A stretch of 24,000 nucleotides of DNA from an uncultured Desulfobulbus sp. (GTDB lineage Bacteria > Desulfobacterota > Desulfobulbia > Desulfobulbales > Desulfobulbaceae). The notes under the pieces were generated by a model. That model was not told where the DNA came from. It was given only the letters and a program-made list of their open reading frames with translations, and made no database searches. Below are positions 1 to 24,000 of the stretch, one piece after another. A program made the position numbers and the translations under genes. Numbering within the stretch: position 1 is the first letter of the stretch; each line of letters begins with the position of its first letter. The DNA lies in NCBI GenBank assembly GCA_964607065.1, contig CAZSIJ010000011.1:58459-82458 (forward strand), written 5' to 3'.

Positions 1-888
1 AACTTTGCCCTTGGTATCCATCGGCATATCAGGCACCGACAGGTAGTTGAGGACGCCGGCGCCGTATTTGGTCCAATCAGCGTAATAAGCACCGACCGCG
101 GCAACGTCAGTGAGCATGGCCTGGTGAATAAAATCGCCCACTTCATCGACTAACGTCTTGATGTGAAACAGCTTCTCGATGGTCAAGTTGGAGGGGCTGT
201 CTGGATTGAGCGGATTAGTGACCCCGCCGACCGCCAGATTTTGGATGTGTGGGGTCTTGCTGCCCAGAATTGCCACCACCGTATTGATTTTACGTTGATA
301 CTCCAGCGCCTGGAGATAGTGGGTAGCGGCCAAAAGATTGACCTCTGGGGAGAGTTTCATGGCCGGATGGCCCCAATACCCGCTGGCAAAGATGCCTAGC
401 TGGCCGGTGCCGATGAACTTTTTCAGACGGTCTTGAACTGACTTTATTTCCTGATAGCTGTTGCCCTTCCAGTCGGAGAGCTTTTGTCCCAGAGCCGCAG
501 TGGCTTTGGCATCAGCGGTGGTGGCTGAGACAATGTCCACCCAGTCGAGTGCACAGAGTTGGTAGAAGTGGACAATATGATCATGGACGCCATGCGCGCC
601 GACAATCATGTTGCGGATGAACTGGGCATTGATAGGGATCTCAAGCTTGAGAGCATCTTCTACAGCCCGGACCGATGCCATGGCGTGCACTGTGGTGCAG
701 ACGCCGCAGATACGCTGGGCATAGGCCCATGCATCTCTCGGATCCCGACCTTTGAGGATGATTTCAATGCCTCGCCACATCTGCCCCGACGACCAGGCAT
801 TAGTGACCTTGCCGTTGTCGACTTCACAATCTATGCGTAGATGACCCTCAATTCTGGTTACTGGATCAATGGTAATTTTTCTGGCCAT
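1..888 (-). CDS. [NiFe]-hydrogenase large (catalytic) subunit, group-1 periplasmic uptake type; N-terminal 296 codons only, 3' end lies beyond the window start
   Basis: Absent from the ORF track because there is no stop inside the window. I translated the minus strand from the ATG (complement of 886-888), which is preceded by an AAGGAGAA Shine-Dalgarno: MARKITIDPVTRIEGHLRIDCEVDNGKVTNAWSSGQMWRGIEIILKGRDPRDAWAYAQRICGVCTTVHAMASVRAVEDAL... It carries RIEGH and the N-terminal RxCGxC Ni-ligand motif. The frame stays open to position 1. Confidence 0.9.
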   Translation of the reverse strand, partial: MARKITIDPVTRIEGHLRIDCEVDNGKVTNAWSSGQMWRGIEIILKGRDPRDAWAYAQRICGVCTTVHAMASVRAVEDALKLEIPINAQFIRNMIVGAHGVHDHIVHFYQLCALDWVDIVSATTADAKATAALGQKLSDWKGNSYQEIKSVQDRLKKFIGTGQLGIFASGYWGHPAMKLSPEVNLLAATHYLQALEYQRKINTVVAILGSKTPHIQNLAVGGVTNPLNPDSPSNLTIEKLFHIKTLVDEVGDFIHQAMLTDVAAVGAYYADWTKYGAGVLNYLSVPDMPMDTKGKV

Positions 889-973
889 GGTTGTTTTCTC
901 CTTTACGCTCTCATTGCAAGGGGATGAATGTCATTTCGTATCGTTCTTCGCAAGGACAGGTCGCCTGATACAC

Positions 974-2002
974 TCAGGACGCATCCCCTTTCCCGGCATC
1001 ATTCTTTTTTTTCTCTAGCCTCTGGGTCACTAGCCGCGTTACCGTGCCGGCAACCAGGAGGGAACCGATCAAAATCGGCACATGGGAGACGTAATCCCAT
1101 GTGTAATCAGGATAAACTTGATTAGTAATCCTGGGGTTGAAGCCCAGTTTGTCGAATTGAACACCGGCCAGAAAGAGATATTGCGTGCCGCCAGCTTCAT
1201 CCATGCCATAGATATGGTTGACATAGGTGGCGACTACTTGTTCGGTTCGCTTTTTGCTGTCAACCCGCTGCACCGGATAGGCATAGCTGTCGCCAGGTTT
1301 AAGGGCAAGACGTCGTTTAGCCTCTTCACGCAAGTCTTCCACCCGTCCGAAGATCGAGGCGCCGGTTGGGCAGGCTTCGCAACAGGCTGAATATTTGCCT
1401 TGTGCATAGCGGTGGTTACACAGCTGGCACTTGACAACTGAAGGAGAAGCCTTTTCCCATTCATAGGCTGGAATGTTGAAAGGGCAAGCTATCTGGCAAT
1501 ACCGGCAGCCGAAGCATTTGTTTTTGTTATAAGTGACGATTCCGGTGTCTTTTTGCTTTTGCAGGGCTGCTACCGGACAGACCGAGACGCAGGCCGGTTC
1601 AATGCAATGCAGGCAGTGCTGTTTAATAAAGGAGAAGGTGGGTGAGCCGCTGTCTGGCGTGGTTTTACCTTCATTCCGGTGGGCTTTGATGACACACAAA
1701 GTGTTGGATGAGAGGTTCTTTGGGGCATCGTAGATTTTATCTTTATCCCCTTCTGGATGTTCGAAAGGAATCTTTCCCGCGGTTTCTTTGTGATACAGAG
1801 CCCCGCCTGGTTCAGAATTGGCTAATTTACAGTTGACCATGCACGACTTGCAGCCGATGCACAGGGTGGAATCGTAGAGGATGCCAACCGCATCTTTGGA
1901 GAGTTGCGGCGCCTGGGCAGCTGTGCCGGAGGTCGCCCCTGCAGTCAGCATCAGGCCTGAACCCGCTGAAAATTTAAGAAAATCCCGTCTATTTATTGCC
2001 AT
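974..2002 (-). CDS. hybA: HybA-type periplasmic 4x[4Fe-4S] ferredoxin-like hydrogenase electron-transfer subunit (Tat signal, C-terminal membrane anchor)
   Basis: 342-aa ORF. The N-terminus has a twin-arginine signal (MAINRRDFLKFSAG...AAQA). There are four Cys clusters (CIGCKSCMVNC, CLHCIEPACVSVCP, CFGCRYCQIACP, CQLC...CCEACP). A single C-terminal hydrophobic helix is present (VPILIGSLLVAGTVTRLV). It sits between the hydrogenase small and large subunit genes. Confidence 0.85.
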   Translation of the reverse strand: MAINRRDFLKFSAGSGLMLTAGATSGTAAQAPQLSKDAVGILYDSTLCIGCKSCMVNCKLANSEPGGALYHKETAGKIPFEHPEGDKDKIYDAPKNLSSNTLCVIKAHRNEGKTTPDSGSPTFSFIKQHCLHCIEPACVSVCPVAALQKQKDTGIVTYNKNKCFGCRYCQIACPFNIPAYEWEKASPSVVKCQLCNHRYAQGKYSACCEACPTGASIFGRVEDLREEAKRRLALKPGDSYAYPVQRVDSKKRTEQVVATYVNHIYGMDEAGGTQYLFLAGVQFDKLGFNPRITNQVYPDYTWDYVSHVPILIGSLLVAGTVTRLVTQRLEKKKNDAGKGDAS

Positions 2003-2028
2003 GGTCTTCGCGCTCCCGAGCTTGTTGA

Positions 2029-3123
2029 TCAGTCTTCCTTACCATCGCGTTTGGTTAGGGCCACCGCAGCGGCACCGATAGCAGCTCCAGCAACACCGTA
2101 AGCGAATCCCTTGGCCCCGCTACCTTTTTCAGGAACCGCATCTGTATGCCCGGCCGGAGGGGTGGGGAAGACAACCTTGGCTTTGGAGAACAGAGGACTG
2201 TTGAATCCGACTTTTTCCTCGGAACAGCCGAAGCAAGGTGACCCGGTTGCAACCGGCCAGCAGCCGGGAGTATCGTTGAAGGGAAGAGTCGAGCAGTTGT
2301 TGTAGGTCTCTGGACCTTTGCAACCCATCTTGTAGAGGCAGAATCCCTGGCGGTGTCCTGCGTCGCCGAAGTCCTCAGCAAAACGACCTGCATCGAAATG
2401 CGGACGGCGTTCGCAGTTTTCATGAATGAGGCGGCTGTAGGCGAATTTCGGGCGTCCTTTATCATCCAGGGCAGGCAGTTTCTTGAAGGTCAGGTAATGG
2501 ATGACCGTGGAGAGAAAATTATACGGATTGGGCGGGCAACCAGGGATGTTGATCACAGGAATACCTTTACCTTTCAGAATCTCGTGAACTGGGGTGGCCC
2601 CGGTGGGGTTCGGAGAGGCAGCGGCAACACCGCCCCAGGCAGCGCATGATCCGATGGCGATAACTGCGGCAGCGAGTGGAGCAGTTTCATTGAGAATATC
2701 CAGCACCGGCTTGCCGGCGACCATGCAATAGACGCCCTTATCCTTGACTGGAATAGCACCGTCCACCACCAGAATGAACTTGCCTTTATTAGCTTCGATT
2801 GATTTGGCGCGGTGGGCTTCAGCCTGATGGCCGGACCCTGCGTTGAGGGTCTCAGAATACTCGAGCGAGATCAGGTCGAAAATCAGACTGTCGATAGACG
2901 GATGATTAGTGCGCAACAAGCTCTCAACACAGCCCGTACACTCCTGACCAGACAGCCAGATCACTGGAGGTCGTTGGGGCGAGGTGATAGCCTCGGCTAT
3001 TTTCGGGACCATACCGATCGGCAGGCCCATCGTCGCCGCAACCGCCGTGCAGAACTTCATGAAATCCCTGCGAGTCACTCCACTCAACAGATTCTCATTA
3101 TTGTCAACAGCCTTAGACTCCAT
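2029..3123 (-). CDS. [NiFe]-hydrogenase small subunit, group 1, Tat-exported, with C-terminal membrane anchor
   Basis: 364-aa ORF. It has a Tat motif (TRRDFMKF), the proximal-cluster motif QECTGCVESLL, and further Cys motifs (GSCAAWGG, GCPPNP, CxxxxxxC...GSPCFGCSE). The C-terminus has a hydrophobic tail (GVAGAAIGAAAVAL). A strong SD (AAGGAGGT) lies upstream of the ATG at 3123. Confidence 0.92.
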   Translation of the reverse strand: MESKAVDNNENLLSGVTRRDFMKFCTAVAATMGLPIGMVPKIAEAITSPQRPPVIWLSGQECTGCVESLLRTNHPSIDSLIFDLISLEYSETLNAGSGHQAEAHRAKSIEANKGKFILVVDGAIPVKDKGVYCMVAGKPVLDILNETAPLAAAVIAIGSCAAWGGVAAASPNPTGATPVHEILKGKGIPVINIPGCPPNPYNFLSTVIHYLTFKKLPALDDKGRPKFAYSRLIHENCERRPHFDAGRFAEDFGDAGHRQGFCLYKMGCKGPETYNNCSTLPFNDTPGCWPVATGSPCFGCSEEKVGFNSPLFSKAKVVFPTPPAGHTDAVPEKGSGAKGFAYGVAGAAIGAAAVALTKRDGKED

Positions 3124-3254
3124 CTGCTACCTCCTTGATGTACAGTTACACTGCTAAGTACGCATGACGACCAGACACACCTCAACTATAAAAAACGGTA
3201 CAAAATTCTTTTGTGTGAGTTGTATAAAAGCAAAAACAAACCTGTGCAACATTT

Positions 3255-3260
3255 ATTATA
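3255..3260 (-). promoter_or_regulatory. Candidate sigma70 -10 hexamer (perfect TATAAT on minus strand) for the group-1 hydrogenase operon
   Basis: The complement of 3255-3260 reads TATAAT, about 130 nt upstream of the small-subunit ATG. No good -35 is present (CTAATT/TAATTG at 16-17 nt). It is bracketed by the inverted repeat GTGCAA(3244-3249)/TTGCAC(3263-3268). Confidence 0.3.
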
Positions 3261-3263
3261 TTT

Positions 3264-3282
3264 TGCACAATTTGCACAATTA
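3264..3282. promoter_or_regulatory. 19-nt motif TGCACAATTTGCACAATTA (copy 1), candidate operator shared with the hypF upstream region
   Basis: It is 17/19 identical to 7648-7666 in the same orientation. It lies 141-159 nt upstream of the small-subunit ATG. It is part of a cluster of four TGCAC/GTGCA half-sites (3244-3248, 3264-3268, 3273-3277, 3283-3287), including the perfect palindrome TGCAC-AATTA-GTGCA at 3273-3287. Confidence 0.4.
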
Positions 3283-3426
3283 GTGCAGTTTGCTTATGTG
3301 CGAGTGAGATAATTGATGAGCCAAATGAGTTTACGGAGGTCAGGGTAAGCGATGTGATATTTAGGAGTAATTTATATGGATGGCGGAGCACGGTGCGATT
3401 GATGCTATAAAGGCTGCCAGGGTGTC

Positions 3427-3455
3427 TTATTGCAAGCAATAATGAATTATTCATT
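3427..3455. promoter_or_regulatory. Two abutting perfect AT-rich palindromes (possible upstream regulator binding sites)
   Basis: TTATTGC-AA-GCAATAA at 3427-3442 and AATGAAT-T-ATTCATT at 3441-3455. They lie about 305-330 nt upstream of the group-1 hydrogenase small-subunit start, inside the 680-bp intergenic region. Confidence 0.3.
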
Positions 3456-3801
3456 GGAAAGATTTGCAGGCGGGGAGGGGTATCTGCTGGTTTAAACTGC
3501 GACCAGAGCTGGGCAATAGAGAAAATGGTGCCGAGGTCTAATGAGAAAAAGCGAGAACGAATGTTCGATTGAGGAACAAACTGATAAAGAAAGGAAATGG
3601 GAGAGGGGCAAGCGCCAGGATGTTCTGGCGTGGTTGCGAAAATTTGAACCCTCGCTTCTAGGAATACTGGCCAGGCCCCCGCTGGGGCGAAGCATTTTAG
3701 AGCGGGGCAGGTTGTAACAAGTTGCGCTGAATGGAAAGGGCGGCTTGTACGGGAGTTTTGCGTCACATCATGAGTGAGTTTTATTTCGCATCATTATAGG
3801 A

Positions 3802-4929
3802 TCATGGCGTTGTTTTGTCTTTTGCAACCTTGCGGCGGCTTTCCTTCTGGCCGCTGTAGCGGTAATAGGCGGCGCAGGTCCCTTCGTTTGAAACCATACA
3901 GGGGCCGACCGGTTGCAAAGGGGTGCAGGCGGCACCATAAAGGGGACAATCCGGGGGCAGGAGGCGACCTTTGAGAATGTCGCCGCATCGGCAACCTTTG
4001 GTCTCACTCGTAGGTTGTAGCTGGATTTCAAGTCGTAGCATACCGTCAAAGCGGCTATATTTCTCCCGTAGTACCAGGCCGCTGCCAGGAATGACCCCAA
4101 GACCGCGCCATTCGCTGTCGGCCGGCATAAAGACCTCGTTAATCAACGCTAGCGCTTTGCGGTTGCCTTCAGGGCTCACAACTCTGGTGTAGCAGTTGTC
4201 GACCCTGGGCGCGCCTTCCTTGTGTTGTCGGATCAGGCTAAGCAGGCCGGCGAGGATGTCGGCGGGTTCGAAACCGGCGACGGCGCATCCCAGGTGGTAT
4301 CGTTCGGCCATGGGCAGGTAGGCGTCGCTGCCTATGATGGCACTGACATGGCCGGGGCAGAGCAGGCCGTCAACCTGCAGTTCCGGGTCGGCCATTAAGG
4401 CCTCCAGTGCCTGGGGCATGGTCTTGCTGGCGGCAATGATCATAAAATTGGAGATCCCCAACCGTTCGGCCTGTAAAATGGTGGCAGCAATGGTCGGAAT
4501 GGTCGTCTCAAAGCCAATAGCAGGAAAGAGGACTAACCGTTCCGGCTCCTGTTGCGCCAGGGTCAGTGCGTCCATGGGCGAGTAGACGATTTCCACTCGG
4601 GCTCCTCCGGCTCGTGCTGTAGCCAGTGATCCATTGCGGCCTGGAACACGGATCAGGTCGCCGAAGGTAGCGATGGTAACCTGGGGCAGGTTTGCGGCAG
4701 CAACAAAGGCGTCGATGTGACTGGCTGGGGTCACGCAGACCGGACACCCGGGACCGGAGAGCAGGGTCAGGCCTTCGGGCAGCAGGGAGCGGATGCCATG
4801 GCGGAAAATCGACATGGTGTGGGTGCCGCAGACCTCCATGATCCGCAGGGGCCGGACCAGGCTGCGTCTGATTTCTTCCACCAGAGGTGCGGTGATTGCC
4901 CGGCTACGGAATTCGTCGGCGCACTTCAT
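3802..4929 (-). CDS. hypD: Hydrogenase maturation factor HypD (Fe(CN)2CO scaffold)
   Basis: 375-aa ORF: MKCADEFR...MEVCGTHTMSIFRHGIRSLLP...LLSGPGCPVCVTP...GFEP...C-terminal GPCMVSNEGTCAAYYRY. Its ATG overlaps the hypC stop (ATGA at 4926-4929). Confidence 0.93.
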   Translation of the reverse strand: MKCADEFRSRAITAPLVEEIRRSLVRPLRIMEVCGTHTMSIFRHGIRSLLPEGLTLLSGPGCPVCVTPASHIDAFVAAANLPQVTIATFGDLIRVPGRNGSLATARAGGARVEIVYSPMDALTLAQQEPERLVLFPAIGFETTIPTIAATILQAERLGISNFMIIAASKTMPQALEALMADPELQVDGLLCPGHVSAIIGSDAYLPMAERYHLGCAVAGFEPADILAGLLSLIRQHKEGAPRVDNCYTRVVSPEGNRKALALINEVFMPADSEWRGLGVIPGSGLVLREKYSRFDGMLRLEIQLQPTSETKGCRCGDILKGRLLPPDCPLYGAACTPLQPVGPCMVSNEGTCAAYYRYSGQKESRRKVAKDKTTP

Positions 4930-5204
4930 TCCGGTGCTCCAGGCAAGCGGCCTTGATGTCCAAGCGTTTCGGCCATCTGTCGCATGAGTTTGAGGTTGTA
5001 CTCGGCATCTTCAACAGTCAGGGTGCGAATGGCAAATCCAGCATGAATGATGACATATTCGCCGACCAGTGGGATTCGGTCAGCCATTTCCAGTCGGATT
5101 TCCTTGCGGATGCCGTCACTTTCAACCAGGGCGACGCCGGGATCGAGCAGCTCATCGCTCCCGCCTCTAATTTCGACAACTTGCATTGGGATAGCTAGAC
5201 ACAT
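4926..5204 (-). CDS. hypC: Hydrogenase assembly chaperone HypC/HupF family
   Basis: 92-aa ORF that begins with the diagnostic MCLAIPMQVVEI (essential Cys2). An AGGAGGT SD is present. Its start overlaps the hypF 3' end by 10 nt. Confidence 0.9.
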   Translation of the reverse strand: MCLAIPMQVVEIRGGSDELLDPGVALVESDGIRKEIRLEMADRIPLVGEYVIIHAGFAIRTLTVEDAEYNLKLMRQMAETLGHQGRLPGAPE

Positions 5205-7519
5205 GGGGGTGTACCTCCTATAAAGGCCTGGCCAAGACTGATGCCACCGTCGTTCATCGGCACCAATTCGCCGGTGAACACGTTGAATTGGTGTTGTTGC
5301 ATCGTGTCGATCAGTGTTTCAAAAAGCACTTTGTTCTGCATGCAGCCACCGGATAGGACTATATCGGTCATCTGCGTCCGTTGCCTCAAAATTTTAAGCA
5401 GAGCCACCAGAGATTCGGCCAGCCAGGAGTGAAAACGACGAGCTATGATCGGGATGGTGATCTGGTTGGCAATGTCGTGAAGGATCAAGGCGGCAAGCGG
5501 TGCGGAATCGATGATCTGGAGTCCCGCTTCTTCGCGGAGCGTGATCGGATAAAAGGTTGCGTGCTCCTTGTGATCGGCAAGGGTGGCTTGGTGTTCCAGC
5601 AACATGGCAGCCTGTCCCTCGTAATCGCTGTACAGGCAAAGCCCGAGCAGGGCTGCAACTGCATCAAAAAGCCGGCCGCAGCTGGTGGTCTGTGGGCAAT
5701 TGAGCCTTTTGGTCATCATTGCGCCCAAGATTTGTTTGTTTTCAGGAGGGATGACCAATAGGGCCGGCGGTTGGTTGGCCTCGGTAAAGGCCTCCATGCC
5801 CAGTCCTTGATAGAGCAGGGCTAGGGCCATGCGCCAGGGTTCCTGAGCGGCCCGATCACCTCCCGGCAACAGGAGGTGCGACAAACGGCCGAGGCGCTGG
5901 AAACTATGTCTGTCGGCGAAATAAATCTCTCCGCCAAAGATTGTGCCGTCGGTACCGTAGCCGCTGCCGTCGAGCACAACACTGAGGACGGGGCCTTCTA
6001 AACCCTGTTCAGCCAGCACCGCTCCGGTGTGAGCATGATGGTGTTGAACTTCGTGGCATGGGATTTTCAGGTTCTGAGCATAACGGGTACTGATGTAGTC
6101 GGGATGGAGGTCACAGGCCGTTTGCTCTGGCGTAACTTCGAGCACTGTCTGGAGATGCTGAATGCTTTCCCGGTAAAAATAAAAATTTTCCGCATTGGTC
6201 AGTTCGCCGATATGCTGGCTGATGTAGGCTTCCTGGTTGCGAACGATGCAAAAACTGTTTTTCATTTCTGCGCCGCAGGCCAGGATGTCGGCGGTCGGCT
6301 GGCGTAAAAGGATGGGAACCGGCGAATAGCCGCGTGCCCGGCGCAAAAGTCGGGTCGTGCCGGCCATAATCCGGGCGACCGAGTCGTCAACCCGAGTAAC
6401 GATATCCCGATCGTGCAGCAGAAAAAAATCAGCGAGTCCGTTCAGTCGTCTCAACGCCTCGTCGTTATCGGTGCAAATCGGCTCGTCGCTGCGGTTGCCA
6501 CTGGTCATAACCAGAGCAAGCGGAGCTCGGGGTTGATTAAGCAGGAGATGGTGGAGCGGGGTGTAGGGCAGCATCAGCCCGAGTATGCCAAGTCCCGGAG
6601 CCAGTCCGTCTGTTAAGTCCGCAGCCATCAGGCGATCGAGCAGGACAATGGGGTGTTCCGGTGCGGTGAGCAGAGCAGCTTCCTCTGGTGTAATGCGGCA
6701 AAAACGGGCGGCTGTGGCCAGATCTTTGACCATGATTGCCAAGGGTTTCGAGACGCGATTTTTGCGTTGTCGAAGCGTTGCCACCGCTGCAGCTGATCCG
6801 GCATCGACAGCCAGATGAAATCCCCCCAGCCCCTTGATTGCTACTACGTGGCCGTCTGCTAGGGCGCTGGCTGCTAAGGTCAGGCAGTCTCCCGCAATCA
6901 AATGGCCATCGCCATCATGCCAGCTCAGACGTGGTCCGCATTGAGGGCAGGCGTTGGGTTGGGCGTGGAAGCGGCGATCCATAGGGTCGTGATATTCTTG
7001 ATTGCAGGCTTCGCACAGGGGGAAGAGGCGCATCGAGGTGTTGGGCCGGTCGTAGGGGATCTGCTCGACAATAGAAAACCGGGGGCCGCAGTTGGTGCAG
7101 TTAGTAAAAGGGTAGCGGAAACGACGGTTGCTCGGTTCAAGGATTTCGACCAGGCAATCGTTACAGATGGCAATGTCCGGGGCGATCTGGGTGCTGGGGC
7201 GCGCCCCTTGACTGCTCGGCAAAATTTGGAAGTCGGCGGCGGTAAGTGGTTGCTCGGTCGTCTGTACGTCTAGGCGGATGATCCGTGCGGATGGTGGAGC
7301 TTCGGTTCTCAGGGCAGCAATGAAATCGTCCAGGGTTGCCTCAGTGCCGCGGATGCGTATGTGGACGCCGTCACTGTTGTTGGCAACCGTCCCTGTCAGG
7401 CCGTGCCGGTGGGCCAGTCGGTACACAAACGGACGAAATCCCACTCCTTGAACAATCCCGTGAATGGTAATGATCAGAGTTTTCGTCTGCCTATCTACGA
7501 GGTTTACGGCCAGGGTCAT
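5195..7519 (-). CDS. hypF: Carbamoyltransferase HypF
   Basis: 774-aa ORF. It has an N-terminal acylphosphatase-like domain (IHGIVQGVGFRPFVYRLA). Two zinc-finger pairs are present (CNDC...CTNCGPRFS, CEAC...CPQCGPR). These are followed by a YrdC-like and a Kae1/HypF C-terminal domain (GGCMQN...). Confidence 0.93.
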   Translation of the reverse strand: MTLAVNLVDRQTKTLIITIHGIVQGVGFRPFVYRLAHRHGLTGTVANNSDGVHIRIRGTEATLDDFIAALRTEAPPSARIIRLDVQTTEQPLTAADFQILPSSQGARPSTQIAPDIAICNDCLVEILEPSNRRFRYPFTNCTNCGPRFSIVEQIPYDRPNTSMRLFPLCEACNQEYHDPMDRRFHAQPNACPQCGPRLSWHDGDGHLIAGDCLTLAASALADGHVVAIKGLGGFHLAVDAGSAAAVATLRQRKNRVSKPLAIMVKDLATAARFCRITPEEAALLTAPEHPIVLLDRLMAADLTDGLAPGLGILGLMLPYTPLHHLLLNQPRAPLALVMTSGNRSDEPICTDNDEALRRLNGLADFFLLHDRDIVTRVDDSVARIMAGTTRLLRRARGYSPVPILLRQPTADILACGAEMKNSFCIVRNQEAYISQHIGELTNAENFYFYRESIQHLQTVLEVTPEQTACDLHPDYISTRYAQNLKIPCHEVQHHHAHTGAVLAEQGLEGPVLSVVLDGSGYGTDGTIFGGEIYFADRHSFQRLGRLSHLLLPGGDRAAQEPWRMALALLYQGLGMEAFTEANQPPALLVIPPENKQILGAMMTKRLNCPQTTSCGRLFDAVAALLGLCLYSDYEGQAAMLLEHQATLADHKEHATFYPITLREEAGLQIIDSAPLAALILHDIANQITIPIIARRFHSWLAESLVALLKILRQRTQMTDIVLSGGCMQNKVLFETLIDTMQQHQFNVFTGELVPMNDGGISLGQAFIGGTPPCV

Positions 7520-7647
7520 AGCATTTGGTTGTGGCAGGTTGATGAGGGCTTTGTCATGGGGTGACGGTGGATATACCTCAGACAGGAAGCCATACTGTAG
7601 CAGTAAGGAATTGTTTATACCACCTCTTTTTCAATGCTTGAACAGTA

Positions 7648-7666
7648 TGCCCAATTTGCATAATTA
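7648..7666. promoter_or_regulatory. 19-nt motif TGCCCAATTTGCATAATTA (copy 2), candidate operator or internal promoter element upstream of hypFCD
   Basis: It is 17/19 identical to 3264-3282 in the same orientation. It lies 129-147 nt upstream of the hypF ATG (7519) and 10 nt downstream of the stop of the small Cys4 gene. It overlaps the short palindrome TATGC-N7-GCATA (7646-7662). Confidence 0.4.
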
Positions 7667-7675
7667 CCCCTCTTC

Positions 7676-7930
7676 TTACCCCTCACCCAAAGCTTGGCGC
7701 TGAATTTCACGATAACGTTTGGAGTGGACGATCTTTTGTTTTTCCAGATCTTCAATTTCTTCCCGGCTCAAATGGATAAGCCCGCAGACTGGACAGGAGA
7801 GATCCATGTCATCGTGAGCGGCGCGCTGTTTGAGTTCGTCGGCTGTCATGTGTCCGACATAGCCGCAGGCACAGTTCGGTGCTTCGACCCTGACTACTTT
7901 TCGTTGTTTTGTTTTGTTATTCTCGTTCAT
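7676..7930 (-). CDS. Small hypothetical Cys4 (CxC...CxxC, zinc-ribbon-like) protein with charged helical C-terminus
   Basis: The ORF track gives 7676-7975, which uses a TTG start. The first ATG (complement of 7928-7930) gives 84 aa: MNENNKTKQRKVVRVEAPNCACGYVGHMTADELKQRAAHDDMDLSCPVCGLIHLSREEIEDLEKQKIVHSKRYREIQRQALGEG. It is on the same strand as its neighbours, wedged between the Sec hydrogenase large subunit and hypF. There is no obvious SD, I recognise no family, and the start is uncertain. Confidence 0.5.
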   Translation of the reverse strand: MNENNKTKQRKVVRVEAPNCACGYVGHMTADELKQRAAHDDMDLSCPVCGLIHLSREEIEDLEKQKIVHSKRYREIQRQALGEG

Positions 7931-7983
7931 AAGGAAGATCCAGAAGATATGATCAAGGAGAAGATGGTTAATCAACAGGGGTT

Positions 7984-9429
7984 TTAGCGTTGCAAAATCC
8001 TGATGCTTCGGCCCTGATGGTCATAGAGGGTGACTGCCAATGCCAGACCGCCATCCAGGCGGTGCGTCGCGCAGGAAATTCAGGGGTCATAGGCGCGGAC
8101 CGCCATCTCGATCCGGTTGAGCATCTCTTCGTCAAATTCACCGTCGCAGATCAGGCTGGAAGCTGCCTGATGCACGCTCAGGTTCATTGGCGCGATATTG
8201 TGGGTGGTGCCGACGATGAGATTGGCCTTGGTGATACAGCCATTGTCATCAGTGGTGTAATCGTGGATCAAGGTGCCACGAGGCGCTTCAACATGACCAA
8301 TGCCCCGACCTGCCTGTGGTGTAGCCGGATTGCGTATGGCAGGGTCCGTGATAGTATCGTCTGCCAGTAGCTCCAAGGTCCTTTCACAGGCGTAAACCAG
8401 TTCAATCAGCCGGGCCCAGTGGTACAACAGGGTGCCCTGGGCGGGGCGTCCAAATTGTTCACGAAAAGCCTCCAGTTCTGCCTGGGCCCTTGGAGTGGCA
8501 ATGCGGTCGCAAACATTGAGGCGGGCCAGAGTGTTGACCCGGTAGATGCCTTTGGGTGCTGCTGGATCGAGGGAGAAACCCTCGCGCCAGGATTTGGCAT
8601 AGACCATCTTGGCTGTGGACCAAGGCTCGACATGTTCGCTCAGATGCAGTTCATAGTCACTTGCCGGGAAATCGATAGATTCGCCATTGGGATGCATCAA
8701 CCGCAGCAAGCCGTCGTAGAGTTGCAGGTTTCCCTGCGCATCGACCGCACCCAGAAAGCCGGTAGTGATGGCGCCCAAGGATTGCATCTCCTCCCGAAAG
8801 CGGCCGAAGACTTTGTCTTTCGCATAGTCGAGGGCAAAGGATGCAAAATCGAGCAGCAGGGCGGCGTCTCGTTGCAACTCTTGGCGTTCCTCATTGCTCA
8901 TCGGTTTGGCAAAACCGCCGACCACTCCGGCTACCGGATGGATGGCCTTGCCGGCAAATCGCTCCAGCATCATTTGCCCCAGTTGCCGCATGTGAACGAC
9001 GCGGGCCGCCAGTTCCGGGTCCTTGCGCACCATGCCCATGATATTGCGGACCGAATAGTCGCTGTCCGGGCCAAGAACAAAATCAGGAGCTGCAAGAAAG
9101 AAAAAGTGAAGGATTTTGTCGTGGATGTGCGCCATAACCTGGCAGAGTTCACGCAATCGGTGGCCGGCTGGGGTGGGGGTAACCCCGAAACAGCCGTCAA
9201 TAGCCTTTACTGCTGCCAGGTGATGCATCCAGGGGCAGATGCCGCAGATTCGGCTGACAATCCGTGGAATCTCCTCAGCTGGCCGCCCGATAACGAACTG
9301 CTCGAAACCACGAAGAGCAGCGATCTCCACACGGGCATCACTGACCCGGCCGCTATCATCTAGGTGAATGGCGATGCTGGCGTGGCCTTCAATTCTGGTG
9401 ACAGGATGGATATGGATAACCTGCGCCAT
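7984..9429 (-). CDS. mvhA: [NiFeSe]-hydrogenase large subunit, MvhA/VhuA-like (group 3c), selenocysteine encoded by in-frame TGA at 8080-8082
   Basis: The likely true start is the ATG at 9429 (MAQVIHIHPVTRIEGHASIAI...RICGICPWMHH); the 51 upstream codons in the track ORF are not hydrogenase-like. The track ORF ends ...VRAYDP at a TGA. Reading through on the minus strand gives DP-U-ISCATH-RLDGGLALAVTLYDHQGRSIRILQR-TAA (stop at 7984-7986). That is the canonical DPCxxCxxH Ni site with Sec at the first Cys, plus a 25-aa protease-cleaved tail. The product is 481 aa with Sec at residue 450. Confidence 0.85.
8044..8066 (-). promoter_or_regulatory. Candidate bacterial SECIS hairpin directing Sec insertion at UGA 8080-8082
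   Basis: The minus-strand RNA reads 5'-ACCGCC-UGGAU-GGCGGU-3' (8063->8047), a perfect 6-bp GC-rich stem with a G-containing 5-nt loop. After one C/C mismatch it is extendable by G-U and C-G pairs. The stem starts 16 nt after the UGA, a spacing compatible with known bacterial SECIS elements. Confidence 0.5.
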
Positions 9430-9472
9430 GATTACAAAATCCTCAGAGTGGTAAGGGAGCGGTTTCCCTGCG

Positions 9473-10393
9473 TCAGTTCTTCTTTCGGGCCGGCTTAAGC
9501 AGGCCGTGAGCGCCACTGAAGCGCAACAGCGATTTGCGGTCAACAAGAGCACGGTGATCGATACCGTTGCTGGCCAGCGCATTCATCATGTCCAGAAGTT
9601 GATTGCCGCCGGGTTGTACCGGCCCATAACAGCCACGACAGGGAACACGAGCCTGAAGGCAAAGGGGTGTACCTTTGCCGCCGCAGCCACCGGCGGTAAC
9701 CGGTCCCATGCAAACCAAGCCCTGTTCAAGCAGGCATTGCATCCCGCTGATCGGCTGGTCGCGGTCATAGTCAGCATTGTGCAGAAACCGTTGGACTGGG
9801 GCCATTTTTTTCTTCCCCTCCCGGATAGTAGGGCAGGTCTCGCAGACGCTCTTCTGTGGCAGCTGGAATGCTTCCTTGTTGACCAACGCCTTGATAACCG
9901 CCCCAATCAATTGCGGTTGGGGCGGGCATCCGGGCAGGCTGACATCGACCCTCACTTTTTCATCGACACTGTAGACTCGGTCAAGAAAAGCAGGGGCAGA
10001 TGAGGGGGATATCTCATTATCGACGGTGCCGGCTGTAAATACGGTGTGCAGTGTGTCGGCTGTCGACCATTGATTGCGCATCGCTGGAATACCGCCGTGG
10101 GTGGCGCAGGTGCCAAGCGCAATCAGGGTCCGACATTGTTTGCGCATCTCTTGCAGCACCTGGAGATGCTCCTGGTGGGCAACGCCGCCGGAGACCAGGC
10201 CGATATCCGCTTCAGGCAGCGAGAGGGGTGCTCCTTCTCCCCGCTGACCCCCATATTTATGGTCCATAAGCAGGGGAAAATGAACAATTTCTGCCTGATC
10301 GAACAAATCAAGCAATTGCTCCCCCCAATTGAGCATGGAAATTTCACACCCGGAACAGGCATGCAGCCATTCAAAGTTGAGCTTGGGTTTCAT
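9473..10393 (-). CDS. mvhG: [NiFe]-hydrogenase small subunit, MvhG-like (cytoplasmic, no signal peptide)
   Basis: 306-aa ORF: MKPKLNFEWLHACSGCEISML...ALGTCATHGGIP...LPGCPPQP... plus C-terminal Cys clusters (CETCP, GGCGGKGTPLC..CRGCYGP). No Tat motif is present. It lies directly upstream of the large subunit. Confidence 0.9.
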   Translation of the reverse strand: MKPKLNFEWLHACSGCEISMLNWGEQLLDLFDQAEIVHFPLLMDHKYGGQRGEGAPLSLPEADIGLVSGGVAHQEHLQVLQEMRKQCRTLIALGTCATHGGIPAMRNQWSTADTLHTVFTAGTVDNEISPSSAPAFLDRVYSVDEKVRVDVSLPGCPPQPQLIGAVIKALVNKEAFQLPQKSVCETCPTIREGKKKMAPVQRFLHNADYDRDQPISGMQCLLEQGLVCMGPVTAGGCGGKGTPLCLQARVPCRGCYGPVQPGGNQLLDMMNALASNGIDHRALVDRKSLLRFSGAHGLLKPARKKN

Positions 10394-10417
10394 CAGGTTT
10401 GCTCAATCTCATAGTAT

Positions 10418-10825
10418 CTAGTCCGCCGATTGCTCGGATTGTAACACCGCCAACCGTCCGCACATGTTGCGGAAGGCCTCGACCAACCGTTCCGGTTCGG
10501 CCGAGGAAACCCAGGTCAGTTGGAATTGCTCGGGCGCGTAGCCAAGGTCATCAAGGGTGTCGGTAATCACTTCCGCCCTGGCCAGGGCCATTTCGTTGCC
10601 TTTGATATAGTGACATTCACCGAGGTGGCAACCAATGATCATGACCCCTGCCGCCCCTTGCGCCAGTGCATGCAGGACCATCTCCGGATGAACCATGCCT
10701 GAGCACATGACCCGGATGATCCGTATCGATCCGGGGTATTGCAGGCGAGAAATACCAGCCAGGTCGGCGGCGGCATAGGAGCACCAGTTGCAGCAGAAGG
10801 CGATGATTTTCTGTTCCCGGTTCAT
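10418..10825 (-). CDS. mvhD: MvhD-like [2Fe-2S] hydrogenase delta subunit / HdrA adaptor
   Basis: Start is the ATG at 10825 (MNREQKIIAFCCNWCSYAAADLAG...RVMCSGMV...IIGCHLGECHY), 135 aa, with the typical MvhD Cys pattern. The ATG overlaps the TGA of the upstream hdrA-like gene (ATGA at 10822-10825). The track ORF adds 10 unlikely N-terminal codons. Confidence 0.88.
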   Translation of the reverse strand: MNREQKIIAFCCNWCSYAAADLAGISRLQYPGSIRIIRVMCSGMVHPEMVLHALAQGAAGVMIIGCHLGECHYIKGNEMALARAEVITDTLDDLGYAPEQFQLTWVSSAEPERLVEAFRNMCGRLAVLQSEQSAD

Positions 10826-13800
10826 AGCGATGCCTCTGGAGAAAGCTCCGCGCACAGGGCAGCGTCAATCTGGGCTTCGATTTGATCATAGGTGAATCCG
10901 GAGATGGTGATGCCCCGCTTCGGACAGGTCCCCTGGCAGATGCCGCAACCTTTGCACAGGGCCTGGTTTATGGTCACTGATTTTTTGACTGAGCCATCCT
11001 CGTCCTGGTAGGTTACCAGGTGGATGGTCAAGTAGGGGCAAACATCAATACACAAGCCGCAGCCATCGCAGCGTTCCGGGTCAACCAGAGCTGTGTTGGG
11101 TTCCAGAGCGATTTCTTTGCGGGCCAGGAGACGACCGGCCTTGGCAGCGGCTGCTAGAGCCTGTGAAATCGACTCTTCCAGAGGTTTGGGATAGTGGGCC
11201 AGTCCAGCAACGAAAATGCCGTCGACGTTAAAGTCCATCGGCCGAAGCTTAGCGTGGGCTTCCTGGAAAAAGCCATCGGCGTTCAAGGGGAGCTTAAACA
11301 TGTTGGCCAGTTCCACGGCCTCCTGGCTGGCAAGGGTGGCAGCCGCGAGCACCACCATATCGGCCTTGATTTCCAGCGGCCTGTGGAGGACATGATCCCA
11401 GACCTCGACCAGTACTCCAGTATCTTCACGGCTGATCTTCGGCGGCCCGTGCAGTTCATAGTTGATGAAGATGATGCCCAATTCACGGGCCTGGTTGTAG
11501 ATGCGTTCGCGTTGGCCGTAGGTGCGGATTTCGCGATAAAGGATGTAGATCTGCCGCGAAGGTACTTCTTTTTTTAACTTGATGGCGCTTTGAATCGAAT
11601 GGGTGCAGCAGGATTTCGAACAGTAAGGTCGCTCCTTGTTACGAGAGCCGACACACTGAATGAAGACAAAGGATTTGCCATTTGCCACTCTGGTCTCATT
11701 GTGCATGTGCAGTTTGTCGAACTCAATCGATGCGACCACCTTGGGGATTTTACCGTATTCGAATTCCTCGGGAATATAACGTTTGGCGCCAATGGTAATA
11801 ATCGTAGCACCGTGTTCGATCGTTTGTTTCCGGTTTGTGCCGGTTTTGATAGTGGTGTTGAAGTTGCCGACATGGCCGGTGACCTCTATGACCGTGCTGT
11901 TATAGAAAACCTCGATGTTCGGGTTGTTCTGTACCTCTTCGTTGAGTCCCTTGAGGAATCGGGGCACATGTTCGCCGTTCCAGGTCTGAAAAAGATGGAG
12001 GGCATTACCGCCCAACTGCGACGATTTTTCGATAAGATGGATGTGGAATCCTTGTTGGGCAAGATTCAGCGCTGAGATCATGCCGGCTACGCCTCCGCCG
12101 ATGATCAGGGCCGAGGGGGTAATCGGGATCCGCAGTGGTTTGAGAGCTGTTTGGGTGGCTACCTTGACTACCGCCATCTTGACCAGATCCTTGGCTTTGC
12201 GGGTGGCTGTTTCCGGCTCCTGATTGTGTACCCAGGCATTCTGGTTGCGGATATTAGCCATCTCAAACAGATATTCGTTGATTCCTGCAGATTTAAGCGT
12301 CTTGCGGAACAGCGCTTCATGAGTTCTCGGGGTGCAGGCAGCAACCACAATCCGGTTCAGGCCATTATCCCTGATCTGTTGCACGATGAGATCCTGGGTG
12401 TCCTGGGCACAGGTGAAAAGATTACGCCCCACATGCACGACCTGCGGCAGGGTTTTGGCATAGGCGGTGAGTTCCTCGACATCGATGACGCCAGCGATGT
12501 TGGTGCCGCAATGACAGACGAAAACTCCAATCCGTGGTTCCTGGAGACGTACATCGAGTTCAATCGATGGGGGGGTCGTTTTAGTCCTGGTGTTGCGGGC
12601 GCTCGACAGCAATGACGATACACTGGCTGCGGCTGCGGAACCGCCAATCACCGATTGGGGAATGTCGCGCGGTCCGTTAAAAGCGCCACAGGTAAAGATA
12701 CCTTTTCTGGAGGTGTGGACCGGCATGAAGGCTGAGATAGAGGCAAACCGGTCCGGGGTCATGTGGATACCGATGGTCTCAGCCAATTTGACCATTGAGT
12801 CCGGTGTTTCCAGGCCGACCGAAAGGACTACTAGGTCAACGATCTCCTCGACCTGTTTACCCTGAGGGCTGATGTAGTGAAGGCGCAGGTCACCCTTGGT
12901 CCCTTTCGGTTCCACCCCATGAATGCGGGAACGGATAAATTTAACCCCGTATTCTGAGCGGGCCCGTTCGTAATAGCGGTCAAATTCTTTGCCTGAGGTC
13001 CGCATGTCCATGTGGAAAATGGAAACTTCGAGCTCTGGATTGACCTCTTTCGCCATGACCGCTTCCTTGATCGCATACATACAGCAGACCGAGGAGCAGT
13101 ATTCATTGTTGCAGCGGTTTTTATCTCGGCTGCCGATGCATTGCAGAAAAGCTATCTTCTTTACCGGTTCACCATCGGAGGGACGGGTCAGAATGCCGTC
13201 GGTAGGGCCGTTTGGGGAGAGGTAGCGCTCGAATTGGAGCGAGGTGATAACGTTGGGATAGATGCCATGTCCCCAGACCTTGGCTTTGGACGGATCAAAG
13301 GTTTGGAACCCAAGAGCCATGACCACCGCTCCAACCCGGAGTTCGTGATCATGTTCCTGGTCGTCGAAGTTGATGGCTCCAGGTGGACAGATCTCTGCAC
13401 AGATGCCGCAGGTTCCCGGTTGGTTTATTCTCAGGCAGGCCTCAGGGTCAATCTGGTATTTGAGCGGCACAGCCTGAGGATATTTAATATAGATGGCTTT
13501 GCGTTTGGCGATGTTGCTGTTGAAGGAATCGTCGACACTTTTGGGACACTGAGCGCTGCACTGGCCGCAGGCGATACACTTGCTGGTGTCGACATAGCGG
13601 GGATATTTCCGGACCCGAATGGTGAAGTCACCTGCCTGGCCACTGATATCGACCACCTGAGAAAGGGTCATGATGTTGATGTTGGGGTGGCGTCCGCATT
13701 CGACCAGTTTTGGGGCGATAATGCACATTGAGCAGTCGTTGGTAGGGAAAACCTTGTTGTATTGGGGCATGGCCCCGCCAATGGCACCGGTTTTCTCCAC

Positions 13801-13920
13801 CAGGTAGACCAGGAATCCTAAGTCAGCGAGATCCAAGGCTGCCTGCATCCCGGAGATGCCACCGCCCACCACCATGACTGCACCGCTCATAGTATTGTCA
13901 GACATGTGTTGTCGTTCCAT
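10822..13920 (-). CDS. hdrA: Double-module HdrA-like flavoprotein (1032 aa; two FAD-binding modules, HdrA N-domain in the middle, inserted and C-terminal ferredoxin domains)
   Basis: - Residues ~14-435 are an HdrA thioredoxin-reductase-like module (VVGGGISG, FPTNDCSMC, inserted ferredoxin CIACGQCSAQCP...CGICAEICP, CIGSRD...CSSVCC).
- Residues ~462-590 resemble the HdrA N-terminal domain (IGVFVCHCGTNIAGVIDV).
- Residues ~603-935 are a second FAD module (IIGGGVAG, CVGSRNKERPYCSKSCC) that lacks the TNDCSxC motif.
- Residues ~945-1005 are a 2x[4Fe-4S] ferredoxin (CDGCGLCIDVCP, CKGCGICQGTCP).
- The start codon choice (13920 versus downstream ATGs) is uncertain because no SD is present. Confidence 0.88.
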   Translation of the reverse strand: MERQHMSDNTMSGAVMVVGGGISGMQAALDLADLGFLVYLVEKTGAIGGAMPQYNKVFPTNDCSMCIIAPKLVECGRHPNINIMTLSQVVDISGQAGDFTIRVRKYPRYVDTSKCIACGQCSAQCPKSVDDSFNSNIAKRKAIYIKYPQAVPLKYQIDPEACLRINQPGTCGICAEICPPGAINFDDQEHDHELRVGAVVMALGFQTFDPSKAKVWGHGIYPNVITSLQFERYLSPNGPTDGILTRPSDGEPVKKIAFLQCIGSRDKNRCNNEYCSSVCCMYAIKEAVMAKEVNPELEVSIFHMDMRTSGKEFDRYYERARSEYGVKFIRSRIHGVEPKGTKGDLRLHYISPQGKQVEEIVDLVVLSVGLETPDSMVKLAETIGIHMTPDRFASISAFMPVHTSRKGIFTCGAFNGPRDIPQSVIGGSAAAASVSSLLSSARNTRTKTTPPSIELDVRLQEPRIGVFVCHCGTNIAGVIDVEELTAYAKTLPQVVHVGRNLFTCAQDTQDLIVQQIRDNGLNRIVVAACTPRTHEALFRKTLKSAGINEYLFEMANIRNQNAWVHNQEPETATRKAKDLVKMAVVKVATQTALKPLRIPITPSALIIGGGVAGMISALNLAQQGFHIHLIEKSSQLGGNALHLFQTWNGEHVPRFLKGLNEEVQNNPNIEVFYNSTVIEVTGHVGNFNTTIKTGTNRKQTIEHGATIITIGAKRYIPEEFEYGKIPKVVASIEFDKLHMHNETRVANGKSFVFIQCVGSRNKERPYCSKSCCTHSIQSAIKLKKEVPSRQIYILYREIRTYGQRERIYNQARELGIIFINYELHGPPKISREDTGVLVEVWDHVLHRPLEIKADMVVLAAATLASQEAVELANMFKLPLNADGFFQEAHAKLRPMDFNVDGIFVAGLAHYPKPLEESISQALAAAAKAGRLLARKEIALEPNTALVDPERCDGCGLCIDVCPYLTIHLVTYQDEDGSVKKSVTINQALCKGCGICQGTCPKRGITISGFTYDQIEAQIDAALCAELSPEASL

Positions 13921-14010
13921 GGAATTTCATGGTGAGAGATCGTCTCAACCAGTTTCGTGGTCGTGTTTCGGGAGCAGCCTCTTGTCGTGTATGCCGGTTT
14001 ATGTTCATGG

Positions 14011-15468
14011 TTATCGCGGTTCCCCTGGTTTGACTAAGGCCTTTGCCACCAGTTCCCACAGGAATTGAACCTCGATATTGAGGTTGAATTCACGGTTCAG
14101 CGATTTTTCCAGTTGGTCTTTGCAGTTTTGGCAGGAGGTGATAACCAGCTTCGCTCCTGATTCACTGATTTGCCTGGCCTTGATCCGGCCATGGAAGACC
14201 CGTTCGGCTCCATAGGGGCTGGCCCAGGCTCCGCCACCGGCGCCGCAGCAGTAATTCTCCTCACGATCGGGGATCAGGTCGACATATTTCGTGCAGCAAG
14301 CCTGGGTCAACGATCGGGCCTCCTCAAAATAACCGTGGCCAAAGGTCTTGAGCGATTTTCTGCCGTAGTTGCAGGAGTCGTTAAACGTCACCAGTTTATT
14401 GTGAACAACTGGTGCGAGGGTAATTCGTTTTTCATGGAGATATTCGAGCAATAGGTCGAAAACCGTATAGATTTTGAACTGATTGAGAGATTCGGGAAAC
14501 CAGTGTTCCAGGGCGTACCGGGTGGCGTAATAGGCATGGCCGCACTCGGGCAAAAGCAGTGCCGTGCAGTTGAGCCGCTCTATGTTGTCGATGATCCGTT
14601 CGGCCATGGTGCGCATGGCACTGTAGTCGCCAGAGTAAACCCCCCAGTTGACCCCTTCCCAGTTTTCCGAAGAGATAGTCCACGATTCACCGGCAGCATG
14701 GAAAATCTTCCACCACCAGGTCAGGCTTTCAGGTTCGGCGAAGGGTAGTTTGGAGTTGACGGTCACAAGCATTCTGGCGCCACGGACATCGATAGGGGTG
14801 ATGAAACCGGGACAAGATGACTCGGCCAATTCCTCGCCCAGTTCTTTTAAGAGAGTGATGAAGTCGTCCTTGGGGATGCCGAGGTTGTTTCCTTTTTCAA
14901 GACAGGTGACCACGCCTTTCTGGATGGCAGCGGGTACTTTTTCTCGATCGCGGCGGGAACGGATACGGCGCATCAATTGTAATATCTCGACATTCATCGG
15001 ACAGACAACTTCGCACTTACCGCACATGGTGCATTTCCATGGCCAGTCGCTGGCAAGCAGTTCTTCATCAAGGCCAAGGAAGGCCATGCGAATGATTTTG
15101 CGTGGATCGAGATCGTCAACCCCCGATATTGGGCAGGCTCCGGCACAAGAGCCGCAGGTTAGGCAAACATCGGCCATGGCCGGCTGGTTGTAGAGTGGGT
15201 TGGTCTTGAGTCCCAGGCGTACCGAAGGGAGAGCGCTTTCATTTTTCGGTAAAGAAGGAGCTTCGGTCTTGCTGTTGGGTTCCGGTGCTATCCGGGGTTC
15301 CCTGCCAAATTTATCACAGAGCCGTTTGTAATCCTCCCACTGGATCTGGTATCGTCGTCCCGGGCCTTCCTGTGCCGGCAATGCGCCCGAATTAATCCAG
15401 TTGCGGATGGTGTTGCGGTGTACTCCGAATTCTTCAGCCAGTTCATTGACTTTGATCTCGTAGATCAT
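14011..15468 (-). CDS. HdrD-like heterodisulfide-reductase-type protein (HdrC-like 2x[4Fe-4S] + HdrB-like CCG domain) with N-terminal excisionase/MerR-type helix-turn-helix
   Basis: - Start is the ATG at 15468, which overlaps the protease stop (ATGA at 15465-15468), giving 485 aa.
- Residues 1-50 (MIYEIKVNELAEEFGVHRNTIRNWINSGALPAQEGPGRRYQIQWEDYKRL) match the pattern of excisionase-family HTH domains.
- A ~45-aa Pro/Ser-rich linker follows.
- Next come CLTCGSCAGACP...CTMCGKCEVVCP.
- The CCG region has NDSC...YCCGAGGG...SCQNC. A first CCG-like segment is degenerate (PECGH). Confidence 0.85.
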   Translation of the reverse strand: MIYEIKVNELAEEFGVHRNTIRNWINSGALPAQEGPGRRYQIQWEDYKRLCDKFGREPRIAPEPNSKTEAPSLPKNESALPSVRLGLKTNPLYNQPAMADVCLTCGSCAGACPISGVDDLDPRKIIRMAFLGLDEELLASDWPWKCTMCGKCEVVCPMNVEILQLMRRIRSRRDREKVPAAIQKGVVTCLEKGNNLGIPKDDFITLLKELGEELAESSCPGFITPIDVRGARMLVTVNSKLPFAEPESLTWWWKIFHAAGESWTISSENWEGVNWGVYSGDYSAMRTMAERIIDNIERLNCTALLLPECGHAYYATRYALEHWFPESLNQFKIYTVFDLLLEYLHEKRITLAPVVHNKLVTFNDSCNYGRKSLKTFGHGYFEEARSLTQACCTKYVDLIPDREENYCCGAGGGAWASPYGAERVFHGRIKARQISESGAKLVITSCQNCKDQLEKSLNREFNLNIEVQFLWELVAKALVKPGEPR

Positions 15469-15998
15469 GGAGCGGTTGCCTCCAAGGTGGTGTAACGGGC
15501 GACAATTCGTAAAATCCGGTGACAAGCGTCTTGCACAGCAGCAAGCATGGTCGACGAGAGTCCTGGCGCAATGTGGTCAGGGATGACAGCGGTTTGGGCG
15601 ATCAACAGCACTACCTCAATGCCGGTCTCTTCCTGGAGCTCTCTGAGTAAATTGACCGTAGGAAACTGGTGCAGGGAAAAATCGTGGATTTTTTTCGCTG
15701 CAATTGTCGAAGGCGCGCATTCCAGGACTACGCCCGGAGCGCCGCTCTGTTGGTGACCCGCATCAATAATAATGAGCAGTTCCGGCCGCAGGCTGGGTAG
15801 CATGAGGTAATCGAGCAGGTATTCGCGGATACCGGTGCCGGCATCAACGAGGTAGACCCCTTCCGGCAGGTTGAGGGGTTGTAGCGCTTCGATAACCGCC
15901 GGGCCAAAGCCGTCATCACCAAGCAGGACGTTGCCGCAGCCGAAAATAACCACAGGCGGTGCAGGTGTCACAGGATGGGTATTGTGCGAGATGTGCAT
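15465..15998 (-). CDS. Hydrogenase maturation endopeptidase (HyaD/HybD/FrhD family)
   Basis: 177-aa ORF with VVIFGCGNVLLGDDGFGPAVIEAL...YLVDAGTG...LIIIDA...HQF. This is the metal-binding E/D...D...H pattern of the C-terminal processing proteases. It is the first gene of the hdr/mvh cluster. Confidence 0.88.
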   Translation of the reverse strand: MHISHNTHPVTPAPPVVIFGCGNVLLGDDGFGPAVIEALQPLNLPEGVYLVDAGTGIREYLLDYLMLPSLRPELLIIIDAGHQQSGAPGVVLECAPSTIAAKKIHDFSLHQFPTVNLLRELQEETGIEVVLLIAQTAVIPDHIAPGLSSTMLAAVQDACHRILRIVARYTTLEATAP

Positions 15999-16234
15999 AG
16001 TGTTTCAACTATGGCATTATTTTTCGTGAGTATGCAAGAGGAAAATAGGTCTTGTCCGCTTCCAATCGTTGACGCGGTACCGAGGATGGAGGCCGATTTT
16101 TGGTATTGCTGGGGCAGTAGTTAAAAGCATACTGTTATTGTCACTTGTTCCGATGGGAGAGTGTGGTGGAGCCAATACGAACAAGCTAAGGGCATGTGTC
16201 CTCTGGTTTTTTCCTTTTTGCCGCTTGGGATGAG

Positions 16235-16243
16235 TGGTATAAG
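16235..16243 (+). promoter_or_regulatory. Candidate extended -10 promoter (TGgTATAAG) for lutABC-mobB
   Basis: The plus strand reads gagTGgTATAAGt, about 110 nt upstream of the lutA ATG. No convincing -35 is present. The 9-mer ACAATTTGC (16246-16254), identical to the core of the 19-nt motif copy 1, sits at the predicted transcription start. Confidence 0.3.
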
Positions 16244-16352
16244 TGACAATTTGCGAGTGTCGTCGATAGCCTTTGTATCGTTGTCTACGACAGGGCTTAC
16301 AAGCCGCCTGGCATTGCCCTTTTGTCCCTGTTCATTGTTTCCAGGATTGCCT

Positions 16353-17093
16353 ATGTTCAAGCCGACACCTGTAACTCTGTTTATTCCATGCCTGGTGGAT
16401 GCCTGTTTTCCCGAGGTGGGGGATGCCATGGTCAGGGTTTTTGATCGGCTCGGAATTTCCCTTGCCTATCCCGAGGGGCAGACCTGTTGCGGCCAACCAG
16501 CTTTCAACAGCGGTTATCGGCGCGAGGCGACTGTTGCGGCACAGCGATTTATCGAGTTGTTTGCCAGGGCGGAGGTCATTGTCTGCCCGTCTGGTTCCTG
16601 CGTTGCCATGGTTCGCCGTAACTATCCCGAACTCTTTCAAGATGATCTTGAGATGCTGGAACGTTCTGGTGATATAGCTAGAAAGACTTTTGAGTTTACC
16701 GAATATCTGGTCGATGTTCTGGGTGTAACTGATATCGGTGCTGTCTTTTCAGCAAGGGCTACTTACCATGACTCCTGCCACTTGATACGTACCTTAGGAA
16801 TCCGGGAACAACCTCGGCAACTGCTCCGCCATGTCCAGAATCTGCACTTGATTGAGATGGTCAGCTCCGATACCTGTTGCGGCTTCGGCGGCACCTTCAG
16901 TGTCAACTATCCCGATATCTCCCTGGCTCTGGTGGATGATAAAATTGACAATATCCTGAAAACCGGCGCCGACACTGTGGTGGGCTGCGACGTTAGCTGT
17001 CTGATGAATATTCGCGGCCGAATGACCCGAAGAAAGGAAACCCTTCAGGTGTTACATATTGCCCAGGTGCTGGCTTCTGCGGGGCAAGCATGA
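16353..17093 (+). CDS. lutA: LutA/YkgE-type Fe-S oxidoreductase (two CCG domains), lactate utilisation
   Basis: Start is the ATG at 16353 with an AGGA SD 6 nt upstream: MFKPTPVTLFIPCLVDACFPEVGDAM...GQTCCGQPAFNSGY...DTCCGFGGTFS..., 246 aa. The 64 upstream codons in the track ORF are not LutA-like. Confidence 0.88.
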   Translation: MFKPTPVTLFIPCLVDACFPEVGDAMVRVFDRLGISLAYPEGQTCCGQPAFNSGYRREATVAAQRFIELFARAEVIVCPSGSCVAMVRRNYPELFQDDLEMLERSGDIARKTFEFTEYLVDVLGVTDIGAVFSARATYHDSCHLIRTLGIREQPRQLLRHVQNLHLIEMVSSDTCCGFGGTFSVNYPDISLALVDDKIDNILKTGADTVVGCDVSCLMNIRGRMTRRKETLQVLHIAQVLASAGQA

Positions 17094-18571
17094 AGGCTTC
17101 TGGTCCGCTTTCGTATAACGAAGCTGCCCATGAAGGACTTGCCAACCCCTGTCTGCAGCGCAGTCTGCGCGGCCTGCAGGCGCATTACGGCAAAGGGGCG
17201 CTTGCTGCCTGGCGCTCTCTCCCTGACCAGAGCTTGCGGAGCCGGGTCAAGGCCAGGCGAATGCAGACCCTGGCCCATCTCGACCAGGCGCTCGAACAGC
17301 TGGCCGATGGTATCCGGGCTCGAGGCGGCCAGGTTTTTTTTGCGGCAACCGCTTCTGAAGCCAACGAGTATGTTCGTGATCTGGCCCGCAAACATAATGT
17401 GCGACGGGTGGTTAAGGGTAAATCAATGCTCTCCGCCGAGATCGGTATCGACGCTGCTCTCGCTGCCGACGGCGTCGAGGTGGTTGAAACCGATCTGGGG
17501 GAATATATCGTGCAGATGGCTGGTAGTACCGCCTCGCACATAATAGCCCCCTGCATTCACATGGACCGGCAGCAGATCGGCCGTCTTTTTGTAGAACATC
17601 TGCACATTCCTTATACAGATGATCCCCCCACGCTGACCCGGGCTGCTCGCAAGGCTCTCCGACAGCATCTGCTTACTGCCGACATGGGGCTGACTGGCTG
17701 TAATTTTGGCTGTGCCGAGACCGGCCAGGTCACCTTGGTCTCCAATGAAGGCAATATCCGCATGGCCACCACCATGCCGAGGCTGCATGTTGCCCTCATG
17801 GGAATGGAGCGGATCGTTGCCACCCTGGATGACCAGCGCGAGCTGCTGCAACTTCTCACTCAAGGGGCAGCGCTGCAGAAACTTTCCACCTATGTCAGTT
17901 TTGTTGGAGGACCGAGCCGGGAGGGTGATCCTGACGGTCCGGATGAGTTCCATCTGGTGATCGTTGACAACGGCCGTTCCCGCATTCTGGCTGATCCGGA
18001 ATTTCGCGAGGTGCTGGCCTGCATCCGCTGCGGCGCCTGTCTCAACATCTGCCCGGTCTACGGACGGATTGGCGGCCATGCCTATAGCTCCCCCTACAGC
18101 GGGCCCATCGGTGCTGTCGTCACCCCGCTGCTTGCGGGGATTAACCGGCATGCCGATCTCTGCAAAGGCGAGACGCTATGCGGGGCCTGCCGGGATGTCT
18201 GCCCGGTGGCAAACGACCTGCCCAGGATGCTTGCGGCTCTGCGGCATAAACTGGCCTACGGCGATCCAGGCTGGCAGGTGCGGCCGCATAACCGGTTTGA
18301 AGCCCTTTGTTTGAAGGCTTGGCAAAAGATTGTCGTCAGTAAAGTTTGTTACGAGATATTCCTTAAGTTATTTCGAGCATTGCAGCGACCTTTTATCGGA
18401 CCACAAGGGGTGATCGGCCGTCTTTACGGGTTTGGTGGTGGTTGGACCCAAGGCCGCGATCTGCCGCCGCTGGCTCCTTCTTTTTTCCGTGAACGATGGC
18501 GAAATCTTCATAGTAAAAACCGAGAGAATTGTGCAGGATTGTCCGCAGAGAAACAGCCTGATGAAGGATAA
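17090..18571 (+). CDS. lutB: LutB/YkgF-type iron-sulfur protein (LUD domain + 2x[4Fe-4S])
   Basis: 493-aa ORF with CIRCGACLNICPVY...CGACRDVCPV and a LUD-type N-terminal region. Its ATG overlaps the lutA stop (ATGA at 17090-17093). Confidence 0.9.
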   Translation: MKASGPLSYNEAAHEGLANPCLQRSLRGLQAHYGKGALAAWRSLPDQSLRSRVKARRMQTLAHLDQALEQLADGIRARGGQVFFAATASEANEYVRDLARKHNVRRVVKGKSMLSAEIGIDAALAADGVEVVETDLGEYIVQMAGSTASHIIAPCIHMDRQQIGRLFVEHLHIPYTDDPPTLTRAARKALRQHLLTADMGLTGCNFGCAETGQVTLVSNEGNIRMATTMPRLHVALMGMERIVATLDDQRELLQLLTQGAALQKLSTYVSFVGGPSREGDPDGPDEFHLVIVDNGRSRILADPEFREVLACIRCGACLNICPVYGRIGGHAYSSPYSGPIGAVVTPLLAGINRHADLCKGETLCGACRDVCPVANDLPRMLAALRHKLAYGDPGWQVRPHNRFEALCLKAWQKIVVSKVCYEIFLKLFRALQRPFIGPQGVIGRLYGFGGGWTQGRDLPPLAPSFFRERWRNLHSKNRENCAGLSAEKQPDEG

Positions 18572-19355
18572 TCAAACGCTCTTCCTCAATCGCATCCGTG
18601 CTGCCCTTGGTGATGGCAACGACCAAGAGGATGCCTGGCAAAACCTTCTCGCTTCCACTGACGACAAGGCTCTCCAGACCATCGTCAACAGGGGCAGGGA
18701 AGAACAGCTGCTCTTGTTGCGGCAATTGATGGACAATGCGAGGCCACTGCATCTAACGGTGCATGTCTGCACCTCTGGTGACGAGACTGCCAACTGCATC
18801 GCCGCCATCGCCCGGAACAGCAAACCCGAGTTTGGTTCGACAAAGGAGATCGTCATGCACGATCTTCCCCTATTGCAGGCTTTGCCCCTTGAACCCCTTC
18901 TGGCCAAAGATTCCATCGTCATCCATAAAACCAGCAGCAATGATCCGGAAGTACGGCGACACACCATCAACGCCTACATCGGCGTCACCTCGGCTGCATG
19001 GGCGATCGCCGAATCGGCCACTATCGTCCAATTGACCCGACCGGGACAGCCGCGCTCTACTTCGCTGGTGCCCTCTATCCATATTGCGGTTCTGGAGCTT
19101 GCCAATCTGGTGGCAACCCTTACTGAGGCCTATGCTCTGATCTCGCAGGAACCGGACCTGGAGTCCCTTGTACTCATCTCCGGGCCTTCAAAAACCGCTG
19201 ATATCGAGGGCTCAATGGTGCATGGCGCTCACGGGCCGAGAGCGATGCATCTGATTGTCCTCACTGGAGAATCTGTTGAGGGCAAGAGAGCTTGCGTCTC
19301 TGCTGATGCAAAAATCTCAGGCCGATCAATTGCAACTTCAAAACCATCGATTTAA
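18561..19355 (+). CDS. lutC: LutC/YkgG-type LUD-domain protein
   Basis: Start is the ATG at 18561, which overlaps the lutB end by 11 nt: MKDNQTLFLNRIRAALG..., 264 aa. It holds the third position of a lutABC-like operon. The assignment rests mainly on context and general LUD-like sequence character. Confidence 0.78.
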   Translation: MKDNQTLFLNRIRAALGDGNDQEDAWQNLLASTDDKALQTIVNRGREEQLLLLRQLMDNARPLHLTVHVCTSGDETANCIAAIARNSKPEFGSTKEIVMHDLPLLQALPLEPLLAKDSIVIHKTSSNDPEVRRHTINAYIGVTSAAWAIAESATIVQLTRPGQPRSTSLVPSIHIAVLELANLVATLTEAYALISQEPDLESLVLISGPSKTADIEGSMVHGAHGPRAMHLIVLTGESVEGKRACVSADAKISGRSIATSKPSI

Positions 19356-19365
19356 GGAGTCTTTC

Positions 19366-20040
19366 ATGCCCCCGGTAATCAGTTTCATAGGTTGGCATAA
19401 TTCTGGAAAAACCACTTTGGCGAGCCAGGTGGTGGCGCAACTCAAAGACCGTGGCTATTCGGTGGCAGTGATCAAGTCGACCAAGGACATCGGGATAGAG
19501 ACTGATCAACCGCACACCGACACCGCCATTTATCGCCAGATCGGCGCTGACAGTGTAGCCCTGCTGGCCCCTGATCAGCTGATTATCCGTGGCAAGCCGC
19601 CTGAAATCAGTCTGCTCGGCTTGGCCCACCGTTATTTTTTTGATATGGATATTGTTATCGCCGAGGGCTTCAAGCATGCCGCCCATGTGCCGAAAATTGA
19701 GGTCAGGCGGGGTATGGATGGCCCTCTGTTGAGCGATGAGGTAGACGGGGTGGTGGCCATCGCCAGTGATTGGCCGCATGCCGACACCACTTGCTTTCGT
19801 CTTGATCAGATCCGGGAGATTGCCGATTTTATCGAAGCTCGATTGCTGAGTAATCGGCAATCCCCCGTAGTCGAAATTGCGTTGACCGTCAATGGTGCCT
19901 GCATGTCTCTGCCCGAATCGATCCGCAGTCAGCTGGCGGCAATAGTGGGTGGTCTGCTTGCCCCCTTACACTCGTCTCTCCCTCCGGGAACCTTGGAGCT
20001 CAATCTTCGCTGCCAACTGCCGCCGGCTGATGCACCCTGA
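19366..20040 (+). CDS. mobB: MobB-like P-loop protein (molybdopterin-guanine dinucleotide biosynthesis adaptor family) with ~60-aa C-terminal extension
   Basis: Start is the ATG at 19366 with an AAGGAG SD: MPPVISFIGWHNSGKTTLASQVV...VAVIKSTKD...IAEGFKH.... The Walker A motif and EGFKH motif are as in E. coli MobB. The tail after ~residue 160 (…EIALTVNGACMSLPESIRSQL…) is not part of the MobB core. Confidence 0.82.
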   Translation: MPPVISFIGWHNSGKTTLASQVVAQLKDRGYSVAVIKSTKDIGIETDQPHTDTAIYRQIGADSVALLAPDQLIIRGKPPEISLLGLAHRYFFDMDIVIAEGFKHAAHVPKIEVRRGMDGPLLSDEVDGVVAIASDWPHADTTCFRLDQIREIADFIEARLLSNRQSPVVEIALTVNGACMSLPESIRSQLAAIVGGLLAPLHSSLPPGTLELNLRCQLPPADAP

Positions 20041-20447
20041 CGCTTTCGTTCGATATCTCAAGCAAAAACCTTCGCTCCACCTTGCTTCCACTTTTGACAG
20101 GCACTGAACGCATTTTTGGTTATCGCATGGGCGTGGTGGACCGCACAATATGACCTTCGGAAAACTGACCCATTCAATTATGAAAGCCTTCGAAAACTGC
20201 CAAAGGTTTCCTTGGTAATATCGGACGTGATTCGGCAACGACCTGTCCCGATTGTTGCCGATCCTGACCATAAGCCTGAAACAGAAGTTGGATAAGTGTT
20301 TCTCAATATGCTGTTATTCCAGCAAAAATTATTGAATTGATATTCTTTCTATCCATTTTATCTGCATTCTTACTGTATTGTTTTCCTCCGCAAACCTGGA
20401 CATAAAGCACAACCCTTCTCAAGGATAATCCTGTTGATCCGTATGCC

Positions 20448-21104
20448 TTGTGGTACAACGGGTTAAGCAGGATCGCCCAGAAACGCTACCTGGAGGCCAT
20501 CTCCAGCTTAAAAAAAATAATCCAGGCTGAGCCGAATCTGGTGGCTGCCTATATGGAACTTGGTCAAGCCTATACCCTGATTAACGACCAAGCCAACGCA
20601 ATATATTCCTTTAAAAAGGCAACTGAGCTTGCTCCCGACCATGCCTCGGCCGCAATTGCCTTGGGTAATGTGTATTATCAGATCGGTAAGGAAGCGGAAG
20701 CTATTCGATGGTATCGTAAATCCATTGAAATAAATCCCGAATTGCTGCAGGGGTACCAGCCCTTGGCTATCCTGTTGGCCGAGAAGCCCGAGCATGGTTC
20801 CGAAGCCTTGCAATTTGCTCAAAAAGCGGTCGGACTGGCACCTAAAAATCCAGAATCGCTCGACGCATTGGGCTGGGTATATATCCAGCAAGGGCAATTC
20901 AAGGCAGGCATTGAGCACGTTCAGAAGGCCCAGCAGCTACTGCCTCGTGATCCCCTGGTTATGTATCATCTGGGAGTCGGCTACTATCGAGACCAGCAAC
21001 CGGAAGAAGCTAGAAAATGGCTGCAAGCAGCGGTTGCCCTTTCTAAAAACTTCAACGGACGGACGCAGGCAGAAGAACTACTGGGAAATATCGTCATAAA
21101 ATAA
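20448..21104 (+). CDS. Tetratricopeptide-repeat (TPR) protein
   Basis: 218-aa ORF with repeated TPR-like A/Y/G/P spacing (AAYMELGQAY..., AAIALGNVYYQIGKEAEAIRWYRKSIEINP, LDALGWVYIQQGQFKAGIEHVQKAQQLLP, VMYHLGVGYYRDQQPEEARKWLQAAV). It has only a TTG start, no SD, and an in-frame TAA 42 nt upstream (see findings). Confidence 0.7.
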   Translation: MWYNGLSRIAQKRYLEAISSLKKIIQAEPNLVAAYMELGQAYTLINDQANAIYSFKKATELAPDHASAAIALGNVYYQIGKEAEAIRWYRKSIEINPELLQGYQPLAILLAEKPEHGSEALQFAQKAVGLAPKNPESLDALGWVYIQQGQFKAGIEHVQKAQQLLPRDPLVMYHLGVGYYRDQQPEEARKWLQAAVALSKNFNGRTQAEELLGNIVIK

Positions 21105-21126
21105 ATTGAAAAGCCACCAGACCGTG

Positions 21127-21154
21127 CCTCTTGATAGGCCGCTGATTCAAGAGG
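21127..21154 (+). terminator. Hairpin downstream of the TPR gene (possible terminator, no U-tract)
   Basis: CCTCTTGA (21127-21134) and TCAAGAGG (21147-21154) form a perfect 8-bp inverted repeat with a 12-nt loop, 23 nt after the TPR stop. No T-run follows. Confidence 0.3.
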
Positions 21155-21203
21155 ACTGCTTCATCAAAGGTCCCGCGCAGAAGCCACATTCCATCATAGC
21201 CAG

Positions 21204-21256
21204 CCTATCGGGCCGCTCCGGTCAAATCGATCGGGCGGCCCGATAGGTTGCCGCCC
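21204..21256 (+). promoter_or_regulatory. Two mutually exclusive GC-rich hairpins in the TPR-corA intergenic region
   Basis: Hairpin A pairs CTATCGGGCCGC (21204-21215) with GCGGCCCGATAG (21234-21245), 12 bp. Hairpin B pairs CGGGCGGC (21231-21238) with GCCGCCCG (21249-21256), 8 bp. They share bases 21234-21238, so they cannot both form. Confidence 0.3.
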
Positions 21257-21449
21257 GTTCCGGTTACTCCAGCAGGCCTGGAAATTCCGTAATCCCGCCA
21301 CTACTTGACTCTGAAAATATCAAAGATAAAGATGCGACTTTTGGTCAGAGAGTACCAGTGTTGCCAGAGTTTTTCATATCTGCTAAATCAATGTGAAATG
21401 AAAATTAAAACGCTACGCCCCGTCTTGCCTACCATATCCAATAACCAAC

Positions 21450-22553
21450 ATGACACGCAATTGGCCGGAACAGCGGTCTGGGGAAATCACCATGGCTGAA
21501 TCACTGAATTATCCTTCCGAAAAGGCCGGATTGCCCCCCGGTACCCTTGTCCATGTCGGTAGAGAGCCAGCGACAGAGGGTTGCATCACCCTCATCAACT
21601 ACAGTGCTGATCATTTCGAAGAACGAACGGTGCAGTCCATCGATGAGGTCCTGCGCAGTCGGGATAGTGGCGGTACCACCTGGGTGCATTTTGAAGGACT
21701 GGCCATCATCGAGATGATGGAAGCCATCGGTAAACACTTTGGGGTCCATCCTCTGGTGCTCGAAGATATTCTCAACACCCACCAGCGGCCAAAGTTCGAA
21801 GAGTTTGACGAGTATCTTTTTATTGTGCTTAAAACTCTGACCTGCGACCAGAGCCTGAAGGTCCATCACGAACAGATCAGTATCCTCATGTTCGGCAATA
21901 TGCTGTTCACTTTCCGGGAAAAGCAAGACCTCCTCTTTAATGCGCTTAAACTGCGGGTTGCCAGTCCCAAAAGTCGCATCCGTACCCTGGGCACGGATTA
22001 TCTCACCTATGCCATCATGGATACGGTGGTGGATCAGTATTTCAGTCTCACCGATACCCTGGAAGAGGCGATCGAAGTAATTGAGATTAAACTGCTGGAT
22101 AGTCCCAAAACTCCGACTTTTGCGAGGATTCAGCTGCTCAAGCGTGAGCTGGTTTTCATCCGTAAGGCAGTCACCCCACTGCGAGAGGTCTTGTTAGCAA
22201 TGCAGCGCAGTGAAACCGGGTTGATTCAGGAAAAGACGGTGCCGTATTTCCGCGACGTCTTTGACCACACCCTCAGGGTAATTGACACCATGGATTCATA
22301 TCGTGATCTGATCAATGGCATGCTCGACATTTACCTGTCGAGCGTCAATAATCGGATGAATGAAATAATGAAGGTGCTGACCGTGTTCGCAACCATCTTC
22401 ATTCCTCTGACCTTTATCGTCGGTATTTACGGGATGAATTTCGAACATATGCCTGAGTTGCACTGGAAATGGTCGTACCCGATCCTCTGGGGCTTTTTTT
22501 TCCTGATACCGGCGGCTATCCTCACTTGGTTTTGGAAGAAGAAGTGGCTGTGA
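21450..22553 (+). CDS. corA: CorA-family Mg2+/Co2+ transporter
   Basis: 367-aa ORF ending with two TM helices and the signature YGMNF (…IVGIYGMNFEHMPEL…). An alternative start at ATG 21492 (MAESLNY…) has a weak GGGGA SD. Confidence 0.9.
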   Translation: MTRNWPEQRSGEITMAESLNYPSEKAGLPPGTLVHVGREPATEGCITLINYSADHFEERTVQSIDEVLRSRDSGGTTWVHFEGLAIIEMMEAIGKHFGVHPLVLEDILNTHQRPKFEEFDEYLFIVLKTLTCDQSLKVHHEQISILMFGNMLFTFREKQDLLFNALKLRVASPKSRIRTLGTDYLTYAIMDTVVDQYFSLTDTLEEAIEVIEIKLLDSPKTPTFARIQLLKRELVFIRKAVTPLREVLLAMQRSETGLIQEKTVPYFRDVFDHTLRVIDTMDSYRDLINGMLDIYLSSVNNRMNEIMKVLTVFATIFIPLTFIVGIYGMNFEHMPELHWKWSYPILWGFFFLIPAAILTWFWKKKWL

Positions 22554-22641
22554 TAAGGTGGGCCAGCACAGCTGAAACTATTCTGTGGGAATAGGCTCAA
22601 TGTGTTGTTGACGAGAGGTTTCCCGAGGTCCTGAATAAGCA

Positions 22642-24000
22642 TTAGGTGTCCAAAACTTTCCGTATTTTGGCAGCCAAATCCTTTTTTGACAGCGGTTTCT
22701 GGATGAAATGGACGCCTTCGTCCAAAACGCCCTGATGGGTGATGACTTCGGCTGTGTAGCCGGACATGAAAAGGTATTTCATGCTCGGATAAAGGGTGGA
22801 GAGACGATGTGCCAGGTCGCGGCCGTTCATCCCCGGCATAATTACATCGGTCAGGAGTAGTTGGATTTCGCCCTGGTGATTCTCGACCATGCGCAACGCC
22901 TCACCAGGACCGGCCGCACTGAGAACGGTGTAACCCAGGCTTTCCAATAAACGTTTCGCTACGACCAGGAGGGCGGATTCATCTTCCACCAGCAATATGG
23001 TTTCACCGCGACTCAATAGAGATTCAGCCACTCTTGAATCCTTTGTTTCGACAATGCCAGTTGTTTCACGGGGAATGTATATTCTGAAAGTCGTTCCATT
23101 GCCTGGTTCGCTATAGACGTTGATGAACCCTCGGTTCTGTTTCACGATTCCGTAAACGGTGGCCAAGCCAAGACCGGTGCCTTTGCCGATTTCCTTAGTG
23201 GTGAAAAAAGGCTCGAAAATCTGTTCAAGGGTATCTTTATCCATGCCGCAGCCGCTGTCGCTGACCGCTAGCATTACAAACGCACCAGAGGTGAATCCGA
23301 CATTCCTGGCACAATAAGCATCATCAAAAACGACGTTTGCCGTCTCGATGGTTATCTTGCCCACCCCTCCGATGGCATCTCGGCCATTGACGCACAAATT
23401 AGCGAGGATCTGATCTAACTGAGAGGGATCGAACTTAACCGGCCACACTTCAAAGGCCGGCATCCAGGCCAGAGAAATATCCTCACCTATGAGACGCCGC
23501 AGCATTTTGAGCATGCCATCAACGGTCACGTTCAGGTCCAATACCACTGGGGCTATCGCTTGTTTACGGGCAAAGGCCAGCAGTTGCCGAGTGATGTCTG
23601 TTGAGCGTCTGGCAGCATCGAAAACTTGCTGGAGGTCTTCATGCAACGGGTCAGACGGAGCCACTCTTTCCAAAGCCATTTCCGTATACCCCAGGATTAC
23701 ACTGAGCATGTTGTTGTAATCATGGGCAACGCCTCCGGCCAGGCGTCCTATGGATTCCATCTTTTGGGCCTGCTGGAACTGTGCCGTCAACGCCAACTCT
23801 GCGGTGATGTCCCGCTTAACGCCTACGTAGTTGATGATCTTCTCGGCGGCATCGAACACCGGAGAAATCGAGGCGTCCTCTGTGTATAATCTGCCGTCCT
23901 TGCGCTTGTTGACCAAACGTCCATGCCAGACTTGGCCGCTTATTATTGTTTCCCACAGATTTTGGTAAAAGGCTTGGTCCTGTTGGCCGCTCTTGAGGAG
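22642..24000 (-). CDS. Hybrid sensor histidine kinase (PAS - HisKA - HATPase_c - receiver); 5' end beyond window
   Basis: The frame stays open upstream of the track's TTG to position 24000 (…[40 protein letters not shown]…, PAS-like). It has an H-box ([11 protein letters not shown]) and an ATPase G-boxes region (DSGCGM…[13 protein letters not shown]). The C-terminal receiver reads ILLVEDE…[13 protein letters not shown]…MSGY…KP. Confidence 0.88.

Follow-up and report, generated by a model that had tools for sequence, protein, structure and literature searches.

Selenocysteine (Sec)-containing Mvh hydrogenases of deltaproteobacterial sulfate reducers, including the type of operon considered here, were already described in 2006-2009 (PMC1794560, PMC2702500). 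A five-gene operon, glpC-hdrA-frhD-frhG-frhA, is known from Desulfotalea psychrophila and Syntrophobacter fumaroxidans (Zhang et al. 2006, PMC1794560), and MvhA2DG of Desulfobacterium autotrophicum HRM2 is a cytoplasmic Sec-containing hydrogenase (PMC2702500). The locus analysed here lies in a 24,000-nucleotide stretch of DNA from an uncultured Desulfobulbus sp., hereafter the window, and resembles the five-gene operon in gene order and families, with the Sec-containing large subunit encoded last. The source organism and D. psychrophila share an order, and 44 related loci show the latter's four-selenoprotein state. Unlike that operon, the window and its Desulfobulbus-like subclade keep the predicted Sec in the large subunit only, and the window has a long, 1032-residue HdrA-like form and a protease gene heading the cluster. 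Compared by description, D. autotrophicum MvhA2DG is likewise a bacterial Mvh hydrogenase that is cytoplasmic, contains Sec and clusters with HdrA, again in a sulfate reducer, but it comes from the order Desulfobacterales, its HdrA1 is also a selenoprotein and its cluster adjoins [NiFeSe] HysAB (PMC2702500). In our window the neighbouring periplasmic hydrogenase was also considered as a HysAB enzyme, and this was rejected as it is of the Hyb type, with a HybO-like small subunit and HybA.

Three further groups of enzymes serve for comparison. Methanococcal Vhu (VhuA and VhuU; PDB 9sfi) gives the best sequence match and has in common with the present enzyme the UxxC motif and an association with HdrA and VhuD; however, it is encoded by two split genes with an archaeal SECIS in the 3' UTR, while the window has one ORF and a putative bacterial SECIS within the coding region of a predicted cleavable tail. 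In group 1 [NiFeSe] hydrogenases (Desulfomicrobium baculatum, 1CC1; D. vulgaris HysAB, 2WPN) Sec also stands first in DPUxxCxxH, with a bacterial SECIS downstream of the UGA, but these enzymes belong to another hydrogenase group (about 120 bits, N-terminal alignment only) and are periplasmic, Tat-exported and associated with different partners. Finally, Cys-type MvhA (Methanothermococcus thermolithotrophicus, 5ODC; 9sw2_F; the closest Cys-type relative, P0123) is alike in fold family, motifs and post-His tail, but has Cys (TGC/TGT) in place of the UGA.

When its in-frame TGA is read through, mvhA occupies positions 7984-9429 of the minus strand, as supported by translation, PF00374, NCBIfam VhuA and VhuU and the best PDB matches. 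The read-through product has 481 codons, comprising 449 residues, the predicted Sec450 and 31 further residues, and ends at a TAA (7984-7986). Its true start is the ATG at 9429 (MAQVIHIHPVTRIEGH), in agreement with the 449-residue homologues, as opposed to the mechanical ORF call, which begins at 9582. The original prediction had described an ORF call ending at ...VRAYDP-TGA and followed by 31 codons and TAA, and its coordinates and sequence proved exact: ...EMAVRAYDP precedes the TGA (8082-8080), and the 31 sense codons after it read ISCATHRLDGGLALAVTLYDHQGRSIRILQR. The frame thus reads ...VRAYDP-TGA-ISCATH-RLDGG...ILQR-TAA (7986-7984), that is, DP-U-xxC-xxH. Translation and alignments place the C-terminal Ni-binding motif, D448-P-U-I-S-C453-A-T-H456, at 8062-8088, with the predicted Sec450 (8080-8082, minus strand) as its first, terminal Ni-ligand residue, and translation places the N-terminal motif RICGICPWMHH (residues 60-70, with Cys62 and Cys65) at 9220-9252. 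We consider it highly probable, at roughly 92%, that the UGA of mvhA (8082-8080) is read as selenocysteine and that the product is a cytoplasmic group 3c (Mvh/Vhu-type) [NiFeSe] large subunit.

Membership of the large-subunit family is indicated by PF00374 (E=4e-34) together with the N-terminal RxCGxCxxxH nickel motif. Placement in group 3c is indicated by the best PDB matches, 9sfi_g, 9sw2_F and 5odc_F, all Vhu/Mvh large subunits, and by the adjoining mvhG, mvhD and hdrA homologue. NCBIfam VhuA matches residues 5-426 and VhuU residues 431-458 within the one ORF; in place of the split VhuA/VhuU arrangement there is a single continuous frame with the hairpin inside the coding region. VhuA is the best NCBIfam model, at 443 bits against an 800-bit methanococcal equivalog cut-off, and because the NCBIfam scores lie below the equivalog cut-offs the Mvh/Vhu assignment holds at the level of family, not of orthologue. 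TGA also serves as an ordinary stop in the window, ending the HdrA-like gene and hycI among others, and a scan of the window for other in-frame TGA read-through candidates found none with a plausible coding continuation.

Conservation of the codon was assessed in 81 mvhA sequences, namely the window and 80 related Desulfobulbales loci (69-98% amino acid identity). TGA is present at this position in every one of the 80, a Cys codon in none of the 81, and the downstream frame is open in all 81. In the 80 loci xSCATH[R/H]LDGG comes next and the tail stays open for 30-37 codons, so that both TGA and tail, the latter 31 codons long in the window, are kept across 80 independent assemblies, as the original prediction required of orthologues. 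Isolate genomes with the identical TGA include D. elongatus, D. alkaliphilus, Desulfopila aestuarii and Desulfosediminicola flagellatus, and cultured strains with this allele are D. elongatus DSM 2908, D. alkaliphilus DSM 24258 and D. propionicus. P0122 is a possible further Sec-type lineage. Directly after the TGA stands ATG in 43 of the 81 and ATT, ATC, ATA or CTG in the window and 37 others, residues that match the I/L/M/F of DPC[ILMF]SC in Cys-type proteins. The proposal that the UGA stands at the nickel-ligand Cys was borne out by alignment to VhuA/VhuU and Cys-type MvhA, in which the TGA falls exactly on the Cys/Sec ligand position: its counterpart is Cys, the first in DPCxxCxxH, in 77 Cys-type homologues and Sec (X) in the VhuU chain 9sfi_M. 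More distant relatives (at most 46% identity) have DPCxxCxxH and a similar tail, and the alignment with PDB MvhA 9sw2_F runs through motif and tail.

A GC-rich, SECIS-like hairpin had been proposed at 8047-8063, and it is found at that position on the minus strand (ACCGCC-UGGAU-GGCGGU), beginning 16 nt after the UGA; the evidence for it comes from pairing in 81 sequences, codon entropy, folding energy and the bSECIS consensus model. Its conserved core is a 5-bp stem (8062-8058/8052-8048) closed by a loop at 8057-8053 (CCGCC-UGGAY-GGCGG), and none of the five pairs is broken in any of the 81 sequences. Nine sequences show a compensatory G-C to A-U change, in which CGC to CAC (non-synonymous) is matched by GGC to GGT (synonymous), and in six a C to U change leaves a U.G wobble; the only substitutions are ones that preserve pairing. 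The compensatory change may have arisen no more than one to three times. Of all conserved H/R/L/D/G columns of the gene, codons +6 to +10 show the lowest codon entropy. The hairpin Leu codon is CTG in all 81 sequences, compared with 1.32 bits or more elsewhere, and the hairpin Arg codon is CGC or CGT only. The structure is thus kept beyond coding constraint, with few independent events.

The bSECIS model (PMC13188914) sets a loop of 3-9 nt, an upper stem of 4-16 bp, 16-37 nt from the UGA to the apical loop, a minimum free energy of -7.5 kcal/mol or below, and a G at loop position one or two, usually followed by G or U. The hairpin here has a 5-nt loop (UGGAU) on a stem of 5 bp in 81/81, extended to 6 bp in the window, and the loop reads U-G-G-A-Y with the GG invariant in all 81. 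It lies 22 nt from the UGA to the apical loop (8079-8058), and its folding energy is -10.5 kcal/mol for the 17-mer of the window and -7.7 to -10.5 kcal/mol across the 81. Thus it is a constrained RNA element that falls within every published bound for a bSECIS and is a candidate SECIS. Its significance derives from the comparative data, since the lone-sequence fold is no better than chance (z = -0.94; 32 of 200 shuffles as good). For the window a longer stem (8074-8034) is also predicted, but relatives do not conserve the extension, and we therefore claim only the short core of 5-6 bp. An Rfam scan of the window matched no family, which is uninformative, as a model for bacterial SECIS elements of this type is not expected in Rfam. 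No equivalent CCGCC/GGCGG hairpin is present in L082, the closest Cys-type relative examined (n=1).

No sel genes or tRNA-Sec were found within the 24-kb window, in which the tRNA scan detects no tRNA. In the close relative D. alkaliphilus (L013) a tRNA-Sec lies 6.7 kb from mvhA; no sel genes stand beside it, its neighbours being hypA, hypB, coaD and a second hydrogenase. All Sec biosynthesis genes are present in Ca. D. rimicarensis (PMC7117923), and Desulfosediminicola flagellatus has 43 selenoprotein genes (PMC12013277).

The residue inserted at a UGA cannot be identified from sequence alone, and a near-cognate tRNA could in principle insert Cys or Trp there, with the hairpin merely stimulating read-through. 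We regard this as very improbable, as the hairpin fits the SelB-type bSECIS model with a loop G invariant in 81/81, a member of the same subclade carries a tRNA-Sec, and the operon of relatives has UGA at three further canonical Sec sites. Moreover, were the product a Cys protein, TGC or TGT would be predicted to have replaced TGA in some of the 81 lineages, and it has done so in none.

Termination at the TGA is slightly less probable still. In such a case the 449-residue large subunit would either be dead or be completed by a re-initiated VhuU-like peptide, and gene callers do end the protein at this codon in every public record, methanococcal Vhu is truly split into VhuA and VhuU, and the ATG directly after the TGA in 43 of the 81 sequences would allow a restart. 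However, a peptide restarted there begins past the Sec position and so is without the terminal Ni ligand that VhuU supplies, and the window and 37 others have no ATG at this point; a split VhuU-like peptide was rejected on both grounds. Simple termination leaves the conserved TGA and a constrained hairpin at SECIS distance unexplained, and its strict conservation in all 81 assemblies is incompatible with a pseudogene. An error of sequencing or assembly, or an inactivating mutation of recent date, for which the only argument is that in-frame stops do at times turn out to be errors, is refuted by the identical TGA in 80 independent genome and metagenome assemblies, isolates included, which also answers the concern over a miscalled TGC/TGT.

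Downstream of the TGA, variability by codon position is coding-like (third > first > second). The C-terminal extension, residues 457-481 (RLDGG...ILQR; 7987-8061, minus strand), is recognised from homologous tails in Cys-type relatives, although its [R/H]LDGG start is specific to the Sec clade. Its first five codons hold most of the candidate SECIS, the 5' arm of which includes part of the His456 codon. The original prediction saw in it a tail of the kind removed by a maturation protease, and this view gains from the similar tails after DPCxxCxxH in Cys-type relatives and from a HycI/FrhD-type hydrogenase maturation endopeptidase in the cluster (15465-15998, minus strand; PF01750, with TIGR00072 above cut-off). 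The 25-residue tail is probably cut off after His456 by such an enzyme.

In the recoding that we favour, the SECIS hairpin (8063-8047; GC stem of 5-6 bp, loop UGGAU) would recruit SelB with Sec-tRNA(Sec), Sec450 would be inserted and translation would run on for 31 codons to the UAA. The Ni-Fe centre would be ligated by Sec450, Cys453, Cys62 and Cys65 and assembled by Hyp proteins, after which the endopeptidase encoded at the head of the cluster would cut after His456 and remove the 25-residue tail. Mature MvhA would then join MvhG, MvhD, the HdrA-like flavoprotein and a GlpC/HdrD-like protein in one complex, which is probably H2-oxidising and electron-bifurcating by a flavin-based mechanism and would deliver electrons to a physiological acceptor.

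The original prediction held that naive annotation would truncate the enzyme, and the best 120 database matches do all stop at ...DP, nearly all of them at 449 residues. Truncated RefSeq entries include those of Desulfobulbus propionicus, D. alkaliphilus, D. oligotrophicus, D. rhabdoformis and Desulfogranum marinum. Cut at the Sec codon, such records lack two of the four metal ligands, which may mislead motif-based hydrogenase classifiers and metabolic reconstructions. The paper on Ca. D. rimicarensis counts Mvh among the [NiFe] hydrogenases and mentions no Sec for it (PMC7117923). What the present analysis adds to the earlier descriptions is this consistent truncation in databases and the existence of two operon states, with four Sec or with Sec in MvhA only. 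The 81-sequence alignment also provides an unusually clean minimal bacterial candidate SECIS of 15-17 nt, with five 'frozen' codons in a probably cleaved tail.

The remaining genes of the cluster, all on the minus strand, are mvhG, encoding the hydrogenase small subunit (9473-10393; PF01058, NCBIfam VhuG), mvhD (10418-10855; PF02662, NCBIfam and comparison with relatives), the gene for the 1032-residue HdrA-like flavoprotein (10822-13920; profile matches and comparison with relatives) and that for a GlpC/HdrD-like Fe-S/CCG protein with an N-terminal HTH domain (14011-15468; profile matches and relatives). The likely start of mvhD is the ATG at 10825, which overlaps the hdrA-like stop as ATGA. 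The order of mvhG, mvhD and hdrA homologue with mvhA is common to 60-78 related loci. As predicted, MvhD and the HdrA-like protein use Cys: neither gene has an in-frame TGA in the window, and TGC stands where relatives have TGA, at 10628-10630 in mvhD (47 relatives) and at 13723-13725 (DCSMC) in the HdrA-like gene (44 relatives). The GlpC/HdrD-like gene likewise has TGC at 14542-14544, where 44 relatives have TGA. Among the relatives, D. alkaliphilus (L013) also has a Cys-type paralogue (20185-21345); in Methanococcus, selenium limitation induces Vhc.

In 44 relatives the operon has in-frame TGAs at three more known Sec sites. The four-Sec state (GlpC-like, HdrA-like, MvhD and MvhA) is found at 44 Desulfobulbales loci and the MvhA-only state at 18-19 loci and the window, which fall into two separate clades; intermediates were not seen among the Desulfobulbales loci compared. 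It is conceivable, though we hold it doubtful, that the three upstream Sec residues form one coupled selenol/thiol relay that is switched together, with the Ni-ligand Sec of MvhA effectively irreplaceable in the lineage. The two-state pattern could equally stem from just two historical conversion or replacement events. Either way, the four-Sec and one-Sec operons offer a natural comparison for where Sec is dispensable. Just downstream of mvhA, on the same strand, lie the NiFe cofactor maturation genes hypF (5195-7519), hypC (4926-5204) and hypD (3802-4929), together spanning 3802-7519.

The minus strand across the 3' end of mvhA reads GAG ATG GCG GTC CGC GCC TAT GAC CCC TGA ATT TCC TGC GCG ACG CAC CGC CTG GAT GGC GGT, translated as ...EMAVRAYDP*ISCATHRLDGGLALAVTLYDHQGRSIRILQR*, so that the in-frame TGA (8082-8080) and the TAA (7986-7984, -) both stand where they had been described. 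Translation truly starts at the ATG at 9429 (MAQVIHIHPVTRIEGH), rather than at 9582 as in the mechanical ORF call, and 449 residues precede the TGA. Near its N-terminus the protein has the Ni motif RICGICPWMHH, with Cys62 and Cys65. Read through as one ORF, it matches two NCBIfam models, VhuA over residues 5-426 and the selenoprotein VhuU over residues 431-458, and its best solved-structure relatives were Vhu/Mvh large subunits (9sfi_g, 9sw2_F, 7t2r_D and 5odc_F). Elsewhere in the window TGA serves as an ordinary stop, terminating the HdrA-like gene, hycI and others.

Scanning a single representative genome for each species gave 80 related loci, all Desulfobulbales, at 69-98% identity. The codon after ...AYDP was TGA in 80/80, followed in every case by [IML]SCATH[RH]LDGG, and the frame of this conserved tail stays open for 30-37 codons up to a TAA, a TAG or another TGA. 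Variability 3' of the TGA was coding-like, being highest at third codon positions, then first, then second. As had been proposed, the ORF call is truncated: all of the closest 120 proteins in a collection of 5.8 billion stop at ...DP, almost always with a length of 449 aa. Public annotation therefore cuts this protein short systematically, NCBI 'Ni/Fe hydrogenase subunit alpha' records among them. More distant homologues (77 at <=46% identity, counted among representatives clustered at 50% identity) carry DPCxxCxxH and then a tail of similar character, e.g. DPCMSCATHSLPGQMPLEVVIRNADGEVIDVL. The suggested alignment of the read-through product with VhuU and Cys-type MvhA bore out the assignment, as HMMER aligned the motif and tail to both MvhA 9sw2_F and the 27-residue VhuU chain 9sfi_M (RAYDPXYSCAAH), the X of which is Sec and falls exactly on the TGA.

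The GC-rich hairpin was found as described, ACCGCC-UGGAU-GGCGGU at 8063-8047, beginning 16 nt past the UGA. Folding of the window sequence alone was uninformative by itself (z = -0.94). In an alignment of 81 sequences, the 80 loci and the window, five pairs (C27-G41, C28-G40, G29-C39, C30-G38 and C31-G37; window 8062-8058 with 8052-8048) were unbroken throughout. The only stem substitutions in this alignment were G-C to A-U in 9 sequences, where each non-synonymous CGC to CAC change (Arg to His) came with a synonymous GGC to GGT, and C to U in 6 sequences, giving G.U wobble pairs. The 9 sequences sit in two or three groups of a neighbour-joining tree, and the independent compensatory events are therefore few. 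The window also forms a sixth pair, A26-U42, found in only 35/80 distinct sequences, and the loop UGGAU is UGGAC in 7.

As a control, codon entropy was calculated for every column with the amino acid conserved in >=95% of sequences. Values after the TGA were 0.17 for His +6 (0.81 or higher elsewhere in the gene), 0.00 for Leu +8 (CTG in 81/81; 1.32 or higher in 22 other Leu columns), 0.42 for Asp +9 (the lowest among 9 Asp columns) and 0.50 for Gly +10 (1.04 or higher in 28 other Gly columns), while Arg +7 used CGC or CGT only, against five codons in other Arg columns. Five consecutive codons are thus frozen at synonymous sites, and the hairpin codons tolerate pair-preserving changes only. The consensus bacterial SECIS model (PMC13188914) was used as a yardstick: the apical loop is 5 nt (3-9 nt required), the upper stem 5-6 bp (4-16 bp), the required G at loop position 1 or 2 is at position 2 and followed by G, the UGA-to-loop spacing is 22 nt (16-37 nt), and the MFE is -7.7 to -10.5 kcal/mol (-7.5 kcal/mol or lower). 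With unbroken pairs, compensatory G-C to A-U changes and agreement with every feature of the model, the evidence for a putative SECIS is strong on comparative sequence grounds.

The TGA at this codon in 81/81 sequences, together with the SECIS-like hairpin and the Sec/Cys alignment, confirmed the core observation and supported its interpretation; we consider it very probable (about 0.92) that the mvhA UGA is recoded as Sec. Standard bacterial Sec recoding is the most likely mechanism. SelB with Sec-tRNA(Sec) would bind the hairpin, leading to insertion of Sec450, and translation would run on to the UAA. Cys62, Cys65, Sec450 and Cys453 would ligand the Ni-Fe centre, and a HycI-type protease would cut after His456, with loss of the 25-residue tail; the physiological acceptor is likewise one that we infer. 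The SECIS lies almost wholly inside the coding region of this presumably disposable tail. That position is probably the reason why all Sec-clade members keep [R/H]LDGG, a stretch whose counterparts in Cys-type enzymes show free variation.

A tRNA scan of the 24-kb window found no tRNA. Desulfobulbus alkaliphilus (L013), of the same subclade, carries a tRNA-Sec (anticodon TCA) 6.7 kb downstream of mvhA, at L013 18013-18109 (-) beside hypA and hypB. All Sec biosynthesis genes are reported for Ca. Desulfobulbus rimicarensis DR15, in a paper that places Mvh among [NiFe] hydrogenases and leaves Sec in Mvh unmentioned (PMC7117923), and 43 known selenoprotein genes are listed for Desulfosediminicola flagellatus (PMC12013277).

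MvhD and the HdrA-like protein had been described as using Cys; this is true of the window, yet is a subclade feature, since 44 related loci have one in-frame TGA in each of the GlpC-like, HdrA-like and MvhD genes. That of the HdrA-like gene falls at DCSM-U, where HdrA is known to carry Sec. In the window all three codons are TGC (14542-14544, 13723-13725 and 10628-10630, respectively; -). The Cys/Cys/Cys state occurs in 18-19 loci, of which two have Ser in GlpC, and forms two separate clades in a neighbour-joining tree; mixed states were absent among the related loci compared (L014-L080 among them). MvhA itself has TGA in all 81 sequences.

The Sec-type Mvh hydrogenase is already described as a kind, of which the window holds a further member. 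Lists of selenoprotein families include MvhA/VhuA/VhuU, characterised by UxxC (PMC13188914). A Sec-containing cytoplasmic Mvh hydrogenase, MvhA2DG, is described in Desulfobacterium autotrophicum HRM2 (Strittmatter et al.; PMC2702500), and a glpC-hdrA-frhD-frhG-frhA operon with Sec-containing members was reported in Syntrophobacter fumaroxidans and in Desulfotalea psychrophila, itself of the Desulfobulbales (Zhang et al. 2006; PMC1794560). Unlike the D. psychrophila-type operon, that of the window retains Sec in MvhA alone; unlike methanococcal Vhu, with its split large subunit, it has an unsplit MvhA and a SECIS that is intragenic and of bacterial type. Our literature search found no report of a Sec codon specifically for Desulfobulbus MvhA. 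The analysis corrects a clade-wide annotation error, yields an alignment in which a minimal SECIS stands out very cleanly, and reveals a two-state operon pattern (four Sec or one Sec).

D. alkaliphilus has a further MvhA-like large subunit, of Cys type (...RAFDPCLACSTHAVGHMPLDVQLIGPDGTRLKHIRR; L013 20185-21345, -), about 9 kb from its Sec-type mvhA and on the opposite strand, a pair recalling the Vhu/Vhc Sec/Cys isoenzymes of Methanococcus. A more distant MvhA-like gene (P0124, 44% identity; locus L081, 3244-3300, +) reads VRAHDP-TGA-ISCATHLVQGVRIVSKERP*, with a short tail and a downstream hairpin unlike that of the window, and represents another Sec-type lineage; the database proteins P0122 and P0172 likewise end in ...DP.

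Pfam and NCBIfam scans assigned a single minus-strand cluster comprising a HycI/FrhD-type maturation endopeptidase (15465-15998), a GlpC/HdrD-like Fe-S/CCG protein with an N-terminal HTH (14011-15468), a 1032-aa HdrA-like flavoprotein (10822-13920), MvhD (10418-10855), MvhG (9473-10393), MvhA (7984-9429), HypF (5195-7519), HypC (4926-5204) and HypD (3802-4929); the small 4-Cys ORF and the Hyb genes set out below also belong to it. The HTH, an excisionase/MerR-type domain (PF12728, E=2e-8; TIGR01764; 15343-15468, -), opens the GlpC/HdrD-like protein in an unusual fusion, which may not be universal as a TAA breaks this region in locus L001. The ATG of this gene at 15468 overlaps the hycI stop (ATGA). 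The HdrA-like stop similarly overlaps the probable mvhD start (MNREQKI...) as ATGA (10822-10825, -), suggesting translational coupling; the mechanical mvhD call begins at a GTG 30 nt upstream of this ATG.

Directly 3' of mvhA, an 84-aa ORF (7676-7930, -; MNENNKTKQRKVVRVEAPNCACGYVGHM...LSCPVCGLIH) with four Cys (CxC ... CPxC) matched no family in the Pfam or NCBIfam scans. By tblastn, almost every one of the 80 Desulfobulbales loci has a homologue (40-92% identity) adjoining the 3' side of mvhA, and L009 and L014 each have two copies. The ORF may encode an accessory protein of the Mvh cluster, zinc-ribbon-like and uncharacterised. A second hydrogenase locus (974-3123, -) encodes a Tat-signal Hyb-type periplasmic small subunit (2029-3123; NF007779, 508 bits) and HybA (974-2002; above its cut-off), the large subunit of this locus falling outside the window edge. 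Between hypD and the small-subunit gene lie two ORFs (3182-3766, 194 aa; 3768-4100, 110 aa; -) for which the same scans found no family. The region differs in D. alkaliphilus, where the gene next to hypD at the corresponding place is hypE, a call made solely from the size and position of the ORF.

Follow-up and report, generated by a model that had tools for sequence, protein, structure and literature searches.

A seven-gene [NiFeSe] hydrogenase and Hdr-like operon of Desulfobulbales, candidate for a soluble electron-bifurcating complex

Within a 24,000-nucleotide stretch of DNA from an uncultured Desulfobulbus sp. (the window), we identify a minus-strand operon of seven genes that is real and kept across many sulfur-cycling Desulfobulbales. 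Its product is probably a soluble, H2-dependent, flavin-based bifurcating complex in which a cytoplasmic group-3c [NiFeSe] hydrogenase and MvhD are combined with a BamDE-type Hdr-like module. Judging from the sequence, its most likely function would be H2-driven bifurcation to ferredoxin and a high-potential acceptor, with a DsrC-type protein and ETF as candidates.

Operon organization and conservation

The gene content and synteny, like the domain architecture and residue conservation presented below, are observed directly. On the minus strand, the operon runs from a HycI-type protease through an HTH-HdrD-like protein, a 1032-amino-acid (aa) double HdrA, MvhD, MvhG, and MvhA to a small 84-aa gene. 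A first-pass annotation of the window had placed the first six of these at the coordinates given below, and all six are there. The ATGA overlaps it reported at 15465-15468 and 10822-10825 are exact on re-reading, and the remaining gaps among these six genes measure 90, 24, and 43 nt. Upstream lies a promoter-like element (16008..16037, minus strand), composed of TTGCAT (16032-16037), an 18-nt spacer, and CATAGT (16008-16013), with its 3' end 9 nt ahead of the protease ATG; no Shine-Dalgarno sequence precedes this ATG in the sequence as read. The block CTTGC-N~18-CATAgT-N9-ATG is kept in the aligned upstream regions of the Desulfobulbus group (n=22) and may act as a promoter.

This cluster type is common in Desulfobulbales, and earlier genome papers have recorded that mvh and hdr genes lie side by side. 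The comparison covered 52 related loci from genomes of Desulfobulbales and Syntrophobacteraceae in which the flanking sequence was long enough. The exact gene order, which the annotation had proposed for comparative checking, is identical in 45 of them, the small zinc-finger-like gene included; since the seven-gene order recurs in different species at this rate, chance falls far short of explaining the arrangement. The other seven loci lack protease, MvhG, and MvhA altogether and keep only the HdrD-like protein, fused HdrA, and MvhD, which are therefore the core. These three genes are contiguous in every locus that reaches far enough, and the hydrogenase appears to be a detachable input module on this invariant core. 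Protease and MvhG/MvhA co-occur perfectly in the 52-locus set (45 loci have all of them and 7 lack all), the exception being a metagenome locus outside it (L083), which has the protease without MvhGA. One variant without the hydrogenase has a formate-dehydrogenase/NuoG-like gene, assigned from its N-terminal sequence only, next to the core, suggesting that the input module is exchangeable.

The small protein (7676..7930, minus strand) carries the motifs C22-G...H27 and C46-P-x-C49-G..H53 followed by a charged helix. None of its 109 homologs contains a Pfam domain, and it matches no known family. Its gene lies 3' of MvhA in all 45 full loci and 3' of MvhD in three of the seven hydrogenase-less ones. 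Its earlier description as a Cys4 protein fits the window copy, which has four Cys, but not the family, which keeps only three Cys plus His. As had been noted, the cluster runs on beyond this gene into hypF (5195-7519), hypC (4926-5204), and hypD (3802-4929), which serve [NiFe] cofactor maturation and together span 3802..7519 on the minus strand. HypD and HypC are assigned by profile matches (483 and 70 bits) and HypF from sequence and synteny; the hyp genes are linked to the cluster only within Desulfobulbus-type loci.

Hydrogenase module and selenocysteine

The first gene (15465..15998, minus strand) encodes a HycI/FrhD-like maturation endopeptidase of 177 aa, with 56.5 bits to PF01750 and 102.6 bits to TIGR00072 (cut-off, 47.45). 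Its leading position, flagged earlier as atypical, is so relative to Escherichia coli and methanogen operons, but this lineage keeps it as the rule (45/52 loci). The [2Fe-2S] adaptor MvhD (135 aa; 10418..10825, minus strand; PF02662, 164.4 bits) starts in the ATGA that ends the HdrA gene. It is followed by an MvhG/VhuG-type small subunit of 306 aa (9473..10393, minus strand; PF01058, 105 bits) and an MvhA/VhuA-type [NiFeSe] large subunit of 481 aa including selenocysteine (7984..9429, minus strand). The matches to the VhuG (185 bits), VhuA (443 bits), and VhuU (41 bits) models support these assignments, with the VhuG and VhuA scores, like that of the fused HdrA to HdrA2, all under the NCBIfam equivalog cut-offs. 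MvhA bears a 25-residue C-terminal extension past its His, which the protease would cleave off; extension and dedicated protease occur together.

An in-frame TGA (8080..8082, minus strand) interrupts MvhA within the motif DP-U-ISCATH. It is kept in 52 of 52 orthologous genes, in which the frame stays open for about 25 to 30 more codons, and we take it to be a genuine selenocysteine codon. A SECIS-like hairpin with the core CGCC-UGGAU-GGCG (8048..8062, minus strand) lies 21 nt past the U of the UGA and is common to all 52 orthologs in the RNAalifold consensus. Its stem pairing is preserved by the substitution pair CGCC/GGCG to CACC/GGUG (an R-to-H change and a synonymous GGC-to-GGU change). A search of Rfam with the hairpin gave no match.

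Hdr-like module and proposed electron path

As the first-pass annotation had it, HdrB and HdrC are missing from the cluster, and their place is taken by a fused HdrD-like protein in which one CCG motif is intact. This 485-aa protein (14011..15468, minus strand; Pfam HTH_17, Fer4_8/17, and CCG) starts in the ATGA that ends the protease gene, with GGAGG 9 to 13 nt ahead. Its HdrC-like region (14989..15174) contains two cubane [4Fe-4S] motifs (C102, C105, C108, C112 and C146, C149, C152, C156), all eight Cys being invariant, and matches the HdrC chains 9sfi_E and 5odc_C by sequence (E values, 5e-15 to 4e-14). The C-terminal CCG domain (14110..14391; residues 360-453 match PF02754 at 35.7 bits) has an HdrB-like fold and is predicted to hold a single non-cubane [4Fe-4S] cluster. 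Its motif C366-X38-C407C408-X35-C446xxC449 is invariant in 39 homologs, confirming the single canonical CCG motif, and the domain also has C391; of the N-terminal CCG-like half only Cys301 is left. The AF2 model (pLDDT, 83.7) displays an HdrC-plus-HdrB fold, with Foldseek matches to EtfD, LutA, HdrB, and HdrC.

The neighboring gene (10822..13920, minus strand) had been called a double HdrA. It is indeed an HdrA fusion with two FAD-binding TrxR-like units, yet not two complete HdrAs: the units are fused in permuted, asymmetric form, with one N-terminal domain, one inserted ferredoxin domain, and one C-terminal ferredoxin domain. It maps onto the HdrA chain 5ODC_A in three pieces (16-392 to 147-517, 459-614 to 1-156, and 833-1019 to 465-647). 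Among 64 orthologs, 28 cluster Cys are invariant, which suffice for the seven predicted [4Fe-4S] sites; so are Lys285 of unit 1, at the position of HdrA Lys409, and its unit-2 equivalent Gln777. Unit 1, and not unit 2, contains the pair Cys63-Ser-Met-Cys66 (13723..13734), corresponding to HdrA Cys194/Cys197. The Cys66 position is TGA (selenocysteine) in 39 orthologs and Cys in the window gene; because Cys alternates with selenocysteine here, Cys66 is likely redox active.

By these domain assignments, the parts list of a bifurcating hydrogenase proposed earlier is present, and from it we infer that the products form a complex, which way electrons flow, and what accepts them. The protease would trim the 25 residues from MvhA once nickel is inserted, and the Ni-Fe-Se site would oxidize H2. 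From there, electrons would be relayed by the clusters of MvhG and the [2Fe-2S] cluster of MvhD, enter the fused HdrA at its C-terminal ferredoxin domain, and arrive at the FAD in TrxR unit 1. This unit alone has both Lys and Cys-x-x-Cys(Sec), and its flavin would carry out the bifurcation. The high-potential electron may leave via the unit-1 [4Fe-4S] cluster, the two cubanes, and the non-cubane cluster of the HdrD-like protein to an external acceptor, most plausibly the disulfide or trisulfide of a DsrC-type protein, with ETF as the alternative. Ferredoxin may receive the low-potential electron by way of the cluster in the N-terminal domain and the one inserted ferredoxin domain. Unit 2 would be a structural, non-bifurcating pseudo-partner, taking the place that a second HdrA copy has in the methanogen homodimer. 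The oxidant is, as suspected earlier, not obvious from the neighborhood: across the compared loci, the cluster has no conserved neighbor of the dsrC, etf, or ferredoxin type, and among about 90 loci just 2 have a DsrC-like gene at a distance of up to 10 kb.

Electron flow in vivo could also run backwards. The same complex would then be confurcating and evolve H2 from reduced ferredoxin and a reduced thiol or protein donor in fermentative or syntrophic growth, which we consider the less likely direction, though one to be taken seriously. Flavin-based bifurcating enzymes are reversible in principle, the sequence does not fix the direction, and the cluster is found in Syntrophobacteraceae and in propionate-fermenting relatives of Desulfobulbus. 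However, methanogen [NiFeSe] Vhu-type enzymes run in H2 uptake, and another hydrogenase operon in the window, of the periplasmic uptake type, hints at a lifestyle of H2 consumption.

The bifurcation scheme leaves the conserved HTH without a role. This excisionase/MerR-type winged HTH (aa 1-55; 15304..15468) exceeds the Pfam threshold (PF12728, 35 bits; cut-off, 27), carries a recognition helix HRNTIRNW and a Cys51 that are invariant in the HdrD-like alignment, and structurally matches the DNA-binding domains of RacA and BldC. It is tethered by a flexible, unconserved linker of varying length (about aa 56-95; 15184..15303; pLDDT below 50 at residues 62-82) and may serve partner docking or DNA binding. 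The protein might accordingly be read as mainly a redox-sensing operon regulator rather than the electron output, with HdrA/MvhDGA working without it or with another partner. In other genera, tandem TTGTGC direct repeats are enriched ahead of the operon (in 40 of 74 upstream regions versus 10.7 +/- 3.3 in shuffled sequence), which fits such a role, but they are missing in the window and in the whole Desulfobulbus group despite an identical recognition helix there. The HTH is moreover clade-specific, and relatives without it (34-40% identity) likewise adjoin HdrA/MvhD genes. The invariance of all Fe-S and CCG Cys is what a working redox subunit would display, and, if HdrBC and BamD are a guide, the fused HdrA requires a partner at the cluster of unit 1. 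We thus regard the regulator as improbable.

Equally doubtful is the reading that the enzyme passes electrons from H2 to an acceptor without bifurcating, the flavoprotein being a mere wire. One of the two flavin sites clearly has no bifurcation hallmarks, but unit 1 keeps all those of HdrA and BamE (Lys at N5, the CxxC/Sec pair, and cluster chains branching to two exits), and the inserted ferredoxin domain, the low-potential exit, is strictly conserved. That separate HdrB and HdrC encoded elsewhere are the true partners, the adjacent HdrD-like gene being unrelated, is very improbable: the related Desulfocapsa sulfexigens has an hdrABC operon elsewhere, but that hdrBC pair is accompanied by its own hdrA, the fused HdrA lies directly 3' of the HdrD-like gene in 79/79 loci continuing past the latter (including the seven without hydrogenase), and BamD-BamE is a precedent for such a fused protein serving a fused HdrA.

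Comparison with known systems

Compared with published descriptions rather than by direct sequence alignment, the closest characterized analogue of the core appears to be BamDEF of class II benzoyl-CoA reductase, a better match than a reduced HdrABC. BamE of Geobacter metallireducens is a fused HdrA dimer with seven clusters (E1-E7), one FAD at Lys280 that bifurcates and another at Gln768 that does not, and a redox-active Cys59-Cys62 pair (bioRxiv 10.64898/2026.04.10.717634), positions that correspond to Lys285, Gln777, and Cys63/Cys66 here. Both systems share seven [4Fe-4S] clusters, an MvhD-type adaptor, and an HdrD-like subunit for output whose distal non-cubane cluster is defective, BamD being an HdrBC fusion in which this cluster is disrupted (bioRxiv 10.64898/2026.04.10.717634). 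In contrast to BamD, the protein described here adds an HTH and has lost nearly all distal-cluster ligands. MvhD is canonical, with 135 aa and Cys, whereas BamF exceeds it by more than 100 aa and contains Sec19. The input is BamGHI in one case and a [NiFeSe] hydrogenase in the other, and the tungsten BamBC output is absent here.

Methanogen MvhADG-HdrABC (5ODC, 8RVU) shares the group-3c large and small subunits, the MvhD adaptor, HdrA-type TrxR/FAD chemistry, the N-terminal, inserted, and C-terminal ferredoxin domains, the HdrC-like dicubane region, and the HdrB-like CCG fold, with selenocysteine as in Vhu. Its HdrA is a homodimer, whereas here we find one fused asymmetric pseudo-dimer, fused HdrB/HdrC with one intact CCG motif and an added N-terminal HTH, and an operon that includes the maturation protease and the small zinc-finger-like gene. 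Coenzyme M and coenzyme B are methanogenesis cofactors, and because the hosts here, Desulfobulbales and Syntrophobacteraceae, are not methanogens, CoM-S-S-CoB is unexpected as a substrate.

The best NCBIfam matches of the HdrD-like protein are DsrK, HmcF, and TmcB (E values, 4e-51, 1e-49, and 9e-39), which share two cubane motifs and CCG domains, at scores well below the equivalog cut-offs (174 versus 750, 169 versus 735, and 133 versus 400). This family has been proposed to act on DsrC; its members are cytoplasmic subunits of membrane complexes in sulfate reducers, whereas here HdrA and MvhD are adjacent in place of a membrane partner. The top Foldseek match of the model, Mycobacterium smegmatis EtfD (PDB 9OJN; E value, 2.5e-13 over 459 columns), shares the HdrD/DsrK-like Fe-S domain and exchanges electrons with ETF, but is membrane anchored, much longer, only 18% identical, and without an HdrA or hydrogenase partner. 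Finally, the fused or tandem HdrAs of ANME archaea and of Moorella MetFV-HdrABC-MvhD are likewise built-in heterodimers, one unit having the N-terminal Fe-S domain and the other the ligand Cys197 (PMC9012536). The unit order is opposite in ANME HdrA3/4; here unit 1 carries the Cys197 equivalent without the N-terminal domain, as described for BamE.

Gene order and conservation of the operon

The minus-strand cluster opens with a maturation protease (15465-15998; 177 amino acids [aa]), followed by an HTH-HdrD-like protein (14011-15468; 485 aa), a double HdrA (10822-13920; 1032 aa), MvhD (10418-10825; 135 aa; PF02662, 164 bits), MvhG (9473-10393; 306 aa; VhuG, 185 bits; PF01058, 105 bits), and MvhA (7984-9429; 481 aa). 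This is the six-gene order proposed in the first-pass annotation, and the ORF listing, translation, Pfam, and NCBIfam agree on it gene by gene. The ATGA overlaps at 15465-15468 and 10822-10825 and the gaps of 90, 24, and 43 nt also match exactly. As had been described, the cluster runs on into a small Cys-containing gene, recovered from the ORF listing and translation (7676-7930, minus strand; 84 aa), and then into hypF, hypC, and hypD (3802-7519, minus strand).

Scanning one genome per species returned 198 relatives of the HdrD-like protein, and we examined 80 of their loci, nearly all from Desulfobulbales with some from Syntrophobacteraceae. The nearest relative, from an uncultured MAG, is 97% identical, and those of named Desulfobulbus species are 72 to 85% identical. 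When all window proteins were mapped onto the 80 loci, 52 had enough flanking sequence for comparison, and 45 of these show the same order of protease, HTH-HdrD-like protein, fused HdrA, MvhD, MvhG, MvhA, and small protein. The suggestion that a leading protease gene is atypical thus holds against Escherichia coli and methanogen operons, but in this lineage it is the norm. The absence of separate HdrB and HdrC was likewise upheld, with no hdrB or hdrC found in the window or beside the cluster across the 80 loci.

The remaining 7 of the 52 loci lack the protease, MvhG, and MvhA jointly while retaining the HdrD-like protein, fused HdrA, and MvhD. This trio is therefore the invariant core, with the hydrogenase as a detachable module. 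The small protein is retained in three of the seven. MvhG and MvhA are missing from L024, L033, L046, L049, L053, L066, L078, and L083 among the related loci, and L083, a metagenome locus, keeps the protease. In L046, the core lies beside an 897-aa formate dehydrogenase (FdhA)/NuoG-like gene, a call made from N-terminal sequence only, and the locus has another copy of MvhD as well as an HdrD-like gene that lacks the HTH.

Upstream of the protease, a promoter-like block (15996-16037) is conserved across the genus. It stops 9 nt short of the ATG and no Shine-Dalgarno sequence is present, which suggests that this first gene may be leaderless or near-leaderless. An ATGGCAT/ATGCCAT element overlaps the -10 region upstream of the protease in relatives. 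A generic promoter and terminator scan performed no better than on shuffled sequence, and a sigma-54 promoter was rejected, since its pattern occurs in 1 of 66 regions upstream of the operon.

The small gene after MvhA is conserved. Its product has the four Cys noted earlier, but across its family conservation extends to three Cys and two His, in the pattern CG..H ... CPxCG..H, and leaves out the first Cys of the CAC triplet. The family is unannotated, and AlphaFold modeled the 84-aa sequence too poorly (mean pLDDT, 59.5) for a fold search. It is conceivable, though improbable, that this Cys3His protein acts as an additional dedicated partner.

A second hydrogenase operon begins within the window (974-3123, minus strand), comprising the Tat-signal small subunit of a periplasmic [NiFe] hydrogenase (2029-3123, minus strand) and a Tat-signal HybA-like 4Fe-4S protein (974-2002, minus strand), and hypFCD separates it from the Mvh-type operon. 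The interval from hypD to this second operon spans 678 bp of lower GC content (3124-3801; ~0.48). The sole long ORF in this stretch (3182-3766, GTG start) has no Pfam match, and the stretch is therefore probably non-coding regulatory DNA. On the other side, past a 355-bp intergenic region between lutA and the protease gene, divergent plus-strand genes (~16353-18571 and beyond) encode a lutA-like protein with two CCG domains and a lutB-like protein with an LUD domain and 4Fe-4S motifs, then MobB, a TPR protein, and CorA. This lutAB neighborhood is common to the Desulfobulbus group only.

Hydrogenase class and selenocysteine

MvhA carries both metal-binding motifs expected of group 3c large subunits, RICGIC for the N-terminal RxCGxC and DP-U-ISCATH for the C-terminal DPCxxCxxH, and the small and [2Fe-2S] subunits that adjoin the large subunit in this group are encoded alongside as the MvhG-type protein and MvhD. 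The top NCBIfam match of MvhA is VhuA, at 443 bits and under its 800-bit equivalog cutoff, in addition to VhuU at 41 bits. The protease belongs to the HycI/HybD family (TIGR00072, 102.6 bits, cutoff 47.45; PF01750, 56.5 bits, cutoff 23), and MvhA provides the expected substrate in the form of a 25-residue C-terminal extension past the DP-U-ISCATH motif.

Within that motif lies an in-frame TGA (8080-8082), followed by 25 codons. Every one of the 52 orthologs has this TGA and keeps the reading frame downstream, which identifies MvhA as a selenoprotein. A SECIS-like hairpin located 21 nt past the TGA is kept in the alignment of all 52. Its stem pairing is retained in five loci (L030, L035, L037, L041, and L042) in which an R-to-H change (CGC to CAC) is paired with a synonymous GGC-to-GGU change. 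An Rfam search of the whole window, run at gathering thresholds, matched neither a SECIS nor any other RNA family, and the hairpin was therefore judged by alignment.

A second selenocysteine position is found in the fused HdrA, where the codon aligned with Cys66 (13723-13725) reads TGA in 39 orthologs belonging to other genera (loci L025 to L083) and TGC in the window and across the Desulfobulbus group. The window organism thus has Sec in MvhA and Cys in the fused HdrA. Public gene calls for four loci (L081, L082, L083, and L084) split the Sec-containing HdrA into pieces of 59 to 71 aa and 847 to 948 aa and end MvhA early at the TGA, and consequently the database entries for these proteins are systematically fragmented.

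The HTH-HdrD-like subunit

Across 39 aligned family members (51 to 88% identity), the HTH recognition helix HRNTIRNW, the two cubane motifs, and Cys51 (codon 15316-15318), located where the HTH domain gives way to a flexible linker, are all invariant; the linker itself (residues ~56 to 95) is variable. The single canonical CCG motif reported previously is complete (C366-X38-C407C408-X35-C446xxC449, plus C391), and the N-terminal CCG-like half retains only Cys301. The AlphaFold model (pLDDT, 83.7; linker, below 50) finds its best structural match in Mycobacterium smegmatis EtfD (E value, 2.5e-13), with further matches to LutA, HdrB (~1e-5), and HdrC, giving a fold of HdrC plus HdrB in this structure search. 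The nearest NCBIfam families are HmcF, TmcB, and DsrK, and the three scores lie far below the equivalog cutoffs (174 bits with a cutoff of 750, 169 with 735, and 133 with 400). Membership in these families was rejected given these scores and the lack of a membrane partner gene in the window and the loci.

The HTH_17 domain itself, a winged HTH of the excisionase/MerR type, scores 35 bits (Pfam threshold, 27), and its structural matches are the DNA-binding domains of RacA and BldC. A HMMER scan of 1.84 billion representatives recovered one full-length HTH-bearing protein (P0087, 56% identity) along with fragments. After it come complete relatives of 34 to 40% identity and 400 to 440 aa, which align from query residue ~100 onward and therefore lack the HTH, and several of these HTH-less relatives adjoin HdrA/MvhD-type genes. 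A full-text literature search for HdrD with helix-turn-helix returned no description of such a fusion. This clade-specific HTH on a redox subunit could serve in DNA binding or in protein docking.

Regarding DNA binding, we observe tandem direct repeats of TTGTGC(A), in two to three copies spaced 9 to 11 bp apart, that precede the first gene of the operon by ~40 to 200 nt in non-Desulfobulbus genera, Desulfocapsa and Desulfopila among them. They occur in 40 of 74 upstream regions (10.7 ± 3.3 in shuffled sequence), among them those of loci L025, L026, L032, L034, L036, L040, L043, L051, L075, and L080. Such repeats are the kind of site bound by BldC/Xis-like domains and may represent a candidate operator for the HTH. 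They were not found in the window or in the Desulfobulbus group, although the recognition helix is identical there, and the repeats therefore neither support nor exclude autoregulation. A search upstream of the operon for an operator common to all clades was also negative. A dual role similar to that of PutA-style enzyme-regulators, in which the protein would be the high-potential exit of an H2-driven bifurcating complex while its HTH acted as a sensor coupling the redox state of the non-cubane cluster or of the subunit's thiol-protein substrate (e.g., DsrC) to transcription of its own operon, appears improbable to us.

Proposed electron bifurcation and relation to known systems

The earlier reading, that the cluster has the components of a flavin-based electron-bifurcating hydrogenase complex, proved essentially right, and the observation behind it is real and conserved. 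We infer a mechanism in which H2 would be oxidized by the [NiFeSe] MvhAG and its electrons bifurcated at a flavin, one passing via the HdrD-like subunit to a high-potential acceptor and the other reaching ferredoxin by way of the N-terminal-domain cluster and the inserted ferredoxin domain, with unit 2 (the second of the two TrxR/FAD halves) of the fused HdrA as a structural pseudo-partner. It is also conceivable that the same complex runs in reverse, as confurcating H2 production.

By analogy, a DsrC-type protein or ETF would be a plausible acceptor. DsrC-type proteins are the usual proposed partners for CCG proteins of sulfate reducers, and ETF is both the partner of EtfD and the demonstrated acceptor of BamD from the class II benzoyl-CoA reductase of Geobacter metallireducens (bioRxiv 10.64898/2026.04.10.717634). 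Neither is consistently encoded near the cluster, a DsrC-like query being matched within 10 kb in two loci only. In one anecdotal case (L086, 3701-4018), a DsrC/TusE-family gene directly follows an HTH-less HdrD-like relative (37% identity); its product has the penultimate Cys and is missing the second conserved Cys.

The cluster is common and partly anticipated by genome papers, which place mvhADG beside hdr genes in sulfate reducers, Desulfobulbus relatives among them, and also report a soluble HdrD beside HdrA/MvhD. In our literature search, we found no description of the HTH fusion, the BamE-type nature of HdrA, or the conserved small protein, and no biochemical study of the cluster. If the mechanism is true, this would be a compact, natural, single-path version of the Mvh-Hdr bifurcating machine, with one polypeptide standing in for the HdrA homodimer and one fused subunit for HdrBC. 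It would connect hydrogen metabolism with the BamDEF architecture, which was solved recently, and give a simpler model in which to study HdrA-type bifurcation and what the Cys/Sec pair does in it. The hosts of the cluster include culturable sulfate reducers and sulfur disproportionators. Whether the acceptor is DsrC, ETF, or another protein bears on a long-standing question in the energy metabolism of sulfate reducers, namely how these organisms couple H2 in the cytoplasm to ferredoxin reduction and the sulfite-reduction machinery.

The Desulfobulbales and Syntrophobacteraceae hosts are not known to have coenzymes M and B, and CoM-S-S-CoB, the substrate of methanogen HdrABC, is therefore not expected here. 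Methanogen HdrABC has a separate HdrB with two complete CCG motifs and a separate HdrC, whereas here one fused protein carries one complete CCG. Methanogen HdrA is a homodimer with N-terminal Fe-S, TrxR/FAD, and inserted and C-terminal ferredoxin domains; here the same domains occur once each over a single two-TrxR polypeptide. Aligned in three pieces with the solved HdrA (5ODC_A), the fused HdrA matches positions 147 to 517 with residues 16 to 392 (TrxR unit 1 with the inserted ferredoxin domain) and positions 1 to 156 with residues 459 to 614 (the N-terminal Fe-S domain and the beginning of TrxR unit 2). The double HdrA is an asymmetric fusion, and its unit 2 lacks the inserted ferredoxin domain and the Cys194/Cys197 motif. 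Across 64 orthologs, 28 cluster Cys are invariant, enough for seven [4Fe-4S] clusters, as are Lys285 in unit 1, at the position of HdrA Lys409 by flavin N5, and Gln777 at the matching position of unit 2.

Fused or tandem HdrAs whose units have lost the N-terminal domain and Cys197 in complementary fashion are known from ANME archaea and Moorella (PMC9012536), but their unit order is opposite to that seen here. The closer likeness is to BamE, which is described as a fused HdrA dimer whose unit 1 holds the bifurcating FAD, at Lys280, and which also has a second, non-bifurcating FAD at Gln768, a Cys59-Cys62 redox pair, and clusters E1 to E7 (bioRxiv 10.64898/2026.04.10.717634). Lys285, Gln777, Cys63/66, and the 28 invariant Cys agree point for point with this published description. 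A PDB sequence search returned methanogen HdrA and HdrC only, with no BamE or BamD entry, and the comparison with BamDEF therefore rests on the preprint text. By that description, BamD likewise combines an intact proximal with a defective distal non-cubane cluster. BamF, which is extended and contains Sec, differs from the 135-aa MvhD with Cys found here, and no AOR-type or NuoEFG-type genes, corresponding to the BamBC and BamGHI partners, were found in the window or loci. Taken together, the description that fits the cluster best is that of a BamDE-type bifurcating module fed by a hydrogenase.

What the first reader, a model, noticed from the sequence alone, without database searches (positions are those of the whole stretch)
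14011..15468. DNA-binding HTH fused to an HdrD-like heterodisulfide-reductase catalytic subunit
The second gene of the hdr/mvh cluster encodes one polypeptide with three parts:
1. An N-terminal ~50-aa excisionase/MerR-type helix-turn-helix (VNELAEEFGVHRNTIRNWINSGALP...YQIQWEDYKRL).
2. A Pro/Ser-rich linker.
3. A complete HdrC-like di-cluster ferredoxin plus an HdrB-like CCG domain (YCCGAGGG...SCQNC).

The HTH codons are in frame with no stop. The ATG is translationally coupled (ATGA) to the upstream protease gene.

I am not aware of a described Hdr catalytic subunit carrying a DNA-binding domain. It could be a redox- or thiol-sensing regulator that reports the state of the bifurcating complex. 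It could be a moonlighting subunit. The HTH might also have been recruited for protein-protein docking.
Basis: partly seen in the sequence, partly recalled or inferred. Interest (0 to 1): 0.85.

Follow-up and report, generated by a model that had tools for sequence, protein, structure and literature searches.

The report
DNA-binding domain on a heterodisulfide-reductase subunit
A subunit of a hydrogen-oxidising, electron-bifurcating enzyme complex in sulfate-reducing bacteria carries a conserved DNA-binding domain, and a matching conserved DNA repeat sits on the promoter of its own operon, so the enzyme probably also controls hydrogenase gene expression.

Summary
ORF 14011-15468 (-) encodes a 485-aa protein with three parts:
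- a MerR/Xis-type winged HTH (res 1-54; Pfam HTH_17, above its cut-off);
- a hypervariable linker (55-97);
- an HdrD-like Fe-S module (98-485).

The fusion is not an artefact. All 57 aligned homologs, and every well-covered locus among 82 relatives, keep the HTH, the ATG and a Shine-Dalgarno. About 320 species genomes encode a relative. The HTH is the most constrained part of the protein.

The body is more precisely DsrK/HmcF/TmcB-type: one CCG motif plus a PECGH cysteine. It sits in a conserved operon, HycI > HTH-HdrD > large HdrA > MvhD > MvhG > MvhA.

New here:
- A tandem direct repeat, TGCACA-N3-YGCACAA (9-nt period), overlaps the promoter and start of this operon in 54-70 of 82 loci. It is almost absent elsewhere.
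- A second exact copy lies on the promoter of the window's periplasmic Hyb-type hydrogenase.
- The same HTH is fused to selenocysteine HdrA in a sister operon type, again with the repeat.

The best reading is an enzyme subunit that also autoregulates H2-metabolism operons, like a trigger enzyme. DNA binding and the controlling signal are inferred, not shown. I found no published description.

The parts
15307..15468 (-). Winged HTH domain, residues 1-54 (b1 2-6, a1 7-14, a2 recognition helix 18-27, b2 32-34, b3 39-43, a3 44-53)
   Evidence: Pfam HTH_17 at 35 bits, above GA 27. AF2 pLDDT is 85-91 over the domain. Foldseek matches RacA-DNA 5i44, BldC-DNA 6amk/6ama, Pukovnik Xis 4j2n and MerR-family DBDs. 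H17 R18 N19 T20 R22 N23 W24 are invariant in 57 homologs.
15178..15306 (-). Flexible linker, residues 55-97
   Evidence: Hypervariable in alignment A1. AF2 pLDDT is below 50 for residues 62-85. pN 0.40 / pS 0.66.
14011..15177 (-). HdrD-like (DsrK/HmcF/TmcB-type) Fe-S module, residues 98-485 plus stop
   Evidence: Best NCBIfam hits are HmcF, TmcB and DsrK, all far below their cut-offs. Foldseek matches M. smegmatis EtfD 9ojn, LutA, HdrB and HdrC. PDB sequence hits are to HdrC.
14989..15174 (-). Two CX2CX2CX3C ferredoxin motifs (C102/105/108/112 and C146/149/152/156)
   Evidence: Fer4_8 matches residues 99-160. All eight Cys are invariant in A1.
14536..14550 (-). PECGH motif (residues 307-311), remnant of the first CCG domain
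   Evidence: Read directly from the sequence. P307 and G310 are invariant and H311 nearly so; C309 is S/A/G in some homologs. It corresponds to the T/GECGH catalytic-Cys motif of DsrK, HmcF and TmcB (PMC10861901).
14110..14391 (-). Single complete CCG domain (C366, C407-C408-G409, C446, C449), predicted non-cubane [4Fe-4S] site
   Evidence: Pfam CCG matches residues 360-453. The cysteines are invariant.
15479..15483 (-). Shine-Dalgarno GGAGG for the HTH-HdrD gene, inside the 3' end of hycI
   Evidence: Sequence. A GGAG/GAGG element precedes the conserved ATG in most of the 82 loci.
15982..15997 (-). Candidate operator 1: tandem direct repeat TGCACAtctCGCACAA (9-nt period), overlapping the first ATG (15998) of hycI
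   Evidence: Exact pattern match. It occupies the same position in nearly all related loci. An exact tandem lies in -300..+80 of the operon start in 54 of 82 loci, and with one mismatch allowed in 70 of 82. Elsewhere there are 3 exact sites in 1.30 Mb.
16008..16037 (-). Predicted sigma-70-type promoter of the operon: -35 TTGCAT 16037-16032, TG 16016-16015, -10 CATAGT 16013-16008
   Evidence: My reading of the sequence. The blocks cTTGCn...TGGCATAnT are conserved across Desulfobulbus-clade loci. The consensus scan did not list this site; it flagged an overlapping one, TTGAAA-16-CACAAT at 16008-15981. No TSS data.
3243..3302 (-). Candidate operator 2 on the promoter of the hybO/hybA-type periplasmic [NiFe] hydrogenase operon
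   Evidence: Pair TTGTGCAAATTGTGCAA at 3279-3261, inverted relative to the gene, abuts a TATAAT at 3260-3255. Single TGCACA at 3248-3243 and CGCACA at 3302-3297. Exact match at 3264-3279 (+); sequence. The genes are HybO- and HybA-like. This was the only exact TGCACA-N3-BGCACA site outside the hdr promoters in the first 1.35-Mb scan.
7639..7663 (+). Weak third candidate: TGAACAgtaTGCCCAattTGCATAA, three degenerate units at 9-nt period upstream of hypF
   Evidence: Two overlapping 2-mismatch matches. On the hypF strand the last unit, TGTTCA, lies 19 nt upstream of a TATAAA. Low confidence.
15465..15998 (-). hycI/frhD-type hydrogenase maturation protease, first gene of the operon
   Evidence: Pfam HycI and TIGR00072.
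10822..13920 (-). Large (1032-aa) HdrA-like flavoprotein
   Evidence: NCBIfam HdrA2/HdrA; Pfam Pyr_redox_2 and Fer4. It follows HTH-HdrD directly in every locus long enough to show it.
8080..10855 (-). mvhD (10418-10855), mvhG (9473-10393), mvhA (8080 to about 9429)
   Evidence: Pfam FlpD, Oxidored_q6 and NiFeSe_Hases. NCBIfam VhuD, VhuG and VhuA as best hits, below their cut-offs.

Best explanation
**What the protein is**
The gene encodes a real, expressed two-module protein.
- Residues 98-485 form a DsrK/HmcF/TmcB-type HdrD-like iron-sulfur thiol/disulfide reductase. It has two cubane clusters, one CCG-bound non-cubane cluster and a PECGH cysteine.
- Operon structure suggests this module is the high-potential acceptor subunit of a soluble MvhAGD / large-HdrA electron-bifurcating hydrogenase complex. 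Its substrate is probably a protein-bound di- or trisulfide such as DsrC.
- Residues 1-54 form a MerR/Xis-type winged HTH without a MerR dimerisation helix (BldC/RacA/Xis-like). A roughly 43-residue flexible linker joins the two modules.

**How it most likely works**
- The HTH most likely binds tandem 9-bp-period direct repeats, TGCACA-N3-YGCACAA. These overlap the -10/+1/start-codon region of the operon's own promoter, and also the promoter of the Hyb-type uptake hydrogenase.
- The subunit would then act as a trigger-enzyme-style autoregulator of H2-metabolism genes, most simply a repressor.

**What is shown**
- The fusion, its conservation and strong purifying selection on the HTH.
- The fold class of the HTH.
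- The conserved operon.
- The conserved, position-specific repeat.

**What is inferred**
- That the HTH is the factor binding the repeat.
- The sign of regulation.
- The signal that modulates binding: redox state, substrate occupancy, or assembly into the complex.
For: **The fusion is real and translated**
- HTH_17, Fer4 and CCG occur in one ORF and in 57 of 57 family members.
- A genome scan returned 322 stretches encoding a relative.
- The ATG and SD are conserved.
- HTH pN 0.06 / pS 0.77, against the body at 0.11 / 0.67 and the linker at 0.40 / 0.66.

**The HTH looks like a DNA binder**
- The recognition helix GVHRNTIRNWI is invariant while the linker is hypervariable.
- The AF2 fold is b-a-a-b-b-a.
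- The closest solved structures are DNA-bound RacA, BldC, Xis and MerR-family DBDs.

**The operon is conserved**
- Synteny is [HycI]-HTHHdrD-HdrA-MvhD-[MvhG-MvhA].

**A position-specific repeat accompanies the operon**
- TGCACAA occurs 0.94 times per locus in -200..-1, against 0.037 per 200 nt overall.
- 49 of 50 exact tandem sites in 1.35 Mb lie at the operon promoter. The 50th lies at the window's hyb promoter.
- 54 of 82 loci have an exact site and 70 of 82 have one with a single mismatch allowed.
- The repeat is kept in another order (Desulforhabdus, L001) and in L003.
- It appears in either orientation and on either side of the -10, which points to DNA-level recognition.
- The 9-bp period matches the BldC direct-repeat unit AATTxxxx(C) (PMC5859096).

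**The HTH and the repeat travel together in a second context**
- In HTH-HdrA operons L087-L090 the same HTH sits on HdrA and the same repeat is present.

**The body is DsrK-type**
- It has a single CCG motif plus ECGH, as DsrK, HmcF and TmcB do.
Against: **No direct evidence**
- There are no binding or expression data.

**Co-occurrence has limits**
- The repeat co-occurs with the whole operon, so it cannot separate the HTH from an unlinked regulator of this operon.
- The HTH helix and the motif are both nearly invariant, so there is no covariation to exploit.

**Weak points in the motif evidence**
- 12 of 82 loci lack a site even with one mismatch allowed (for example L002 and L083).
- The metagenome scan for the motif returned only chance matches.

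**Weak points on the protein side**
- The isolated HTH has no net positive charge (9 K/R against 9 D/E, counted from the sequence).
- C309 of the ECGH motif is not strictly conserved in the family, so catalytic equivalence to DsrK is uncertain.
- NCBIfam scores are far below the HmcF, TmcB and DsrK cut-offs.
Confidence: 0.6

Rival explanations
1. The HTH is functional and conserved, but the TGCACA repeats are bound by some other regulator. The HTH would then serve another role: docking to a protein partner (for example DsrC or another complex), non-specific nucleoid tethering as in RacA, or binding a different DNA or RNA target.
For: - Co-occurrence of motif and operon cannot identify the binding protein.
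- Hybrid histidine-kinase/receiver genes recur next to the operon in several loci (L003, L086, L087, L090).
- The HTH has no net positive charge (counted from the sequence).
- A winged HTH acts as a protein-protein interface in BamF of class II benzoyl-CoA reductase (bioRxiv 10.64898/2026.04.10.717634).
Against: - The invariant residues are the polar face of the recognition helix (H17 R18 N19 T20 R22 N23) and the wing (G37, Y40). This is typical of nucleic-acid contact.
- All the nearest structures are DNA-binding domains.
- The motif follows the HTH-bearing gene in L087, where a separate promoter precedes HTH-hdrA.
- The 9-bp direct-repeat period fits BldC/Xis-type wHTH better than 10-11-bp response-regulator sites.
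- The HTH is kept in operons without HycI or Mvh (L030-32, L041, L052), so it is not a docking site for those proteins.
Confidence: 0.2
2. The protein is a dedicated one-component redox or thiol sensor-regulator. Its HdrD-like module has become a sensor only and is not a working subunit of the bifurcating complex.
For: - C309 of the ECGH motif is replaced by S, A or G in some homologs.
- Some genomes carry a second, HTH-less HdrD paralog near hdrA/mvhD (L002, L063, L072).
- One MAG (L086) has the HTH and HdrD as separate ORFs.
Against: - In the window and most loci this is the only CCG-domain gene in the operon, so HdrA would otherwise lack its acceptor subunit.
- All 13 cluster-binding Cys are invariant.
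- The body is under strong purifying selection.
- The gene always directly precedes hdrA.
- In the sister family the HTH sits on HdrA itself, the bifurcating flavoprotein.
Confidence: 0.12
3. The N-terminal HTH is not expressed because translation starts at Met98, or the fusion is an assembly or annotation artefact.
For: - An in-frame ATG exists at 15177.
- A few database entries show the HTH as a separate short ORF.
Against: - Met98 is not conserved.
- The ATG at residue 1 and its SD are conserved in the 82 loci.
- The HTH is the most constrained segment.
- The short entries are contig-end fragments, a frameshift-riddled contig (L085) or one MAG (L086).
Confidence: 0.02

Closest known systems
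DsrK / HmcF / TmcB (single-CCG HdrD-like subunits of sulfate-reducer membrane complexes; DsrK reduces the DsrC trisulfide)
   Same: - Two cubane Fe-S motifs, one complete CCG motif and a conserved Cys in an xECGH motif (PECGH here).
- These families give the best NCBIfam matches.
   Different: - Scores are far below the equivalog cut-offs (174 against 750; 169 against 735; 133 against 400).
- No membrane cytochrome b partner gene is present. The partner genes are HdrA, MvhD, MvhG and MvhA.
- It carries an N-terminal HTH.
- The ECGH Cys is not invariant in the family.
MvhAGD-HdrABC of hydrogenotrophic methanogens (PDB 5odc) and HdrD of HdrDE
   Same: - Genes for HdrA, MvhD, MvhG and MvhA sit with a HdrC+HdrB-like acceptor subunit.
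- HdrC-like ferredoxin at the sequence level (E 4e-14 to 5odc_C) and HdrB-like fold.
   Different: - HdrB and HdrC are fused.
- One CCG motif instead of two.
- HdrA is a 1032-aa enlarged form.
- The organism is a Desulfobulbus-type bacterium without CoM/CoB.
- The DNA-binding domain is added.
BldC (Streptomyces), and the RacA and Xis DNA-binding domains: MerR-like winged HTH without the MerR coiled coil
   Same: - Same fold (TM 0.6-0.76 normalised to the target).
- No dimerisation helix.
- BldC binds 9-bp direct repeats head-to-tail. The candidate operator here is a 9-nt-period direct repeat.
   Different: - BldC and Xis are small stand-alone proteins. Here the domain is tethered to a 390-residue Fe-S enzyme module.
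- Sequence identity is only 20-30%.
- The target motif (TGCACA) differs.
- Binding is untested.
Trigger enzymes: PutA (RHH domain plus proline dehydrogenase/P5CDH), BirA, NadR (comparison from my own knowledge)
   Same: - An enzyme polypeptide carries its own DNA-binding domain.
- A candidate operator lies on the promoter of its own operon.
   Different: - A different DBD class and a different enzyme class (an Fe-S subunit of a multi-subunit bifurcating complex).
- No evidence yet that substrate or redox state switches DNA binding.
HdrR of Methanosarcina barkeri (PMC11218639)
   Same: An HTH protein that binds the promoter of a heterodisulfide reductase operon.
   Different: - HdrR is a separate regulator protein, not part of an Hdr subunit.
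- It is an activator of hdrBCA in an archaeon.

Membership tests
Pfam HTH_17 / MerR-Xis-type winged HTH | Profile match above the curated cut-off | tested here: met
   35.0 bits against GA 27, E 1.8e-8. 57 of 57 homologs match.
Pfam HTH_17 / MerR-Xis-type winged HTH | b-a-a-b-b-a winged-helix fold resembling solved members | tested here: met
   AF2 pLDDT about 87. Foldseek matches RacA, BldC, Xis, MtaN, SoxR and NmlR DBDs at prob 0.9-1.0.
Pfam HTH_17 / MerR-Xis-type winged HTH | Sequence-specific DNA binding | not testable with these tools
   Only indirect evidence: a conserved tandem repeat on the operon's own promoter.
Classical MerR-family regulators | C-terminal coiled-coil dimerisation helix plus effector-binding region directly after the wHTH | tested here: not met
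   After a3 (44-53) comes a disordered, hypervariable linker. The Pfam MerR (20.3 against 28.2) and MerR_1 (20.4 against 21.6) matches are below their cut-offs.
BldC family | Small stand-alone wHTH protein | tested here: not met
   The domain is the N-terminus of a 485-aa protein.
BldC family | Head-to-tail binding to roughly 9-bp direct repeats | tested here: inconclusive
   The candidate operator is a direct repeat with a 9-nt period (8 in one clade). No binding data.
HdrB/HdrD (methanogen heterodisulfide reductase catalytic subunit) | [quoted passage not shown] | tested here: not met
   One Pfam CCG stretch, 360-453. The first CCG position is reduced to PECGH. The criterion is taken from PMC10861901.
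HdrC/HdrD ferredoxin part | Two CX2CX2CX3C motifs | tested here: met
   C102/105/108/112 and C146/149/152/156 are invariant. HdrC in the PDB matches at E 5e-15.
DsrK/HmcF/TmcB | Single CCG motif plus a conserved Cys in T/GECGH | tested here: met
   The window protein has PECGH (307-311) plus one CCG motif. The Cys is S, A or G in a minority of homologs.
DsrK/HmcF/TmcB | NCBIfam equivalog score and a membrane partner (DsrM/HmcE/TmcC) in the operon | tested here: not met
   Scores are 174, 169 and 133 bits against cut-offs of 750, 735 and 400. The neighbours are HycI, HdrA, MvhD, MvhG and MvhA.
Mvh-Hdr-type electron-bifurcating hydrogenase/disulfide reductase complex | Co-encoded HdrA flavoprotein, MvhD, [NiFe] small and large subunits, and a CCG-type acceptor subunit | tested here: met
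   Pfam and NCBIfam assignments. Synteny is conserved across the related loci.
Mvh-Hdr-type electron-bifurcating hydrogenase/disulfide reductase complex | Physical complex and bifurcating activity | not testable with these tools
   Needs biochemistry.
Trigger enzymes (PutA-like enzyme-repressors) | Enzyme and DBD in one polypeptide, with an operator at its own promoter | tested here: inconclusive
   The architecture is met. A candidate operator was found. Binding is not shown.
Trigger enzymes (PutA-like enzyme-repressors) | DNA binding switched by substrate or redox state | not testable with these tools
   No data.

The most novel reading that the evidence does not exclude
The whole Mvh-HdrA-HdrD bifurcating complex acts as a hydrogen/redox-sensing transcription factor. 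The flexible HTH arms of its Hdr subunits sit on 9-bp direct repeats at hydrogenase promoters (hdr-mvh, hyb and perhaps hyp). They would release or engage according to the reduction state of the Fe-S/flavin chain, or to occupancy by the DsrC-type substrate. The catalytic enzyme would then directly report H2 availability and electron-acceptor status to the H2 regulon, replacing the separate sensor-hydrogenase/kinase systems known from aerobic H2 oxidisers. The HTH being fused either to HdrD or to HdrA fits a property of the complex rather than of one active site.
Probability: 0.25. Interest if true: 0.9.

Novelty: new variant of a known kind. Interest (0 to 1): 0.75.

Why it matters
**The gap it addresses**
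- As far as I know, how sulfate reducers and syntrophs regulate cytoplasmic electron-bifurcating Hdr/Mvh complexes and their hydrogenases has hardly been studied.
- The many 'Hdr-like' proteins of these organisms have been treated purely as enzymes in the genome and proteome papers I could read.

**What it would add if true**
- A conserved DNA-binding domain on the Hdr subunits, in hundreds of species and two fusion contexts, comes with a conserved operator on hydrogenase promoters.
- Together they give a concrete, testable regulatory circuit for H2 metabolism in Desulfobacterota.
- It would be a new example of an energy-conserving redox enzyme that moonlights as a transcription factor.

**Practical value**
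- It supplies a defined motif and cultured strains for experiments. Candidates are Desulfobulbus oligotrophicus WP_199261917.1, D. elongatus, D. rhabdoformis, Desulfogranum spp. and Desulforhabdus amnigena WP_281794264.1.

Tried and rejected
**Searches that led nowhere**
1. Metagenome-wide scan for TTGCACANNNTGCACAA, meant to define a regulon. It returned 120 loci and none lay next to hyc, hdr, mvh or hyb genes.
2. Word-indexed homolog search with the HTH alone. It found only 13 candidates, all fragments of the same family.
   - The exhaustive search was more useful. HTHs at 67% identity or more are fragments of this family or its 491-aa representative. The roughly 50%-identity hits I checked were further fragments of the family, and two lower-ranked hits (P0176, P0203) revealed the HdrA fusions. 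The 30-40% hits with several matched stretches were not examined.
3. afdb50 fold search. The library was not available.
4. Rfam. No known RNA family matches in the window or in the promoter region.
5. Literature searches for an HTH-Hdr fusion. No description was found. Pereira et al. 2011 was not held under the id I tried, so the absence is not proof.

**Readings I considered and rejected**
6. Sigma-54 promoter for 'GGCAtagTTTGCA'. The GG-to-GC spacing is 8 nt, not the 10 required.
7. Protein-coding conservation as the cause of the repeat. The repeat lies variously upstream of, at, or overlapping the start codon, and in either orientation.
8. The first inverted repeat seen in the intergenic region (ATTGTCACTT / AAGTGACAAT at 16137-16250). 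It did not recur among the enriched upstream k-mers of related loci.
9. The invariant Cys51 in helix a3 as a redox switch. It is replaced by L, A, R or W in some HdrA-fused HTHs, so it is probably structural.
Full report
**1. Observation**

The ORF 14011..15468 on the minus strand exists as described and gives a 485-aa product.
- Its ATG (15468-15466) overlaps the TGA (15467-15465) of the upstream gene, a HycI/FrhD-type hydrogenase maturation protease.
- A GGAGG lies at 15483-15479.
- Pfam places HTH_17 on residues 6-42 (35.0 bits, gathering cut-off 27, E 1.8e-8). MerR, MerR_1 and TIGR01764 'excisionase' give weaker matches.
- Pfam places a di-cluster ferredoxin on residues 99-160 and one CCG domain on 360-453.

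**2. The HTH is translated and selected**

I aligned 57 full-length homologs at 51-88% identity (A1).
- The stretch G15-V-H-R-N-T-I-R-N-W-I25 is invariant or nearly so. It is as conserved as the cluster-binding cysteines.
- Residues 55-97 are hypervariable, and Met98 is usually L or W.
- All 57 members match HTH_17, CCG and Fer4.
- In the 82 related loci where the match starts at residue 1, the ATG (GTG in two) is kept, and most are preceded by GGAG/GAGG.

Nei-Gojobori counts between the window and 22 Desulfobulbus-clade orthologs:

| Region | pN | pS |
|---|---|---|
| HTH | 0.060 | 0.77 |
| Linker | 0.40 | 0.66 |
| Fe-S body | 0.108 | 0.67 |

The HTH is the most constrained segment. 'Split' database entries are contig-end fragments, one frameshift-riddled contig (L085) and one MAG with a stop in the linker (L086).

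**3. Anatomy**

*HTH domain.*
- AlphaFold2 with A1 gives mean pLDDT 87.6.
- The N-terminal domain is b1(2-6)-a1(7-14)-a2(18-27)-b2(32-34)-b3(39-43)-a3(44-53). Residues 62-85 have pLDDT below 50.
- A separate model of residues 1-58 has pLDDT 87.
- Foldseek against the PDB returns RacA DBD-DNA (5i44, up to 30% identity), BldC-DNA (6amk, 6ama), mycobacteriophage Pukovnik Xis (4j2n), HiNmlR, MtaN, SoxR and lambda gpNu1.
- These are all MerR/Xis-type winged-HTH DNA binders. There is no MerR coiled coil after the domain.

*Fe-S body.*
- It resembles M. smegmatis EtfD (9ojn, E 2e-14), LutA, HdrB and HdrC.
- Eight invariant Cys form two CX2CX2CX3C motifs.
- C366, C407-C408-G409, C446 and C449 form one complete CCG motif.
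- The position of the other CCG motif is reduced to P307-E-C-G-H311.
- This is the signature reported for DsrK, HmcF and TmcB: one CCG motif plus a conserved Cys in T/GECGH. DsrK has been shown to reduce the DsrC trisulfide (PMC10861901).
- HmcF, TmcB and DsrK are also the best NCBIfam hits. Their scores (174, 169 and 133 bits) are far below the equivalog cut-offs (750, 735 and 400).
- The body therefore works like a DsrK-type subunit but is not a member of those named families. It is also not a two-CCG HdrD.

**4. Context and distribution**

The window's operon on the minus strand is hycI (15465-15998) > HTH-hdrD > a 1032-aa hdrA (10822-13920) > mvhD > mvhG > mvhA. It is followed by a small ORF, hypF, a 92-aa ORF (4926-5204) and hypD. 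A hybO/hybA-type periplasmic hydrogenase operon comes next. lutABC is divergent.

A scan of one genome per species (185,579 species) found 322 stretches encoding a relative.
- The best 80 are Desulfobulbus, Desulfogranum, Desulfopila, Desulfocapsa(ceae), Desulfurivibrio and unclassified Desulfobacterales/Desulfobulbales MAGs.
- More distant members come from Desulforhabdus amnigena, Syntrophobacteraceae and Desulfobacteraceae.

tblastn of the window's proteins shows the core HTH-HdrD > large HdrA > MvhD in every locus long enough to show it.
- HycI lies upstream and MvhG-MvhA downstream in most.
- In L002 a formate-dehydrogenase-like gene replaces Mvh, and in some loci nothing follows.
- The window's exact protein is in public assemblies on a 130-kb contig, unnamed.
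- Source names for relatives are '4Fe-4S dicluster domain-containing protein', 'helix-turn-helix domain-containing protein' and 'excisionase family DNA binding protein'.

**5. A conserved candidate operator (new)**

K-mer counting on the 400 nt upstream of the first operon gene in 82 loci singled out TGTGCAA/TTGCACA.

*Enrichment.*
- TGCACAA occurs 77 times in the -200..-1 bin (0.94 per locus), against 0.037 per 200 nt overall.
- Anchored on the conserved GCGN motif of HycI, nearly every locus shows a tandem direct repeat TGCACA-N3-(T/C/G)GCACAA about 35-55 nt upstream. This includes Desulforhabdus L001 and L003/L004. One clade has an 8-nt period (TGCACAatGGCACAA).
- Across 1.35 Mb of loci plus window, 49 of 50 exact matches to TGCACA-N3-BGCACA lie at the operon promoter.
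- With 8- or 9-nt periods allowed, 54 of 82 loci have an exact site within -300..+80, and 70 of 82 have one with a single mismatch allowed. Elsewhere there are 3 exact sites in 1.30 Mb.

*The window copy.*
- It is 15997-15982 (-), TGCACAtctCGCACAA.
- It overlaps the first ATG of hycI (15998).
- It lies about 10 nt downstream of a promoter I read from the sequence: -35 TTGCAT 16037-16032, TG 16016-16015 and -10 CATAGT 16013-16008.
- Matching blocks are conserved in the Desulfobulbus clade. The consensus scan lists a different, overlapping site, and there are no TSS data.
- In Desulfocapsaceae-type loci the repeat directly abuts the same CATAGT box.
- Many loci have a second pair in the opposite orientation 70-130 nt upstream, over the -35 region.

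*Why this is DNA-level.* The position relative to the start codon varies, the orientation varies, and the core promoter is overlapped. This argues for a DNA-level operator rather than coding or RNA conservation. Rfam finds nothing there.

*Other sites in the window.*
- The single 'far' exact site in that scan is in the window at 3264-3279. The pair TTGTGCAAATTGTGCAA abuts a perfect TATAAT (3260-3255) upstream of hybO. Further single TGCACA and CGCACA units lie at 3248-3243 and 3302-3297.
- A degenerate triple unit at 9-nt period lies upstream of hypF (7639-7663). I give it low weight.

**6. A sister fusion (new)**

An exhaustive HMMER search of 1.84 billion representatives with the 58-aa HTH gave the following.
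- Every hit at 67% identity or more is a fragment of this family or its 491-aa representative.
- The roughly 50%-identity hits I inspected are further fragments of the family.
- Two lower-ranked hits (P0176, P0203) have the HTH fused to the N-terminus of HdrA.
- The 30-40% hits with several matched stretches were not examined.

A follow-up search returned more than 100 clusters of roughly 148-aa gene calls with 'HTH_17 + FAD_oxidored'.
- Those aligned all end at ...TFPTNDC(A/S)M. They are truncated where HdrA has Cys in the window (TNDCSMC), so this is probably a selenocysteine UGA.
- Their operons are HycI > HTH-HdrA > MvhD > [HdrD-like] > FrhB-like > MvhG > MvhA.
- The same repeat is present. 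L088 has four units directly before the hycI ATG. L087 has TGCATAactTGCACAA directly before the HTH-hdrA ATG behind its own TTGACA box. L089 and L090 have pairs flanking the -35.
- Across both fusion types A11, V16, H17, R18, N19, T20, W24, I25 and Y40 are invariant.

The HTH and the repeat thus travel together in two architectures. The HTH is always on the first hdr gene after hycI.

**7. Mechanism**

*Shown.*
- A conserved, selected wHTH is tethered by a flexible linker to an Fe-S subunit.
- The Mvh/HdrA operon is conserved.
- A conserved, promoter-overlapping direct repeat accompanies it.

*Inferred (confidence about 0.6).*
- The HTH binds the repeat. The 9-bp direct-repeat period matches the head-to-tail binding unit of BldC, the closest characterised stand-alone relative of this fold (AATTxxxx(C), PMC5859096).
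- Sites over the -10/+1 region and over the -35/spacer most simply imply repression by occlusion. MerR-like activation from within a long spacer at the hyb promoter cannot be excluded.

*Not known.*
- The signal is unknown. Candidates are the redox state of the cluster chain, substrate (DsrC-type) occupancy, or assembly status. In the last case the free subunit represses, giving stoichiometric feedback.
- The HdrA-fused variant favours a property of the complex over HdrD active-site chemistry.

**8. Comparison with what is known**
- It works like a trigger enzyme (PutA, BirA, NadR; from my own knowledge), but with a different DBD and enzyme class.
- Its DBD works like BldC/Xis but is not a stand-alone protein.
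- Its body works like DsrK/HmcF/TmcB but fails their membership criteria.
- HdrR of M. barkeri regulates an hdr operon but is a separate protein.
- The genome and proteome papers on Hdr-like proteins of sulfate reducers that I could read do not mention a DNA-binding domain on them. Five text searches found no description.
- Pereira et al. 2011 was not held under the id I tried, so prior mention cannot be excluded.

**9. Verdict**
- I rate it a new variant of a known kind (an enzyme-regulator), interest 0.75.
- The main uncertainty is the absence of any binding or expression data.

Noticed in passing
L087-L090; proteins P0176, P0203, P0257, P0278-P0396: A large sister family has the same HTH (VHRNT..NWI) fused to the N-terminus of HdrA. 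The gene calls aligned end at ...TFPTNDC(A/S)M, which implies an in-frame UGA (probable selenocysteine). Operon: HycI > HTH-HdrA > MvhD > [HdrD-like] > FrhB-like > MvhG > MvhA, with the same TGCACA repeats upstream.
   Followed up: partly
window 3243-3302: A second exact copy of the tandem repeat (TGCACAATTTGCACAA, 3264-3279 +) abuts a TATAAT box (3260-3255, minus strand) upstream of a hybO/hybA-type periplasmic [NiFe] hydrogenase operon (2029-3123, 974-2002). Extra single TGCACA and CGCACA units flank it.
   Followed up: partly
window 7639-7663: A degenerate triple unit, TGAACAgtaTGCCCAattTGCATAA, at an exact 9-nt period upstream of hypF. On the hypF strand a TATAAA follows 19 nt after the last unit. 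Possibly a weak third operator.
   Followed up: no
window 15982-16037: The first ATG of hycI (15998) lies inside the repeat and only about 10 nt downstream of the -10 box I read at 16013-16008. The hycI mRNA may therefore be leaderless or nearly so. The conserved HycI core starts at residue 17, with an in-frame GTG at 15953.
   Followed up: partly
window 7676-7930 (-): A small 84-aa ORF between mvhA and hypF with CxC...CPxC cysteines (MNENNKTKQRK...). It has no assigned function and was not searched.
   Followed up: no
window 8080-9582 and 16161-17093: The longest-ORF starts are probably too far upstream. The mvhA ORF overlaps mvhG by 110 nt and homologs align from about residue 52, so the likely start is near 9429. 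Homologs of lutA align from about residue 65, so the likely start is ATG 16353.
   Followed up: partly
L086 5001-6470 (GCA_038205495.1): In one MAG the HTH (51 aa) and the HdrD body (392 aa) are separate ORFs, divided by a stop in the linker. This is either an assembly error or a natural split showing that the modules can be separate.
   Followed up: no
L003/L004 (11470-14544), L088-L090: HdrA is called as two pieces (for example 59 + 947 aa in L003/L004). MvhD in L088-L090 and the HdrD-like gene in L089 are also split or truncated. This is consistent with selenocysteine codons. The window's HdrA has Cys (TNDCSMC) and is intact.
   Followed up: no
window 22642-23916; L003 6609-9257; L086 412-4407; L087 102-2102; L090 1883-4875: Hybrid histidine kinase/receiver genes without a DNA-binding output recur next to these operons. 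In the window one lies about 6.6 kb from the operon. A possible link to regulation of the operon was not examined.
   Followed up: no
L002 8606-9943; L063 15700-16863; L072 9936-11114: Some genomes carry a second, HTH-less HdrD-like paralog (about 34% identity) next to the HTH-HdrD/HdrA/MvhD genes.
   Followed up: no
window residue C51 (codon 15318-15316): A Cys in helix a3 of the HTH is invariant in the 57 HdrD-fused homologs. It is replaced by L, A, R or W in some HdrA-fused HTHs, so it is probably structural rather than a redox switch.
   Followed up: partly
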